Below are positions 1-64,000 of a stretch of 64,000 nucleotides of DNA, piece after piece (the first letter of the stretch is position 1; each line of letters starts with the position of its first letter). The DNA is taken from contig JACOXT010000005.1 of assembly GCA_016182235.1 (NCBI GenBank), positions 677 through 64,676 on the forward strand, given 5' to 3'. This DNA comes from Candidatus Levyibacteriota bacterium. Its GTDB lineage: Bacteria > Patescibacteriota > Microgenomatia > Levybacterales > UBA12049. Below the pieces are notes generated by a model. That model saw only the letters and a list, made by a program, of their open reading frames with translations, was not told the origin of the DNA and did not search any database. Position numbers and translations under genes: made by a program.

Positions 1-301
1 GATGAAAAAATCGGGAGTATTGATAAATATCGGAAGAGGCGGAGTAGTAAATGAAAAAGAATTAGTTAAGGCTTTAGCTTCTAAAATTATCGCGGGAGCG
101 GCTTTGGATGTAACAGAAGAGGAACCTCTTCCCAAACAAAGTAGGCTTTGGGAGATGGAAAATGTAGTCATAACTCCGCACCATTCTGGTTGGTCAGAAA
201 GATACATGGATCGCGCGATTGATATTTTTGTCCTTAACCTTAAAGCTTACCTCCGAGGAAAGCCCTTGCCAAATCTCGTTGACAAAAAACGGGGATATTA
301 A
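1..301 (+). CDS. D-isomer-specific 2-hydroxyacid dehydrogenase family protein, C-terminal part (5' end outside window)
   Basis: ORF 2-301; INIGRGGVV, AALDV..EEPLP and TPHHSGWS match the NAD-binding/catalytic C-terminal half of this family; first Met probably internal. Confidence 0.8.
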   Translation, partial: MKKSGVLINIGRGGVVNEKELVKALASKIIAGAALDVTEEEPLPKQSRLWEMENVVITPHHSGWSERYMDRAIDIFVLNLKAYLRGKPLPNLVDKKRGY

Positions 302-378
302 TGTCTGAAAATTTGATATTATTTGATGTTGTCTATGTTATTGACAACAAACTATAATAATTATAAAGTGAATAAACA

Positions 379-759
379 ATGAAAAAAACTCAACAAAAAC
401 AACAGGAGGCCATTCTAAGCATCCTTAAACCAATTGCTAAAAGAATAGAAGAAGCAACTGTAGACATACACGAAATGAAAACAGATCTCAAATGGGTAAA
501 TCTTAGACTTAGTAACCTAGAAGGGGACACAAAAATAATGAAAGTTGACATAATAAAAGTGCGCGGAGATATAGACAATATGCGAGGAGATATGAACCAG
601 ATGAGAAGTGTACTAGAAGACAAACTAATAGGAATTGAGAATAGGCTACATAAAAGAATTACTAATGTCGCAGATTTAATTGCAATGTCCCTTGTTAAAG
701 AGTTTAAAACTGTAGATAAGAGGATTAGAAAAATTGAGCTCGCACAGCAACCCGCATAA
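379..759 (+). CDS. hypothetical coiled-coil protein
   Basis: 126-aa ORF with heptad-like charged/hydrophobic pattern (NLEGDTKIMKVDIIKVRGDIDNMRGDMNQMRSVLEDKL); no family recognised. Confidence 0.5.
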   Translation: MKKTQQKQQEAILSILKPIAKRIEEATVDIHEMKTDLKWVNLRLSNLEGDTKIMKVDIIKVRGDIDNMRGDMNQMRSVLEDKLIGIENRLHKRITNVADLIAMSLVKEFKTVDKRIRKIELAQQPA

Positions 760-782
760 CTCTTTTCAAACTATCTTCAAAC

Positions 783-791
783 TGCTAAAAT
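783..791 (+). promoter_or_regulatory. extended -10 element (TGcTAAAAT) 8 nt upstream of the thrS ATG
   Basis: tgc+taaaat at 783-791, ATG at 800; same architecture recurs at about ten other genes in this window. Confidence 0.45.
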
Positions 792-799
792 AAGTTTCA

Positions 800-2026
800 A
801 TGGATAAATTAAAAAACAAAGACCACAAACAAATAGGCCAAGAATTGGAATTATTTTTCACGAACGATATCGCGCCAGGTGCTCCTTTTTGGCTACCAAA
901 GGGAATGACTATCTTTAAGGAACTGGAAAAATATATACGTGAGCTAACAGAAAAAGCAGGATATCAAGAGACTTCAACTCCAATAATGGTAAAATCTCAG
1001 CTTTTTAAAGAATCAGGCCATTGGTCAAAATTTGGCGAGCACAATATGTACAATCTTACTTTATCAGATGAGGCAGATGATACAAAACCAGTAAGTTACA
1101 CATTAAAACCCATGAATTGTCCTGAATCAACCCTTGTCTATAGATTCAGACCTCGAAGTTATAAAGAATTACCATTAAGGTTTTCCGAAATAGGAAGATT
1201 ACACAGGCGAGAAAAATCGGGTGAAGTTAACGGTCTATTAAGAGTAAGACAGCTAACAATGGACGATGCGCATATCTATGCTACAGAGGGTCAGATTTTT
1301 GATGAGGTTTCAAATATTCTAGATATGATGATTGCGTTTTATAAAAATTTTGGTTTTGAATATGAATTTAGATTTGCTACGCGCCCTGAGCAAAGAGCAG
1401 GGGGAGATGAAATATGGGATAAAGCCGAAAAGGATCTAGCGGAAGTGCTTAAAAAAAGGAGAATTAAAGCAGGAGACAAAAAAGGCGATGGGGCTTTTTA
1501 TGGACCAAAAATTGATGTTCATATAAAAGATTCTTTAGGCCGGGAATGGCAACTCGCAACAGTTCAGCTAGATTTTCATCAGCCAGAAGCATTCAGCCTT
1601 ACTTATATTGATAATGACGGTAAAGAGAGAAGACCTGTTATGATTCACAGAGCTATTTTTGGATCTTTTGAAAGATTTATCGCTATATTAACCGAACATT
1701 ATCAAGGCGCTTTCCCTTTGTGGCTATCTCCCATTCAAGTTTCAGTCCTGCCGATTGCGGATAGGCATAACGAACACGCAAAAAAAATAGCCGAAGAATT
1801 AGAAGATAACAACATAAGAGTTGCAATTGATAATAATCAAGAAACGCTGCAGTTAAAGATTCGTAACTCTACTTTACAAAAAGTACCCTATTTAGTTATA
1901 ATAGGGGATAGAGAAGTAGAGAATGGAAATGTCTCGATAAGAACTAGAGAAGGAAAGGACTTAGGACAATTAAAATTATCTTACTTTTTAAATAGATTAA
2001 AAGAAGAAATTGATAAGAAGATTTAG
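800..2026 (+). CDS. thrS: threonyl-tRNA synthetase, catalytic core plus anticodon-binding domain only
   Basis: 408-aa ORF; class II motifs YTLKPMNCP, FSEIGRLHRRE, RVRQLTMDDAHIY, HRAIFGSFERF and a C-terminal anticodon-binding domain; N-terminal TGS/editing region absent. Confidence 0.93.
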   Translation: MDKLKNKDHKQIGQELELFFTNDIAPGAPFWLPKGMTIFKELEKYIRELTEKAGYQETSTPIMVKSQLFKESGHWSKFGEHNMYNLTLSDEADDTKPVSYTLKPMNCPESTLVYRFRPRSYKELPLRFSEIGRLHRREKSGEVNGLLRVRQLTMDDAHIYATEGQIFDEVSNILDMMIAFYKNFGFEYEFRFATRPEQRAGGDEIWDKAEKDLAEVLKKRRIKAGDKKGDGAFYGPKIDVHIKDSLGREWQLATVQLDFHQPEAFSLTYIDNDGKERRPVMIHRAIFGSFERFIAILTEHYQGAFPLWLSPIQVSVLPIADRHNEHAKKIAEELEDNNIRVAIDNNQETLQLKIRNSTLQKVPYLVIIGDREVENGNVSIRTREGKDLGQLKLSYFLNRLKEEIDKKI

Positions 2027-2636
2027 CAAAAAAAGACAAGACAACAGAAGGTTCTATAGGATAAATGAGCGTATTTTTGCAAATACGCTTCGAATTTTGG
2101 ATGCAGAGGGAAAGCAAGTTGGGATTTTTTCTAGATTTGAGGCTTTAAAAAAGGCGCGTGAGAATGGTTTAGATTTGGTGGAAGTTGTTCCGATGGCAAA
2201 TCCGCCGATTGCAAAAATCATAGATTTCAAAAAATTCTTATACCAAGAAGCGAAAAAGAAGAAAGAAGAGAAAAAACGAAGTAAGATTTCAGAAACAAAA
2301 GAGATAAGATTAGGGCCTTTTATGAATGACCATGATCTTCAGGTCATGGTGAGACGAGGCACGGTATTTTTGACAAATAATGACAAAATTAGATTAATTG
2401 TAAAATTTGTCGGACGCCAGATTGCACATCCTGAATTTGGACAAGGTATAATACAAAAGGCAATTGATGGGCTGTCTGGTCTTTCAAAAATTGAAAGACC
2501 GCCTCATTTTGAGGGAAAACAGTTAATCGCGATATTATCACCAGAAAGGAAAGGAGCGCAGTCGCCCAAGGCGACGAGCTCGCCTGCAAGCGAACCCGCG
2601 TCAGACGCGGCGAAGCGGACAGGCGTGGAAACCTGA
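2010..2636 (+). CDS. infC: translation initiation factor IF-3
   Basis: RINERIFANTLRILDAEGKQVGIF, NGLDLVEVVPMANPPIAKIIDFKKFLY, IRLIVKFVGRQIAHPEFG; no in-frame ATG near the 5' end (track start TTG 2010), overlaps thrS by 17 nt; C-terminal tail encoded by a GC-rich hairpin block. Confidence 0.92.
   Translation: MIRRFSKKRQDNRRFYRINERIFANTLRILDAEGKQVGIFSRFEALKKARENGLDLVEVVPMANPPIAKIIDFKKFLYQEAKKKKEEKKRSKISETKEIRLGPFMNDHDLQVMVRRGTVFLTNNDKIRLIVKFVGRQIAHPEFGQGIIQKAIDGLSGLSKIERPPHFEGKQLIAILSPERKGAQSPKATSSPASEPASDAAKRTGVET
2556..2630. repeat. GC-rich block of three consecutive hairpins, translated as the IF-3 C-terminal tail
   Basis: gtcgcc-caa-ggcgac (2561-2575), gctcgcctg/caagcgaac (2578-2595, 7 of 9 pairs), ccgcgtc-a-gacgcgg (2596-2610); compositionally unlike the AT-rich surroundings. 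Confidence 0.6.
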
Positions 2637-2647
2637 TAATAAAGTAA

Positions 2648-2845
2648 ATGAAAAAGAAGAAAATAAAGAGCTCAGTGTCAAAAAGATTTAGAGTAACAAA
2701 AACGGGCAAGGTAATGTTTTCGCATCAATACAAATCTCATTTGAAAATAAATAAGTCGGGAGCAAGACTTCGAAGACAGAAGGAGCCAGGAGTTCTAAAA
2801 GGAAAGTTCGCCAAAAAAATAAAGCAGATGATGGGAAAGGCATAA
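2648..2845 (+). CDS. rpmI: 50S ribosomal protein L35
   Basis: 65-aa basic ORF, KSSVSKRFRVTKTGKV..HQYKSHL; conserved position between infC and rplT. Confidence 0.93.
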   Translation: MKKKKIKSSVSKRFRVTKTGKVMFSHQYKSHLKINKSGARLRRQKEPGVLKGKFAKKIKQMMGKA

Positions 2846-2846
2846 T

Positions 2847-3197
2847 ATGGCTAGAGTTAAAAGGGGAGTAGTATCCCGAAGAAAACATAGGAAAATTTTA
2901 GAGCAAGCCAGTGGCTATCGGGGACTAAGAAGCCGAGCACAAAGAAAAGCTCATGAGGCAATTCTCCATTCGGGAGCTTACGCTTACCATGGAAGAAAAC
3001 TTAGAAAAAGAAATTTCAGAAATCTTTGGAATCTAAGAATAGGGGAGGCGGCAAAGCAAAATGGGTTATCTTACAGCGTCTTTATAAATAAACTTAAAAA
3101 ATCAAAAATTGAGTTGGATCGAAAAATATTGAGTGATCTTGTTGTAAATGACTCAACGACTTTTAAATTCATTCTTGACAGCGTAAAAAATACGTGA
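2847..3197 (+). CDS. rplT: 50S ribosomal protein L20
   Basis: MARVKRGVVSRRKHRKIL..GYRG...AYAYHGRKLRKRNFRNLWNLRI. Confidence 0.95.
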   Translation: MARVKRGVVSRRKHRKILEQASGYRGLRSRAQRKAHEAILHSGAYAYHGRKLRKRNFRNLWNLRIGEAAKQNGLSYSVFINKLKKSKIELDRKILSDLVVNDSTTFKFILDSVKNT

Positions 3198-3210
3198 TAA
3201 AGTTGTTATT

Positions 3211-3242
3211 AACAATGAAGCAATATAGCAATATAACAATTT
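3211..3242. repeat. 8-nt period AT-rich array (aacaatga/agcaatat/agcaatat/aacaattt)
   Basis: caat recurs at 3213, 3221, 3229, 3237; overlaps the start of leader peptide 1. Confidence 0.6.
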
Positions 3243-3268
3243 TTGGTTTTTACTTTACCTTCGCATAA
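3215..3268 (+). CDS. Phe-rich leader peptide MKQYSNITIFGFYFTFA (pheM-like)
   Basis: ATG 3215, TAA 3266-3268; 4 Phe + 1 Tyr codons in the last 9 codons; stop codon abuts attenuator segment A. Confidence 0.6.
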   Translation: MKQYSNITIFGFYFTFA

Positions 3269-3344
3269 GCGGAGGTTGAGTTTAATAGAATAAACATTCA
3301 ACCTCCGGGTGTACTGAAAGGTGCATCAAAGCGGAGGTTTTTTT
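3269..3344 (+). promoter_or_regulatory. three-segment transcription attenuator (antiterminator A:B versus terminator B:C)
   Basis: A cggaggttga 3270-3279; B tcaacctccg 3298-3307; C cggaggtt 3332-3339 followed by T7; A:B and B:C are mutually exclusive. Confidence 0.6.
3300..3344 (+). terminator. intrinsic terminator of attenuator 1
   Basis: aacctccg (3300-3307) pairs with cggaggtt (3332-3339), inner tgtac/gtgca helix, then seven T (3338-3344). Confidence 0.55.
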
Positions 3345-3464
3345 ATGCAGACCTTGTCAAGCGTAAGCGAGACTTAGAGCTGCATAATCCCGCCGAAGTC
3401 CAAAAGGACGAAGGGGGATGTTTATAAAATTGAACTGAGTTCGGTGAAAAGGAGGTGAAAATAT

Positions 3465-3725
3465 ATGTCAGTTGAAAGAAGATGGAGAATGCCAATTCCA
3501 AGACCTTATGTATTAGAGAATGATGTCAAACCAGTTAAGTTAGATTATCATTCAGACAACATTCCTAAATCGCATAGAACTCTCTCAAAGAAAAAACGCT
3601 ATGGCTTTAAAGAAAACTTTCGGCAAGGACTAAGACTGTATGGGGGTAATGTAAGGGTTGATGTTGACCTCACGCAATTGCGACTTAGTCCAACTGTACT
3701 ATTTGGAAAAAGTCCTAATTCATAA
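3465..3725 (+). CDS. hypothetical small basic protein (86 aa)
   Basis: strong Shine-Dalgarno aaaggaggtg 7 nt upstream of ATG 3465, which is rare in this window; no family recognised. Confidence 0.45.
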   Translation: MSVERRWRMPIPRPYVLENDVKPVKLDYHSDNIPKSHRTLSKKKRYGFKENFRQGLRLYGGNVRVDVDLTQLRLSPTVLFGKSPNS

Positions 3726-3776
3726 AAGTCTAAAAACCATTTCTTTAACGTGAAAAGAGGGTAGTTTTGTGTTATT

Positions 3777-3826
3777 CTAAAAGTATGGAAGAAAGCCTGA
3801 TGCAGATCAAAAACTCTGCGGTTTGA
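3777..3826 (+). pseudogene. duplicated 5' fragment of pheS (upstream 9 nt plus first 13 codons, then stop)
   Basis: 36 nt tatggaagaaagcctgatgcagatcaaaaactctgc identical to 8010-8045; ctaaaagtatg also shared with 7987-7997; copy 1 lacks the 17 nt ataatcttatatttatg of the real locus. Confidence 0.8.
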
Positions 3827-3858
3827 CAACCATAAAGCAATCTGATATTATAACAATA

Positions 3859-3942
3859 ATGAAAATCAATTACAGCACTAACCATTTTTGGTTTCATTTT
3901 TATCCTCTCAATGGGGAGGTCGTTGCTGTTTTGAATTCATAA
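3859..3942 (+). CDS. second Phe-rich leader peptide MKINYSTNHFWFHFYPLNGEVVAVLNS
   Basis: ATG 3859, TAA 3940-3942; HFWFHFY block (3 Phe, Trp, Tyr) just upstream of segment A; ORF reads through segment A. Confidence 0.5.
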   Translation: MKINYSTNHFWFHFYPLNGEVVAVLNS

Positions 3943-3995
3943 CAGCATAAGCAAGATAACTTGCGTAACGAACCTCCCAAACGGGAGGTTTTTTT
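3913..3995 (+). promoter_or_regulatory. second three-segment attenuator, upstream of the 962-aa gene
   Basis: A gggaggtcgtt 3914-3924; B aacgaacctccc 3967-3978 (one bulged A); C gggaggtt 3983-3990 followed by T7. Confidence 0.55.
3971..3995 (+). terminator. intrinsic terminator of attenuator 2
   Basis: aacctccc-aaac-gggaggtt then seven T (3989-3995); 8-bp GC-rich stem, 4-nt loop. Confidence 0.65.
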
Positions 3996-4006
3996 GTGAT
4001 AAAAAA

Positions 4007-6895
4007 GTGAATTATATGAGCAGGGAAACTTTAGATATAAATACAAATAATTCAAACTCTGAGAACCCATTTTCTAATGAAGTTGGGAAACGTCAAAGAC
4101 TTATTGCTTCTGTGCAAAAGTTAGGTGACTTGAGAGAGTACACAGAAAGTAGCGCAAATGCCATAGGATCTTTAGAAGCTGAGGAGACGATAATAGCCAA
4201 CGCTCCATCTCTGGGACTTATTATTAATGGATCCCTTAAAGCTGCTAAAGGTGGCAGAATTAATGGAAACTCGGGTTTAGAGTCTCGTGTTGCCTCATTA
4301 CCACCTACGCAAGTAGATCAGGCTCAAGCACAAATTGATCTGCTGCTAAATACCATATCAGTTATCGGTAGTCTTGCTTCCGCCAGACGACTAGAACCAT
4401 ACTTGCCAGTTGTACTCCCTAGAACTCAAGCAGGATTTAAAACTTTAAGGCAGATCGCTGAGCAGTATGCTGAAACAATACCTCTTCCGGATAATGGATC
4501 AGGGGATATTCCTACGGCATTAAGGGTGTTAATGAATCTCGATGAGCAGTTAAGGATTGAAGGTTTAAAAGATCCAATTGTCGTTGAGGCTTTAAGTGTT
4601 TCTGCGAGACAACTAGCACAGGTGAGGTTGGAAAAGTCAAAAATAGATGGATCTGAACAAGTTTCTAAAATTAGGGCAGAACTAGCTCAACAGAGAATTT
4701 ATGCTTTGAAAAGAGAACCCGTTGAAGTACCTGGCACTCGTGGATTTTCAAGATATGAAGTTTTAGCGAATCAAATTATTGAAAGAGAGGGTTTATTTGC
4801 TCAAACTGACTCTGCTAGAGCCGAAGCAGAAGCCAGACTCAAAAGAGAGCAAGAAACAGTTTTAAATGTTATTGCTAAGAAGAGAGCAATTGGAACTGTA
4901 ATATCTTTAATTGATCAAGATCCTCTTTTATGCCAAGTATTAGCTCAAAGATCACGCCTTAATCCTGATGATTTATTAACAGCTGATCTGGGTAAAAAGA
5001 GACTGATTGCCAACAATGCTCTAAACGCTAAAAAGATTATTCTGTCCGTTGAAGATCGAAGGATGTTTAATGGACAGACTGTGATCGCAGAGGAAAGAGC
5101 AAAATTGACACAAGCCTTACTCGATCCATTATCTTTTATCGCTAGACTTACTGATGATGAATTATTAGTTATTCGGACGGGAATCTCTAAGATTTCAGAT
5201 GAGCGTTCGATATACGAATTAGCCGGTGAAAGGCTAAAAAAACAATTAGAGGATGAGGTTACAGATAGTGAGATAATTTCTGCTCTCACAGGAATACTTT
5301 CAGAACAAATACTCGTTGCCAGAGCCCCAGATGCTGTAAATGCTGCAATAGCAGAGTTGGGTATTGATGGAAGTTCGGTACTGAAAGATCCTAGCAAGCT
5401 TGATCAGTTGAAGGATGAAATAATTGCTCGTGGATTAGAATTAGTGGTTTCCGCTTCACAGGAAGAAACAAATGTAGGAAGAGCGCTTACCATAACAGAT
5501 TCCGAGAGGAGAAGGCAAAGAGAAGTCTCTCTAGCTTTAATGAGGGCACGAGAGTCAAATAGTAGAGCCTCAGATACAGAAGCTAGGTTACTTTTGGATC
5601 AAAGTATTGAAGAACCTGGCACTGATAGTTTAGGTGTTATAAAGCTAAGAGAGGATATTAAATCTACTTTAGGTCCATTCCAAACTTATCCAGAATATAA
5701 AACTACATATCCACGAGTAGTTACTCAGGCTTTAGAAAATTTGTATGGGGAATATAATCAGGCTTTTCGTCGTTTGGTCGCTGCCAATAAAGAATTCGAT
5801 ACAGAGTATCAATATTGTCTTTCACCCGATGGAACGCCTATAAACAGCTTCGTTCAAATTGATATGGTTGGATTACCAGCTGGGTTTTTGGAGCAAGCAG
5901 AAACTTTAAGAGAAGAGGATGTTAGGGAAGCTTTAAGAGGCCGAATCTTTGAAATAGAAAATTCTATAGCAATGTATTCGCTTTTAGAATACTTCTTTTC
6001 AGATGGAACACAAGATACTCTTTTTAAGAGGCAATTCCGCGGCGGTTTAGACGACATTAGACAAAAATATGGGCGACCAATCGCCCTATTGGCTGCTACT
6101 GATCAAAAATATCAGGCAATGAGAGAGACTGAATTCGGCAAAAGAGATGGTGAGCCATTAACCGATGACGAGGTGAGTGAGTATTCAGGATTTGATAAGT
6201 TCTTTTCTCCTGAGGAGTTCAAAAAATATTTAGAGGAAAATGGTGGGGAGTCTAGCTATCTTCTATATGTGCGCTCTTCCGATCCTGTAGCGAAGATGAA
6301 AAGGCCAGATTTGGTAATTGATGAGGAGCTTTTAGCAGATGAAAACTTAAGAAGAATAATTAAAGCAAATGCGCTTACTTTTAACATTGATAATCCTAAC
6401 TTGCCAATCGGAGATAGTAGACGCATAAATGATACCAAGGAATATCTTGGTGCAATGGGCATGGCTTTTCCAGTTTTTTATGGAGAGGATCTTACTTCTC
6501 CTGAGTTTAACTCCTATTTGAGATCGCAAGGTGTAGATCCAACACAAGTGGAATCCGGAGAGAGACTTTTGCGTGCTAAACCTATGAAAGGAACTTATGG
6601 AGGATATGGTCATTTTCGAGGAACCCCAGGAGATGCAAGGTTTAGACGGGAATTAAGAGACGCTTTGTTAAAAAGAGGCTCGTACGTTGTCCAGCCTGAG
6701 TTACAAAATCCTACGATAACAAACCAAGACGATGGACGCTCTTATATGTATATCGATAGAGTCTTTTTCTCCAATGATGGTCAAAATTATCGATTTATGG
6801 GTGGCGAAAGAACACTAATGCCTATTGATTCTATTGAGGCTCAAAATAATAGGGTTCATGGAAATAGTTCCTCAGTTTATGCTGAAATAATATAG
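4007..6895 (+). CDS. large hypothetical protein (962 aa) with C-terminal ATP-grasp-like domain
   Basis: GTG 4007 or ATG 4016; long helical N-terminal two thirds unassigned; C-terminus has LRAKPMKGTYGGYGHFRG, GSYVVQPELQ, YIDRVFF..YRFMGGERTLMP..NNRVHGNSSSVYAEI, resembling ATP-grasp (glutathionylspermidine-synthase/circularly-permuted type) motifs; looks G+C-richer than its neighbours. Confidence 0.6.
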   Translation: MNYMSRETLDINTNNSNSENPFSNEVGKRQRLIASVQKLGDLREYTESSANAIGSLEAEETIIANAPSLGLIINGSLKAAKGGRINGNSGLESRVASLPPTQVDQAQAQIDLLLNTISVIGSLASARRLEPYLPVVLPRTQAGFKTLRQIAEQYAETIPLPDNGSGDIPTALRVLMNLDEQLRIEGLKDPIVVEALSVSARQLAQVRLEKSKIDGSEQVSKIRAELAQQRIYALKREPVEVPGTRGFSRYEVLANQIIEREGLFAQTDSARAEAEARLKREQETVLNVIAKKRAIGTVISLIDQDPLLCQVLAQRSRLNPDDLLTADLGKKRLIANNALNAKKIILSVEDRRMFNGQTVIAEERAKLTQALLDPLSFIARLTDDELLVIRTGISKISDERSIYELAGERLKKQLEDEVTDSEIISALTGILSEQILVARAPDAVNAAIAELGIDGSSVLKDPSKLDQLKDEIIARGLELVVSASQEETNVGRALTITDSERRRQREVSLALMRARESNSRASDTEARLLLDQSIEEPGTDSLGVIKLREDIKSTLGPFQTYPEYKTTYPRVVTQALENLYGEYNQAFRRLVAANKEFDTEYQYCLSPDGTPINSFVQIDMVGLPAGFLEQAETLREEDVREALRGRIFEIENSIAMYSLLEYFFSDGTQDTLFKRQFRGGLDDIRQKYGRPIALLAATDQKYQAMRETEFGKRDGEPLTDDEVSEYSGFDKFFSPEEFKKYLEENGGESSYLLYVRSSDPVAKMKRPDLVIDEELLADENLRRIIKANALTFNIDNPNLPIGDSRRINDTKEYLGAMGMAFPVFYGEDLTSPEFNSYLRSQGVDPTQVESGERLLRAKPMKGTYGGYGHFRGTPGDARFRRELRDALLKRGSYVVQPELQNPTITNQDDGRSYMYIDRVFFSNDGQNYRFMGGERTLMPIDSIEAQNNRVHGNSSSVYAEII

Positions 6896-6904
6896 AATTA
6901 ACAT

Positions 6905-7978
6905 ATGTTAAATAAAATTGTAAATTTAACCAAAGAGTTTGTTTCCGTTAAATCAAACTCAGATAATCCAGCTGAATTAGATAAGATATTAGAAATTGCC
7001 TTGTCGAACCTGAAGGAATTTACGATTGAGCGATTTACGAACAAAGGTGTTAAAAGCGCCTTAGTTTACAATTCCAAAAAAAGACCCTCAAAATTTAGGA
7101 TTATCCTAAATGGACATTTAGATGTGATTCCAGGAAAAGATTATCAGTATTCGCCGAAGATTAAGAACGACAAACTTTATGGTGTCGGTTCGATGGATAT
7201 GAAAGCCAGCGTGGCTTGTCTTATCATGGTTTTTAAGGAAGTGGCAGAAAAGGTTGATTATCATCTTGCTTTACAGCTAGTTACTGACGAGGAAATTGGA
7301 GGATTTAACGGCACAAAATTTCAGATAGAAAAAGGTGTAAAAGCTGATTTTGTGATTGCCGGTGAGAGCACTGGCTTACAGATTGCAAATAGGGCGAAAG
7401 GGATTTTACAAGTAAAGATTTCTACCAAAGGTAAAACTGCTCATGGAGCCTACCCGTGGAAAGGAAAGAATGCCATTTGGAAAATGAACCAATTTCTCAA
7501 CTCACTATTAAAAAAGTATCCAATTCCTTCTCGTCAAGAATGGGTAACAACGGTTAATTTGAGTAGGATCAAAACAACAAATACGTCTTTGAATAAGATT
7601 CCAGATGACTGTGAAATCTTGCTCGACATTCGATATGTTCCAGAGGAAGCAGATACTATTGTTAATGACATAAAAGAATTTCTACCCAAAGGCTTTAAGA
7701 TGGATATCTTTGAAAAAGAACCATCTCTGTTTGTCGATGACAAAAACCAATACTTAAAAATGCTCCAGAGCGTAGTCAAGCAAACTACTAAGAAGAAAGT
7801 ACGATTTTATGGTGCGCAGGGATCTTCCGATGCAAGACATTTTACGCGGGTATGTATTGATGGAATTGAATTTGGACCAATAGGTGGAGGTATTGGAACC
7901 GACAACGAATGGGTAAGTATAGAAAGTATAAAAACATATTACGACATATTAAAAACTTTTTTGCTAAAGTTAAAATAG
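6905..7978 (+). CDS. M20 family metallohydrolase (ArgE/DapE/ACY1-like deacylase/peptidase)
   Basis: LNGHLDVIPG, GVGSMDMKAS, LVTDEEIGG, AGESTG, TAHGAYPWKG metal-binding and catalytic motifs. Confidence 0.85.
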   Translation: MLNKIVNLTKEFVSVKSNSDNPAELDKILEIALSNLKEFTIERFTNKGVKSALVYNSKKRPSKFRIILNGHLDVIPGKDYQYSPKIKNDKLYGVGSMDMKASVACLIMVFKEVAEKVDYHLALQLVTDEEIGGFNGTKFQIEKGVKADFVIAGESTGLQIANRAKGILQVKISTKGKTAHGAYPWKGKNAIWKMNQFLNSLLKKYPIPSRQEWVTTVNLSRIKTTNTSLNKIPDDCEILLDIRYVPEEADTIVNDIKEFLPKGFKMDIFEKEPSLFVDDKNQYLKMLQSVVKQTTKKKVRFYGAQGSSDARHFTRVCIDGIEFGPIGGGIGTDNEWVSIESIKTYYDILKTFLLKLK

Positions 7979-8011
7979 TGCAATAACTAAAAGTATGATA
8001 ATCTTATATTT

Positions 8012-9049
8012 ATGGAAGAAAGCCTGATGCAGATCAAAAACTCTGCTGTTTCAATGATAATTGAGGCAGAGGATCAGAAAGAACTTGAGGAAATCAAGCT
8101 CCAATTCTTGGGAAGAAGCGGAAAATTAACTCTCGCAATGAAGGGAATTACCAAACTTCCCACAGGAGATAGAAGAGAGGTTGGTCAGCTTGCAAACGAG
8201 GTCAAAAGAGTTCTTGAAGAATCTATCAACGAACGAAGCAATTCGCTTAAGACTCAAGAGTCAAAAAAAAGGCGCGAAAAAATTGACATAACCAATCCAG
8301 GAGTAAGACCTGACATTGGCCATATTCACCCAATGTCTCAAGTTCTTTACGAAGTAGTTGATGTATTTAAGGGAATTGGGTTTCAGGCGGCTGACGGACC
8401 AGAAATAGAAACCGATCATTACAATTTCGAGATGTTAAATATACCTTCTGACCATCCAGCAAGAGATACACAACAAACACTTTATCTTGATACAAGGCAG
8501 AGCAAAGTCACGCCAGGGGAAATAATTCTACGAACGCAAACTTCAAGTATGCAGGGAAGAATCATGGAAAAAGTAAAACCTCCTATAAGAATAGTTGTTC
8601 CAGGGAAAAATTTTCGATACGAGCAGGTTGATGCGTCTCATGGATTTGAATTTTGGCAGGTTGAAGGATTTGTGGTTGACTCAAATGTAAGACTAACTGA
8701 CCTATTCGGGACAATTGAATATGTGCTCAAAAAATTAATGGGGGAGAAAACTAAAATAAAATTTGCTACGACTAATTTCCCATTCGTTGAGCCCGGAGTT
8801 GATACATATATTTCATGTACTGTTTGTAACGGACGCGGATGCAGTTTTTGTAAATATAGCACTTGGAGTGAAATTATGCCTGCCGGAATGATCCATCCAA
8901 ATGTCCTTAAGGCAGTTGGATATGATCATCAAAAAGTGGCAGGCTTTGCCTTCGCAATCGGGCTTTCAAGACTGGTAACGCTAAGGTATCAAATGGATGA
9001 TTTAAGACTATTGACAAATCCAGATCTAAGAATTTTGGAACAATTTTAA
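8012..9049 (+). CDS. pheS: phenylalanyl-tRNA synthetase alpha subunit
   Basis: HPMSQV, SDHPARDTQQTLYL, LRTQTSSMQ, FRYEQVDASHGFEFWQVEG, GFAFAIGLSRL. Confidence 0.95.
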   Translation: MEESLMQIKNSAVSMIIEAEDQKELEEIKLQFLGRSGKLTLAMKGITKLPTGDRREVGQLANEVKRVLEESINERSNSLKTQESKKRREKIDITNPGVRPDIGHIHPMSQVLYEVVDVFKGIGFQAADGPEIETDHYNFEMLNIPSDHPARDTQQTLYLDTRQSKVTPGEIILRTQTSSMQGRIMEKVKPPIRIVVPGKNFRYEQVDASHGFEFWQVEGFVVDSNVRLTDLFGTIEYVLKKLMGEKTKIKFATTNFPFVEPGVDTYISCTVCNGRGCSFCKYSTWSEIMPAGMIHPNVLKAVGYDHQKVAGFAFAIGLSRLVTLRYQMDDLRLLTNPDLRILEQF

Positions 9050-9051
9050 CT

Positions 9052-10956
9052 ATGCTAGCGCCTTTATCTTGGCTAAAAGAATTTGTTGACATAACATTAA
9101 CGTCTGGTGAATTAGGGGAAAAATTAACCGAAATTGGCCTTGGAGTTGAAAGAATTACAAGGGTTGATAATGATACTATCTTTGAGTTTGAAATCACTCC
9201 TAATCGACCAGATCTACTTTCAATTATTGGGATAGCAAGAGAAATAGCAGCTATCGAAGGCAAGAGGATTAAGTCAAAATCATACGAAATTAAAGTTTCT
9301 CACGCAACAACTCTTCCAATAAAGTTAAATCCAAATTATAAATTATTTCATAGGTGGACCGGAATATCTATTGCAAATGTTTCTATTAAGCCATCTCCGC
9401 AATTTATAAAAGACAGGCTTATAAAAATAGGTCTTAGGCCAATTAATAACGTCATTGATATAACAAACTATGTAATGTTTGAGTTGGGAGTGCCTCTTCA
9501 TGCGTTTGACTATGACGAAATTAAAGGACACGAAATGACGGTTGATCTTGCAAAGGGAGGAGAAAAATTCACATCTGTTGATGAAAAATCCTATCATTTG
9601 CCAAAAGATGCGATTATTATTAAAGATAATGAAAGACTCATAGATCTTGCGGGAATTAAAGGCGGGCTTAATTCAGGTGTAAGTGGTAAGACGAAAAACG
9701 TTTTTCTTCATGTAACAATAGCTAACCCTATGCTAATTAGAAGGGCGTCCATCGCATTGAGCCTCAGAAGCGATGCATCCGCTATTTACGAACGGGGAAC
9801 TAATAAAGGCGGGACAATTGATACGCTAAAACGCGCTGCGACACTCATACAAGAACATGCAGATGGAAAAATAGCAAGTCATCTTTTTGATTTGAAAAAC
9901 CAAGAATTTAAACCATGGAAATTGGCATTGAGGATTTCACGCCTTAATCAAATTATCGGAATAAAAATAGACGAAAAGAAAATAATAGATATTTTAGATT
10001 CGCTGAACTTAAATCCTCATGTCGTCCTGAGCAAGCAAAGCGCGTCGAAAGATCTCATCCTCATAGAATGCACAATCCCAACTTACAGAAACGATCTTAA
10101 AATTGAAGAAGATCTAATTGAAGAAGTTGCGCGTTTATACGGATACAATAATTTTCCAAAAACAATGCCAGTTGGAGAAATTCCAACTAAACGTGTTCCA
10201 TATTTCAAGGATTTTAACATGGAAGAAAATGCAAAAAGTATTCTAACTGCGAGCGGATTTTCTGAAATTTATACTTATAGTTTGGTGGGGGAGGACGATT
10301 TGAAAAGCTTCAATATAAAATCTGAAAACTGCATCAGAGTCGATAACCCAGTAAGTCGTGAATTTGAATATCTAAGACCAACCCTTAAGACAAATCTTTT
10401 AAAAGCTCTAAGACTAAATATGCCAAACTTCAAAAACATAAATCTTTTCGAGCTTGGCAAAGTTTATATAGGAAAACATTTAGATAATGTGAAAGAACAA
10501 TATTTTCTTGCTGGCATCACGAATGTGAAAAACTACTTTGAAGTTAAAGGAACTATTGAGCAACTACTTGAAGATCTGGGAGTAAAGCTTGATCCGACAA
10601 AATATATTGAGGTGTTAGATGAAGGGATATTTTTTGAGTTAAACTTTTCGGAAATTTTGCCTCTTGTAAGTTTAAATAAAAAGTTCAAACCTCTTCCTAA
10701 ATACCCGCCGATTATTGAAGACATGGCAATCGTTGCGAATGCTTCAGTAAAAACTGACGAAATAATAAAAGAAATCAAAAATCAAAATTCGCTTATTGTA
10801 AATGTTTCGCTTTTGGATAGTTTTGAAGAATCACGAACATTTCATGTTGTCTATCAAGATCCCCAAAAAAACTTAACAACAGCTGAGGTCTCCAAAATAC
10901 GCGAAAAAATTATAAATAACCTTAGGGAAAAATTTAAGGTAACTCTGAAAGAATAA
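9052..10956 (+). CDS. pheT: phenylalanyl-tRNA synthetase beta subunit (short form)
   Basis: LSWLKEFV (B1), EITPNRPDLLS, B3/4 and B5 regions, C-terminal PKYPPIIEDMAIV (FDX-ACB-like); the OB-fold tRNA-binding domain usually after B1 seems absent. Confidence 0.92.
   Translation: MLAPLSWLKEFVDITLTSGELGEKLTEIGLGVERITRVDNDTIFEFEITPNRPDLLSIIGIAREIAAIEGKRIKSKSYEIKVSHATTLPIKLNPNYKLFHRWTGISIANVSIKPSPQFIKDRLIKIGLRPINNVIDITNYVMFELGVPLHAFDYDEIKGHEMTVDLAKGGEKFTSVDEKSYHLPKDAIIIKDNERLIDLAGIKGGLNSGVSGKTKNVFLHVTIANPMLIRRASIALSLRSDASAIYERGTNKGGTIDTLKRAATLIQEHADGKIASHLFDLKNQEFKPWKLALRISRLNQIIGIKIDEKKIIDILDSLNLNPHVVLSKQSASKDLILIECTIPTYRNDLKIEEDLIEEVARLYGYNNFPKTMPVGEIPTKRVPYFKDFNMEENAKSILTASGFSEIYTYSLVGEDDLKSFNIKSENCIRVDNPVSREFEYLRPTLKTNLLKALRLNMPNFKNINLFELGKVYIGKHLDNVKEQYFLAGITNVKNYFEVKGTIEQLLEDLGVKLDPTKYIEVLDEGIFFELNFSEILPLVSLNKKFKPLPKYPPIIEDMAIVANASVKTDEIIKEIKNQNSLIVNVSLLDSFEESRTFHVVYQDPQKNLTTAEVSKIREKIINNLREKFKVTLKE
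10021..10056. repeat. GC-rich element gtcgtcctgagcaagcaaagcgcgtcgaaagatctc read in frame inside pheT
   Basis: translated as VVLSKQSASKDL; shares the GTCRTYCTGRG..GATCTC-type ends with the purH element at 15537. Confidence 0.5.
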
Positions 10957-10995
10957 ATTATCTGCCGCAATATTCTTTTACCAAATAACTAAATC

Positions 10996-11397
10996 TTGAA
11001 AGAAAATCCAAAATATCAAGCTCTAAAAGAACTGGTTGACCCTACCAAAAGAGTCGTTAAAATAGCTATGGAAAAAGTACGAGAAGGAAAAGTTGATGAT
11101 TTAGGACGACAAAGCGTAATATTAAAAAGTAAAGATACTCATAAGCTCTTCGAAATTATTGATACCCACGTAAATCAAAAATCAGGAGATGTTATATCGG
11201 TAGGGCTGCTCAATATGGGGCTTTTCGTATATGAATTCTTACGTGGAGAAAACGAATCATTAACAAATGGAATTGGAATCCAAATACCAAGAAGCGTTGA
11301 TTATGTAAATCTACTCAGTATTTCTTTTTTACGCGGTTTGGATTCAACACAAATTGATCTCTTGGCAGAAGAGCTTTCATCCGCAACAGTTGTTTAA
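10996..11397 (+). CDS. hypothetical protein (133 aa)
   Basis: ORF with TTG start in the track; no motif recognised. Confidence 0.45.
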   Translation: MKENPKYQALKELVDPTKRVVKIAMEKVREGKVDDLGRQSVILKSKDTHKLFEIIDTHVNQKSGDVISVGLLNMGLFVYEFLRGENESLTNGIGIQIPRSVDYVNLLSISFLRGLDSTQIDLLAEELSSATVV

Positions 11398-11400
11398 TTT

Positions 11401-13782
11401 TTACGGAGCTAGAGTAGGAGTCGGTGTTGGGGTAGGAGTCAACGTAACCTCTGGCGTAGGTGTCGGAGTAGGGGTATCGGAAACGACTCGGGTAGATTGT
11501 TCTGTCGGCGGATGGTATAAAGGATCGTCTTTGTGATTTTCATTCACCCACTCATTAATTCCTTCCTGCCAGCGATTTTTCCCGTCCCCAGATATCGGGT
11601 CATTCTCGGAAAATACGACAAACTTGCGAGCTTCATATTCATTTTTGTCAATCTCGCTTTGACTGGCAAGCTTATTGGTATCTTCTTTTGAAACCTTAAC
11701 GTCTTTGTATATCGGGCTTAGTCCCTGAGGCTCTGTACCTTTTATAAAATATTCTGTTCTTGTAGGTCGCCCATCAACCGGCAATCCCCCTCCCAAAGCA
11801 TCAACAGTTACGGCAATTACATTTTCTGGTTGTTCAAAATCTTCTGCCGGTTTTCCTGACAAAGCTTCTATAATTATTCTACGCCAAATTGGAGCGGCCC
11901 CTGTAACTCCTGACGCCACATTTCCCATCGGGCTATTGTCATTATTTCCAACCCAGGTCGCGACCAGTATATTTGGCGTCCAGCCAATTGTCCAATTATC
12001 TCTTTTGTCATCCGTTGTTCCAGTTTTTACCGAAATCGGCCGGCCTCCAATATTTAAATAGCTATTTGGCCCAAATGTCAGAAGTCTTGCATTATTATCC
12101 AAAAGTATATGGGAAATTATAAAAGCTACTTCGCTACTTAATACTCTTCTTTTTGTAGTATCTTTCTTTTCAAATAAAATCTTTCCTTTTGGGTCAGTGA
12201 CCTTGAGGATTGCTATCGGATCACTTCTATATCCTCCATTCGCAAATGCCGTATAGGCCGAAGCAAGTTCCAAGGGCCTTACATCTCCACCTCCTAAGGT
12301 CAGAGACAAACCAAAACGATTTACATTATCATCTGTTGGAGCAAATGTAGAAATGCCCATATCATAAGAGGTGGCCAGCATATTTTTAACTCCAATTAAA
12401 GCCAGGAGTTTCACAGCAGGAACATTAATTGATGAGCCAAGAGCAAATCGAAGTTGCAATGGCCCCCGGAATTTATCATCATAGTTTTTAGGAATATAAT
12501 CCTCGTCTGTGGGATTTGGAAAAACAGTTCTGGTATCCATTATGAGAGTCGAAGCCGTATGCCCGCGATTGAGTGCTGTGGCATAAGCAACAGGTTTTAT
12601 TGAAGAGCCCGGCTGACGAAGACCCTGGGTGATTACGTTAAACTGTCCTTCAAATTCAGTGTTGTCTTTTAGATCCCCCGACCCTGTCGCAAAGAAATCG
12701 CGACTGCCAACCATCGTCAAAATTTCACCGCTTTTCGGATCCAAAACTACGCTTGCCCCATTTCCTACCTTTAAATTTCTTGCCTTTTCAACTTCTTCCA
12801 GAACAATTGCTTCAGCTTTTTCCTGCAGCCTATAATCAAGAGTTGTAGTAACTTGTAAACCTCCTTGCTCAACAAAATTCTCCCCAAACTGCTCAATCAA
12901 CAAATCTTTTACATAAAAAGAAAAATGAGGAGCTTTTATTGACTGATCCTTCACAATAAATACAACATCGGAAAGAGCCGAAACTGCATCTTTTTCCTGT
13001 TTTTTTGTTATATATTTATCTTCGTGCATGCGACGTAATACTTCCGTAGTTCGCGTGATATATGATTTTGGGTTTTGGCCAAAAGGAGAGTAATACGAGG
13101 GGCGCTGTGGAAGCCCGGCAAGAATCGCTGACTCAACTAAATTTAGGTCCTTTGCTTTCTTTCCGAAGTACCTTTCAGAACCCGCTTCAACTCCCACAGC
13201 TGTGCCTCCATAAGGGGTAGCGTTTAAATAAAGCTCTAAAATTTGATCTTTTGAATACTTGCGGTCAACCTGTATCGCTAAAATAAATTCCTTAATCTTT
13301 CTTGGGATTGTTCGCTCGGGAGATAAAAGCGTATTTTTAACAAGCTGTTGAGTTAAGGTTGACGCTCCTGTAATTCGCTGAAACAAAACAGCATCTCTTA
13401 AAGCCCTAAGATATCCCCAAATAGAAAACCCTTGATTTTGATAAAAATCCTTATCTTCGATAGCAATTGTTGCTTGCTGAAGTTGTTTTGGAATTTTGTC
13501 AAGCGTGACATACGTACGATTTTCTTCTTCAAAAATGTCATAAAGAAGTAAACCGTTTCGATCATAAATCCTTGTGGATTGGGGCAGATTGGCTCGCGAA
13601 AGTTTCTCTGGGGTAGGTAAATCACGCCCATACCAAAAGAATAAGACTACGGTTAAAATAAAAATCCCAATAATGCCAAAAAATGCAAATCTGGCAATTT
13701 TGCTGTAAATAAAGATCCGCGAAGAGTATCTAAACCTTATCTGTCTCCTACTTAACCCCCTATTTGTATTATAATAAACCAC
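11401..13782 (-). CDS. class A penicillin-binding protein (glycosyltransferase + transpeptidase)
   Basis: GT51 motifs IAIEDKDFYQNQGF, GASTLTQQLVKN; transpeptidase SSIKP, KTGTTDD; N-terminal TM; C-terminal (TP)n tail. Track ORF reaches 13797 (TTG), but that codon lies inside a TATAAT box; GTG 13782 fits the leaderless pattern. Confidence 0.9.
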   Translation of the reverse strand: MVYYNTNRGLSRRQIRFRYSSRIFIYSKIARFAFFGIIGIFILTVVLFFWYGRDLPTPEKLSRANLPQSTRIYDRNGLLLYDIFEEENRTYVTLDKIPKQLQQATIAIEDKDFYQNQGFSIWGYLRALRDAVLFQRITGASTLTQQLVKNTLLSPERTIPRKIKEFILAIQVDRKYSKDQILELYLNATPYGGTAVGVEAGSERYFGKKAKDLNLVESAILAGLPQRPSYYSPFGQNPKSYITRTTEVLRRMHEDKYITKKQEKDAVSALSDVVFIVKDQSIKAPHFSFYVKDLLIEQFGENFVEQGGLQVTTTLDYRLQEKAEAIVLEEVEKARNLKVGNGASVVLDPKSGEILTMVGSRDFFATGSGDLKDNTEFEGQFNVITQGLRQPGSSIKPVAYATALNRGHTASTLIMDTRTVFPNPTDEDYIPKNYDDKFRGPLQLRFALGSSINVPAVKLLALIGVKNMLATSYDMGISTFAPTDDNVNRFGLSLTLGGGDVRPLELASAYTAFANGGYRSDPIAILKVTDPKGKILFEKKDTTKRRVLSSEVAFIISHILLDNNARLLTFGPNSYLNIGGRPISVKTGTTDDKRDNWTIGWTPNILVATWVGNNDNSPMGNVASGVTGAAPIWRRIIIEALSGKPAEDFEQPENVIAVTVDALGGGLPVDGRPTRTEYFIKGTEPQGLSPIYKDVKVSKEDTNKLASQSEIDKNEYEARKFVVFSENDPISGDGKNRWQEGINEWVNENHKDDPLYHPPTEQSTRVVSDTPTPTPTPEVTLTPTPTPTPTLAP

Positions 13783-13788
13783 AAAGAT

Positions 13789-13794
13789 ATTATA
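13789..13794 (-). promoter_or_regulatory. -10 box TATAAT for the PBP gene, 6 nt before GTG 13782
   Basis: minus strand reads ttgTATAATatctttGTG. Confidence 0.4.
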
Positions 13795-13813
13795 CAACTT
13801 TAAATGCCTAATA

Positions 13814-13822
13814 TGCTATACT
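13814..13822 (+). promoter_or_regulatory. extended -10 (TGcTATACT) 6 nt before the tyrS ATG
   Basis: tgctatact 13814-13822, ATG 13829. Confidence 0.5.
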
Positions 13823-13828
13823 TTGGCT

Positions 13829-15040
13829 ATGGATAAGATTGGGGAATTATTGACTAGGGGAGTTGAAAAGATTTACCCATCAAAAGAAGAGCTTGAGAAA
13901 GCATTAAGAAGCGGGAGAAAATTAAAACTTTATCAAGGTTTTGATCCCACTGGTATTCAGCTTCATATCGGACACATGGTTGGACTTCGAAAACTAAGGC
14001 AGTGGCAGGATTTAGGACACCATGTTATTTTTTTAATAGGAGATGGGACAGGATTGGCAGGTGATCCCTCGGGAAAAAAACACAAAAGAGAAAAATTTCT
14101 AACTCGAGAGGAACTTCGCAAGAATTCTACTGATTATATAAAGCAAGCAGGAAAAATAGTAAGATTTGAGGAAGTAAATCCGGTTGAGATATTGTTCAAT
14201 GGTGACTGGTTAACCAAACTAATACTTTCTGACATTTTGGAAATTGCGGGACATTTTACACTTCAACAGCTCTCTGAAAGAGATTTGTTTACTGACCGAA
14301 TAAAAAGAGGAGAGGATGTTAATCTCCGCGAATTTTTGTATCCGCTACTTCAGGCATACGATTCAGTGGCGATGGATGTAGATTTAGAAATCGGCGGAAC
14401 GGACCAAACTTTCAATATGCTTTGCGGAAGATCATTAATAAAACAAATGAAGAATAAAGATAAATTTGTTATGACAACTCCACTCTTAACTGACTCAAAA
14501 GGTGTGAAAATCGGCAAAACCGAAGGCAATGTAATTGCCCTAACAGACAAGCCGGAAGATCTTTTTGGTAAAATCATGGCACTTCCTGACGATGTAACAT
14601 TAAAAGGATTTGAGTATTTAACGAGTGTGCCAATGGACGAGGTAAAAAAAATTGAACAAAAAATGGATTCCATGAGTCAAAAGAAACGCTTAGCATTTGA
14701 GATTGTAAAAGAATTAAATTCCGACAATGAAGCTAAAAAGGCACAGATTTATTTTGAAAAAACAGTCCAAGAAAAAGAAAAACCATCGGAAATAAAAGCA
14801 GTTGAGTTGCCCACAAGTTTCACATCATCCGCAACTATAGCAGAGGTTCTCAATGCCATAGGCACAGTAAGTAGTATATCTGAGGGCAAAAGGGTAACGA
14901 TTCAAGGAGGTACATCAATAAACGATCAGAGAATTACAGATCCAAATGAACCAATCTACCCCTTTCTAAAAACAGGAGAAGCTTTAGTTCAAACCGGCAA
15001 ACATAAATTTGTAAAAATCATAACTACTCCTGATTCATAA
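13829..15040 (+). CDS. tyrS: tyrosyl-tRNA synthetase
   Basis: HIGHMVGL (HIGH), KIGKTEG (KMSKS-like), C-terminal S4-like domain; track ORF starts at TTG 13823, ATG 13829 preferred. Confidence 0.93.
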   Translation: MDKIGELLTRGVEKIYPSKEELEKALRSGRKLKLYQGFDPTGIQLHIGHMVGLRKLRQWQDLGHHVIFLIGDGTGLAGDPSGKKHKREKFLTREELRKNSTDYIKQAGKIVRFEEVNPVEILFNGDWLTKLILSDILEIAGHFTLQQLSERDLFTDRIKRGEDVNLREFLYPLLQAYDSVAMDVDLEIGGTDQTFNMLCGRSLIKQMKNKDKFVMTTPLLTDSKGVKIGKTEGNVIALTDKPEDLFGKIMALPDDVTLKGFEYLTSVPMDEVKKIEQKMDSMSQKKRLAFEIVKELNSDNEAKKAQIYFEKTVQEKEKPSEIKAVELPTSFTSSATIAEVLNAIGTVSSISEGKRVTIQGGTSINDQRITDPNEPIYPFLKTGEALVQTGKHKFVKIITTPDS

Positions 15041-15067
15041 TTCTTGATTCATGATTCACAATTCATC
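15033..15067. repeat. 7-nt period array (attcNNN x5) across the tyrS stop / purH 5' region
   Basis: attc at 15033, 15040, 15047, 15054, 15061. Confidence 0.7.
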
Positions 15068-15070
15068 TTT

Positions 15071-16663
15071 ATGAAATACGCTCTCTTAAGTGTTTTTGAT
15101 AAAACAGGAATTATTGAACTTGCGAAAAAACTTTTAGATTTAGGGTACAAAATCATCTCAACTGGCGGAACTGCAAAAGAACTTATTAAAAAAAATATTA
15201 AAGTAATACCTGTTCAGGAAATTACTGGGAACCCGGAAAGCTTCGATGGTAGGATGAAGACAATTAGTTTTGAGATTGAATCGGGTATTCTTTTTGATCG
15301 AACAAATAAATCCCACGTTAAAGAAGCAAAAGACCTAAATATAAAGCCAATCGATATTGTTGTCTGCAATCTTTATCCATTTGAAAAAACGATTGCAAAT
15401 CCTAAAGTGTCAGTTGAAACTGCAGTTGAAAATATTGACGTTGGCGGTCCAACTATGATACGTGCTGCCGCGAAGAATTTTAAAAATGTCTTGGTCGTGG
15501 TCGATCCAAAGGATTATCAAAGAGTAATTTCGTTTTGTCATTCTGAGTCACGCCATAGGCGGACGAAGAATCTCGAGAGATCCTTCGCTAATGCTCAGGA
15601 TGACATCCGAAGAGAGCTTGCGGCAAAAGCCTTTGCCCATTTGTCTCTATATGATTCACAAATTGCAAAATTCTTAGAGAAAGAGATTTTTCCTTCGGAA
15701 ATAACCATTCCAGGAAGAAAAGTTAACGATCTTAGATATGGAGAAAATCCTCATCAAAAAGCCTCCTTCTATTTAGAACCAAACACAAACTCTCTCTTTA
15801 AAAACCTTAAAAAAATCGTCGGACGGGAATTATCCTTCGTCAATCTAACCGATATAAACGCAGGGTTAGAATCAGTGAGGCTATTTAGAGAACCTTGTGC
15901 TGCCATAATTAAGCATAATAGCCCATGCGGTATTGCATTAGGAAAAAACATTTCTCAGGCCTTAGAAAGGGCAATTGATGCAGATCCCGAGTCTGCGTTT
16001 GGTGGGACAACTGTACTGAATAAGCCCATGGATTTAAAAACAGCAAAAGTAATTGGAGAATTCAAAAATAAAAAGAGAGCGAATATTGATATAATTGCAG
16101 CGCCGCAAATTACAAAAGACGCCTTGGAATATTTAGTAGAGGTTAGAAAAAGTATGGGAATCTATTCCTTCGGAAAAACTATGAACTATGAACCAAGAGC
16201 TATGAACATCAAGCACATCGCTGGAGGATTTATTCTGCAAACACCTGATAACGATATTGAAAAAGGATTTAGGGCTTGGAAGGTGGTAACAAGGAAGAAA
16301 CCTTCTCCAGAAGAAATAAAACAGATGAAAATTGCTTGGAAATTTATTTCAAGAATTAGGTCGAATGCCGTCATCGTTGTTGACAAAGATTTGCCAATGA
16401 CTCGAGGAATAGGATCTGGACAAACTTCTAGAATTAAGTCTACGAGAATTGCTTTAGAACAGGGAGGAAAATATTCTCAAGACGGCATCCTTGCCAGTGA
16501 CAGCTTCTTTCCTTTCGATGATAGTGTAAAACTTGCTGCCAAATACGGCATTTCGGGAATTGTTCAGCAAGGGGGATCAATAAACGACATTCTCTCAATC
16601 GAAGCCGCAAACAACGCAAATGTCTCCATGGTTTTTACCGGCAGACGCGCCTTCTGGCACTAG
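15071..16663 (+). CDS. purH: bifunctional AICAR transformylase / IMP cyclohydrolase
   Basis: MKYALLSVFDKTGI, STGGTAK, DIVVCNLYPF, NIDVGGPTMIRAAAKN, RYGENPHQ, KHNSPCG, GSGQTSR, ASDSFFPF; track ORF begins at 15044 inside the heptad array. Confidence 0.93.
   Translation: MKYALLSVFDKTGIIELAKKLLDLGYKIISTGGTAKELIKKNIKVIPVQEITGNPESFDGRMKTISFEIESGILFDRTNKSHVKEAKDLNIKPIDIVVCNLYPFEKTIANPKVSVETAVENIDVGGPTMIRAAAKNFKNVLVVVDPKDYQRVISFCHSESRHRRTKNLERSFANAQDDIRRELAAKAFAHLSLYDSQIAKFLEKEIFPSEITIPGRKVNDLRYGENPHQKASFYLEPNTNSLFKNLKKIVGRELSFVNLTDINAGLESVRLFREPCAAIIKHNSPCGIALGKNISQALERAIDADPESAFGGTTVLNKPMDLKTAKVIGEFKNKKRANIDIIAAPQITKDALEYLVEVRKSMGIYSFGKTMNYEPRAMNIKHIAGGFILQTPDNDIEKGFRAWKVVTRKKPSPEEIKQMKIAWKFISRIRSNAVIVVDKDLPMTRGIGSGQTSRIKSTRIALEQGGKYSQDGILASDSFFPFDDSVKLAAKYGISGIVQQGGSINDILSIEAANNANVSMVFTGRRAFWH
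15537..15604. repeat. 68-bp GC-rich palindromic element read in frame inside purH
   Basis: termini gtcattctgag / ctcaggatgac (10 of 11 complementary), inner cgaagaatctc / gagatccttcg; translated as ..HSESRHRRTKNLERSFANAQDD.. in the inter-domain linker. Confidence 0.65.
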
Positions 16664-16674
16664 TAGACCTATTG

Positions 16675-16683
16675 TGGTAAAAT
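16675..16683 (+). promoter_or_regulatory. extended -10 (TGgTAAAAT) 6 nt before a small ORF
   Basis: tgtggtaaaat is identical to the gyrB element at 39394-39404. Confidence 0.45.
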
Positions 16684-16689
16684 ATTTTT

Positions 16690-16791
16690 ATGGAAATGTT
16701 TAATAAGCATAAGTGGATTTGGAAGATTATTGTAGTTATTTCAACTATTGCGCTTATTGCTACATCTTTTCTTCCATTCTTTAGCCTTTAG
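16690..16791 (+). CDS. small membrane peptide (33 aa), not in the ORF track
   Basis: MEMFNKHKWIWKIIVVISTIALIATSFLPFFSL: one TM helix; preceded by the recurrent leaderless promoter architecture; fills the purH-recG gap. Confidence 0.4.
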   Translation: MEMFNKHKWIWKIIVVISTIALIATSFLPFFSL

Positions 16792-16797
16792 CTTAGT

Positions 16798-18885
16798 ATG
16801 AACCTTCAAACACCTATTCCGAAAGGTGGATCTAACTTTAAGCTCTATGCGCGAAGACTGGAAAGGCTTGGAGTAAAGATTTTTGAAGATTTGCTTTATC
16901 ATATTCCTTCACGTTACGAAGACTACTCTTTAATTTCAAAAATTGGACAAGTGCAGGCCGGAGAAACCGTAACTGTAAGAGGTACGGTTTTGGAGATAAA
17001 AAATGAATACACAAGGGGGTTCAAAAATTTACAAAAAGCAAAGTTATCCGACGACACAGGAGAAATAAATATTGTTTGGTTTAACCAGCCTTATTTAGTA
17101 AGGATTATACACGCAAACGACAATATTTCTATCTCAGGGAAAGTGAACTGGTTTTCCAATAAACTGGTTCTGCAATCTCCTGAATATGAATTAGCTAATG
17201 AATCGTTTTCACTTCATACGGGAAGATTGGTCCCCATATATCCAGAGACTAAAGGAGTATCGTCTAAATGGTTACGCCGCCAAATATACAATGTATTGAA
17301 AGATAGCAGACAAAATTTGACTGAATATCTTCCGGACTCAATTATAAATAATTATGACTTATTAGGAGTAAATGAGGCAATTGAACAAATTCACTTTCCG
17401 AAAACCTTGGAAAATGCCGAAAAAGCGAAAAAAAGACTAGCTTTTGACGAATTTTTTTTAATGCACCTTTCTTCTATACAAAGAAGGTCAACTTGGAGAA
17501 AAACTCTAGTTAGCAATCCTTACTCAATCTCAAATTACAAGAAAGAAATTGAAGATTTTTGGAAAAAACTTCCCTTTACGCTTACAAATGCCCAGAAAAG
17601 GGGAGTGGGTGAGATATTTAAAGACTTGGCAGGAAAAAAACCAATGAACAGGCTTCTGGAAGGGGACGTAGGAAGCGGAAAAACAGTAGTATCTGCAATA
17701 GCGATGTTTCTAAATTTTCTTAATGGTTACCAGTCAGTCTTTATGGCGCCAACTGAAATATTAGCTATTCAACATTATAATACAATATCCAAACTCTTGT
17801 CACCCTTTGGGATTAAAGTCCAGTTATTTACATCTAGTTCAAATTTCAAGAAGAATAAAGATTTAAGATTAAAGATTAAAGAATCAGATCATAAATCATC
17901 CATCGTTAATCATAAATCTCCTACCAATTTTGGTGTAGCTGTCGGCACACATGCATTATTGTATGAAAAAATTGAATTTGAAAAATTAGGTTTGGTTGTA
18001 ATTGACGAACAGCAACGTTTTGGTGTTGAGCAAAGAGCAATTATAAGACGAAAGGGCAAAAATCCTCACCTTCTTACAATGACCGCAACTCCCATACCAA
18101 GAACTATTGCCTTGACTTTGTATGGAGATTTGGATCTTTCTCTTTTGGATGAGATGCCAAAAGGAAGAAAATATATTAAAACATGGCTTGTTGGAAGAGA
18201 AAAAAGAATATCAGCCTACCGATGGATTGAAAAACAAATAAAAGAAACGAATAGTCAAGTATTTATAATCTGTCCTTTTATAGAGGAATCTGAAACTATG
18301 CAGACAGTTAAAGCCGCAAGTCGAGAATATGAATACTTGAAAAAAGACGTTTTTAAAAAATTTAAGCTTGGACTTCTGCATGGAAAACTTAAAACAAGGG
18401 ATAAAGATAAAGTTCTTCAAGACTTTAGAGATAAAAAGATTGACATCTTGGTTGCAACACCGGTTGTTGAGGTCGGGATTGATATTCCAAACGCCACTAT
18501 TATTGTAATTGAAGCATCAGAGCGTTTCGGACTAGCACAGTTACATCAATTAAGAGGAAGGGTAGGAAGGGGAAACAAACAATCATATTGTCTTTTGTTT
18601 ACTGAAAGTAAAAACCAAGAAACTTTAGAAAGGCTTAAGGCGATGGAAAGATATCACGTTGGAGCAGAACTCGCGGAGCTTGATCTCAAGATGAGAGGAC
18701 CGGGAGAGATTTATGGAACCATGCAGCACGGAAGACGTATGCTTAAAGTCGCCAGCTTTTCAGACTTTGAATTAATCAAAAAAACGAGATTGTGCGCTCA
18801 AAAAATCTTCCCTAGTCTAGATGAATATCCACTCCTGAAAGAAAAACTAAAAACCCTAAACCTAAAACAAGTCTCCCCAGACTAA
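16798..18885 (+). CDS. recG: ATP-dependent DNA helicase RecG
   Basis: wedge/OB N-terminus, LTNAQKR, GDVGSGKT (Walker A), VIDEQQRFG (DEQH), TATPIPRT, QLHQLRGRVGRG. Confidence 0.93.
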   Translation: MNLQTPIPKGGSNFKLYARRLERLGVKIFEDLLYHIPSRYEDYSLISKIGQVQAGETVTVRGTVLEIKNEYTRGFKNLQKAKLSDDTGEINIVWFNQPYLVRIIHANDNISISGKVNWFSNKLVLQSPEYELANESFSLHTGRLVPIYPETKGVSSKWLRRQIYNVLKDSRQNLTEYLPDSIINNYDLLGVNEAIEQIHFPKTLENAEKAKKRLAFDEFFLMHLSSIQRRSTWRKTLVSNPYSISNYKKEIEDFWKKLPFTLTNAQKRGVGEIFKDLAGKKPMNRLLEGDVGSGKTVVSAIAMFLNFLNGYQSVFMAPTEILAIQHYNTISKLLSPFGIKVQLFTSSSNFKKNKDLRLKIKESDHKSSIVNHKSPTNFGVAVGTHALLYEKIEFEKLGLVVIDEQQRFGVEQRAIIRRKGKNPHLLTMTATPIPRTIALTLYGDLDLSLLDEMPKGRKYIKTWLVGREKRISAYRWIEKQIKETNSQVFIICPFIEESETMQTVKAASREYEYLKKDVFKKFKLGLLHGKLKTRDKDKVLQDFRDKKIDILVATPVVEVGIDIPNATIIVIEASERFGLAQLHQLRGRVGRGNKQSYCLLFTESKNQETLERLKAMERYHVGAELAELDLKMRGPGEIYGTMQHGRRMLKVASFSDFELIKKTRLCAQKIFPSLDEYPLLKEKLKTLNLKQVSPD
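17870..17928. repeat. 7-nt period AT-rich array read in frame inside recG
   Basis: gatt/gaat at 17870, 17877, 17884, 17891 then aatc at 17904, 17918, 17925; translated KDLRLKIKESDHKSSIVNHKS. Confidence 0.55.
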
Positions 18886-18903
18886 GACGACTAATTCAGA
18901 TCC

Positions 18904-18932
18904 TTGAAAGAATCTTATTAAACTGCTATAAT
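18904..18932 (+). promoter_or_regulatory. sigma70-type promoter TTGAAA-17-TATAAT, 6 nt before the rpmF ATG
   Basis: ttgaaa 18904-18909, 17-nt spacer, tataat 18927-18932, ATG 18939. Confidence 0.6.
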
Positions 18933-18938
18933 TTGTTT

Positions 18939-19160
18939 ATGCCGCAGGAACCAAAAAAAAGACATTCAAGGCAAAGAAAAGGCAAAAGAAGAGCCAGTAT
19001 AAAGCTTAAGAAATTAAGTTTTGTTTTATGTCAGAATTGTAAAAGCGTTATGCTTCCGCATATAGTGTGCAAAAAATGCGGGTTTTATGCCGGGCAAAAA
19101 GTATTAACTATTAATACGACTAAGGTCGTTCGAAAAGAAGGACAAGAAAAAATTGCGTAA
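18939..19160 (+). CDS. rpmF: 50S ribosomal protein L32
   Basis: MPQEPKKRHSRQRKGKRRA..CQNC..PHIVCKKCGFYAG zinc-ribbon pattern. Confidence 0.88.
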   Translation: MPQEPKKRHSRQRKGKRRASIKLKKLSFVLCQNCKSVMLPHIVCKKCGFYAGQKVLTINTTKVVRKEGQEKIA

Positions 19161-19163
19161 GCT

Positions 19164-19508
19164 ATGAAAACCCCCTTGGATCCTCGACATAAAAAAAGGC
19201 AACATCTCGTTGAAGAACTGTTTATGATAGATTTCCATAAGCAGAAAGTGAGTACCGACACAAAAAATATTTTAATTCATATTGACTTTATTGATAAAAA
19301 AATATCATCAGCCGCGCCGGAATTCTCTATAGATAAAATAAATAAGACCGACTTGGCAATATTAAGACTTGCAGTATACGAGCTTCTGGTTGAAAAAAAA
19401 GAGCCTTCAAAGGTAATTATTGACGAAGCAATTGAGCTAGCCAAAGAATATGGCGGAGACACGAGCCCCGCATTTATAAACGGCGCATTGGGGAATATTA
19501 AGATATGA
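19164..19508 (+). CDS. nusB: transcription antitermination factor NusB
   Basis: [13 protein letters not shown]...[26 protein letters not shown]. Confidence 0.85.
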
Positions 19509-19541
19509 GGCCTGCGATGTTAAAGTAAAGAGTAAATTATT

Positions 19542-20201
19542 ATGGAGCTCCCAAAACTAAAAAACACAAAACTTTTTGAAGAAGCGTTCACGCATAAGTC
19601 CTATCTTAACGAGGTAAAACAGAAAATACCCTCAAATGAAAGACTCGAGTTTTTGGGAGATAGCATCTTATCATTTGTAGTATCAAGTTTCTTATTCGAA
19701 AAGTACCCAAACTTCAATGAAGGGACACTCACCAACATTAGGTCTCTTTTGGTTAACACGAAGAGCTTATCTATGTTGGCTCGCGAACTAAATATCGGAA
19801 AACTTCTTAAACTCTCCCGCGGAGAAGAAGAGTCAAAAGGAAGAGAGAACGATGCGATTCTTGAAAATAGTTTCGAGGCTTTTGTTGGAGCATTTTTTCT
19901 AGATCAAGGAATCGAAGCCGTAAGGGATTTTTTAGAAAGAGTACTCCTTAATAAAATAAAAAATTTAATAAAAAGTAAATCTTTTAAGGACCCCAAAAGC
20001 ATATTGCAGGAGGTTGTACAGGCAAAAAAACAAAATTCTCCTATTTATAAGGTACTAGAAGAATCAGGACCTGCTCATTCAAAGACATTTAGAGTAGGTG
20101 TTTATGTTAATGAAATTATGGTCGGGGCGGGAATAGGGAAGTCAAAGCAAATCGCAGAATCGTCTGCTGCTAAAATCGCACTTGAGAGAGGAAGTTTTTA
20201 G
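19542..20201 (+). CDS. rnc: ribonuclease III
   Basis: signature ERLEFLGDSIL, ENSFEAFVGAFFLD, C-terminal dsRBD (DPKSILQE..GPAHSKTF). Confidence 0.93.
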   Translation: MELPKLKNTKLFEEAFTHKSYLNEVKQKIPSNERLEFLGDSILSFVVSSFLFEKYPNFNEGTLTNIRSLLVNTKSLSMLARELNIGKLLKLSRGEEESKGRENDAILENSFEAFVGAFFLDQGIEAVRDFLERVLLNKIKNLIKSKSFKDPKSILQEVVQAKKQNSPIYKVLEESGPAHSKTFRVGVYVNEIMVGAGIGKSKQIAESSAAKIALERGSF

Positions 20202-20210
20202 TGGTACAAT
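20202..20210 (+). promoter_or_regulatory. extended -10 (TGgTACAAT) 6 nt before the rpsP ATG
   Basis: tggtacaat 20202-20210, ATG 20217. Confidence 0.5.
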
Positions 20211-20216
20211 ACCTTC

Positions 20217-20444
20217 ATGTCTGTTGTAATTAGATTATCAAAAATAGGTAGGCGAGGAGAGGCAAGGTTTCGTGTTGTTGTGAGCGAGAAAAGAAGTAGA
20301 CGTGACGGGAAACCTATAGAGATACTTGGCTGGTATGAAAAAAGACAAGATTCACAGAATAAAAATGTAAACATGGAAAGATATAATTATTGGGTATCTA
20401 AAGGCGGCATACCCAGTCAGACAGTTCTAAAGATAGTGAAGTAA
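20217..20444 (+). CDS. rpsP: 30S ribosomal protein S16
   Basis: MSVVIRLSKIGRRGEARFRVVVSEKRSRRDGKPIEILGWY. Confidence 0.93.
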   Translation: MSVVIRLSKIGRRGEARFRVVVSEKRSRRDGKPIEILGWYEKRQDSQNKNVNMERYNYWVSKGGIPSQTVLKIVK

Positions 20445-20686
20445 TGAAAAAAGCATTGGAATATATTGTTATGTCTATTGTTGAGACTCCTCAAGAAGTA
20501 GAGATAAGTGAAAATGAGGATAACGGAATGGTAAATTTTACAATCAAGGTCGCTTCCTCTGATATGGGACGAATCATCGGTAAAAACGGTAAGGTAATAA
20601 GAGGCATCAGAAACGCAATAAAAATACTCGCAATAAAACAAAATAAAAGAATAAACATCGCTCTTTCTGAAACCCCTTCAGAGTAA
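20444..20686 (+). CDS. KH-domain RNA-binding protein (UPF0109/YlqC-like)
   Basis: IKVASSDMGRIIGKNGKVIRGIRNAIK (GxxG KH motif); conserved position between rpsP and trmD. Confidence 0.8.
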   Translation: MKKALEYIVMSIVETPQEVEISENEDNGMVNFTIKVASSDMGRIIGKNGKVIRGIRNAIKILAIKQNKRINIALSETPSE

Positions 20687-20687
20687 A

Positions 20688-21389
20688 ATGAAGATTTCGA
20701 TCTTAACGCTTTTCCCCGAAATGTTTTCAGGGCCTTTTGATTACTCCATTATAAAAAGAGCAAAAGAAAAAAATATTGTCAATATAGACTTCGTAAATAT
20801 TCGTGAATTTGGCATTGGCAGACATAAGATCGTTGACGACAAACCATACGGAGGAGGAACTGGCATGATATTAAGAGTGGATGTCTTAGAAAGAGCTATT
20901 TTGGCAGCAAAAGAAAATGGTCCCTCTGGAGCTGACGGACAAAAAGTTATTCTTTTAGGAGCGCAGGGCAAAACCTTTAATCAAAAATACGCGGAAAGCT
21001 TCTCTAAACTACAACATCTTATTCTTATTTGCGGACACTATGAAGGGGTTGACGAAAGAATCAAGAATTTTATAGATGAGGAGATATCTATTGGAGATTT
21101 CATAGTTACTGGAGGTGAGATCCCCGCAATGACTATTACAGATGCTGTAGTACGACTCAAAAAAGGGGTTCTAAAAGAAGGTGTCACTGGGTCAGAATCA
21201 TTTTCACCTCTTCTTGAATATCCTCAATACACAAGGCCAGAAGTTTTCAGAAATATGTCTGTACCAAAAGTATTAACAAGCGGAAACCACAAAGAAATTC
21301 TTAAATGGAGAGAGAAAATTGCGCTTCAAAATACTAAAAAACTTCGTCCGGATATTCTAAGATCGAGCATTACTCGAGAAAAGGATTAG
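20688..21389 (+). CDS. trmD: tRNA (guanine37-N1)-methyltransferase
   Basis: ILTLFPEMF, VDDKPYGGGTGMIL, ICGHYEGVDERI, GDFIVTGGEIPAM. Confidence 0.93.
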   Translation: MKISILTLFPEMFSGPFDYSIIKRAKEKNIVNIDFVNIREFGIGRHKIVDDKPYGGGTGMILRVDVLERAILAAKENGPSGADGQKVILLGAQGKTFNQKYAESFSKLQHLILICGHYEGVDERIKNFIDEEISIGDFIVTGGEIPAMTITDAVVRLKKGVLKEGVTGSESFSPLLEYPQYTRPEVFRNMSVPKVLTSGNHKEILKWREKIALQNTKKLRPDILRSSITREKD

Positions 21390-22119
21390 TGCTCTTTATA
21401 GCAGAAGATGTGGAGGGGGAAGGAGAAAAATCAATTAACGACGTGTTATTAAAACTTTCCATTTTACTTAGTAACGACAGTTTCTCTTGGGAAATGGAAT
21501 TTATGGTAAGATTTTTCAAAAGAGAGGCAACCGGCAAAACTTTGTAGTAAAATAGTAAAGTTACGGTTGATGAATTGCTGTCTGTCGTTACAGACCCAAT
21601 CTCAGATAAGGGCAAAGTTTTTTGAATCTCAGTTATAAAACTATTAACAGCTCCTATATCACTGTCTAAAGTAACAGTTAAGCCAGTGCTTGTTGACCCT
21701 TCTTCTTTTTGTTCCTCTTCTTGTTCTTCTTCCTGTTCGCCTTGAGTCAGTTCTCCAACTGCAAATGAAAATCTTCCTATTCTTACACCAGTTTTTTGTG
21801 AAGCAAAAAATATAGCATTTAATATTCCTCCAAAGTCTTTATTTATTGGGAGGGCAAGAGTTGAGGTTCTAAGCTGTGATTCAAGTAACCCTACATCAAG
21901 ATTTTCAAGTGTACCTAGATTATTTCTAAGCGTACTAAGCTTTTGAGAAGCGTTTCTCGCTTCCTCCTGGACTACAAATAGAGTCTTAATTTGGGGAATA
22001 ATAACTAATATAACAAGTGCCAAGCAAACAAAAACTACAATCGTTGGGACAATAAAATACTTGTTGCGGTTGTAGATAATTTTCAAAGATTGTATGTCTG
22101 TGTTTACTCTATTTTCCAT
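21370..22119 (-). CDS. PilO-like pilus assembly protein
   Basis: N-terminal TM (IVPTIVVFVCLALVILVII) plus coiled coil, directly downstream of pilM-pilN; acidic EQEEEQEEEQKEE insert; assignment by context. Confidence 0.5.
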   Translation of the reverse strand: MENRVNTDIQSLKIIYNRNKYFIVPTIVVFVCLALVILVIIPQIKTLFVVQEEARNASQKLSTLRNNLGTLENLDVGLLESQLRTSTLALPINKDFGGILNAIFFASQKTGVRIGRFSFAVGELTQGEQEEEQEEEQKEEGSTSTGLTVTLDSDIGAVNSFITEIQKTLPLSEIGSVTTDSNSSTVTLLFYYKVLPVASLLKNLTINSISQEKLSLLSKMESFNNTSLIDFSPSPSTSSAIKSTNPFLE

Positions 22120-22123
22120 ACTA

Positions 22124-22657
22124 TTAAAGATCCGATGTCAAAGAAACTGAATAACTATTTCCGCTGTCATCAAATGTCAGGGTACCTAATGAGATCGAAC
22201 TGATAACCTCTCTTTTCTCTGCCATAGCAATTAGATTATTAATAAGCTCATCAATTGCTCTTAGGGAAGTTGAGGAAACAGTCAAAGTAAGCCTTTTGTT
22301 ATCTATCTCCAAATTCTGAATAGCTATCTCAATAGGCATTATCGAAAGAAGGCTATTGATGCTTTCAGAAAGATCACCTCTATTTTTAAGAAGGCCGGAT
22401 ATATTATCAAGCCTATTATTTATAATAGAAAGCTTAATGCTTCTATCTTGAAGTTCGGATATTTGAGACATCGTATCTTCCTGCTGCCTTTTAATGCCCG
22501 TTGGATTAATCGATTGAGTAAATAGAAAAACGATTAACGACACAATGCCAATCATTATTGGGGAAGAAATCGCGATAATGTTTGCAATTCTTATCTTTTT
22601 TTGTTGCTCAAGAAAATCTTTATCCTGAGGCAAGACAAGATTTATGTTAGTATTCAT
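22124..22657 (-). CDS. pilN: PilN-like pilus assembly protein
   Basis: short cytoplasmic N-terminus, single TM (IAISSPIMIGIVSLIVFLF), coiled coil; follows pilM. Confidence 0.6.
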   Translation of the reverse strand: MNTNINLVLPQDKDFLEQQKKIRIANIIAISSPIMIGIVSLIVFLFTQSINPTGIKRQQEDTMSQISELQDRSIKLSIINNRLDNISGLLKNRGDLSESINSLLSIMPIEIAIQNLEIDNKRLTLTVSSTSLRAIDELINNLIAMAEKREVISSISLGTLTFDDSGNSYSVSLTSDL

Positions 22658-22663
22658 ATTCCG

Positions 22664-23692
22664 CTATAAATCTCTCATCGCAAGACCAACAGCAATAGTA
22701 AAATCAGATGCGCTAGAGACTATTTCCTGGGGTACCACTTGACTTGCAAGAATTTTCCACGGATTGGCAAGTGCCGTCTCAATTCCTAAGTTTTCTGCAA
22801 AAAAAAGATCAATTCCCGGAAGTCGCGCGGTGCCTCCAGATAGAAGTATTTGCTGTATTAAAGAATCGTCATGATACTTTTCTGAGTAAAAAGCTAACGT
22901 TTTTTTTACCTCGCCTAAAATTGAAGTCAATATAAGCTCCGTGGACTTACCAACTTTTTGTCCCATCCCTTCCTTGGATAATCCGTACGCTTTTTTATAC
23001 GCTTCCGATTGAGATAAAGTTAGCCCAAAATCCGATGAAATCGCGCGACTAATCGCGTTCCCGCCTGTTGGAATTGAGTATGTAAAAACTAAGATATTAT
23101 CCTTAACAATTGCCAGAGAAGTACTAATCGCGCCAATACTCAAAATAATTGTTGGAGGGAGGCCCGAATAAGACAATGCCCTGACTACAGATAATATCTC
23201 TGTCTCAATCGCGTAAAGGTTTAATCCGGAAGCCTCTATTATGTTTTGATATTTCTTAATAAGAGTCGTAGGCGCTCCTACCAACAAAACCCGCATTTTT
23301 TCATCCTTAGACTCTTTTGGCGGTTTTTTCAATACGTTCCATACAAGAGTTATGTCGGACAAAGATACTGGGATATTTTGCTCTGCTTCCCAATGAATGG
23401 CCAGAGCCAATTCTCTATCTGAAAGAGCAGGCATATCTATGACTTTTGTGTAAACTTGGGTATCATCCAGAGCAACATTTACGTTTTTACTGTCCGCTTT
23501 CAAATTGGATACTACTTTTTTTATTGCTTTGGCTATGTTCTCCTGGTCAAGAGGTGATTCTGAAAACATACCTCGCGGAGGGGTGGGTATGGAAAAAGCC
23601 GAATTCAAAAAAAAACCTTCTTTTTGCCGTGATAAAGACACTGCTTTAATGTTGGTTAAGCCGATATCCAAACCGATAGATTTCTTGCCCAT
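22664..23692 (-). CDS. pilM: type IV pilus assembly ATPase-fold protein PilM
   Basis: actin-like fold motifs IGLDIGLTNIKAV, LLSGGTARLPGI; 342 aa. Confidence 0.85.
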   Translation of the reverse strand: MGKKSIGLDIGLTNIKAVSLSRQKEGFFLNSAFSIPTPPRGMFSESPLDQENIAKAIKKVVSNLKADSKNVNVALDDTQVYTKVIDMPALSDRELALAIHWEAEQNIPVSLSDITLVWNVLKKPPKESKDEKMRVLLVGAPTTLIKKYQNIIEASGLNLYAIETEILSVVRALSYSGLPPTIILSIGAISTSLAIVKDNILVFTYSIPTGGNAISRAISSDFGLTLSQSEAYKKAYGLSKEGMGQKVGKSTELILTSILGEVKKTLAFYSEKYHDDSLIQQILLSGGTARLPGIDLFFAENLGIETALANPWKILASQVVPQEIVSSASDFTIAVGLAMRDL

Positions 23693-23697
23693 AGTAA

Positions 23698-24582
23698 TTA
23701 ATTCGAGGGTACAAATAAACCATATGAAATATATGGCAGGAAAGCTTGTGAAAATCCTTTAAAAACAGAAATCCTACGACTCGCTTCTCCGCTTTCTCCG
23801 GTTGAAGTGATCTGGTAACCTTGAGATGGGAAGGTCGCTCCTCCAACTTCCGCTCCAATAAAAGTACTTTTATAAACAGGAATTGCTCGAACAAATATTC
23901 CTTCTGTAATATTTAAGTTTGTTGTTTCAAATTGAAGAGTCTTTCCTCCAATAGGCGTAGGTGATGTCGATGCCGGACTAAACCCATTTCCCCTATGGGT
24001 ATTACATGGATCAAATACACTTCGTGTTGAAGATACATTGAGAGAAGAAGTTCCACGTATCACTATTACTTCTATAGCAGCTGGCCAATTTGATGGATTT
24101 GAATCATCTGCGCATATCTCACCCGCTACGCCCCAATGCAATGTTAAATCCAAAGTTGCCCCGGGTACAGAAAATTCGATTTCGTCATTAGTGGGATCTT
24201 GATTCGCCAGCCAAATGTCTACTCCCTCGCTTTGCGGAATCAGACTTCCTCCATTTACCAGGAGTAGATTTGCACCTGTGCCAACCTCAACCACATTGGT
24301 ATCGTATCCAGTTAAAGGGGAGAGGCTTCCGCTGCTCAATCCTACTTGAGTATCTTGCAAGGCCCTTTCTATCCCTGCCTCGGCTGCGGCTAGCGCTTTT
24401 TGAGATTCTGCCTCCTCGGTTGAAGTCCTTATGTTTGTGATGCTTCGTCCGGCAATAGACAAACCAATAGTTAATGAAACAATAATTACCAATATAACAA
24501 TCAAAAGAACCTGCCCACTCTCCCAACTTTGAACTTTGCATTTTGAACTTTGAACTGCTTGAAGCATATATTTAGAATACAA
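23698..24582 (-). CDS. PilX-like / minor-pilin-like protein
   Basis: N-terminal SGQVLLIVILVIIVSLTIGLSIAG hydrophobic segment as in PilX_N; located between the pilin genes and pilM; N-terminus encoded by a heptad array. Confidence 0.5.
   Translation of the reverse strand: MYSKYMLQAVQSSKCKVQSWESGQVLLIVILVIIVSLTIGLSIAGRSITNIRTSTEEAESQKALAAAEAGIERALQDTQVGLSSGSLSPLTGYDTNVVEVGTGANLLLVNGGSLIPQSEGVDIWLANQDPTNDEIEFSVPGATLDLTLHWGVAGEICADDSNPSNWPAAIEVIVIRGTSSLNVSSTRSVFDPCNTHRGNGFSPASTSPTPIGGKTLQFETTNLNITEGIFVRAIPVYKSTFIGAEVGGATFPSQGYQITSTGESGEASRRISVFKGFSQAFLPYISYGLFVPSN
24525..24557. repeat. 7-nt period array (aactttg-like x5) at the 5' end of the PilX-like ORF
   Basis: aac at 24525, 24532, 24546, 24553 (variant unit at 24539). 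Confidence 0.6.
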
Positions 24583-24609
24583 GTCTTTCTATGCTTTGTC
24601 AACAGTATT

Positions 24610-25236
24610 TTATCTTTGATAATTTCTCATTGTCACTGAAGTTTCAAAAAGGATCGGCGGATTGGAACTTTCAACAAGATTACTTGATCCTTTTGGTTTA
24701 AGCTCAAACTTTATTCCAATTACGGGCACATCGGATGTCCCTGACACAGTGCAAGTGAAAGAACAACTCGGCACCTCTATGGTAGATGTATCAATAAAAG
24801 ATCCGCTGTCTGAAGCAATAGTAATGGGAGTTCCAGCACAAGAATATATGATTGGAGTGCTATTAAATGGCTTTATTCTAATATATTTATAAGGTGTTGT
24901 TGCTCCTGCCGGACACTGCATGATAGCTGGAGTTGCGAAATTATCGTCACTAAATCCATTAAATGACTCTGCAAACCCTATTGTTCTCCCGATTTGGGAA
25001 ATCGCGTAATTGCCATTCTGTCTTATGTTCTCAATAGTATTTGTTTTATTTGTTCCGCGAAGAGAAAATGTGATAACACCTACTACGATTGACCCAATTG
25101 CGACTAGAACAGTTATTACTACAACAAGTTCGATTAGCGTAAAACCTTCGGTTTTAAGATTAATGATTGATGAATAATGATTAATGATCTCACCAGAATA
25201 TTTCTTTCTATTCATAAATCTTAAATCTTTAATCAT
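24610..25236 (-). CDS. type IV pilin-like protein (minor pilin)
   Basis: KTEGFTLIELVVVITVLVAIG prepilin cleavage/methylation motif plus hydrophobic helix; start uncertain (Met codons at 25236 and 25215, both inside a repeat array). Confidence 0.8.
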   Translation of the reverse strand: MIKDLRFMNRKKYSGEIINHYSSIINLKTEGFTLIELVVVITVLVAIGSIVVGVITFSLRGTNKTNTIENIRQNGNYAISQIGRTIGFAESFNGFSDDNFATPAIMQCPAGATTPYKYIRIKPFNSTPIIYSCAGTPITIASDSGSFIDTSTIEVPSCSFTCTVSGTSDVPVIGIKFELKPKGSSNLVESSNPPILFETSVTMRNYQR

Positions 25237-25244
25237 AAATCACT
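25210..25244. repeat. 7-nt period array (aatcNNN x5) covering the start region of the 24610 pilin gene
   Basis: attcata/aatctta/aatcttt/aatcata/aatcact. Confidence 0.65.
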
Positions 25245-25246
25245 TA

Positions 25247-25726
25247 TCAAGGTGTTGGTTTAACTTCAATATTATAAAAACAAGAAATAATTTCCACTTT
25301 ATGGCAATACGGATTGCCCGCGGGACATTTACCATCCGACCAGAATACAGTTGATGCAACCTTACTGCCGATTGGATTACCACCACTGTCAGGACATTCA
25401 GAACTAACATGATCAATATCTATTGCTCTTATAAAAATTCCAACTATACCATCCATTATACAGTTTGACGAAGCAGTTAAAATCTTCGACTGGGGAAGGC
25501 AATTATTTGAGGCAAGTCCAGAAAAAGTAGCCCAGCTTGAACTCTTGATCTGTCTTATGACTTCTAAGCCTTCCTGCGCATACTGATTTGCTAAATTCTG
25601 ATTTTTTGTGAAGGTAGTGTTGCTTAAGGAGGAAATGACAACAGATGTAATCGCACTTAATATGAAAACGGCAGCGCTTAGTGCCAACAATGTCTCCAAA
25701 AGTGTCTGTCCCTTTTGATTTTTCAT
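25247..25726 (-). CDS. type IV pilin-like protein (minor pilin)
   Basis: MKNQKGQTLLETLLALSAAVFIL: short basic leader, Gly, Glu at +5, hydrophobic helix. Confidence 0.7.
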   Translation of the reverse strand: MKNQKGQTLLETLLALSAAVFILSAITSVVISSLSNTTFTKNQNLANQYAQEGLEVIRQIKSSSWATFSGLASNNCLPQSKILTASSNCIMDGIVGIFIRAIDIDHVSSECPDSGGNPIGSKVASTVFWSDGKCPAGNPYCHKVEIISCFYNIEVKPTP

Positions 25727-26304
25727 TGAATTTTTATTCTTCCTAATTTGTCAATCACAATAAGCTTACTATCCGATCCTGATATTAGCTTAACTTGCCA
25801 CGGATAACAGATAGGTGGAGAGCAAGAGCATCCGCTGTTTTCAACGACCCCACCCTCTAACACCGGAAATAAAAACGAGTGGTCTGTTCCAGAACAAGCT
25901 TCCTCAAAATCAACAGAATCTGGAAGACTTCCTGCAGAAATTATATGAGTTGTTGTGCAATACGCAATCAGTTGATAGTCTTTGTTGCTTAACATATCTA
26001 CTCCGTATCCCTCAAGAGCATTAGCGCCACATGTGTTTGGCTTTACCTGAGACAAAGCGCGCGATTTTGCCAGATTAAGCGTATTTGCAACGTCAATGGC
26101 CGCATTCTGAAGAACTTTGGTCTCGTTATAGCTATTAAACGAAGCTATACCAAATGCGGACAAAATACTCATAACAGAAAAAACAACAATTAATTCGATC
26201 AACGTAAAACCTTGGGATTTTATATTGCCATATTGTTTTACTGTCGTATTGTTTTTTTTAGCAATGTAGCAATGTAGCAATGTAGCAATTTCTGTAAGGA
26301 TCAT
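25723..26304 (-). CDS. type IV pilin-like protein (minor pilin)
   Basis: KSQGFTLIELIVVFSVMSILSAF; long apparent leader encoded partly by the gcaatgta repeat, true start uncertain. Confidence 0.75.
   Translation of the reverse strand: MILTEIATLLHCYIAKKNNTTVKQYGNIKSQGFTLIELIVVFSVMSILSAFGIASFNSYNETKVLQNAAIDVANTLNLAKSRALSQVKPNTCGANALEGYGVDMLSNKDYQLIAYCTTTHIISAGSLPDSVDFEEACSGTDHSFLFPVLEGGVVENSGCSCSPPICYPWQVKLISGSDSKLIVIDKLGRIKIQ
26261..26290. repeat. 8-nt tandem repeat gcaatgta x3 (+gcaatt)
   Basis: gcaat at 26261, 26269, 26277, 26285; lies in the 5' end of the 25723-26304 ORF. Confidence 0.75.
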
Positions 26305-26777
26305 GGGTTATTAACAGTGAAAGACCAATTTGTAGTTCCTCCCGTGCAGAGAGCATCATTTGAAGGATCTTTTTGAGAGTCATTAACATTTTCTAAACAT
26401 GAGACTATGCTGTATGTAGCGCCTCCTCCTCCCACTGCATAAGTATATACATAATCACCTGTATTTAATGGGTCGCATGGAATTTCCCGCATGTAGATTA
26501 CTGCTCCTGCGCTATCGGTGAAAGGGTTAGTGGGATCATCGCAAGTATTTGGAAAATCGCCTGGATCACCACCAACCACAACTGGATATAAGCCACTATC
26601 TGATCTGTAAAATTCCAGAGCCGAACGAATTTGACCAAGGTCAGATTTACGCACTCCGTCTCTGGTTCTTTGCCTTACTCCAACAAAATTAGCCGTAAGA
26701 AGCCCAGCCAAAAGCCCGATGATGATAATTGCCACCAAAAGCTCAATCAAAGTAAATCCTCTGGATTTACGAATCAT
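26301..26777 (-). CDS. GspG/PulG-like pseudopilin / type IV pilin-like protein
   Basis: MIRKSRGFTLIELLVAIIIIGLLAG from ATG 26777 gives a canonical short leader; track ORF extends to 26846 through heptad repeats. Confidence 0.8.
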   Translation of the reverse strand: MIRKSRGFTLIELLVAIIIIGLLAGLLTANFVGVRQRTRDGVRKSDLGQIRSALEFYRSDSGLYPVVVGGDPGDFPNTCDDPTNPFTDSAGAVIYMREIPCDPLNTGDYVYTYAVGGGGATYSIVSCLENVNDSQKDPSNDALCTGGTTNWSFTVNNP

Positions 26778-26798
26778 GAATAACGAATCATGAATTAT
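26771..26798. repeat. 7-nt period array (gaatcat/gaataac/gaatcat/gaattat)
   Basis: gaat at 26771, 26778, 26785, 26792. Confidence 0.65.
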
Positions 26799-26819
26799 GG
26801 TTATTAGGTTCTTTTTTTT

Positions 26820-26851
26820 ATTCATAATTCTTAATTCCTGATTCATAATTC
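26820..26851. repeat. 7-nt period array (attcNNN x4-5) between two pilin genes
   Basis: attc at 26820, 26827, 26834, 26841, 26848. Confidence 0.65.
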
Positions 26852-26855
26852 AATA

Positions 26856-27335
26856 CTATGGAGAGACATTCGGACTCGTAACTCCATAATTGCAATCTCC
26901 ACCACAATTTAAAGTCCCAGCATTTGGACATACGCCACCGCATGATTGGGGATCATCTGCTCTCTCCAAACTAGCATAAAGACGATATGACTGTTCACCA
27001 GATGAGGAATCATATACATATGTATTTGTGGGGGATGAAGGATCTTCGGGTAGTTTGCTCATATAAGGTGTCCAAGGATCTCCCCAGTCAACCTCAGAAC
27101 CTGACAAATCAGTAATTTTGGAGTTTGTGGCTGACGGGTATCGGCCGATATCATTATAAAAAACTTCAAGCGCCCTTTGTATTTGCTCAAGATCGGATTT
27201 TCTTCTTGCGTCATTGGCTTTTTGGATTTGCGTAAGAGGATTCAATACTATCATAACAGCGGATACAAGCGCTCCAACAATACCTATAACTATCAATAAT
27301 TCTATTAAGGTAAACCCACGTTCAAGCAAATGCAA
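26856..27335 (-). CDS. type IV pilin-like protein
   Basis: LERGFTLIELLIVIGIVGALV; track ORF (to 27503) overlaps pilD by 145 nt; in-frame TTG 27335 would give MHLLERG-FTLIE and removes the overlap. Confidence 0.75.
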   Translation of the reverse strand: MHLLERGFTLIELLIVIGIVGALVSAVMIVLNPLTQIQKANDARRKSDLEQIQRALEVFYNDIGRYPSATNSKITDLSGSEVDWGDPWTPYMSKLPEDPSSPTNTYVYDSSSGEQSYRLYASLERADDPQSCGGVCPNAGTLNCGGDCNYGVTSPNVSP

Positions 27336-27358
27336 TATCTCTGGCCACTTTTGAGTCT

Positions 27359-28149
27359 TTATATAGGAAATAGGAATCCCAGCATTATCTGCATGATTTG
27401 CTCTCCTAAAAATATAGTTAATAATGTCCCAAAAACTAAAAAGGGACCAAAAGGAATTTTTGTTCCGTGAAGTCTTTTTCTCTTCCATATAATTAGTATG
27501 CACCCGACAATGGCTCCTGTCAAGAACGATATGTACAAGGCAACAGCTATCTTTGGGAATCCCAAAACCAGCCCTAGAAGAAATGACAACTTCACATCGC
27601 CAAACCCCATCCCGCGACCTTTGGTTATCAGAAATAAGAACAAGAAGAAAAGAAAAGCCCCACCCCCGGAAAGCAAATGATTTAAGATTAAAGAATAATG
27701 ATTAAAGAATAGATATGGAAAAGAAACGAAGATCGAGGGAGCTACGATCGCGTCGGGAATTATCCCGTATTTCAAATCAGTAAAAAAAACCACAATTAAT
27801 GACGAGATAATAATAAAATAGTAAACCAAAGTAATATAATCCAAAATTCTTAATTCCTGATTCATGATTCTTGCTCCGAGAAAAACAAATACTAACACGA
27901 ACAAGATTCCCGTTGTTAACTCAACTACCGGATAATACAGAGATAGGGGAGTATGGCAATAGCGGCATTTGCCTCTTAGGATCAAGAACGAAAATAAAGG
28001 AATAAGATCATACCATGCTAAATCTTTCTTGCATTTATCGCAGTGAGATCTTCCTCCAAATACTCCTTCGCCTCTTGGCAATCTGTCAACCAACACATTC
28101 AAAAAACTCCCAATTGCAGTTCCAACTAAAAAGATAAAAATAATCTCCA
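27359..28149 (-). CDS. pilD: prepilin peptidase / N-methyltransferase PilD
   Basis: GSFLNVLVDRLP, Cys-rich CDKCKKDL..CRYC, FTDLKYGIIPD, GMGFGDVKL (two catalytic Asp boxes); track ORF reaches 28243 and overlaps the RAYT gene and a REP; GTG 28149 is a plausible start. Confidence 0.85.
27679..27712. repeat. 7-nt period array read in frame inside pilD
   Basis: gatt/gaat at 27679, 27686, 27693, 27700, 27707; encodes ..NHYSLILNHLL.. Confidence 0.55.
27846..27873. repeat. 7-nt period array (attcNNN x4) read in frame inside pilD
   Basis: attc at 27846, 27853, 27860, 27867; encodes ..RIMNQELRIL.., nearly the same DNA as 26820-26851. Confidence 0.6.
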
Positions 28150-28187
28150 CATACTTAGAATACCATATTTCCTTACGAGTGATTTGA

Positions 28188-28200
28188 CAAGGTCCGACCT
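28188..28200. repeat. REP palindrome aaggtcCgacctt (copy 1, immediately upstream of the RAYT start)
   Basis: perfect 6+1+6 palindrome. Confidence 0.8.
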
Positions 28201-28871
28201 TGCTCTGTAATATATATCCTATGCCTGCCATAAATTCTGTCAAAATTTACGTTGAAAATGGCTATTATCACATTTACAATCGGGGAATTGATAAACGAGA
28301 AATTTTTATAGACCACAAGGATTATATGGTTTTGCTTAGTCTTTTGAAGCGATATCTTGTGCCTTGGGAAAATAGCAAGGTCCGACCTCGTTATAGGATA
28401 GATCTTCATGAAAAAATTCAGCTAATCTCATATTGTCTCATGCCCAACCATTTTCATCTTATGATGAAACAATTCACGAAAGACGCGATTACAGAATTTA
28501 TGCGAGCTTTAACCAATAGCTACGTACTATACTTTAACTCACGGTATGAACGAATTGGACCTCTTTTTCAAGGAAGATATAAGGCCGTTCTTATCGAAAA
28601 GGAGTCATACTTTCTTCATCTTACTCGCTATATTCACACAAATCCGCTGGATCTTGGCTTTACAAGGTCGGACCTTGCAAAGTATAGGTATTCGAGTTAC
28701 GGGGAATTTATTGGAGAAAGAAAGACAGAATGGATTCACTTTGGGGAAATATTAGATTATTTTAAAAGCAAACAAAAAATGAGCGAGCAAGATATACTTT
28801 CGTATCAAAGTTTCGTAGAAGACTCGATAGGGGATTCAAAAGAAATTCTTGAAACACTAAGTATTGATTGA
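28200..28871 (+). CDS. REP-associated tyrosine transposase (RAYT; IS200/IS605 TnpA-like Y1 HUH transposase)
   Basis: YHIYNRG, LMPNHFHLMM (HUH), LFQGRYK, LTRYIHTNPL (catalytic Tyr region), YRYSSYGEF; single gene, no tnpB partner; flanked by REPs. Confidence 0.85.
   Translation: MLCNIYPMPAINSVKIYVENGYYHIYNRGIDKREIFIDHKDYMVLLSLLKRYLVPWENSKVRPRYRIDLHEKIQLISYCLMPNHFHLMMKQFTKDAITEFMRALTNSYVLYFNSRYERIGPLFQGRYKAVLIEKESYFLHLTRYIHTNPLDLGFTRSDLAKYRYSSYGEFIGERKTEWIHFGEILDYFKSKQKMSEQDILSYQSFVEDSIGDSKEILETLSID
28377..28389. repeat. REP copy 2 (aaggtccgacctc, one mismatch) inside the RAYT ORF
   Basis: encodes ..SKVRPRY.. Confidence 0.7.
28663..28677. repeat. REP copy 3 (caaggtcGgaccttg) inside the RAYT ORF
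   Basis: perfect 15-nt palindrome; encodes ..TRSDLAK.. Confidence 0.8.
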
Positions 28872-28876
28872 TTGTC

Positions 28877-28949
28877 CTGCAAGGTCGGACCTTGTATATG
28901 AGAGAATACAGCTTTCCTCTTGAAAACCCTAATTAGGCCCCTAATAAAT
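28877..28949. repeat. 73-bp REP-containing module, copy A
   Basis: ctgcaaggtcggaccttgtatatgagagaatacagctttcctcttgaaaaccctaattaggcccctaataaat; includes REP copy 4 (28880-28894), hairpins tgtat..ataca and attag-gccc-ctaat. Confidence 0.8.
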
Positions 28950-29017
28950 CCATTACTTATTTATTGTACCATTATTTATAAGAGTCAGACTCCTTAGAAT
29001 TGTTTCTATTTCAAGCG

Positions 29018-29089
29018 CTGCAAGGTCGGACCTTGTATATGAGAGAATACAGCTTTCCTCTTGGAAGCCTAATTAGGCCCCTAATAAAT
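29018..29089. repeat. 72-bp REP-containing module, copy B
   Basis: same as 28877-28949 except cttggaagcc versus cttgaaaaccc; includes REP copy 5 (29021-29035). Confidence 0.8.
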
Positions 29090-29231
29090 TCAAGAAAAAA
29101 ACAGGAGTCAACATGTCAAAAATTTAAATCAGCAGGTATCTAGGCTATTTCACCTTTCAGGTGGCAAAGACACAAATAAACAAACAACATTTGAGCCGAT
29201 TATAGAAACTTATTCTTAGAGGATATTAAAC

Positions 29232-29777
29232 CTACTGGACAGCATTACAAGCGACAGCAAAACCTGGATCTGCTGCAGTACACACTAAACATGTTGTGCC
29301 CCTGTTCGCAACCCATTGAAAGAACGGAATATTACCTGCTGAACATTTAGCAATCTCTGCTTGTGACTCCAATCTCACATATACTTGACCATTAGTACCA
29401 GGAGCAGCACCTGCGCGATTATAACAGTAACCATTTTCTACCGCCCCACCCGTACCAGCACAGAATCCAGCCGTCATTGTAGGATTAGCAGGAACAGTTT
29501 GGATCTCACCCGCGGCGATCAATTCAGTTGTAATCCAAGTACCAGCATCATTCGGATAAGCCGATTGCCTGGTTGTAAGATAAGCTTGCACAGCCCTTGC
29601 TAACTGTCCCACACTGTTTTTTCTTCCCGCGTCTCTTGCTCTTGCCAACTGCTGAACTGGATCAATTAGCACTAATACTCCTGCTGCGAGTACTCCCAAA
29701 ATTGCGATTACGATAAGAAGTTCTATTAATGTGAAGCCCTTTCTGGAAGATAATTTTCTAAATAAATTCGTTTTCAT
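29232..29777 (-). CDS. pilA: type IV major pilin
   Basis: MKTNLFRKLSSRKGFTLIELLIVIAILGVLAAGV; Cys-containing C-terminal region; adjacent to pilC; visibly more G+C-rich than surrounding genes. Confidence 0.85.
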   Translation of the reverse strand: MKTNLFRKLSSRKGFTLIELLIVIAILGVLAAGVLVLIDPVQQLARARDAGRKNSVGQLARAVQAYLTTRQSAYPNDAGTWITTELIAAGEIQTVPANPTMTAGFCAGTGGAVENGYCYNRAGAAPGTNGQVYVRLESQAEIAKCSAGNIPFFQWVANRGTTCLVCTAADPGFAVACNAVQ

Positions 29778-29847
29778 TTTTTGAGTACTTATCTATTTAG
29801 ACATATTTTTTTTTACTTGTCAAGGGGGCAAAATGAAGCTGACTTTG

Positions 29848-31056
29848 CTATTGGATAGTATTTGTGAGTTGATAAATCGGCATTATGATAGAGAATACCA
29901 GAAACGCGACTCCAATACCCAAAGCTACCATAATGGCCGGTTCAAGGGCTGTTGTTAGTATTTTTACTGACTGGTCAACTTCGTTCTCGAAGTACTCCGA
30001 AGCCCTAACGAGTGTTTCATCGAGTTTCCCTGTTTGCTCTCCTATTTTGACGAGTTCCACAAGATTTTGCGGGAAAAGATTATAGATAGACATCGCATCC
30101 CCCATTGTTATGCCTTTTTCTATTCTCTTGGCGACATCCAAAACCGCATTTCTATAAAGAACATTTCCTGTGGCGTCCGATGCTTCTTTCAAAGATTCTA
30201 TAACAAGAGTGCCGGATCCCAGCATTGCCCCTAACGTTCTTGAAAATTCTGAAAGAATTGAGTTTTTTATAATTTTGCCAAAAATCGGCATTTTTAATAA
30301 GATGCCATCTATTACAATTTTGCCTTCCAATGTCCTATGCCAGCGCGTAAATAAATAAATGGAGATAATAATAATTCCCAAAACAATTGGCCAAAACATG
30401 ATAGTCCAATTTGAAAGAGTTATTAGTATTAGAGTAGGAAGAGGAAGTTCAACATTTAAGTTTTCATAAAGGCTCGAGAGCTGAGGAATTACAAAAATCA
30501 TCATAATAAAAGTTACAGCAATCATCATAGTAACAACTATAACAGGGTAGGCGAGTGCTGCCTTTATAGTCCCCTTAAGTTTCTGCTGTTTTTCCAGTGT
30601 ATCGGCAAGTCTGAGGAGCGCTTTGTCTAAAAGCCCCGAACTTTCTGATGCTCTTATTAGCGACACGTAGACTGGGGAGAAAATCTGCGGATACTTGGAT
30701 AAAGCCATAGAAAGACTCTTGCCTTCCTCAATGTCCGCTGTCATACTTTCTAAAACTTCTTTTAGAGCGTCGTTATTTACTTGATTTTTAATAATCTCCA
30801 AAGATCTGATAAGTGTAATCCCGGATGTAAGCATGGACGACAAATGCCTCGTAAATGCCACAATGTCTTTTGATTTAACGCGGCTTGAAAATATAGGAAT
30901 AAAATCCGATAATTTAGTTCCTTCTTGCCTTGATATTGTAATCGGAATAAAATCCTTGCTTCGAAGATATCCCGCCGCTTCTTTTTCGTCCCGCGCTTCA
31001 ATTAGTCCGTTTAGGAATTTGCCATCTCTGGTTACTGCCTTGTAATAAAGCGTCAT
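29848..31056 (-). CDS. pilC: type IV pilus platform protein PilC
   Basis: two GspF-type repeats, three TM regions, MTLYYKAVTRDGKFLNGLIEA N-terminus typical of PilC; track ORF (to 31110) extends into a palindromic element, ATG 31056 preferred. Confidence 0.9.
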   Translation of the reverse strand: MTLYYKAVTRDGKFLNGLIEARDEKEAAGYLRSKDFIPITISRQEGTKLSDFIPIFSSRVKSKDIVAFTRHLSSMLTSGITLIRSLEIIKNQVNNDALKEVLESMTADIEEGKSLSMALSKYPQIFSPVYVSLIRASESSGLLDKALLRLADTLEKQQKLKGTIKAALAYPVIVVTMMIAVTFIMMIFVIPQLSSLYENLNVELPLPTLILITLSNWTIMFWPIVLGIIIISIYLFTRWHRTLEGKIVIDGILLKMPIFGKIIKNSILSEFSRTLGAMLGSGTLVIESLKEASDATGNVLYRNAVLDVAKRIEKGITMGDAMSIYNLFPQNLVELVKIGEQTGKLDETLVRASEYFENEVDQSVKILTTALEPAIMVALGIGVAFLVFSIIMPIYQLTNTIQ

Positions 31057-31075
31057 AAGTAATATTGCACATACC

Positions 31076-31147
31076 GTCATTCTGGCTTGCCCAGAATCTC
31101 TCAGTGTCATGGGGATTCTGGATGCGCCTTCGGCTTACCAGAATGAC
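31076..31147. repeat. 72-bp nested palindromic element between pilT and pilC
   Basis: four mutually complementary arms: gtcattctgg 31076-85, ccagaatc 31091-98, gattctgg 31114-21, ccagaatgac 31138-47. Confidence 0.7.
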
Positions 31148-31165
31148 GAGAAAATCATAGTAGTT

Positions 31166-32233
31166 TTATTTAACCAATCTCAGAAAATCTTCCTGATGCA
31201 AAGAATAACTTTTTCCAACTTCCAAAGATATACTTCCGGACAATACTAGAGCCGATAATGAAGAATCCAGAGTAATCATTCCTTTGTCTTTGGATGTCTG
31301 TATAACCGAGTCTATAAGGTGTGTTTTTCCCTCCCTTACTATACTTGCCACAGCAGGCGTGCCAAGAAGAACCTCAACTGCCGGAACTCTTCCTCCATTT
31401 ATCATTGGCAGCAAACGCTGACTAACTATTCCTTTAAGAGTGGCCGCCAGCTGAATTTTTATCTGGGACTGCTGACTGGCTGGAAAACTATCTATTATTC
31501 TATCTATACTCTGAGAGGCCGAGTTCGTATGAAGACTTGAAAATACCAGATGACCTGTTTCAGCGATAGTAATAACAGTTGCCATTGTTTCAGGGTCCCT
31601 CATTTCTCCTACCAAAACCACATCCGGATCCTCCCTTAAAGCGGATCTTAGAGCAAAGTCCCAGGAATGAGTATCTTGATTCATTTCTCTTTGGGAGATT
31701 ATGCTTTTCCCGTTTGGATACACATATTCTATAGGGTCTTCTATAGTTAAAATATGAACCGCTCTATTAAGATTGATTTCGTTAATTATTGAGGCAATAG
31801 TTGTTGATTTTCCATGACCCGTCGGGCCTGTAACCAAGATTAGTCCTTGCTTCAACTCCGAGAAAGAGTGGAGAATGTTGGGCATATGGAGGTCTTCTAT
31901 TGTTAGAATAGACGGGGGGAACAAACGAAACGCGCCGGATATATATCTCCTTTGATAATATAAATTAGCTCGGAACCTTCCCAAATTGCCATATGCTCCT
32001 CCGCCAAAACCAAAGGAAAAATCCAATTCCTTATTGGCAAGTAGAAGCTCCTTTTGAGATGGGGTTAAAAGCGAAAAAACCATTATCTCAATGCTCTGAG
32101 GAGTCAGCGGAGCATGACCCGCCACATATTCAAGTGCGCCATCTACCCTGATGGTTGGAGGGATTCCAGCCAAAAGATGTAGGTCCGACGCGCCTCTTTT
32201 AATTGTTACCTTCAAAAGTTCCTGTATTTCCAT
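31166..32233 (-). CDS. pilT: twitching-motility retraction ATPase PilT
   Basis: GASDLHL, GPTGHGKSTT (Walker A), ILTIEDPIEY, VVLVGEMRD, GHLVFSSLHT. Confidence 0.92.
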   Translation of the reverse strand: MEIQELLKVTIKRGASDLHLLAGIPPTIRVDGALEYVAGHAPLTPQSIEIMVFSLLTPSQKELLLANKELDFSFGFGGGAYGNLGRFRANLYYQRRYISGAFRLFPPSILTIEDLHMPNILHSFSELKQGLILVTGPTGHGKSTTIASIINEINLNRAVHILTIEDPIEYVYPNGKSIISQREMNQDTHSWDFALRSALREDPDVVLVGEMRDPETMATVITIAETGHLVFSSLHTNSASQSIDRIIDSFPASQQSQIKIQLAATLKGIVSQRLLPMINGGRVPAVEVLLGTPAVASIVREGKTHLIDSVIQTSKDKGMITLDSSLSALVLSGSISLEVGKSYSLHQEDFLRLVK

Positions 32234-32251
32234 AATCGCTCCCTTCGGTCG

Positions 32252-33997
32252 CTATTCCTGCGCGACTCTTAATACCTCCTCAACAGTTGTAATTCCTTTC
32301 AAAACCTTTAGATAGCCGTCTTGCTTCATTGTAATCATACCTTCCAAAACTCCCTCCTTCTCTATAGTACCACTATCCGCACTCTGAAGTATAAGATTTG
32401 AAATTTTTTGTGTAACAGGAAGGGTTTCAAAAATTCCAACTCTGCCTATATATCCGGATAATGCGCACTTATCACAACCTTTACCTTTATAGAACTTGAC
32501 CTCACTTTTTGATGTTGGAAAAAGCGGTCCTAATACTCTTTTCATCTCTTCGACAATCTGAGGTAAAGGTGTCTGCTCTTGCAAACAATTCTTACAAATC
32601 TTACGAGCTATTCTTTGCCCTACTATCGCATTCACTGTTGAGGCAAGCAAAAAATTCTCAGCGTCCAAATCCAAAAGACGGGGAAGCGCATTTGACGCGT
32701 TTGAAGTATGGAGGGTTGAAAAAACCAAATGCCCTGTTAGCGCCGCCTGAAGGGCAAGATCTGTCGTTTCCTTGTCTCTTATTTCTCCAACCAGAATTAT
32801 ATTTGGGTCTTGACGAAGAAATGCCCTAAGCCCCGTGGCGAAGGTCAAGCCGACTCCCGGATTTATCGCGACCTGATTAATGCCTGGTATTTCGTATTCA
32901 ACAGGATCTTCAAGCGACATGATGTTGACGCGCGTAGTATTAAGTTTGGTCAAAATTGAATAGAGAGTAGTTGTCTTACCGCTTCCTGTTGGTCCGCAGA
33001 CAATAATAATTCCATGCGGCCTTAATATCGCGGTCTCCAGGCTTCGAAGGCTAGTACCATTAAGCCCCAATTCTCCAAGGCTCGGCACTCCTCCTGACTT
33101 TCGAAGCAGTCTCATAACTATTTTCTCACCATGGGTAGTGAGAAGCACTGATATACGAAGATCAACTTCTTGCTTTTCCACCGTGAAATTAAATCTGCCG
33201 TCTTGGGGAATTCGATGCTCATCAATTTTCATTTCTGAAAGAATTTTTATTCTGGAGATCACTCCTTCCTGAACATTTTTAGGCAAACTCAGTCTGTCAT
33301 ACAAAATTCCATCAATTCTAAATCTGACTCTTACCCTATCTTCCTGAGGCTCTATGTGAACATCTGAAGCACGGCTGGACACTGCGTACTCCAAAATAGT
33401 CGACACGATATTCGCGATAGGAGCTTCTTTAATAATGTCTTTTATCTCCTTGCTGTCAATCGTCCGAGTCTTAGTAAGCTCCTCCGTCTCTTTCAAAGCT
33501 TTGCCGACTTCTCCGACTATTTCCTGACGGTATTGCTGCTCAATAGCTTTAGTTACGTCTTCCTTGGATACGGCAAAAGATTTTATCGCAAGACCAGTTT
33601 TTTGGGCGACGAACTGAAGCGCTTCTAGATCGGAAGGTTCGCTCATCGCGATTGAGAGAGTTTTTGTCTTTTCATCATACATAAATGGAATTAACGAAAA
33701 TCTCTCAGCGACTGCTCGAGAAATAAGACTTAAGGCCTGCGGGGCAAAAGAAGTTGCCTCAAGGGAGATAAAAGGCACCCCAATAATTTTTGCCTTGACT
33801 TCGGCAAGCTTTTTCGCTGGAACCAAATTTAAGTTTTTTATAACAGTCTCCTGCGATACTCCCTGGCTTGCGCTTTTCACTTTTATCTCGTCGTACTGTT
33901 CTTTCGTTACTAAATTCGAAGAAAACAAAATGTCCAAAAGCGTTTTTTTCTCTCCAAGAGTCGGCGGATTCAAATCTGAGTTAGGCATTACTTTCAT
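32252..33997 (-). CDS. pilB: type IV pilus assembly ATPase PilB (GspE family)
   Basis: N-terminal GSPII_E_N region, ASDVHIEP, GPTGSGKTTTLYS, NIILVGEIRD, GHLVFSTLHT, CxxC..CxxC (CKNC, CDKC). Confidence 0.92.
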   Translation of the reverse strand: MKVMPNSDLNPPTLGEKKTLLDILFSSNLVTKEQYDEIKVKSASQGVSQETVIKNLNLVPAKKLAEVKAKIIGVPFISLEATSFAPQALSLISRAVAERFSLIPFMYDEKTKTLSIAMSEPSDLEALQFVAQKTGLAIKSFAVSKEDVTKAIEQQYRQEIVGEVGKALKETEELTKTRTIDSKEIKDIIKEAPIANIVSTILEYAVSSRASDVHIEPQEDRVRVRFRIDGILYDRLSLPKNVQEGVISRIKILSEMKIDEHRIPQDGRFNFTVEKQEVDLRISVLLTTHGEKIVMRLLRKSGGVPSLGELGLNGTSLRSLETAILRPHGIIIVCGPTGSGKTTTLYSILTKLNTTRVNIMSLEDPVEYEIPGINQVAINPGVGLTFATGLRAFLRQDPNIILVGEIRDKETTDLALQAALTGHLVFSTLHTSNASNALPRLLDLDAENFLLASTVNAIVGQRIARKICKNCLQEQTPLPQIVEEMKRVLGPLFPTSKSEVKFYKGKGCDKCALSGYIGRVGIFETLPVTQKISNLILQSADSGTIEKEGVLEGMITMKQDGYLKVLKGITTVEEVLRVAQE

Positions 33998-34014
33998 AAT
34001 AGGTAAAACTCCGA

Positions 34015-34020
34015 TATAAT
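34015..34020 (+). promoter_or_regulatory. -10 box TATAAT 6 nt before the holB ATG
   Basis: tataat 34015-34020, ATG 34027. Confidence 0.45.
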
Positions 34021-34026
34021 GTCAAC

Positions 34027-34686
34027 ATGCAAAGCATTTTATTAATATCGGAAAGTAGAAAAAAAGCCGAAGAATATGTAGCCAAACTTTTGATTCATGA
34101 AAAAATTGATCCTATAGATATCAGTACCAATTCTTTTGAAAAAGCACTTGGAATCGAAGACGTGAGAAATATTCAGAAAAAAATCTTTTTAAAACCTCTT
34201 CGAAGTAAATCTAAAGCTGTTGTCTTCGAAGTCTATGAGGGAATAACTACTGAATCCCAAAACGCACTATTGAAAATCCTTGAAGAGCCGCCAAAAAACA
34301 CTACTATAATAATTGTAGCAAATAAAATCACTCTGTTTCTGCCAACTATTCTCTCTAGATGCAAAATTATTGTGCTTAAGGAAAATAATATCCAACTTTC
34401 TAAAGAAGATGCGTCTCTGTATCTTAATATTTTAAAATCTTTAGAGATTGGCGGGGTAGGGGAAAGACTAAAAATAGCTCAGGATCTCACTAAGAACAGC
34501 GAAAATGTGATTCCCTGGCTTGAAAAAATGACTCTTGTTGTTAGACAAGAATTGATTGAAAATTATAACGATCCCAGATATTTAAACCTCTTAAAACAAT
34601 TCCAAAACACCTTTGAAGTTATTAAAAATACAAATGTCAATAAGAGGATTGCCTTAGAAAATCTTTTTCTTTCTCTGTGGGAATAA
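34027..34686 (+). CDS. holB: DNA polymerase III delta-prime-like subunit (short)
   Basis: ESQNALLKILEEPPKNTTIIIVA, LPTILSRCKII (sensor/SRC motif); lacks a Walker A at the N-terminus as in delta-prime. Confidence 0.7.
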   Translation: MQSILLISESRKKAEEYVAKLLIHEKIDPIDISTNSFEKALGIEDVRNIQKKIFLKPLRSKSKAVVFEVYEGITTESQNALLKILEEPPKNTTIIIVANKITLFLPTILSRCKIIVLKENNIQLSKEDASLYLNILKSLEIGGVGERLKIAQDLTKNSENVIPWLEKMTLVVRQELIENYNDPRYLNLLKQFQNTFEVIKNTNVNKRIALENLFLSLWE

Positions 34687-34690
34687 ACTT

Positions 34691-35071
34691 TTATAGGGCG
34701 CTCTCTAACCAAGTGGCTTTTGGCAAATAATCAAATATTTCGGCACGCACAAATATCTCAACTGAGTTTCCCCCAATTCCGTCAATTTTATCTAAAACAA
34801 GTTCTCTACGCTCAAGAATCTCTCTCCAATTAGAAGGTAAGCCTGATAATGATAAGCTAGAAATCCCATATTTTACATCAAGTTTAACTCTGGCTCTGCC
34901 CGAAGCAACATCCTCTACAGTTAGGTAATGAATCCAATTTTTACCATTTAACGTCATCCCAATTATTTCTTTACCGCCTGGAGATTTAGTAATGCCAATT
35001 ACTGCTTTATTCAACTTGCTAGGCAATTTCTCAAACAATCTATTTTTTCCTGACTCCTTCATGGCAAACAT
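34691..35071 (-). CDS. hypothetical protein (126 aa)
   Basis: ORF only; no motif recognised. Confidence 0.45.
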   Translation of the reverse strand: MFAMKESGKNRLFEKLPSKLNKAVIGITKSPGGKEIIGMTLNGKNWIHYLTVEDVASGRARVKLDVKYGISSLSLSGLPSNWREILERRELVLDKIDGIGGNSVEIFVRAEIFDYLPKATWLESAL

Positions 35072-35180
35072 TATACTAAAAAAAGTCCAAGAATATCAAC
35101 ATGCTATAGGATAAAATGTTCATGATTTTTATAGAATATTGCACCTATACCTGCTAAAATATATATGTTGATAACCTATT

Positions 35181-36433
35181 GTGATAAGTAAACTCAAAAA
35201 ATTACTTTATTTTCCAGTTGCCCAATATTTTAGATTTTTTGCAAACATACAACTTGGGAAGTGGAAGCCAAGGATAATTGTTATAACAGGATCAAGCGGG
35301 AAGACAACTTTACTTCATCTTATCGAATCTCAAATTGGGGAAGAAGCTCGCTATTCTCATAACGCAAACAGCAGCTTCGGAATTCCATTTGATATCTTGG
35401 GATTAAAGCGTACAAAATTAACGCTTGATGAATGGCCATATCTTTTTCTGAAAGCTCCGTTTAGAGCTTTCAAGAAATCTTACAAAGAAAAACTTTATGT
35501 TGTTGAGGCAGATTGCGATAGACCAAATGAAGGTAAATTCTTGGCAAGCTTACTAAAACCAGAGGTTACGCTTTTGACAAACGTGGGAAGAACACATAGT
35601 CAAAATTTCGACTATCTTGTGGCAAATAAAAAATTCTCTTCAGTTGAGGAGGCGATTGCTCATGAGTTTGGTTATTTTCTAGAACACACGTCTGATTTAG
35701 TAATTTTAAATTCCGACAATGAATTGATAAGAAAAGAGTCCCACAGATCAAAAGTAAAAATTAAACATGTTAGCCTAACGAACTTAGCCAGTTATAAAGT
35801 GTCCAATGACCATACAGAGCTTAAAATTAATACTAAAGATTATTTGATTAAAGCATTGCTTCCAAAAGAAGCATCAATCTCTATTCAAATGACTCTTGAT
35901 TTACTTGAATTTCTAAGAATCAAGCTTGATTTTTCTTTCTCAAAGTTTAGCCTTCCACCTGGAAGGTGTAGCCTCATGAAAGGGGTTCGGGATACTACTA
36001 TAATAGATAGCTCTTACAATGCGACACCGGATGGGGTAAAGTCTATTCTCTCGATGTTTGATAAATATCCAAGCAATGGCTGGTTTTGGGAGATATGATT
36101 GAGCTTGGAGAGGAAGAAAAAGAAGAGCATGAGAAACTCGCCGACGTAATCGCAACAATGAGTTTAGAAAAAATTGTACTAGTTGGCCCAAGGGTATCAA
36201 AATACACGTATCCCAAATTAAAACAGATGGGAACATTGGAAAAGTTTCTTATGCCAAAAGATGCCTTAAATTATTTATTAAACAAGTTAGAGGGCGGGGA
36301 AACAATACTTTTCAAAGGTGCAAGGTTTTTGGAAGGGATTATAGAACATCTGCTCGCAAACAAAAATGATATTGAGAAATTATGCAGACGAGAAAAAATC
36401 TGGCAAGAAAGGAGAGAAAAGTGGGGACTATGA
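35181..36433 (+). pseudogene. MurF-like Mur ligase, split into two overlapping ORFs by a 1-nt frame change
   Basis: ORF1 35181-36098: ITGSSGKTT (P-loop), VVEADCDRPNEG, IIDSSYNATP; frame shifted by -1 from about 36065: SKQWLVLGDMIELG..VLVGPR (ORF2 36086-36433). Together one Mur ligase; the break could be real, an assembly error or recoding. Confidence 0.65.
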
Positions 36434-36439
36434 TAGAAT
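36431..36439 (+). promoter_or_regulatory. extended -10 (TGaTAGAAT) 8 nt before the ATG at 36448
   Basis: tgatagaat 36431-36439. Confidence 0.4.
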
Positions 36440-36441
36440 TC

Positions 36442-36465
36442 TGAAGTATGAAGTTTGAAGTATAT
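36442..36465. repeat. 7-nt period array (tgaagta/tgaagtt/tgaagta) spanning a start codon
   Basis: gaag at 36443, 36450, 36457. Confidence 0.55.
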
Positions 36466-37143
36466 ATATTACCTGGCTGGGCCTACTCAATAGAGAAATG
36501 GGAACCTTTTGTCCGCTTATTAAAACAAAAAGGGGTTGAAGTAAATCTTCTCAAAATTCCCGGCTTAACTGAAAAACTCGATAAAGTTTGGAATGTTAAT
36601 GATTATGTTGAATGGTTGAGAAAAAAAACTAACAATAAAATAATTCTCATCGGTCATTCAAATGGCGGGCGAATCGCTCTTAATTTTGTAGCAAAATATC
36701 CAAATCTGGTTCCGAACTTAGTTTTAATAGACAGCGCTGGGATTTATCATGATGATCTAGCTATTCGGCTGAAGCGGCTGATTTTTAAAAGCATTGCAAA
36801 AACTGCCAAAAAAATAACCAACACTCAAAAGCTTAAAGATTTCTTATATAAAATAGTAGGGGAGAACGATTACAGAAATGCAACTCAAAATATGAAACAA
36901 ACTATGCTTAATCTTATTAATTCCGATAAACTCCTAAGCTTTGGTAATATCACAACGCCAACTTTAATTATCTGGGGGAAAAACGATAAAATTACTCGTC
37001 TCTCTGACGCAAAACTCATAAATAAGCTAATTAAAAATTCAACGCTTCATATCATAGATGGCGCAAGACACTCGCCCCAGTTTACAAATCCGGTTGAGGT
37101 AGTCAACACTATAGTCAAAGAAATTAACAATAAAACAATCTAA
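36448..37143 (+). CDS. alpha/beta-fold hydrolase
   Basis: nucleophile elbow GHSNGG, C-terminal DG..H (IIDGARHSP) catalytic pattern. Confidence 0.75.
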   Translation: MKFEVYILPGWAYSIEKWEPFVRLLKQKGVEVNLLKIPGLTEKLDKVWNVNDYVEWLRKKTNNKIILIGHSNGGRIALNFVAKYPNLVPNLVLIDSAGIYHDDLAIRLKRLIFKSIAKTAKKITNTQKLKDFLYKIVGENDYRNATQNMKQTMLNLINSDKLLSFGNITTPTLIIWGKNDKITRLSDAKLINKLIKNSTLHIIDGARHSPQFTNPVEVVNTIVKEINNKTI

Positions 37144-37157
37144 CAATATAACAATTA
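37126..37157. repeat. 8-nt period array (acaatNNN x4)
   Basis: acaat at 37126, 37134, 37142, 37150; spans the stop of the hydrolase gene; related to the array at 3211-3242. Confidence 0.6.
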
Positions 37158-37161
37158 CTCT

Positions 37162-38325
37162 ATGAATATATTTAACTCCCTTGGCTCAAACTACAATTTG
37201 AAATTTGTTTTATCATCTCTTTTTGCAAATGGTAGCGATAAAGACCGTCAAGATCTTATTCATCTTCTTGAAAAAAAATATAATGGCAAAGCCATACTAT
37301 TATATAAGGGCAGAGAAGCACTCACTCTTGCTATTAAGACTCTTAACCTTCCCCCAAAAACAGAAGCTGCTATAAATGGATTTACATGTTTTGCAGTGTA
37401 TAAAGCTATTGAGAAGGCTGGCTATAAACCAGTTTGCCTTGATCTTGACTCCGATAAATTTGATCTAAACTTTAGCACTTCAGTGCTTGAGGCAGAAGTC
37501 AAAAAAAACCCAAATTTAAAAGTAGTAATTGTACAAAATACGCTTGGGTATCCATGCGATATCGAAGGTATCCTTGAAATTTGCAAGAAAAAAAACCTTG
37601 TCTTAATTGAAGATTTAGCCCATTGTGTAGGAACAAAATACTCCAACGGAAAAGAGGCGGGGACAGTTGGACCTATTGCGGTGTTATCTTTTAGCCAAGA
37701 CAAGGTCATCGATGCGGTTTCCGGAGGAGCTTTAATTATAAGAGAAAGAACTTTAGCTTCGCAAGGCGAGGCCTTGCAGAGTAAAAAGATCAATTTCAGA
37801 CAACAATTAAAAGACAAATTTTATCCAATACTTACTTACAAAATTAGAACATTTTATAGTTTTGGATTAGGAAAACTCCTTCACTTTCTCCTAAAAAAAT
37901 TAGACCTTTTATCAAAGCCTATGGAAGAAAATTTATATGAATTACTTTCTCTTCCTAATTGGTATTGTTATTTAGCCATGATTGGGTTTAATAATTTGTC
38001 TCAAAATCTAAATCACAGAAGAAGAATTGCCCAAATTTACATAGACAATTTAAACAAAAGCGCACAATCAAAAGAAATCGCGCAAAACTTAGATTTATCG
38101 TCTAACTTAAGATTTCCAATTTTTGTTGAGAAACGAGCACAGTTATTAGAATATCTAAAAGACTACGGCATTCATGTTTCAGATATATGGTACGAAGATG
38201 TTTCGCCCGATTGCCCGAACGCACAAAAAGTCTCTCGCAAAGTTCTTAATTTACCAACTCATATCAATGTCAGCGAAAGAGACGCAAGGCTAATCTGCGA
38301 AAGGATTAATGAATTGATCCAATGA
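37162..38325 (+). CDS. DegT/DnrJ/EryC1/StrS-family PLP-dependent aminotransferase-like protein
   Basis: GREALTLAIKTL, INGFTCFAVYKAI, LIEDLAHCVG, VLSFSQDKVI (PLP Lys), LNLPTH. Confidence 0.75.
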   Translation: MNIFNSLGSNYNLKFVLSSLFANGSDKDRQDLIHLLEKKYNGKAILLYKGREALTLAIKTLNLPPKTEAAINGFTCFAVYKAIEKAGYKPVCLDLDSDKFDLNFSTSVLEAEVKKNPNLKVVIVQNTLGYPCDIEGILEICKKKNLVLIEDLAHCVGTKYSNGKEAGTVGPIAVLSFSQDKVIDAVSGGALIIRERTLASQGEALQSKKINFRQQLKDKFYPILTYKIRTFYSFGLGKLLHFLLKKLDLLSKPMEENLYELLSLPNWYCYLAMIGFNNLSQNLNHRRRIAQIYIDNLNKSAQSKEIAQNLDLSSNLRFPIFVEKRAQLLEYLKDYGIHVSDIWYEDVSPDCPNAQKVSRKVLNLPTHINVSERDARLICERINELIQ

Positions 38326-39338
38326 TAGCAAAACCGATAATAGATAAAAAAACCTGGGAATCTTTCCTGGATCTTCATGAAGAAGCAAACTTTTTGCAAT
38401 CATGGTATTGGGGAGAATTTCATAAAAGTCTAAGTAACGAAATTCAGCGAATGGGATTTTATGAAAATAATAAGCTTGTTGGCGTTATGCTTTCTATTGT
38501 TGAAAACGCGAAGCGCGGGCGATATCTAGCAGTTCCAGGAGGACCAATTATCGATTGGACAAGGTCCGACCTTGTCGAGCATTTCGTGCAGGAATGTAAA
38601 AAGATTGCGAAAACATACAAGTGTGTTTTCGTAAGAGTCCGCCCTCAGCTTGTTTCAGATGACTTTTCGAAAAGCTTGTCTAAAAGACAAGGATTTACTA
38701 ACGCCCCAATGCACTTACACGCTGAGTTAACATCACAACTTGATATAAGAAAAACCGAAGATGAACTTCTAGGTCAAATGAGAAAAACAACCAGATACGA
38801 GATTAAAAAAGCAATTAATTTAGGTATAAAAGTAGTTGCCTCCAAAGACCCCGGTCAAATAAAAGACTTTTATGATTTACAGATTGAAACCTCAAAAAGG
38901 CAAGGATTCATACCATTTTCCTACAAATATTTATATGAGCAATTTAAAATATTTGCGCTTAATGATAAAGCGGTTTTATATACAGCTTATTATGACAGAA
39001 AAATTCTTGCTCAGGCTTTTATAATTTTTTATGGGCAGGAAGCTGTTTATCATTATGGGGTAAGTACAGAGGAAGGGAGAAGATATCCTGGCGCCTATTT
39101 AATACAATGGGAGGCAATTAAAGAAGCACAGAAAAGAGGAATGACGCGATATAACTTTTGGGGGGTTTCTCCTGAGATGAGCAAAAACCATAGGTTTAGA
39201 GGTTTATCTCTTTTCAAAAGAGGCTTTGGAGGACAAGATATAGAATATCTTCATGCACAAGATTTAATAATAAATTACCCAAGATATATTATTAACTACG
39301 TAGTCGAAACCATAAGAAAAAAAACAAGAAACGTTTAA
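38322..39338 (+). CDS. FemAB-family peptidoglycan peptide-bridge transferase (FemX/MurM-like)
   Basis: FLQSWYWGEF, TRYEIKKA, YHYGVSTEEGRRYPGAYLIQWEAIKEAQKRGMTRYNFWGV. Confidence 0.85.
   Translation: MIAKPIIDKKTWESFLDLHEEANFLQSWYWGEFHKSLSNEIQRMGFYENNKLVGVMLSIVENAKRGRYLAVPGGPIIDWTRSDLVEHFVQECKKIAKTYKCVFVRVRPQLVSDDFSKSLSKRQGFTNAPMHLHAELTSQLDIRKTEDELLGQMRKTTRYEIKKAINLGIKVVASKDPGQIKDFYDLQIETSKRQGFIPFSYKYLYEQFKIFALNDKAVLYTAYYDRKILAQAFIIFYGQEAVYHYGVSTEEGRRYPGAYLIQWEAIKEAQKRGMTRYNFWGVSPEMSKNHRFRGLSLFKRGFGGQDIEYLHAQDLIINYPRYIINYVVETIRKKTRNV
38558..38576. repeat. REP copy 6 (gacaaggtc-c-gaccttgtc, 19-nt perfect palindrome) inside the FemAB-family ORF
   Basis: same core as the RAYT-flanking palindrome, 9.7 kb away; encodes ..WTRSDLVE.. 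Confidence 0.8.
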
Positions 39339-39378
39339 ATTTAATAAATAACTCATCTATACCGCTTTCCAGTACTAG

Positions 39379-41361
<1,983 letters not shown>

Positions 41362-41370
41362 AAAAATTTT

Positions 41371-42138
41371 ATGGACAACATAAGCGAAGCAAAAGAAAAC
41401 CAAAAACTGCCGGAGAGAAGAGTTATTCGTCTTAATGAAGACTTTCACCCTTTTGATCACGACGTAAACCTCATAGTAAAGAGAACGTTTTCCCAAAGAG
41501 AATCTCCTGACTTTGACGCTCTAGAGACTCGTATCGAGTTAGCTACGGAAAATGATCTAAGAATTCCAATAGATATGCTGTTATTCTCCGTTTCTTTTTG
41601 GCAACATGGTCATACTGTCCTTCCATTCGATAGTGAAAAAGGGTATCGGATTGATTCTGATGACTTTAATCTAGAAAACAGAATAGCAAAATTGAACCGA
41701 CTCGGTGAAGAAAAGCTAAGTAAATTCATGGATTTCTCAAAAAGACATTACGAATTATTTGTGGCGGGTAATGTGCCTTCTCTTATTGAAAACGCTATTG
41801 TTAAAAAAGTAAGCGGAGATCGTTATAGATTTCCACAGGAGAAGCTTAGCCTTTTAGGAAAATTAAGACTACTCTTACGACTTCCAGATGAATCCTTTGA
41901 GGCAAAACCTTTTGAGCCTTCGTTAACTCGCGGAGATCTATGGTTCAAAGATTTTTATCCAACCGACTCAGGTCCTCTTTCTGCTTCAACTGATGGTCTC
42001 CAATCACCGATCTTGCAATTGATAATGCAACGTGAAGGGTTTAATATACTCCTACCCGATGATCCGGAAAAACTCAAACAAATTAAAATGCGCTTTGTCC
42101 TTGCTGAAGAAAAACCAGATAGGGGAGGTGAGAATTAA
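41371..42138 (+). CDS. hypothetical protein (255 aa)
   Basis: ORF between gyrB and ppa; no motif recognised. Confidence 0.5.
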
Positions 42139-42659
42139 TGGACATTAAGAAATTAAACGCCGGGAAAAATGCGCCGGAAGAAATAAATGTTTTTATAGAA
42201 ATCCCCCAAGGAGTAAGTGTAAAGTATGAATTAGATAAAGATAGCGGCGTAATCTTTGTGGATAGATTTCTTTTTACAGAAATGGAATATCCATTTAATT
42301 ATGGTTTTGTGCCGGGAACTTTGGCCATGGATGGAGATCCTGTAGATGTTTTAGTGTTATCAAGCAAACCTGTAATACCAGGCGTTGTAATTCTTTCAAA
42401 ACCAATCGGAATGCTTGAGATGGAGGACGAGAAGGGAATTGATAACAAGGTAATTGCAGTTCCTGTTCCAAAAGTCGACCAAAAATTCAAAAATTATAAT
42501 GATATCAATGATATCCCAATCAAAACAAAAGAGGAAATCAAATACTTTTTCGAAAATTACAAAAAAACCGAACCGGGAAAATGGGTCAAGGTAAAAGAGT
42601 GGAAAGGAAGGGAAGCGGCGATTGAAGAAATAAGAAAAGCCATTGGAAACAAAAGTTAA
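42138..42659 (+). CDS. ppa: inorganic pyrophosphatase (family I)
   Basis: [35 protein letters not shown]. Confidence 0.92.
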
Positions 42660-42772
42660 AAGTCAAAGGTTAAAATTCAAAATTACAAGTAAAAATTCAA
42701 AAGTAAAGAATCTGAAAATTTTAACTTTTAAGTTGTATTTTTGACTTTTGATTTTTGAGTTTTGAGTTTATT
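42652..42772. repeat. about 120-bp array of 17 heptads, A-rich half then T-rich half (imperfect long inverted repeat)
   Basis: aaagtta/aaagtca/aaggtta/aaattca/aaattac/aagtaaa/aattcaa/aagtaaa/gaatctg/aaaattt/taacttt/taagttg/tattttt/gactttt/gattttt/gagtttt/gagttta; between ppa and gyrA. Confidence 0.7.
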
Positions 42773-42775
42773 ATT

Positions 42776-45274
42776 ATGCAAATTGGTAAATTACAACAAA
42801 CTGGAATTAGCGCAGAGGTCAAGAGGGCATACCTTGACTATGCAATGTCTGTTATTGTTTCCCGCGCGCTTCCTGATGTTAGAGATGGACTTAAACCAGT
42901 CCATAGACGTATTCTTTTCGCGATGCACGAGTTAAATCTAACGCACAACGCGAAATATGCAAAATCAGCAAAGATTGTTGGGGAGGTAATGGGAAAATAC
43001 CATCCTCATGGAGATTTACCAATATACGATGCATTAGTTCGCTTGGCTCAGGATTTCTCGATGCGTTATCCTTTGGTTGATGGCCAAGGAAATTATGGCT
43101 CAACTGATGGAGATCCGCCGGCTGCTATGCGTTATACAGAAGCGCGTCTGGCCGCAATCACCGCCGAGATGCTTTTGGATTTGGATAAAGAAACAGTTAG
43201 CCATCTGCCGAATTTTGACGCGACGCTTCAGGAACCGGCATATCTTCCTGCCAGACTCCCCAATCTTCTTTTGATGGGGTCTGAGGGTATCGCGGTTGGT
43301 ATGGCTACAAAAATTCCTCCTCACAATCTTGGTGAATTGGTAGACGCGATTATTTTTACGATTGGCAAAACAAAAGTATCAAAATCGTTGAATGGTGAAT
43401 CAAAATCTTTAACGCTGACGAGTAACGTCACTGTTGGTGAGCTCTTGGAATATATTAAAGGCCCGGATTTCCCAACGGCCGGGGCAATTTATGACATTTC
43501 TGAAATTACAAATGTGTATACAACCGGACGGGGAAGAATAATTATCCGAGGACGCGCAGAGATCGAAGATATAGGGCAGGGTAAATCGGCAATTATTATT
43601 ACCGAACTCCCTTATCAAGTCAACAAAGCTCTTATGGTTGCTCGTATTGCTGATTTAGCCCGTGAAAAGAAGATAGAAGGAATCTCGGATCTAAGGGATG
43701 AATCTGACAGACACGGAATAAGAGTGGTTGTGGAACTCAAGCGTGACACCGCGCCAAAAAGAGTATTGAATAACCTATTTAAACACACGAGTCTTCAATC
43801 AATTTTTCCCGCTAATATTGTTGCTTTGGTTGACGGTACACCTCAAACGTTAAATCTTAAAACTATTCTTGAGGAATATCTTAAACATAGATATATTGTT
43901 GTCACCAAACGTTCCGAATTTGAGTTAAAGCAGGCCAAGGCAAGGCTTCATATTCTTGAGGGACTAAAAACTGCAGTCGATCAAATAGATGCTGTTATAA
44001 GAACAATTCGTGAATCCAAAGACCAAGATTCCGCAAAGAAGAATTTGATCATTAAATTTAAACTTACCGAGATCCAAGCGGTTGCGATTTTGGATATGCA
44101 GCTTCGCCGACTCGCGGCTTTGGAACGGCAAAAAATAGAAGACGAGCTTATCATGATAAAAGAAGCAATTGCTTATTTGGAAGACCTGCTTTCTCATTCA
44201 GAAAAAATACTAAGCGTAATCAAAGAAGAATTGAAAGTTCTAAAAGAAAGGTATCAGGACCAGAGGCGCACAAAGGTATATAAAAGTAAAGTCGGAGAGT
44301 TTTCCGATGAAGATCTTATTCCAAATGAATCAACGGTTATAACTATTACCGATACCGGATATATAAAGCGCCAAAGCCTCAGTAGTTTCAGAGTCCAGCA
44401 TAGGGGAGGAAAAGGAGTTAAGGGAATGACTACCAAAGAGGAGGATGGAATTTTGAATATTCGCTATGCGCAAACCCATGATAATATTTTGTTTTTTACA
44501 AACAAAGGAAAAGTCTACCAGCTCAGGGCCTTTGAAATTGCGGAGTCCCAAAGAACAAGTAAGGGCACCGCCATTGTGAATCTTATCAATATAGAACAAA
44601 ATGAGAGAGTCGAATCCTTTATAAATTACAGCGTGGGAAAAGGAAGCGAAGAGTTCCCATATAAATATGTGTTTCTTACCACCAAAAATGGGACTGTTAA
44701 AAAGACCGCGTTATCAGAATTTGAAAATATAAGGAGAAATGGGATTATCGCAATTAAACTAGACAAAGGAGATGAGCTTGTGTGGAGTAAGTTAACCAAC
44801 GGCGATAATGAAGTTATTCTCACGACTCACGACGGAAAGGCAATAAGATTTTCTGAGAAGTCTGTAAGACCTTTGGGCAGAAGTACCACAGGAGTTCACG
44901 GGATAAAGCTAAAAGAGGGCGACCAAGTAACGGGAATGGACATTATCAAAAAATCAGATAAAGCAGACCTCCTTACAATAATGGAGAATGGGCTGGGTAA
45001 AAAAACTTCTGTCGACCAGTTCAGAGGACAAACTAGGGCCGGACAAGGCGTAAAAGTCGCAAAGGTAACATCGAAAACAGGAAAGGTCGCATTCGCTCAG
45101 GTAATTCCGCCAAATTGCAAAAGCTTAATTATTACATCCAAAAAAGGACAAGTCGTAAAGCTTGAAATTTCTTCAGTACCAAAACGTTCTCGAAACACAC
45201 AGGGAGTGTTTTTAATGAGATTCTCAAACAAAACACCCGACCATATAACTTCTGCAACTTGCATTGAAGAATGA
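42776..45274 (+). CDS. gyrA: DNA gyrase subunit A
   Basis: [44 protein letters not shown] (catalytic Tyr), C-terminal beta-pinwheel repeats; track start TTG 42755 lies in the heptad array, ATG 42776 preferred. Confidence 0.95.
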
Positions 45275-46131
45275 AAATCAATGGATCGGAAATCGCAAAT
45301 AAGATTCACATCGAACTTCGAAAAAAGGTAAAAAAGCTAAAAGAGAAAAAAATCACGCCCCATCTTGCGGTAATTCTCATCGGCAGTGATCCCGCATCAA
45401 CTGCGTATGTTCGGCAAAAAGAATTAAAATCAAAAGCAATTAGTGTTAATACAACAATAGCAAAATTTCCTTCCGGTGTCTCCCAAAAAAATATTTTGAA
45501 AACAATTCAGCAATATAACAATGATAACAATATTCACGGAATTATTGTTCAGCGTCCTCTGCCTTCGCATATTGATTCGAATGTAATCTCAAAATCCATA
45601 GATCCCAAAAAGGATGTGGATGGCTTTCACCCAAAATCCAAATTTCAACCACCTCTCGCTCTGGCGGTATTGAAGATTTTGAAAAATATATTCGTCCACC
45701 TTCGAGGTGGGGTTGCGCCTGCGGCACACCTCGAAGGTGAATTTCGTGAATGGTTAATCCTCCAAAATATTGTCGTTATTGGCAAGGGTGAAACCGGTGG
45801 TAAACCTGTAATTGAAATGCTTAAAAAAATAGGAGCAAAGCCTTTGATTGTCGACAGTAAAACTCAAAATCCCCCTAACATAACTAAAACTGCAGATATA
45901 ATAATCTCTGCGGTTGGCAAAGAAAATACAATAAAGCCAGAAATGATCAAAAAAAATTCTATTTTAATTAGCATTGGTTTGTCAAAAGGAAAAGACGGAA
46001 AACTTCACGGGGATTATGATGAAGACAAGATCAAAAACATTGCATCCTTTTACACCCCAACCCCAGGAGGAGTAGGCCCCATCAATGTAGCTATGCTTTT
46101 GAAAAATTTAGTAAAAGCGTCCGAAAGTTAA
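45271..46131 (+). CDS. folD: bifunctional methylenetetrahydrofolate dehydrogenase / methenyl-THF cyclohydrolase
   Basis: [40 protein letters not shown]; carries an in-frame 44-bp GC-rich element. Confidence 0.9.
45696..45739. repeat. 44-bp GC-rich hairpin element, in frame in folD
   Basis: ccaccttcgaggtggggttgcgcctgcggcacacctcgaaggtg; 13-bp arms caccttcgaggtg / cacctcgaaggtg; exact reverse complement of 48008-48051. Confidence 0.9.
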
Positions 46132-46383
46132 GATCCTCTTTGATGTTGTTTTGCAGCATATAGATTGTAAGTTTTCTTACAGAAAGCTTGCGCGTCTCTA
46201 TTTGATACTTTTTCATAACTTTCAAACAAATGGGTGCCATCGGGAAATAATGGCCCTGAGTATGTGGAAAATTTTTAACCTTCAAGGTATGCCACTACAT
46301 AGCAAGATACTTTAGACAAAAAATGAATTTACTTAAATGTTTCAAAACATTTAAACAATTAGTCCTAATTGATTTTTTAGCTG

Positions 46384-46445
46384 TTGACAGGAAACATATC
46401 CTTCTGTTAAAGTTAGTTCCCAGAACAAAAGTGTTCTGGTTTTTT
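46384..46445 (+). promoter_or_regulatory. candidate pyr promoter plus leader hairpin with U-tract ending at the pyrB ATG
   Basis: ttgaca 46384-46389, 18-nt spacer, taaagt 46408-46413; ccagaac-aaaagt-gttctgg 46420-46439 followed by six T (46440-46445), then ATG 46446. Confidence 0.45.
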
Positions 46446-47405
46446 ATGGATAACCCACAAAAAATTAATGGTGACTTCAAAGGAAAAGATATTGTTTCTC
46501 TTGATCAATTCTCCAAAAAAGATATCTATATTCTCTTCTCTAATACATCCAAAATGAAGAATCTCGTCCAAAAAAAAGGAGGTTCAACTCTACTTAAGGG
46601 TAAAATTATGTGCGCCATATTTTATGAACCATCTTCAAGAACTTTTGGGTCTTTTATTACTTCTATGCAACGTTTGGGAGGAGGATTTATCCCTTTACAA
46701 GGAATGGGAAATTCTTCTGTTGCTAAAGGAGAAACTTTAGAAGACACTATGCAAACATTTTCCTCATATAGTGATGTCATTGTCATTCGTCATCCAGAAA
46801 GAGGAACGGCAAAAATCGCAGCAAATGCTACAGAAATTCCCGTTATTAATGCCGGTGACGGAATAGGCGAGCACCCAACGCAAGCACTTTTAGATCTTTA
46901 TACCATTCAAGAAGAATTTGGAAAACTTGATAACTTAACTGGCGTTTTCGCGGGTGACATGCTTCATGGACGAACAGTAAAATCACTTCTTCGCGGTCTT
47001 TCGCTTTTCAAGAATAACACCTGCTATTTATTGTCCCCAAAAGAATTAAAGCTTTCAAGGGAAGATTTTAACGATTTCCAAAGAAGAGGGATAAAAATTA
47101 TTGAAATTAAAAATTATAGCGATATCCCCAAAAATGCTCATTTTTGGTACTGGACAAGAATTCAAAAAGAACGATTTGAAAATTTCAAAGATTATGAAAA
47201 AGTAAAGAATATTTTTATATTAACAAAACGTCTATTAGACACTTATGGAAATTCCAAAATGATTCTTATGCACCCTTTGCCAAGAGTAAATGAAATAGAA
47301 AAAGAAATCGACAGTGATACGCGAGCGGTTTACCTAAAGCGTCAGATGAAAAACGGAATGTATTTAAGAATGGCGCTTTTGGCATTAGTCTTGGGAAAAA
47401 TATGA
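46446..47405 (+). CDS. pyrB: aspartate carbamoyltransferase catalytic subunit
   Basis: FYEPSSRTFGSF, HPTQALLDLYTI, LMHPLPRVNEI; track ORF begins at 46323 but the homologous region starts at MDNPQK (ATG 46446). Confidence 0.9.
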   Translation: MDNPQKINGDFKGKDIVSLDQFSKKDIYILFSNTSKMKNLVQKKGGSTLLKGKIMCAIFYEPSSRTFGSFITSMQRLGGGFIPLQGMGNSSVAKGETLEDTMQTFSSYSDVIVIRHPERGTAKIAANATEIPVINAGDGIGEHPTQALLDLYTIQEEFGKLDNLTGVFAGDMLHGRTVKSLLRGLSLFKNNTCYLLSPKELKLSREDFNDFQRRGIKIIEIKNYSDIPKNAHFWYWTRIQKERFENFKDYEKVKNIFILTKRLLDTYGNSKMILMHPLPRVNEIEKEIDSDTRAVYLKRQMKNGMYLRMALLALVLGKI

Positions 47406-48517
47406 TTGGAAAACTTATTCTGGAGGATGCTTCGGAATTTGAAGGCATAAGCTTAGGAGCTCCTCGCTCAATTTCTGGCGAGGTAGTTTTCTCAACAGGA
47501 ATGGTAGGATATCCAGAAAGTTTAACTGATCCTTCATACAAAGGACAAATTTTAATATTTACTTATCCTTTGATTGGAAATTACGGAATTCCCGACAAGA
47601 AGTATTGGGAGTCGGATAAAATCCAAGTCTCAGGATTTATCGTCTCAAATTATATTGATACTCCTTATCATCAAGAAATGACTTTGACTCTAAGAAAATG
47701 GGCAGTTAAAGAGAACGTACCTTTTCTTGAAATTACAGATACAAGATTATTAACTCAAAAAATAAGGACAAAAGGAACAATGCTCGGGAAAATAATCACT
47801 AAGGACAATATTAATTTTTATGATCCAAATAAAGAAAACCTTGTCGCCCAAGTTTCAACAAAAAAAGTTATTCAAAAAGGCAACGGTAAAAAAACGGTTA
47901 TTTTAATAGATTGTGGAGCAAAACAAAACATAGAAAGATCTTTGTTGAAAAGGGGAGTAAGAGTCATAACTGTTCCGTGGAATTTCGATCCATTCGACCC
48001 GAAGGTACACCTTCGAGGTGTGCCGCAGGCGCAACCCCACCTCGAAGGTGGCAGGCTGAAGCAAAGCGAAAGCCATGACTCCTTCGAGGTGAAATTCGAT
48101 GGGATTGTCGTCTCCAATGGTCCGGGTGACCCGAAAATGGCAACAAAAACAATCGAAACCATCCGAAAAGCTCTTGCCTCCAAAATCCCAGTTCTTGGAA
48201 TTTGCCTTGGACATCAATTACTTGCATTGGCGGGAGGAGGGGATACCCAAAAATTAAAATTTGGCCACAGAAGCCAAAATCAGCCTTGCGTATTGGAAAA
48301 AACAAAAAGGTGCTATATCACAACTCAAAACCATGGTTTTGAAGTTTCTAAAATTCCCAAGGGATTTCATAAATGGTTTACGAACGCAAATGATAATTCA
48401 AATGAGGGCATAATCCACCAAAAACTCCCATTTATGTCAGTGCAATTTCATCCTGAAGCCGCCCCCGGCCCCGAAGATACAGGATGGATATTCGACTATT
48501 TCCTGGAAAAAATATGA
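47402..48517 (+). CDS. carA: carbamoyl-phosphate synthase small (glutaminase) subunit
   Basis: GEVVFSTGMVGYPESLTDPSY, GICLGHQLLALA (catalytic Cys), FGHRSQNQP, QFHPEA; carries an in-frame GC-rich insertion. Confidence 0.92.
   Translation: MIGKLILEDASEFEGISLGAPRSISGEVVFSTGMVGYPESLTDPSYKGQILIFTYPLIGNYGIPDKKYWESDKIQVSGFIVSNYIDTPYHQEMTLTLRKWAVKENVPFLEITDTRLLTQKIRTKGTMLGKIITKDNINFYDPNKENLVAQVSTKKVIQKGNGKKTVILIDCGAKQNIERSLLKRGVRVITVPWNFDPFDPKVHLRGVPQAQPHLEGGRLKQSESHDSFEVKFDGIVVSNGPGDPKMATKTIETIRKALASKIPVLGICLGHQLLALAGGGDTQKLKFGHRSQNQPCVLEKTKRCYITTQNHGFEVSKIPKGFHKWFTNANDNSNEGIIHQKLPFMSVQFHPEAAPGPEDTGWIFDYFLEKI
48008..48051. repeat. 44-bp GC-rich hairpin element, in frame in carA (inverted relative to the folD copy)
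   Basis: caccttcgaggtgtgccgcaggcgcaaccccacctcgaaggtgg, 44/44 identical to the reverse complement of 45696-45739; extra arm copies at 47999-48007 and 48083-48093. Confidence 0.9.
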
Positions 48518-51500
48518 AAAAAATCAACAAAGTATTGATACTGGGTTCTGGAGCTCTAAAGATAGGAGAGGCGGGGGAATTTGATTACTCCGGCTCTCAA
48601 GCAATTAAAGCTCTTAAAGAAGAAGGAGTAAAAACAATTCTAGTCAATCCCAATATCGCAACTATCCAAACGTCGGATCTTTTGGCGGATAAGGTTTATT
48701 TTTTGCCTATATATAAATACTTTGCTGAAAAAGTCATAGAAAAAGAAAAGCCTGACGGAATATTGCTTTCCTTTGGTGGACAAACTGCGCTTAACTGCGG
48801 CATTGATTTGTACAAAAGTGGAGTTCTCGCCAAACACAATTTGCAAATACTTGGAACTTCAATTTCGGCAATCTTATTAACTGAAGACAGAGAAAAATTT
48901 GCAATGCATTTAAGAAAGATAAATATTCCAACTCCGAAAAGCATGGCGGCAAGAAATTTAAATGAAGCAATTAAATATGCAAAAGAAATTGGATTTCCAA
49001 CTATGGTAAGATCAGGGTTTGCTTTGGGAGGACAAGGAAGCGGAATAGCCCAAAACTTAAAAGAGCTGGAAGAAATCGTAAAACATGCGTTGTCTTTTTC
49101 TCCTCAAGTTCTTATCGAACAATATCTTCACCATTTCAAGGAAATCGAATACGAGGTTGTCAGAGATAAATATGACAATTGTATTACTGTTTGTAACATG
49201 GAAAATATGGATCCCCTGGGAATCCATACCGGAGAGTCTGTTGTTGTAGCACCAAGTCAAACATTAAACAACTTCGAATATCAAACATTAAGAAATATCT
49301 CTATAAAAATTGTCAGAAGTCTGGGAATTGTAGGCGAGTGTAATGTCCAGTTCGCGCTAAATCCTGAACCTACTCATAACACCCCTATTGACCTCTACGT
49401 CATCGAAGTAAACGCGCGTCTCTCAAGAAGCTCTGCTCTTGCTTCCAAAGCAACCGGTTATCCCTTGGCATATGTTGCTGCCAAATTATCGCTTGGGAAG
49501 AATTTAACCGAAATCAAAAATAAAATTACTGGAGTAACTCAGGCATGTTTTGAGCCGGCAATGGATTATGTTGTAGTTAAAATTCCTAGATGGGATATTG
49601 AGAAATTTAAAGGTGCTGACGAAAAGATTGGAAGCAGTATGAAAAGTGTTGGAGAGGTAATGGGTATCGGAAGAAGATTTGAAGAAGCATACCAAAAAGC
49701 AATTAGAATGCTTGACCTGGACTTCGATGGGGGAACATCTGATATTCTTTTAGGAAATGGTAAAACTATAAAAAATCTTCTTGAAGTCCCAACACCCAAA
49801 AGAATTTTTGCTATAGCACAAGCAATAAAAGAAAATATTTCAATATCTACAATTTATACTCTTACCGGAATAAATCCCTGGTATCTTGAGAGGATAAAAA
49901 ATATTGTTTTAGCTGAAAAAAATATACCAAAAAACATAAAAAATCTTACAAAGGACCAACTCCTGTATTTAAAAAAACTTGGCTTCTCAGATAAAAGAAT
50001 TGGACAATTCATGGGGCAGACTGGGCTCAAAATAAGAAGTTTAAGAAAAAAATATAAAATAACTCCTTCAATATTCCAAATAGATACACTTGCAGGAGAA
50101 TTTGAGGCCAAAACAAATTATTTGTATCTTACTTACAATGGAAATCATAATGACATAACTCCCGAAAAGGAAAAAGGCGTAATTGTTTTGGGGTCTGGAC
50201 CTTACAGAATTGGCTCTTCGGTAGAGTTCGATTGGACATGTGTAAATGTAGCAAACAATTTAAAAAAATATAAAAAGTCATCAATCATTATTAATTGTAA
50301 TCCGGAAACAGTATCAACCGATTATGATATCTCCGATAGGCTTTACTTCGAAGAGCTGACGTTTGAAAGAATTGCAGATATCTATGATTTTGAGAAGCCA
50401 TACGGCGTAGTAATTTCTGTAGGAGGACAAACTCCCAACAACAGAGCTTCTTCTCTCAAAGCGTATGGCGCCCGCATTCTTGGCACTGACCCTGCCAATA
50501 TTGATAAGGCTGAGAACAGAAGCAAATTTTCAAAACTTTTGGATAACCTTGCAATCTCACAACCCTCGTGGGAAAAAGTATCAAATATAATTGCCGCTAT
50601 TAAATTTTGCGATAGAGTAGGATATCCTGTCTTACTAAGACCTTCTTACGTACTCTCAGGCACACTAATGAGAATATGTCATAACAAAGAAGAATTAACT
50701 AGATTTATAGAAGAAGCGGCTCATATATCTAAAGAGTATCCCCTCACGATATCTAAATTTATTGAGAAAGCAAAAGAGATAGAGCTAGATGCTGTTTCCC
50801 AAAAAGGAGAACTTATTACATCAATAATAACAGAACACATAGAAAATGCAGGCGTTCATTCCGGAGACTCAAGCATTGTTCTTCCAACTCAAAGAGTGTA
50901 CTCCAAAACAGAAAGAAATATTGAGCGTATCGGCATAATGCTCGCAAAAGAGCTAAATATATCTGGGCCTTTCAATATCCAGTTTTTAGCAAAGGATAAT
51001 AGACTTCAAGTCATAGAAATAAATCTTCGTTCATCAAGAACATTTCCTTTCATTTCCAAGGTTACTAAAGTTAATTTCATAGGACTTGCGACAGACTCTT
51101 TTTTTGGAAAAGCAAGAAAACATGAGATTAAAATGCCAGATTTTACTGCTGTTAAAGTAGCACAATTTTCTTTCGCCAGAATAACTGGAGCAGATCCGAT
51201 GCCGGGAGTTGAGATGGCCTCTACCGGAGAGGTTGCCTGTTTTGGAGACGATGTCGAAGAAGCTTTTCTTAAAGCAGAGATTGCTGTAGGGGGTAAGATC
51301 CCTGAAAAAGGTATATTTATTTCACTGGGGGGAGAGAAGAATAAAATCAATTTCTTAGAGAGTGCGGAGCTTATTGCCAAATTAAATATTTCTATATATG
51401 CCACTGAAAAAACATCAAAATTTTTAAGTCAAAATGGAATTAAAACCGAAAAACTCTATAAACTGCATGAGAAAAAATCACCTAACATTCTTGAATATTT

Positions 51501-51708
51501 TCTGAAAAACAAAGTAGATCTTGCCATCAATATAGTGGATGCAAATCTTAGTAAAGACATCGACGATGATCTGGCCTTAAGAAGAGCAGCAATAGATCAC
51601 AATATACAGCTTTTTACAAATATTAAAAAAGCATCGCTTTTCGCAAGAGCGCTTTCTTCAAAAAATTTAGACAACCTCGCAATCAAATCCTGGGACGAAT
51701 ATACCTGA
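48514..51708 (+). CDS. carB: carbamoyl-phosphate synthase large subunit
   Basis: MKKINKVLILGSGALKIGEAGEFDYSGSQA, two ATP-grasp halves, C-terminal MGS-like domain; ATGA overlap with the carA stop at 48514-48517. Confidence 0.95.
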   Translation: MKKINKVLILGSGALKIGEAGEFDYSGSQAIKALKEEGVKTILVNPNIATIQTSDLLADKVYFLPIYKYFAEKVIEKEKPDGILLSFGGQTALNCGIDLYKSGVLAKHNLQILGTSISAILLTEDREKFAMHLRKINIPTPKSMAARNLNEAIKYAKEIGFPTMVRSGFALGGQGSGIAQNLKELEEIVKHALSFSPQVLIEQYLHHFKEIEYEVVRDKYDNCITVCNMENMDPLGIHTGESVVVAPSQTLNNFEYQTLRNISIKIVRSLGIVGECNVQFALNPEPTHNTPIDLYVIEVNARLSRSSALASKATGYPLAYVAAKLSLGKNLTEIKNKITGVTQACFEPAMDYVVVKIPRWDIEKFKGADEKIGSSMKSVGEVMGIGRRFEEAYQKAIRMLDLDFDGGTSDILLGNGKTIKNLLEVPTPKRIFAIAQAIKENISISTIYTLTGINPWYLERIKNIVLAEKNIPKNIKNLTKDQLLYLKKLGFSDKRIGQFMGQTGLKIRSLRKKYKITPSIFQIDTLAGEFEAKTNYLYLTYNGNHNDITPEKEKGVIVLGSGPYRIGSSVEFDWTCVNVANNLKKYKKSSIIINCNPETVSTDYDISDRLYFEELTFERIADIYDFEKPYGVVISVGGQTPNNRASSLKAYGARILGTDPANIDKAENRSKFSKLLDNLAISQPSWEKVSNIIAAIKFCDRVGYPVLLRPSYVLSGTLMRICHNKEELTRFIEEAAHISKEYPLTISKFIEKAKEIELDAVSQKGELITSIITEHIENAGVHSGDSSIVLPTQRVYSKTERNIERIGIMLAKELNISGPFNIQFLAKDNRLQVIEINLRSSRTFPFISKVTKVNFIGLATDSFFGKARKHEIKMPDFTAVKVAQFSFARITGADPMPGVEMASTGEVACFGDDVEEAFLKAEIAVGGKIPEKGIFISLGGEKNKINFLESAELIAKLNISIYATEKTSKFLSQNGIKTEKLYKLHEKKSPNILEYFLKNKVDLAINIVDANLSKDIDDDLALRRAAIDHNIQLFTNIKKASLFARALSSKNLDNLAIKSWDEYT

Positions 51709-51733
51709 GAATATTTTATAAATAAAATAAATT

Positions 51734-52816
51734 ATGTCTTTAATAACTTTGCTTGGTCTTATTGACCCCCATGTTCACCTAAGGGATCCAAGACAAACCC
51801 ATAAGGAAGATTTTTATACAGGCACTTGTGCTGCATTGGCCGGAGGCTTTACAACAATCCTTGATATGCCAAACAATAAAACTCCCATAACAACTTTCAG
51901 GGTCTTGAATGAGAAAATCAAAATTGCCAAAGAAAAAATAGTTTGCGATGTGGGATTTTATTTTGGCTCTCTCGGAGATAATCTAGATGAATTTGAGAAA
52001 GTTAAAAATAAAGTTTTAGGTCTTAAGTTATATCTCAACGAAACCACTGGAAATCTTTTAATAGATAAAATGGAATTAGAAAAAATATTTCTTGCCTGGT
52101 CTCAAAGTATGTCACTACATAGTAACATACTTTCGACCAAACCAATTCTTATACACGCGGAAGAAAAAATGCTAAATGTTGTTATTGATTTAGTTAAGAA
52201 ATTGGGAAACAAAATTCATGTCTGCCATATAAGCACTGTTTCTGATTTAACACAAATTATTAAAGCAAAAGAGGAAGGCTTACCAATTACTTGCGGCGTC
52301 ACTCCTCACCATTTATTTTTAACTGAAAACGATGTCAAAACTCTTGGTCCATTTGGCAAAATGAAACCAGGATTAAAAAGTAAAAAAGATCAGGATTTTT
52401 TGTGGAAAAATTTAAAATATATTGATGTAATAGAATCTGATCATGCTCCGCATACGGTCAATGAAAAGAGGGGAGAGGGGACAACCTACGGCGTTCCCGG
52501 GCTTGAGACTACGCTTCCGCTTTTATTAACTGCAGTTTCTGAGAAACGAATAGAGATTGATGATATTATGCGACTCTGCCACAAAAACACAGCCAAAATC
52601 TTTGGCATCAAATCTGACCCGCAAACAAAAATCGAGATTAATCTTCATACTTCATACTTCATACTTCATACTTCATTATTTACGAAATGCGGCTGGTCAC
52701 CATTTGAAGGTTGGAAAGTGAAAGGAAAAATAGAAAGAGTTTTTATAAGAGGAGAAAAAGTTTTTGAAGACGGTAAGGTCTTAGTAAAACCAGGATTTGG
52801 AAAAATTCTTATCTAG
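51734..52816 (+). CDS. pyrC: dihydroorotase
   Basis: DPHVHLRDP, TILDMPN, ESDHAPH; contains an in-frame heptanucleotide array. Confidence 0.88.
   Translation: MSLITLLGLIDPHVHLRDPRQTHKEDFYTGTCAALAGGFTTILDMPNNKTPITTFRVLNEKIKIAKEKIVCDVGFYFGSLGDNLDEFEKVKNKVLGLKLYLNETTGNLLIDKMELEKIFLAWSQSMSLHSNILSTKPILIHAEEKMLNVVIDLVKKLGNKIHVCHISTVSDLTQIIKAKEEGLPITCGVTPHHLFLTENDVKTLGPFGKMKPGLKSKKDQDFLWKNLKYIDVIESDHAPHTVNEKRGEGTTYGVPGLETTLPLLLTAVSEKRIEIDDIMRLCHKNTAKIFGIKSDPQTKIEINLHTSYFILHTSLFTKCGWSPFEGWKVKGKIERVFIRGEKVFEDGKVLVKPGFGKILI
52643..52677. repeat. heptanucleotide tandem repeat cttcata x4 + cttcatt, in frame inside pyrC
   Basis: units start at 52643, 52650, 52657, 52664, 52671; translated ..LHTSYFILHTSLF.. 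Confidence 0.85.
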
Positions 52817-52825
52817 CTTAAATCT

Positions 52826-53419
52826 CTAGAACTCCATATTTGACGCGAATCCAGAGTAGACGGCATAGGCTTTTCTACAAAAATCTTGTGCTATTTTCTC
52901 AGTTACATACTCCGAACGGCTATTCCTGACTTCTCCCTCTGGAAACACAGGATTAGATTTCCCAGTCACGTAAGAGTTAAACATAATGTCTTTTGGTACT
53001 GGAACGGTAAAAGAAATTGTTAAATATGGTCTGGGCTCACTCGATCCCCCGGTCGGTTCTTCATATGAGAGCGATTCGTAATTTGTCTCAGTTGTTCGTT
53101 CTACATTACCTAAATTTCTAGGTTTACTTCTACTACTTCTAATAGTGATCAAAGATCTGCCGTTTTTTAAATAATCAAATTTTATATTTCTTCCTGCAAC
53201 TTCGTCCTTCAATATGAATGCATTTTGCATATTTGATGTCCTTAAGAGGCTTTGCATATTATGGGTAAATCTACCGAAATCTTCAATCCCAAAGCCTACT
53301 TTATTTACAATTTCTTCACATTCGCTTTCTAGTTTTAGTCTTATCTCCTCTGGAGTAAAAGATCGTTCAACATGAGATCTCTGCTTGAACAAACCCGTAA
53401 ATCTTTCAGCTAATCTCAT
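52826..53419 (-). CDS. hypothetical protein (197 aa)
   Basis: ORF only; no motif recognised. Confidence 0.5.
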   Translation of the reverse strand: MRLAERFTGLFKQRSHVERSFTPEEIRLKLESECEEIVNKVGFGIEDFGRFTHNMQSLLRTSNMQNAFILKDEVAGRNIKFDYLKNGRSLITIRSSRSKPRNLGNVERTTETNYESLSYEEPTGGSSEPRPYLTISFTVPVPKDIMFNSYVTGKSNPVFPEGEVRNSRSEYVTEKIAQDFCRKAYAVYSGFASNMEF

Positions 53420-53465
53420 AGCCGTAATCTAACACACAGCCAATTCCTTGTCAAATATTGAATTT

Positions 53466-53812
53466 TTATAATTTATGCTGTGGTTTTGAAAAAGCAATTT
53501 TAGCAAAACGCACAGTCATCTCGGTTAAACCTAATACTCTTAATTCCTCTTCATTGGCATTCCTGATCTGTCCTATAAAACACCCAGCTCTTGCCAGTTT
53601 TCCTATGGAAATATTATAGGCACTCTTGACCTGCCTGGGTAACAACTCATATCCCCTCCAACCCTTATTAACAAGATATTCTTGGCTACTTCTTTAACTA
53701 AATTATTAAACTCCTGACCTTGTTTTGGATTTACCCCAGAAAGACATTCTACTATCTGCCTTCTAATATCCCTAATATCATGGATTTTCTCAGTTGCACG
53801 CTGTTCTATCAT
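53466..53812 (-). pseudogene. possible frameshifted small gene next to the recombinase
   Basis: track ORF 53603-53812 (69 aa) overlaps a second open frame 53466-53693 (..QEYLVNKGWRGYELLPRQVKSAYNISIGKLARAGCFIGQIRNANEEELRVLGLTEMTV..); together about 115-130 aa; family not recognised. Confidence 0.3.
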
Positions 53813-53827
53813 AACAAAACGATAATT

Positions 53828-54760
53828 CTATTTATTTCCACTATGAAATGATTTGTGAACTTCCTGCAATTTTATATTAGTTACATGAGTATAAATTTGG
53901 GTTGTGGAAATATTTTTGTGTCCGAGCATTTCCTGCACGCTCCTTAAATCGGCACCGTTACTTAAAAGATCAGTAGCGAACGAATGCCGAAGCGTATGAA
54001 CTGTTGCGTCAACGGGAAGTCTTGCCAGCCTAACATACTTTTTAACAATTCTCTCAACACTTCTTGCGGTTAACCTCATTCTTTCCCCATTATCTTGCTC
54101 ATCAACTCTTCCTGAATATCGAATAAAAAGCGGGGCAAAACGATCTTTTCTTTTCTCAAGATATCGTTTTATCCACCCAACAGCTCTCTCTGAGACAAAA
54201 ACAACACGCGCCCTCCCTCCTTTCCCAATAACTCCAAATTCTTTTCTTTCTAAATTTACCTGGGTTATATTTAGCTTCACAAGCTCGGACACTCTTAGTC
54301 CTGTTGAAAACAACAGCTCAAGAATTGCCCGATCCCTAAGTCCTTCCTCTTTTGAAGTATCAGCATAGGATGCTAACCGATCAATTTGATTTTTATCCAA
54401 AAACTTCAAAGATCTGCTTTCTGTTTTTGGCAAGTCTATCTTCGAAGGCTCAAGCGTCTGGAAGTCGTTTTTTATAAGAAATCTTAAAAAAGACCGAAGA
54501 GCGATAACATAATAGTTTTGTGTTACTCGTTTTAGTGTCAGGCCCCTCTTATCTTCCTTATTCGCCAAATATACTCTGTATTTCCTAATAGTCTGTAAAT
54601 CCAACTCATTAATTTTTTTAGAAGGAAGGGAAGTCGTAAGCCAGCTGTTAAAAACCTCTAAATAGTGTCTATAATCGCGGATAGTAAGCTTGGAACAATT
54701 CTTCTCAATTTCCAAATATTCTAAGAATTGGTCAATAAGCTGCGATAGGGAATTATTCAT
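53828..54760 (-). CDS. tyrosine site-specific recombinase (XerC/XerD-like)
   Basis: N-terminal SAM-like domain (FLEYLEIEKNCSKLTIRDY), catalytic R..HTLRHSFAT..LGHKNISTTQIYTHV. Confidence 0.88.
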   Translation of the reverse strand: MNNSLSQLIDQFLEYLEIEKNCSKLTIRDYRHYLEVFNSWLTTSLPSKKINELDLQTIRKYRVYLANKEDKRGLTLKRVTQNYYVIALRSFLRFLIKNDFQTLEPSKIDLPKTESRSLKFLDKNQIDRLASYADTSKEEGLRDRAILELLFSTGLRVSELVKLNITQVNLERKEFGVIGKGGRARVVFVSERAVGWIKRYLEKRKDRFAPLFIRYSGRVDEQDNGERMRLTARSVERIVKKYVRLARLPVDATVHTLRHSFATDLLSNGADLRSVQEMLGHKNISTTQIYTHVTNIKLQEVHKSFHSGNK

Positions 54761-54766
54761 ACTAAA

Positions 54767-54775
54767 AATATATCA
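54767..54775 (-). promoter_or_regulatory. extended -10 (TGaTATATT) 6 nt before the recombinase ATG
   Basis: minus strand reads ctgatatatttttagtATG. Confidence 0.45.
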
Positions 54776-54793
54776 GATTTTCTCAATTTTTGC

Positions 54794-54822
54794 TTGACAG
54801 ATATATCCTTTTAACTCATACT
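54794..54822 (+). promoter_or_regulatory. sigma70-type promoter TTGACA-17-CATACT, 7 nt before the GH18 ATG
   Basis: ttgaca 54794-54799, catact 54817-54822, ATG 54830. Confidence 0.55.
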
Positions 54823-54829
54823 AAATGCA

Positions 54830-56320
54830 ATGAGGAATGACTACGTCAAGGTAATTAAAGATTATATTGCTCAAAAACCGGAATATAAATTCACTCTTAA
54901 TGAACTGAAGAATGATGTTGTCAGTGCGGGGGCAACAGAAGAAGAGTTTGAAGAAGCAGTTAAACAGGCAACTGGTTATCATCCTTCAATGCTTCAGCAA
55001 TCGTTAAATAACCTTCAAGAGCCGTTAGCGCAAAAACAATATAAAGCCACATCGCTTATCTCAAAAATTATTCATTCGATTTCATTGAGAGAGCGTTTGC
55101 TTATCTATTTATTCGCGTCTATTTTACTTTTCGTATCGTCTTTAATTAACGTGTTTGGCTCTTATACCAGGATGAAGCCTCAAGAAAACCTTGTAAGTAT
55201 ACCTACGCCCACTTTAGTACAACATCCTCTCAACATTGTTAGGGAAGTCTATGCCAACCTAAGACCTATTGACCCCTCAAGAGCATTTTCTACCCCAAAA
55301 TCCAATGTGCCCCTAGCAGTAAACTCCAAACCCAAAAAAGAAGTATTTGGTTTTCTCCCATATTGGATGCTTCCTAAGGGAGGAGAGATTGACTTAAGTC
55401 TTTTGACGTCTGTCAGCATATTTGGACTAGAAGTGGATGGGGAAGGAAACATAGTTACAGTTGGCTCAACAAACGAGGTAGATAAAGGATGGGAAATGTG
55501 GAAAGACCCGACGCTTGATCAATTTATAGGAAGAGCCCGAGACAAAAATATTAAGATTTTTCTAACTATAAAAGCATTCAGCAATAATAATATCGAAAAA
55601 CTTGTCCTTTCTGATGACGCGCAAAAAGCCTTAATTGCCAACTCGCTGTATTTATTTAGCTCCAAAAATCTAAATGGAATAAATCTTGACTTTGAGTATG
55701 TTGGAAAGCCAGGGGAAAATATAAGAGATGGATTCACTCGCCTGGTAACAAATTTAAATGCCGAATTAAAACGCCAATACCCTAAATCTCAGCTAACGCT
55801 AGATACCTACATTAGAGAAGGTAATGTACCTGGACTTTTTGATCTGAAGCTTCTGGAAGCTCAAGTAGACGCATTTGTAGTTATGGGTTACGATTTTAAT
55901 ACTCCTGATGGGACTGCCGGACCTATTGCTCCAATGGGAGGAGAGATAAATATGGTGGGATCAATGCAGGGTTATCTAGAGAAGGTGCCAGCTGACAAAC
56001 TTATACTTGCTGTTCCCTATTATGGATATGGCTGGCCAACAAAGGATGCCGGCGACGTGGCAATTCTTCCGTATTCCGTAATCATAGCCGAAAGTAAAAA
56101 ACATACGACAATTTGGAACGAGACCTGGCAAACTCCCTCATTTACTTATGTTGACAATGGAGTTGAGCGTACCGCGCATTTTGATAATGTCCGATCTATG
56201 GGAATTAAATTCGATTATGTGAACGCCAAAAACCTAAAAGGTATTGGGATCTGGGCTCTTGGATACGATGGCTATAATTCGGACTTACAAAGATTAATAA
56301 TTGACAAATTCGCGAATTAG
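54830..56320 (+). CDS. membrane-anchored glycoside hydrolase family 18 protein
   Basis: TM (LLIYLFASILLFVSSLINVF), GH18 core VFGFLPYW, LNGINLDFEYV (DxxDxDxE-type catalytic box), MGYDF, PYYGYGW, GIGIWALGYD. Confidence 0.85.
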   Translation: MRNDYVKVIKDYIAQKPEYKFTLNELKNDVVSAGATEEEFEEAVKQATGYHPSMLQQSLNNLQEPLAQKQYKATSLISKIIHSISLRERLLIYLFASILLFVSSLINVFGSYTRMKPQENLVSIPTPTLVQHPLNIVREVYANLRPIDPSRAFSTPKSNVPLAVNSKPKKEVFGFLPYWMLPKGGEIDLSLLTSVSIFGLEVDGEGNIVTVGSTNEVDKGWEMWKDPTLDQFIGRARDKNIKIFLTIKAFSNNNIEKLVLSDDAQKALIANSLYLFSSKNLNGINLDFEYVGKPGENIRDGFTRLVTNLNAELKRQYPKSQLTLDTYIREGNVPGLFDLKLLEAQVDAFVVMGYDFNTPDGTAGPIAPMGGEINMVGSMQGYLEKVPADKLILAVPYYGYGWPTKDAGDVAILPYSVIIAESKKHTTIWNETWQTPSFTYVDNGVERTAHFDNVRSMGIKFDYVNAKNLKGIGIWALGYDGYNSDLQRLIIDKFAN

Positions 56321-56332
56321 AATGATTTATCA

Positions 56333-57142
56333 TCATCCATTATTGTTGAGACGTGGATTAATAAGCATATATCCGATTCCATTTACTGCAACTAAGTACT
56401 CAGAGCTTCTTCCTTTTTTATCTGGATCCAACTTGTCTCTCAAGAGCTGGATTTGTTTTCTTACATTAATTTTAGGATCACGACCGTTGCCCTCGTCTTC
56501 CCACAAATCGTTAAGTTTCTCATGCGTTACAGTTGTGTTAGAGTGTCTAGACAAAAAATCCAGAATTGCATTTTCTATTGGGGTCAAAAAAGTCTCTGTC
56601 TCTCCTATAACCGCAAGATGTTTTTCTGGATAATATGTAAATCCGGGATGATGATATACCTCCTCTTCCAAACTTTCCTGCGATAACTCCTTTTCTATAG
56701 GCGGTCTGCTTGAGTCATTAAGCATATAACCGGCTTTAGCACGCGACGTGATAATTCTGGGGTTTTGGGGATCAGCTTCAATCTTATCTCTCAATCTATC
56801 AATATTTTTTTTTACACTATCTAATGAGTATCCTTCACCAAATACGCTTTCAAGTAACTCCGCTTTGCTTCTAAATTTATTTGGCATTTTTTCCAATTCA
56901 ATCAAAAGCTCGTTTTCTCTGGACGAAAGAAGACTTTTTCCTCCTGACCCAAAAACGACATTTCGGGTTTCGTGATTATGAGAAAACAGCGGATGATAGT
57001 AAATTCCTTCAATGTCTTTCAGCTGTTCGGGAGTTGTGCCTTTTTTTCGCATTTCCGAAGCCGCATCCATCAATAGTCTTTGAGCATCTTTAAAACCACG
57101 CAAGCCAAACTGACCTGCTAGCGCTTCTACATTACTAACCAT
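56333..57142 (-). CDS. DNA-binding protein with two tandem OmpR/PhoB-type winged-helix domains, no receiver domain
   Basis: repeat 1 ..SSRENELLIELEKMP..SKAELLESVFGE..VKKNIDRLRDKIE..PRIITSRAKAGYML; repeat 2 ..TPIENAILDFLSRH..THEKLNDLWED..VRKQIQLLRDKLD..YLVAVNGIGYMLI. Confidence 0.65.
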   Translation of the reverse strand: MVSNVEALAGQFGLRGFKDAQRLLMDAASEMRKKGTTPEQLKDIEGIYYHPLFSHNHETRNVVFGSGGKSLLSSRENELLIELEKMPNKFRSKAELLESVFGEGYSLDSVKKNIDRLRDKIEADPQNPRIITSRAKAGYMLNDSSRPPIEKELSQESLEEEVYHHPGFTYYPEKHLAVIGETETFLTPIENAILDFLSRHSNTTVTHEKLNDLWEDEGNGRDPKINVRKQIQLLRDKLDPDKKGRSSEYLVAVNGIGYMLINPRLNNNG

Positions 57143-57757
57143 AAATCAATCGGAAGATTATAGCAAAAAACAATCTGATTTACAAACCCCTAACTTGTCC
57201 CCCGATATTAAAAAATTTAAAATATTTGGAGAATTAAGAGTATGCAAATTTAAGGCTAAAAGTCCCATAGTAGGGGATTGATGACAAACTCGTTTTTAGA
57301 AGAATAATATGATGCAAAGAGAGTGTCTCGAATTACAGAGCTAAAAATTAACAATATTTCGGTCTAATTAAAAAGAAGGAAAAAAGGTCTTCTCCGGCAT
57401 CTTAGCCTACGCTACGTCGTAAAAGTATTATTGTGCGACATAATCAATTTCCCTCCTATTATTGCTAACGTCAGTTAAATTTTAAAAGCGTTAACGTCTT
57501 CCGGTAGAGAACGATTTATCTCAACACTGCTAAGCCCTTCTACCTCTATAAAGCTCAGTCTTTGTCTGATAAATCTTTTTATATTACATCTCTTTGTGGG
57601 CGTGCTTCTCCTTCTCTCAAATACATGTTGATTTAGCTTGAATTATCAGTCTAAACGTATCATTTAAGCTTCGAAAATACTGAAAAACAACATTCGTATT
57701 TTTTTCTTTAGAAATAGTTTACGATTTACAAGGTAGAGAGTAAATATTGTTTCTTAT

Positions 57758-57826
57758 GTCCGCCATAGCTCGCTCTTTAAGCCGCGTTACGAATAGTAGC
57801 TAAGGCGAAAACAAGAGCTGGCGGAC
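57758..57826. repeat. 69-bp GC-rich palindromic element in the long non-coding gap
   Basis: gtccgccatagctc (57758-57771) pairs with gagctggcggac (57815-57826) with a 2-nt bulge; similar size class to the elements at 15537 and 31076. Confidence 0.55.
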
Positions 57827-58029
57827 TAACAAGAAGTATAGTCTTTGTGAAAATTTACCTAAAAGTCCGTGAAAATTACAAGTTATCCACATTCTGCGAA
57901 GCAAAATTTTGACTAATTAAGTCCTATAATATAATTTACCGACTACATCAGACTATATCACCTTCTCTATTTCCTGCGCGGTGTAAATTCGAACCCTATC
58001 CTCTCCTCTATCATGAGGTCACATGTATT

Positions 58030-58896
58030 TTATGAGGCTCTTAAGCTAAAAGTTACAAATACAATAAAAACAATTACAGCCACCCAAACATACTCCCACA
58101 TAACAGCCTTAAAAAGCCTCCTATCAATCCAGTTCTGCGATAAGCCAATAAATATATAAAACAAACTGCTTAAGAAAAGAGCGATTATAGTTGGTGATGC
58201 AGGCCAAAACCACAATGCTAATGCTGTCTCAACCAAGCTTACTGACAGTAAGGATATCCATAGAAACCTCGAGAACAAATTACTGTCCAAGACGTGAGTC
58301 CAAAGTGAGTACAAAACAAGAGGAATGGTGAAGCAAAAAATTAAAGCTAGTGTCAAAAAAATATTTAGACGCAAAGATATAACTACATTCGATAGGAAAA
58401 AATAGGATACAAGTGTAACTGAGAAAGAGACTGTCCGAGCAGAAGAAAGGAGAGCGATTGTCCTAACCGAAGATACAATAAAGATGTTGACGCTCAAAAG
58501 TAGAGAATAAAGACCTATCGCGTAAAAAGAAGTCATGATAATTCTTGTTAGGAAGCGAGCAGGGACTAGAAAATAAAATAATGAAACCGAAAGGCTGTAC
58601 AGAAAAGGAAGAATAAAAATTTGAGGATAAAATTTATTCTTGAGATCGGGTGCTAAAATCCAAAATATAAATAAATCCGTTAGGATAGGAAGAATGATTG
58701 CAACATATACTCCCGATTTCCCGAATAATTGTTCCGACCAAAATAGTACAAGGGATAAAAATACAACAACAATTATAAATTTTTGCCTTTTTGAAATTAT
58801 AAAAATGGGGTTATTCTTTTTTGAGATTCTGCTTAATGAGAAATTTCTCTTTAAAGAACTATTCCTTGAGATTCGAATAAACTTTTTGAACATCAT
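58030..58896 (-). CDS. polytopic integral membrane protein, unknown function
   Basis: 288-aa ORF with about 8 hydrophobic segments; overlaps the yebC-like gene end by 38 nt, so the start is uncertain. Confidence 0.6.
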   Translation of the reverse strand: MMFKKFIRISRNSSLKRNFSLSRISKKNNPIFIISKRQKFIIVVVFLSLVLFWSEQLFGKSGVYVAIILPILTDLFIFWILAPDLKNKFYPQIFILPFLYSLSVSLFYFLVPARFLTRIIMTSFYAIGLYSLLLSVNIFIVSSVRTIALLSSARTVSFSVTLVSYFFLSNVVISLRLNIFLTLALIFCFTIPLVLYSLWTHVLDSNLFSRFLWISLLSVSLVETALALWFWPASPTIIALFLSSLFYIFIGLSQNWIDRRLFKAVMWEYVWVAVIVFIVFVTFSLRAS

Positions 58897-59587
58897 CTAA
58901 TTCCTCTATCTTTCTTATAAAACCATGTATTCTCTCCAACTTTTCTCTATCTGAAACTGGTATGAGAACTAAAGGCTTCCTAACAATTGAAGCCCCTTCT
59001 ATCTTTATACCTTTTGCCAAAAGTTTATCCCGAACCTGCGAAAGGTCAGAAAAAGACGTAGTTATTATTGCTTTATCAGCATCCCCATTCTCTATATCCT
59101 CAGCCCCGCTCTCGGCAGCCGCCTCGAATAATTCATCCATAGATCTGCCTTCCAATGCAACAGTAATTTGCCCCTTTTGCTCAAACTGGTGAGAAACTGA
59201 GCCCGGTTGGCCAAAGCTTGCCCCTTCCCTATTGAAAATGCTTTTAATCTCACTAGTCGTTCTTTGGGAATTATCTGTCGCGGCCTCAATAATAAGACTT
59301 ACCCCCTCAGGGGCAAAACCTTCATATATTACTTCTTCAACCGCCTCAGTACCCTTCCCAGTTCCCCTATCTATAGCTCTTTCAATATTCTCTTTGGGCA
59401 TGTTCGCTCCCCTAGCTTCATCCATTGCAAGCCGAAGTCTGAAATTATTGTCTGGATCTGTAATTCCGCCTCCCCTTTTCACTGCAATTGTAATTGCGTT
59501 AGATAGTTTGGTGAAAGTCAATCCCCTTTTAAGATCTGCCGCTCCTTTTTGTCTTTTTATAGTTGCCCACTTTGAATGTCCACTCAT
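58859..59587 (-). CDS. yebC: YebC/PmpR-family transcriptional regulator
   Basis: MSGHSKWATIKRQKGAADLKRGLTFTKL, RLAMDEARGANMPKENIERAI. Confidence 0.92.
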   Translation of the reverse strand: MSGHSKWATIKRQKGAADLKRGLTFTKLSNAITIAVKRGGGITDPDNNFRLRLAMDEARGANMPKENIERAIDRGTGKGTEAVEEVIYEGFAPEGVSLIIEAATDNSQRTTSEIKSIFNREGASFGQPGSVSHQFEQKGQITVALEGRSMDELFEAAAESGAEDIENGDADKAIITTSFSDLSQVRDKLLAKGIKIEGASIVRKPLVLIPVSDREKLERIHGFIRKIEELDDVQKVYSNLKE

Positions 59588-59630
59588 AAGTCTCTAACTA
59601 GTTTAGACTCTTTATTATATAGCTAGTTTA

Positions 59631-59659
59631 TTGACTTTTGCAAGAAATGGGAGTATTAT
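59631..59659 (+). promoter_or_regulatory. sigma70-type promoter TTGACT-17-TATTAT
   Basis: ttgact 59631-59636, tattat 59654-59659, ATG 59679 (19-nt gap, so short leader rather than leaderless). Confidence 0.45.
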
Positions 59660-59678
59660 TGTTTCATCTTACACCCAA

Positions 59679-60404
59679 ATGACACTGAAAGATAAAGCAA
59701 TTGAAGCAATGCTTTTAGGCAACTGGCAAAATGCAACCTCACTAAACAAAAGCCTTCTTAAAGAAGACCCCGACAACATAGATACTCTTAATCGTCTTGC
59801 TTATGCATTTACGGTTCTTGGTAAATTTAAAGACGCAAAATCTATCTACAGAAAAGTGCTTCGGCTTGATAATTTGAATCAAATAGCGATCAGGAACATA
59901 AAGAGATTGTCAGAGGTAAGTGTTAAAAAACGTCTTAAAAACGGAGCAAGTAACTTTAGATATGTAAATCATGCTTTCCTTGAAGAAACTGGAAAGACAA
60001 AAATAATTTCTCTAGTAAATTTAGCTCCTCCTAAAATTATTGGATTACTGACGGCTGGTCAATCTCTTATAATTTGTATAAAACGATCCAAGATATTCGT
60101 CCAAGACCACTATAAGCAGTATTTAGGGGTATTGCCAGACGACATTGGAAGAAGACTTATCAAACTGATAAAAGGCGGAAATCAATATACGGCGTATGTC
60201 AAATCTGCAAACGAACACAATGTTACTATTTTCATAAAAGAAGTGAAAAGAGCCTCTCGCTACAAAGATCACCCTTCCTTTCTGCAGACAAGCGATCAGG
60301 ACCTTAATTTATCAAAAGGCAAAGGTAAAATAAAAAATTACAAAAAACCTAAAGTAGACTATAATGAAAGAGATCATTTTTTGGAAGACGAAGATGTGTC
60401 TTGA
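59679..60404 (+). CDS. TPR-repeat protein
   Basis: AIEAMLLGNWQNATSLNKSLLKEDPDNIDTLNRLAYAFTVLGKFKDAKSIYRKVLRLD is a TPR-like pair; the track start TTG 59631 coincides with a -35 box, ATG 59679 preferred. Confidence 0.6.
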   Translation: MTLKDKAIEAMLLGNWQNATSLNKSLLKEDPDNIDTLNRLAYAFTVLGKFKDAKSIYRKVLRLDNLNQIAIRNIKRLSEVSVKKRLKNGASNFRYVNHAFLEETGKTKIISLVNLAPPKIIGLLTAGQSLIICIKRSKIFVQDHYKQYLGVLPDDIGRRLIKLIKGGNQYTAYVKSANEHNVTIFIKEVKRASRYKDHPSFLQTSDQDLNLSKGKGKIKNYKKPKVDYNERDHFLEDEDVS

Positions 60405-60542
60405 TATAAAACTCGTCCTCTTTCCAATTTCTTCTTAACATCATCGATATGAGACTTATTATTCAAATTTTTAAGTGAGACCAATGATAATACTACAGAG
60501 ATAACAGCAATTATAATAATTATAACCCAGATATTCATAAAA

Positions 60543-61349
60543 CTAGAAAGGAAGAGACTCTATGTTGTCCTCCCCTATCATTATGGTAATATCCGCAATC
60601 GTCCCATCTGAAATTTTAGCTGTTTTAAAATTCAATATTTTACTTAGCCTTTCAACAGTATAGCCTTTTTCATCAACATACGAAATTATTGAAGAACGCT
60701 TTAGATCATTTCCTGTCGCAACAAGTATTACATCACCGCCCATATTGGTAATAAGTCTTGCCAATCTATTTCCCAAACCCGCAACGTCAGTCGCGTTAAT
60801 AATCTGTATTGTTTTTCGATCTTTTGCTATCAACTCATCCTTAAATAGTTCTCCTACAATATTATCAACTCTATCCTTACTTAAATCTTGAGAAATTGTT
60901 CTTTCATAAATCCCACTTTCCGGTAATTGCTTAGCAAATGCAAAAAGTTTTAATATGTCTAATATTGTAAGATTTGTTTGTAATTTAGAATAATTTAAGA
61001 TCATCTTAAGAAGTATTGAATCCAACTTTTGATCAATTTCCAAAGATTTTTCAAGAACAAAAGCGTCAACGGGGATCGCCAAAGACTTACTTAAGGTTTT
61101 GGAATCTAAACTCTCATTCAATTTCAATATTGACATAGAACGAGACATTGGCGAGAAAGAAAAAACGCGAGTACTTTTACTGTCTGAAACTGTCATCGTA
61201 AATCTTTGTCGATCGTCAAATTGGCTTTGTCGAACTATTAAAATTAATTTTGATACCAAAGAAATTGCTATAATAAATACAACAAATCCGACAAATATTA
61301 TCGCGACTTTTGTGTTATTTTTTTTCCTGAGGTGTTTTTTTTTCCTCAT
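60543..61349 (-). CDS. LytR_C-domain membrane-anchored protein
   Basis: N-terminal TM (VAIIFVGFVVFIIAISLV); C-terminal IQIINATDVAGLGNRLARLITNMGGDV resembles the LytR C-terminal domain. Confidence 0.55.
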   Translation of the reverse strand: MRKKKHLRKKNNTKVAIIFVGFVVFIIAISLVSKLILIVRQSQFDDRQRFTMTVSDSKSTRVFSFSPMSRSMSILKLNESLDSKTLSKSLAIPVDAFVLEKSLEIDQKLDSILLKMILNYSKLQTNLTILDILKLFAFAKQLPESGIYERTISQDLSKDRVDNIVGELFKDELIAKDRKTIQIINATDVAGLGNRLARLITNMGGDVILVATGNDLKRSSIISYVDEKGYTVERLSKILNFKTAKISDGTIADITIMIGEDNIESLPF

Positions 61350-61370
61350 AGGCAGTTAGACTCTGACCAC

Positions 61371-61514
61371 TTATTTAGGCGGATTTTTTTTAGAGATTAT
61401 TTCCGGCATCGAAAAAGTTGGCGCGCCCATACCTATAGAAGTTGAAATTTTTTTGACTTCGTCTTTTTTCTTTTTCTTTTTTTCGCCTTTGTAAAATCCC
61501 CCAAAACTCCCCAT
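61371..61514 (-). CDS. small Lys-rich protein (47 aa), not in the ORF track
   Basis: ggaggtg SD 5 nt upstream of ATG 61514; MGSFGGFYKGEKKKKKKDEVKKISTSIGMGAPTFSMPEIISKKNPPK; directly upstream of the LytR_C gene. Confidence 0.4.
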   Translation of the reverse strand: MGSFGGFYKGEKKKKKKDEVKKISTSIGMGAPTFSMPEIISKKNPPK

Positions 61515-61574
61515 ATAATCACCTCCTAAGCTTAAATTATCCATTATTAATAATAACAGATTGATTCATTTTGA

Positions 61575-62321
61575 TCAATTAACCACAGAAGATAGGCGTG
61601 AAATGAAATCTTGAAGCTCTTGAGGCAAATTAGACTCGAATGAAATCATCTTACCATTTTTTGGATGGTAAAAGGAGATTTTGGATGCATGTAAAAATAT
61701 GCGGGATAAGAGCTTTCTGTCAACTTTTGATGTCTTTCTTCCTGCATAAAGAGGGTCAGCAAAAACCGGGTGGTTTATGTATTTTAAATGCACCCTAATC
61801 TGATGCGTCCTCCCAGTCTTAGGATAAAGTTCAAGCAAACTTAAAGGCTCTCTATTTTTTCCCGATACATAATACATAATACTTAATACTTTATACTTCG
61901 TCACGGCTTCTCTTCCCCCGGCAACTACCCCAAATCTTCTCCTATTCCATGGCAACCTCCCTACCGAAACATTAATCTCACCCTCATTTTTTTCTATTTT
62001 TCCATGAACTAATGCAAGATATGTTTTTTTGACTTTTCTCTCTTTAAATTGAGATTGCAGATTATCAAAGCTATCAGGAGTTTTGGCGACAATCAGAATT
62101 CCCGAGGTCTCCTTATCAAGCCTATGAACAATCCCTGCCCGTTTATAAAAATCCGATTCCTCATCAATTGAAAATTGAAAATTGAAAATTGAAAATTTAT
62201 CTTCCACCCAATCCTGTACCGTCCTCTCCCCTTTTGTTGTATCAGATCTATTCACAACAACTCCTGACGGCTTGTCCAAAACCAAAATATCATGATCCTC
62301 GTACAAAATCTTTATCTCCAT
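61575..62321 (-). CDS. RluA-family pseudouridine synthase (RluD-like, no S4 domain)
   Basis: ILYEDHDILVLDKPSG, HRLDKETSGILIVAK (catalytic Asp), THQIRVHL; contains an in-frame heptanucleotide array. Confidence 0.88.
   Translation of the reverse strand: MEIKILYEDHDILVLDKPSGVVVNRSDTTKGERTVQDWVEDKFSIFNFQFSIDEESDFYKRAGIVHRLDKETSGILIVAKTPDSFDNLQSQFKERKVKKTYLALVHGKIEKNEGEINVSVGRLPWNRRRFGVVAGGREAVTKYKVLSIMYYVSGKNREPLSLLELYPKTGRTHQIRVHLKYINHPVFADPLYAGRKTSKVDRKLLSRIFLHASKISFYHPKNGKMISFESNLPQELQDFISRLSSVVN
62166..62198. repeat. heptanucleotide tandem repeat aaaattg x4, in frame inside the RluA-family gene
   Basis: ttg at 62168, 62175, 62182, 62189; translated (minus strand) ..FSIFNFQFSID.. Confidence 0.8.
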
Positions 62322-63025
62322 TAATTTTTTCTAATTTTAAAAACCTTCGACAGCAAATTTTCCTGCATTATCAAAAAGACTAGGGACGAAATCAGCATAA
62401 TCAAAAAAATAACGTTTTCCAAAGTCAATATTTCTTTAAAATCCCTTACTGTATTTGAAATAATACTTACTAATGAAAAACATACGAGAAATAAGAATGT
62501 AATTGTTCCATCCTTGAATTTATGGTTAAGCATTTGAGGCAGAAATATTTTCCAAAAAATTGCAAATAAGATTATGTAAACAGCCATAAGACTAATCGTT
62601 CTTATAAGTGAGGACATTTCTTCTGCGAACATAAAATAGCCCAGAAATCCAACCGGCAGTGTAATCAAAAATCCTACTGAAAAAAAATCAGACATCCTTC
62701 CTAACGGCAAAGGGTTCTTCTTATTGAGTGAGAGAATCAAGTAAAATACTACAGCCCCAATTACACCCCCAACAAGAGAAAGTCCCGGAAAATAAGGAAA
62801 AAGTAAAAAAACAAAAGGGTTTAGCAGAATTTGTTTTGCGTGAAACAAACCATAAAAAAAACGAGCTCCCAAAAGACAAAACAGGCTTCCTATAAAAATT
62901 ATATTAAAAAATCTCTCCATAGATATGTTCTTTCTAAGAAAAACAAGATCATCTTTAGCCAGATAATATTCACAAAATAAGAAAATGAAAAGACAAACTA
63001 CCAAAAAGAAAATGAAAAATTGCAT
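62321..63025 (-). CDS. Lgt-like integral membrane protein (possible prolipoprotein diacylglyceryl transferase)
   Basis: LLGARFFYGL and GLSLVGGVIGAVVF resemble Lgt N-terminal motifs, but the GR.GN..N.E box was not seen. Confidence 0.4.
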   Translation of the reverse strand: MQFFIFFLVVCLFIFLFCEYYLAKDDLVFLRKNISMERFFNIIFIGSLFCLLGARFFYGLFHAKQILLNPFVFLLFPYFPGLSLVGGVIGAVVFYLILSLNKKNPLPLGRMSDFFSVGFLITLPVGFLGYFMFAEEMSSLIRTISLMAVYIILFAIFWKIFLPQMLNHKFKDGTITFLFLVCFSLVSIISNTVRDFKEILTLENVIFLIMLISSLVFLIMQENLLSKVFKIRKN

Positions 63026-63028
63026 ATG

Positions 63029-64000
63029 TTATTTTGAAAAAAAGAAGACTATGCTTAAAATTACCATTAGAATTCCAACCCCCAGTATAACAGTTCCAAC
63101 ACCAAGGATATCTGCCAATCCCCCTGAAAGAATAACGGGAATAAATGATACGGCGCCAACCAATGCGTTTAGAAATCCATATATTCTTCCTCTCATCTCT
63201 TGTCCCGTCTCGATCTGAATAGTTGCGTTGGAGGGAATAAACACAAGAGAAATCGAGAAACCGATTATAAAAGCCAAAGCTATGATTATATGTAAAATTG
63301 TAATATGTAGTATTGAAGGGAGATAGGAATTCAGAACGTAAACAAACTCACGAGACGCGAACTGACTGCCAAACGGCAGCAAAATAAAAGCAATCCCAAC
63401 CATCAAAAACCCTATAGCGCTCAAACGTGTTTGCTTATATTTTTTGCCAATACTGCCCAGGAGAATAACGCCAATGCCCATTCCAACTCCTGCTGGAGCA
63501 ATAAGAATCCAAGAGAGACTCTCTAAGGGTGAAGAAAGGATTGTCGTGACGTATCCAGGACCAAGTACCGCGAATGTGAACATTACAGCTTGAGCAATGG
63601 TCAGCATCAAAAGAGCGTGCATAACTTTTCTAGCACGCCTTATAAAAGAGAATATTTCTCTTGTTTCGTAAGCTATAGAAATAGATTTGGAGACATATTG
63701 CTCTCGGACGTAGCTTTTGTTTCTAGTTGAAAATTTAATAGCAGCAACAAAAATGGTACTTATAAAAAAGAATAGCGATAGAAAAATAATTGTGTTATTT
63801 TTTCCTATCAGAATAAGTATGGGTCCAGATAATATATATCCTAAAAGTACCGTAGAATAAAGCCCAAACACAAATACCGCGTTGCCCGGGATTATAAGTT
63901 TTTTTGGAATCAGTTGCGGGATGATTGCGGTTTCTGCTGGAATAAAAAATTGGGTCGCAATAGCAATCAAAAACACTAATATGTACATGTATCCTATATG
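63029..64000 (-). CDS. MFS-type transporter, C-terminal portion (5' end probably beyond the window edge)
   Basis: multiple TM helices; ATQFFIPAETAIIPQLIPKKLIIPGNAV resembles the TM3-4 region of MFS_3/EntS-like exporters, so Met 63988 is probably internal. Confidence 0.65.
   Translation of the reverse strand, partial: HIGYMYILVFLIAIATQFFIPAETAIIPQLIPKKLIIPGNAVFVFGLYSTVLLGYILSGPILILIGKNNTIIFLSLFFFISTIFVAAIKFSTRNKSYVREQYVSKSISIAYETREIFSFIRRARKVMHALLMLTIAQAVMFTFAVLGPGYVTTILSSPLESLSWILIAPAGVGMGIGVILLGSIGKKYKQTRLSAIGFLMVGIAFILLPFGSQFASREFVYVLNSYLPSILHITILHIIIALAFIIGFSISLVFIPSNATIQIETGQEMRGRIYGFLNALVGAVSFIPVILSGGLADILGVGTVILGVGILMVILSIVFFFSK

Follow-up and report, generated by a model that had tools for sequence, protein, structure and literature searches.

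How a perfect seven-nucleotide tandem repeat comes to be translated within the gene for a housekeeping enzyme is the question raised by pyrC in the 64,000-nucleotide stretch of DNA analysed here (hereafter, the window). Repeats within genes whose units are not triplets are usually taken to be contingency switches, or unstable junk of which essential genes are purged. A sequence-only reading of this DNA had described four copies of CTTCATA followed by CTTCATT at 52643-52677, translated within the dihydroorotase ORF, and this description is borne out by Tandem Repeats Finder, by the sequence and by ORF mapping. The program places a period-7 array of 4.9 CTTCATA copies, with 100 % matches, at 52643..52676 (+), and base 52677 is T, making the fifth unit CTTCATT. 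The array is translated as ..EINLHTSYFILHTSLFTKCGW.., residues 304-316 of PyrC (13 codons). The two features are:

51734..52816, + strand: pyrC ORF, encoding a CAD-type dihydroorotase of 360 aa, intact, with metal-binding motifs present
52643..52676, + strand: pyrC array, (CTTCATA)x4.9, perfect; peptide LHTSYFILHTS(L), PyrC residues 304-315

The enzyme itself matches the Amidohydro_1 domain of Pfam, its closest solved relative is the dihydroorotase domain of human CAD (E 3e-90), and its AlphaFold (AF2) model has a pLDDT of 91.3 and a pTM of 0.91. An identical protein, P0121, occurs in an NCBI Ca. Levybacteria metagenome-assembled genome. The suggestion that the repeat segment is an insertion fails, given gap-free alignment to homologues of other phyla and to human CAD. 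Residues 299-326 have a gap in none of 87 homologues, and orthologues from Saccharibacteria, Chloroflexi and other groups, as well as human CAD, align without gaps through the array. Nor does the segment lie in a loop in the model, which places residues 299-309 in a beta strand (pLDDT ~96) and renders the array segment as an ordered strand (pLDDT 92-96), a beta segment of the C-terminal 'adjacent' domain. The gap-free alignments and the model together exclude an insertion, intein or intron; the pyrC array adds no length to the protein. Within the 13-residue segment the only conserved positions are Tyr/Phe308, Ile310 and Leu315-Phe316, and with so few constraints nearly any stop-free, AT-rich unit should be tolerated.

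The pyrC array is one member of a class of arrays found across genomes of Candidatus Levybacteria (CPR). There are 15 period-7 arrays of at least four units in the window and 55 in 337 kb drawn from 24 related loci; the same 337 kb hold 0, 5, 8, 14, 2 and 4 arrays of periods 5, 6, 8, 9, 10 and 11. At a strict threshold the window has eight period-7 arrays, none of periods 4-6 or 9-11, and dinucleotide-preserving shuffles yield no period-7 array, which excludes a chance origin. Only two long arrays in the window are not heptameric (26259-26289 and 37125-37155). The 55 arrays have 31 different canonical units, although one family, nATTCAT / ATGAATn, recurs in pyrC, recG, pilin leaders and intergenic DNA. 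Nearly all are 24-36 nt long, intergenic arrays included, with mostly 3.5-5 copies. They lie within ORFs in 35 of 55 cases (64 %), several of these in housekeeping or essential genes, and the other 20 occupy the ~10 % of sequence that is non-coding, a density per kb about five times higher. The arrays are AT-rich; this and the higher density in non-coding DNA are what would be expected of a mutational product filtered by selection. Inspection of the listed arrays against the direction of transcription gave no apparent preference for strand or composition. In our own scan a heptamer signal also appeared in cyanobacterial, Anaerolineae and Saccharibacteria loci. The arrays of the window, apart from those in pyrC, recG and rluA, include:

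15031..15066, + strand: (TGATTCA)x5.1 across the tyrS stop and the purH start
16177..16207, + strand: (AACTATG)x4.4 inside purH
24525..24556, - strand: (AACTTTG)x4.6 near the 5' end of a pilus-operon ORF
25154..25242, - strand: inverted pair (TTAATGA)x5.1 and (TCATAAA)x4.4 at the 5' end of ORF 24610..25236
26259..26289, - strand: perfect period-8 array (TAGCAATG)x3.9 at the N-terminus of a pilin-like ORF
26771..26852, - strand: inverted pair (GAATCAT)x4.1 and (ATTCATA)x4.7, predicted hairpin of ~30 bp, RNA fold z -5.0
27679..27708, - strand: (GATTAAA)x4.3 in a prepilin peptidase gene, with a second array at 27845-27870
36442..36463, + strand: short (TGAAGTA)x3.1 at the start of an alpha/beta-hydrolase gene
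42651..42769, + strand: inverted pair (AAAAGTY)x7.9 and (TTTTGAS)x4.4 between ppa and gyrA, predicted long hairpin, RNA fold z -3.7

Arrays similar to that of pyrC had also been claimed in an RluA-family gene and in recG. Both exist, with amended boundaries:

61575..62321, - strand: RluA-family pseudouridine synthase ORF, holding arrays A and B (Pfam PseudoU_synth_2, E 5e-33)
61865..61898, - strand: rluA array A, (ATACTTA)x4.9, 92 % matches, overlapping the conserved motif TKYKVLSI(K/M)YYV
62166..62197, - strand: rluA array B, (AATTGAA)x4.6 as read on the + strand, perfect; translated KFSIFNFQFSI
16798..18885, + strand: recG ORF, 695 aa
17851..17882, + strand: recG 5' arm, (AAGATTA)x4.6, part of an in-frame insertion
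17888..17918, + strand: recG 3' arm, (ATCATAA)x4.4, partly complementary to the 5' arm

The rluA array described as four copies of aaaattg at 62166-62198 is array B, which is indeed perfect but ends at 62197 and has 4.6 copies of a rotated unit. What had been taken for one recG block at 17870-17928 is in fact two arrays, at 17851-17882 (88 % matches) and 17888-17918 (70 %). For these the insertion reading holds, as 672-aa RecG proteins without the array segment exist in Levybacteria; extra residues relative to orthologues, of the kind left by an in-frame element like the Rickettsia palindromic elements, are thus found in recG and not in pyrC.

In pyrC, rluA and pheS, different species have arrays at the same codons but with different units. 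The unit and position of rluA array A are retained in five genomes, and it adds no length. At array B, L085 is identical, L081 has (TTTTGAC)n, read as KVKSQKSKVK, L001 and L098 have a longer (AAATCCC/AAATTCC)n array, and L082 has (AACTTTG)n with a GC-rich palindromic insert exactly inside the array. Several lineages carry a perfect array at this site, built of different units and encoding peptides that are not related. The same codons of pheS carry a perfect (AAATATC)5.4 array, a (CTCTCAT)n array or a degenerate remnant in three genomes with differing arrays, in all of which PheS is 345 aa. GC-rich palindromes were also seen in folD, carA and pyrC of relatives.

At pyrC the length is constant and the sequence is not. 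Among the ~20 array-bearing orthologues compared at the DNA level the segment has identical length and an open frame in all, and a 7-aa periodic peptide of identical segment length occurs at this site in ~60 % of 116 protein homologues. The units differ by lineage (CTTCATA, CATCATT, AATCATA, GAAATTG, CTAAATA, CCCTAAA and others). An array 'frozen' in place, as had been proposed, is therefore an apt description of length between genomes but not of sequence. Units within an array are more alike (mean identity 0.72) than units at matching positions in different species (0.57), whereas array-less orthologues show the reverse (0.33 within, 0.61 between species). Of 105 species pairs, 71 have a value within each of the two arrays that is higher than the value between orthologous units. 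This greater likeness within arrays than between orthologues is concerted evolution at constant length. Non-periodic, outgroup-like sequences (..EEYIIENKSLFTKC) persist inside the clade and already show a weak xxxxATA/xxxxATT proto-period; the neighbour-joining tree of pyrC, poorly resolved, is compatible with one or several origins of the array. The signal resides in the DNA: nucleotide identity at a lag of seven ties together different codon positions, so that selection on the peptide cannot generate it. A seven-residue protein repeat as the cause is rejected on this ground and by the unrelated peptides of rluA array B.

A process of homogenisation acting on DNA, by misalignment in a seven-nucleotide register and filtered by reading frame and protein fold, is the explanation that we favour, and we give it about an even chance of being right. 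The periodicity would be made and maintained by a process on DNA rather than on protein. A nascent strand in a proto-repeat would pair transiently one seven-nucleotide unit out of register, copy a few bases of the neighbouring unit and then realign. Variants would spread from unit to unit by such out-of-register copying, which is concerted evolution, with bases neither gained nor lost. In genes, the survivors would be those that keep the frame, contain no stop codon whichever phase is read and meet the demands of the few constrained residues. Transient misalignment mutagenesis is known; we infer its extension to length-preserving units of seven nucleotides, as we do the lack of function. The over-representation of heptanucleotides in prokaryotes, and a rationale for seven nucleotides in polymerase slippage, have been put forward before (Mrazek et al. 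2007, as summarized in PMC4679880 and PMC4692102).

Several observations count against homogenisation. The arrays are more conserved than their surroundings: codons for the same amino acid are identical in 87 % of cases in the pyrC array versus 58 % in the rest of the gene, among groups sharing an array type, a grouping that biases this synonymous-site test (the same codons in array-less orthologues give 62 % versus 51 %). L081 and L093 share 39 of 39 array bases, imperfect units included, at a gene-wide third-position identity of 0.49; frequent homogenisation would erase imperfect units, so this sharing looks more like selection or recombination. A stretch of 50 nt is identical in L081, L086 and L093. 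Array length is also narrow in intergenic DNA, where frame sets no limit, and pure slippage should yield copy-number variants, of which none were seen among the orthologues compared.

The alternative that survives best is that the arrays are selected cis-acting elements on RNA or single-stranded DNA, serving as periodic landing pads; we consider this possible but doubtful. Putative readers would be, for example, OB-fold or cold-shock-type proteins covering ~7 nt each, and inverted pairs would be putative hairpins controlling translation or RNase III processing. In pyrC the element would be embedded in the coding sequence, with the protein recoded around the array. Translational regulation has been proposed for heptamer repeats elsewhere, and CspB binds one heptamer per protein (PMC4679880). 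In favour of selection are the conservation of position across species in pyrC, rluA and pheS, the higher synonymous-site conservation inside arrays, the narrow range of 4-5 units in coding and non-coding DNA alike and the inverted pairs. For 13 of the 55 arrays a reverse-complement partner lies no more than 400 nt away; none has a direct partner, and shuffles produce no such partner. This minority of arrays, the recG pair among them, is predicted to fold into hairpins; of two in the window (z -3.7 and -5.0), that at 26771..26852 includes the ribosome-binding site (AGGA) and AUG of a pilin gene and encodes part of the leader peptide. Across three unit families the two recG arms change together, and a hairpin is predicted for each of the five versions, with z of -2.4 here and of -3.1 to -4.9 in four relatives that have other unit families.

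Counter to this, the arrays have no common unit, which excludes a sequence-specific reader, and the lack of bias with respect to transcription gives the hypothesis no help. The pyrC array is solitary, with no reverse-complement partner nearby (its partner score, 5.0, is the lowest of the 55) and predicted to be unpaired in the RNA fold (z +0.74). Many close relatives have no pyrC array and their pyrC appears intact, and the synonymous-site test is weakened by the choice of groups noted above. There were no Rfam matches at the gathering threshold in the whole window, and no tRNA or known RNA that would explain the array was found. In its most far-reaching form, to which we assign a similarly low likelihood, an active process or selected class of element would write and maintain tracts of ~32 nt (5 x 7 nt) at fixed positions, overwriting essential coding sequence in place. 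Inverted pairs would then be hairpins whose co-evolving 'slippery' arms gate translation or RNA processing, and the pyrC array would be a functional signal in an enzyme gene. Such a class would occur in Levybacteria and perhaps in other lineages too.

Described repeats resemble these arrays only in part. The heptanucleotide long simple sequence repeats (LSSR) share with them the over-representation of 7-nt tandem units relative to other periods, the sporadic taxonomic distribution and the link to slippage, and the summaries of that work have units that are multiples of three as the likeliest in coding regions (Mrazek et al. 2007, via PMC4679880 and PMC4692102). The cyanobacterial STRR and the GGGNATC repeats of Xanthomonas and Nostoc are likewise dispersed heptamers, with about four units preferred and often within 50 bp of ORF ends (PMC4692102). 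LSSR and STRR have one or a few characteristic units per genome (STRR1-3, TAACTGA, GGGNATC) and are mainly intergenic and under-represented in ORFs, in contrast to the 31 units in 55 arrays and the 35 arrays in ORFs found here. Against LSSR, moreover, the Levybacteria arrays lie at conserved codons with turnover of units, and those of pyrC, pheS and rluA (array A) are length-neutral; against STRR and GGGNATC, they are AT-rich, comprise dozens of units and are often intragenic. The TAACTGA repeats of marine Beggiatoaceae are heptamers in 2-6 copies, often right upstream of start codons, for which a translational regulatory role has been suggested, and like some Levybacteria arrays they are translatable in one orientation only (PMC4679880). 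They differ in having a single favoured unit and in being essentially intergenic, and neither inverted pairs with co-varying arms nor length-neutral intragenic arrays are described for them (PMC4679880). Within the literature library searched, there was no report of heptamer repeats of this sort for CPR/Patescibacteria.

Small mobile elements are a very unlikely source of the arrays, be it as footprints, target sites or terminal repeats; such elements could be MITE-like hairpins with arms made of heptamer arrays or the GC-rich palindromic elements of the same genomes. Rickettsia palindromic elements and mitochondrial GC clusters are selfish palindromes inserted in frame in genes. As in those, small repeats are here translated inside conserved proteins, and the recG hairpin insert and the GC-rich palindromes of relatives are alike in kind. 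Consistent with mobility, the recG segment is a present-or-absent in-frame insertion of two inverted arrays, GC-rich palindromes are inserted exactly within the arrays of rluA in L082 and pyrC in L121, and the nATTCAT / ATGAATn family recurs at separate sites. However, the pyrC array is no palindrome and does not represent an insertion, and those of pheS and rluA (array A) also add no length. The hairpin loops of the window's pairs share no internal sequence, as judged by eye, and no target-site duplications caught attention. Tolerance of change at certain protein sites may be all that arrays and GC-rich inserts have in common.

The least probable of the readings weighed is that pyrC is a contingency locus, in which slipped-strand mispairing alters the number of units and a frameshift turns the gene off and on. 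Phase-variable contingency loci are exemplified by the tetranucleotide repeats of Haemophilus and the 7-bp repeats of hmw. As there, a unit that is not a multiple of three, in a perfect and in-frame tract, sits at a point where gaining or losing copies would affect expression. One line of metagenomic evidence is also compatible with a switch. The Logan contigs found via the neighbouring integrase stop in or before the pyrC array, and a full-length PyrC is called in neither Logan assembly. Contig L163 (run SRR12113420) ends at 52647 with ATACTTCATACTTCATACTTCATACTTCATT as its terminal 31-mer, exactly where a k=31 graph would break given a longer pure-repeat k-mer in the sample. L162 ends in the period-8 array at 26284, so that two of eight Logan contig ends lie within perfect arrays, which fits variants or co-occurring relatives. 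A co-occurring relative with the conserved array and different flanks would explain the break in pyrC equally well, and the remaining contig ends fall in conserved genes.

Between genomes, the proposed slippage-driven switching found no positive support. Not one length variant or frameshifted allele occurs in the ~20 array-bearing orthologues, the 87 aligned homologues or the 116 homologues, and eight other arrays agree in every base among three assemblies that come from different runs. Essential single-copy genes also hold arrays just as perfect, for instance pheS, an aminoacyl-tRNA synthetase gene and recG. Unlike contingency loci, the pyrC array shows no copy-number polymorphism, is short (only ~5 units), keeps its length over deep divergence and lies in a housekeeping gene, not in one for a surface, restriction-modification or niche-adaptive function; sister arrays lie in pheS, recG, rluA and purH. 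Metagenome and genome scans for near-identical strains in which to compare pyrC copy number found none closer than 80 %, and exact look-ups of PyrC, CarB (two alternative starts) and CarA returned no record.

Two further mechanisms were dismissed. Programmed ribosomal frameshifting or bypass at pyrC is rejected because a single frame runs through the whole ORF, which stays collinear with a solved dihydroorotase in the array and past it, and CTTCATA does not match the slippery X XXY YYZ pattern. Pairing in trans with the complementary (TGAAGTA)n at 36442 is rejected given that the host gene there, for an alpha/beta hydrolase, is unrelated; chance alone should yield one complementary pair among the ~18 arrays of the window, and we judge the match of that unit to the reverse complement of the pyrC unit to be coincidence.

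Looking across the entire analysis, the excess of period-7 arrays extends over the genome, the arrays hold their position and length as units are exchanged, and the signal is at the level of DNA. Against the usual view of non-triplet repeats, these arrays have long persisted in housekeeping and essential genes, at the same codons, keeping their length while their units were replaced in concert. In practice, they break k=31 assemblies, they give rise to strange low-complexity peptides in annotated proteins (LNSSFIIHNSS, RIMNQESRI and DSLFMIHNS are examples), and annotators could take them for frameshift-prone pseudogenes. If the arrays are selected, they would form a novel class of nucleic-acid signal that overlaps coding sequence. 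If they are purely mutational, they would be an unusually clean natural case of length-preserving concerted evolution (molecular drive) in coding sequence, and would hint at a peculiarity of replication or repair in CPR bacteria.

The heptanucleotide CTTCATA is repeated 4.9 times with zero mismatches in the dihydroorotase gene pyrC, base 52677 being T (sequence and TRF), and encodes ..KIEINLHTSYFILHTSLFTKCGWSPFEG.. as residues 304-316. Its ORF, 51734..52816 (+, 360 aa), matches Pfam Amidohydro_1, and the closest solved structures are those of the human CAD DHOase domain (E 3e-90, residues 2-357). The enzyme is of the short, CAD-like type; bacterial class I enzymes score about 1e-40. No array like this one appeared in shuffles of the window. 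The nearest pyrC relatives are MAGs labelled Candidatus Levybacteria/Levyibacteriota (Microgenomates, CPR), and PyrC and RecG identical to those of the window occur on a 78,784-nt contig of an NCBI Levybacteria MAG. Sequence, TRF and ORF mapping agree with the coordinates, unit and translation in the sequence-only reading, and the similar arrays that it named in rluA and recG exist.

Array sites in the window
52643-52676: solitary array, pyrC
17851-17882 and 17888-17918: array pair, recG
61865-61898: array A, rluA
62166-62197: array B, rluA
8012-9049: pheS, with an array remnant at codons 74-87
26755-26870 (-): inverted heptamer pair at the pilin gene 26301..26846
42640-42785: inverted pair

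The pyrC repeat had been taken for an insertion, but this is ruled out by gap-free orthologue alignments and by the order of the modelled segment. Human CAD aligns across the array residues with no gap, and so do the PyrC proteins of Saccharibacteria, Chloroflexi and other Microgenomates. An alignment of 87 sequences has 0 gaps in residues 299-326. In the AlphaFold2 model (pLDDT 91.3, pTM 0.91), residues 299-309 form a beta strand and 312-314 a short helical turn (block pLDDT 96 and 92), as part of a C-terminal beta domain built jointly with N-terminal strands. Tyr/Phe308, Ile310 and Leu315-Phe316 are conserved and the remaining positions vary among orthologues. For recG the insertion claim holds: its arrays add length, and the segment exceeds that of T. 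maritima RecG by about 13 residues and is missing from 672-aa Levybacteria RecGs.

The period at the pyrC site is shared more widely than the unit. Over the 13 codons, lag-7 nucleotide identity is at least 0.53 in about 20 orthologues and about 0.3 in all others. A 7-aa periodic peptide stands at this site in roughly 60% of 116 protein homologues with 61% identity or more (for example LNSSFIIHNSSLF, IHKSYIINHKSLF, LNSEFLILNSELH and LNSKFLILNSKLL); about 35 of the 116 have an outgroup-like, non-periodic LSxEYxIENKNLF. Units of one array share 0.72 identity on average, and units in equivalent positions of different species 0.57; the corresponding figures for orthologues lacking an array are 0.33 and 0.61. 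This pattern is the signature of concerted evolution, and it leaves length unchanged. A neighbour-joining tree is too weak to separate single from multiple origin of the array; the distant arrays of L007, L031 and L119, with unrelated units, suggest recurrent origin.

Units at sites of conserved position (L-handles are loci or contigs of relatives)
pyrC: CTTCATA (window, L001)
pyrC: CATCATT/AATTCAT (L002, L004, L043, L083, L084)
pyrC: AATCATA (L003, L091)
pyrC: GATTCAT/ACTTCAT (L081, L086, L093)
pyrC: GAAATTG/GAAATTT (L087)
pyrC: CTAAATA (L007)
pyrC: CAAAATT (L031)
pyrC: CCCTAAA (L119)
rluA array B: (AATTGAA)n (window, L085)
rluA array B: (TTTTGAC)n (L081)
rluA array B: (AACTTTG)n (L082)
rluA array B: longer (AAATCCC/AAATTCC)n array (L001, L098)
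pheS residues 74-87: perfect (AAATATC)5.4 (L168)
pheS residues 74-87: (CTCTCAT)n (L166)
pheS codons 74-87: degenerate remnant CTTAAGA CTCAAGA GTCAAAA (window)

In rluA, array A overlaps the conserved TKYKVLSIKYYV motif and its unit is kept in five genomes. Array B keeps its position while its unit changes among relatives, and the encoded peptides are unrelated between lineages (FSIFNFQFSI versus VKSQKSKVK). In a more distant relative (L098, ~19396-20268), the array-A position of rluA is followed by a large extra segment that encodes SSQLSANSQPVLSSSVPTN... and includes a further heptamer array (GTTCTCA-type). The product of the essential gene pheS is 345 aa in all three genomes compared.

Such arrays are frequent. 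In the 64 kb, TRF finds 15 arrays with period 7 and at least 4 copies; of other periods, only two arrays of period 8 and a trinucleotide run are comparably long. Our own scorer gives 8 strong arrays of period 7 for the window (0.0 for shuffles) and none of periods 4-6 and 9-11. The 24 related loci, 337 kb in all, hold 55 arrays of period 7; periods 5, 6, 8, 9, 10 and 11 give 0, 5, 8, 14, 2 and 4. These 55 have 31 different canonical units and lengths of 17-36 nt (mode 31-34 nt); 35 lie inside ORFs, and 20 in or bordering the roughly 10% of DNA that is non-coding. A period-7 signal also occurs in cyanobacterial, Anaerolineae and one Saccharibacteria locus, and is absent from most of the remaining fetched loci.

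Some arrays are paired. A reverse-complement partner lies within 400 nt of 13 of the 55, a direct partner of none, and shuffles gave no reverse-complement partners. The recG insert is an inverted pair that uses three unit families (GAATCAN/NTGATTC, AAGTAGT/ACTACTT and AAGATTA/TAATCAT) across five lineages and forms a hairpin in all of them (z -2.4 to -4.9). The pair at 42640-42785 folds as a long hairpin (z -3.7), and that at the pilin gene as one of about 30 bp (z -5.0). The latter includes the AGGA and AUG of the gene and encodes part of the pilin leader peptide (MNKKKNLITIIHDSLFMIRKSRG|FTLIE), and could serve as a gate on translation. Another such pair is at 25154-25242; the arrays within the fold at 42640-42785 span 42651-42769, between ppa and gyrA. 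The solitary pyrC array scores lowest of all arrays for a partner and is unpaired in the fold (z +0.74).

Because period-7 identity links different codon positions, it must arise at the nucleic-acid level. Length is kept in essential genes too, and where the protein segment is ordered, so the main route cannot be the ordinary gaining and losing of units. The simplest mechanism that we can name would be transient misalignment by one unit followed by realignment, that is, templated conversion between neighbouring units; we infer this from established misalignment mutagenesis. Selection would then discard variants that shift the frame, bring a stop codon into one of the three phases or disturb the anchor residues.

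In the main rival reading, the arrays are themselves selected elements. Their conserved position, the narrow length that holds in non-coding DNA too and the co-varying arms of the hairpin pairs are in keeping with this, as is raised synonymous identity. Codons for the same amino acid are identical in 87% of cases inside the pyrC array versus 58% in the gene remainder, within groups of the same array type, a grouping that biases towards identity; for orthologues lacking an array, the same codons and the remainder give 62% and 51%. Two relatives, L081 and L093, agree at 39/39 array bases, with third-position identity of 0.49 over pyrC. We regard the raised codon identity as suggestive, not conclusive. 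Against selected elements, the arrays have no common unit sequence and many intact relatives have no array at the site.

That pyrC is a contingency switch, turned on and off by slippage as the sequence-only reading had offered beside a frozen array, is unlikely. Logan assemblies of two different runs match the window at 100% identity over 15.8 kb and 12.1 kb, eight arrays included. As a hint of heterogeneity, the Logan contig bearing the pyrC 3' end (L163) ends at 52647, within the array, and another (L162) at 26284, inside a perfect period-8 array; the six remaining ends fall in unremarkable sequence, for the most part conserved. A 34-nt array of period 7 is not repetitive by itself in a k=31 graph, so the break implies another sequence in the sample with shared pure-repeat k-mers. 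That sequence may belong to a longer allele or to a co-occurring relative in which a like array has different flanks. The period-8 array (26259-26289, TAGCAATG x3.9) falls within the N-terminus of a pilin-like ORF.

Other features of the region were observed. Near 53682-53688 the window lacks 75 nt present in two Logan assemblies of the same population (L163, L164); these are flanked by the 7-nt direct repeat GCTACTT. Without them a 142-aa ORF is broken into fragments, and their absence is due either to a deletion variant at microhomology or to assembly. A Mur ligase has its middle and C-terminal domains on two overlapping ORFs (35181-36098 and 36086-36433), which may reflect a frameshift or a split gene. 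GC-rich palindromes resembling Rickettsia palindromic elements lie inside ORFs of this 37% GC genome, at 45693-45739 (folD), 48008-48058 (carA) and 2552-2635. Those in folD and carA are mutually reverse-complementary over about 44 nt (CCACCTTCGAGGTGGGGTTGCGCCTGCGGCACACCTCGAAGGTG), and the former falls within a roughly 45-residue gap between the two Pfam domains. Related GC-rich in-frame inserts occur in pyrC of L004, L043, L083 and L085. GC-rich inserts also lie precisely within heptamer arrays and split them, the halves still totalling normal array length: 42 nt in rluA array B (L082 19556-19600) and 24 nt in the pyrC array (L121 11029-11062). Either arrays are preferred insertion targets or both share protein sites tolerant of change.

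Heptanucleotide repeats are over-represented in some prokaryotes, possibly with a polymerase basis (PMC4679880, PMC4692102). The known families, cyanobacterial heptamers, GGGNATC and TAACTGA, are mainly intergenic, with one or few units and variable copy number (PMC4679880, PMC4692102). The Levybacteria arrays differ in often lying within genes, and our literature search found no reports of such repeats in CPR bacteria. What is new in this lineage is intragenic placement without added length, a position conserved despite turnover of the unit, and inverted pairs whose arms co-vary.
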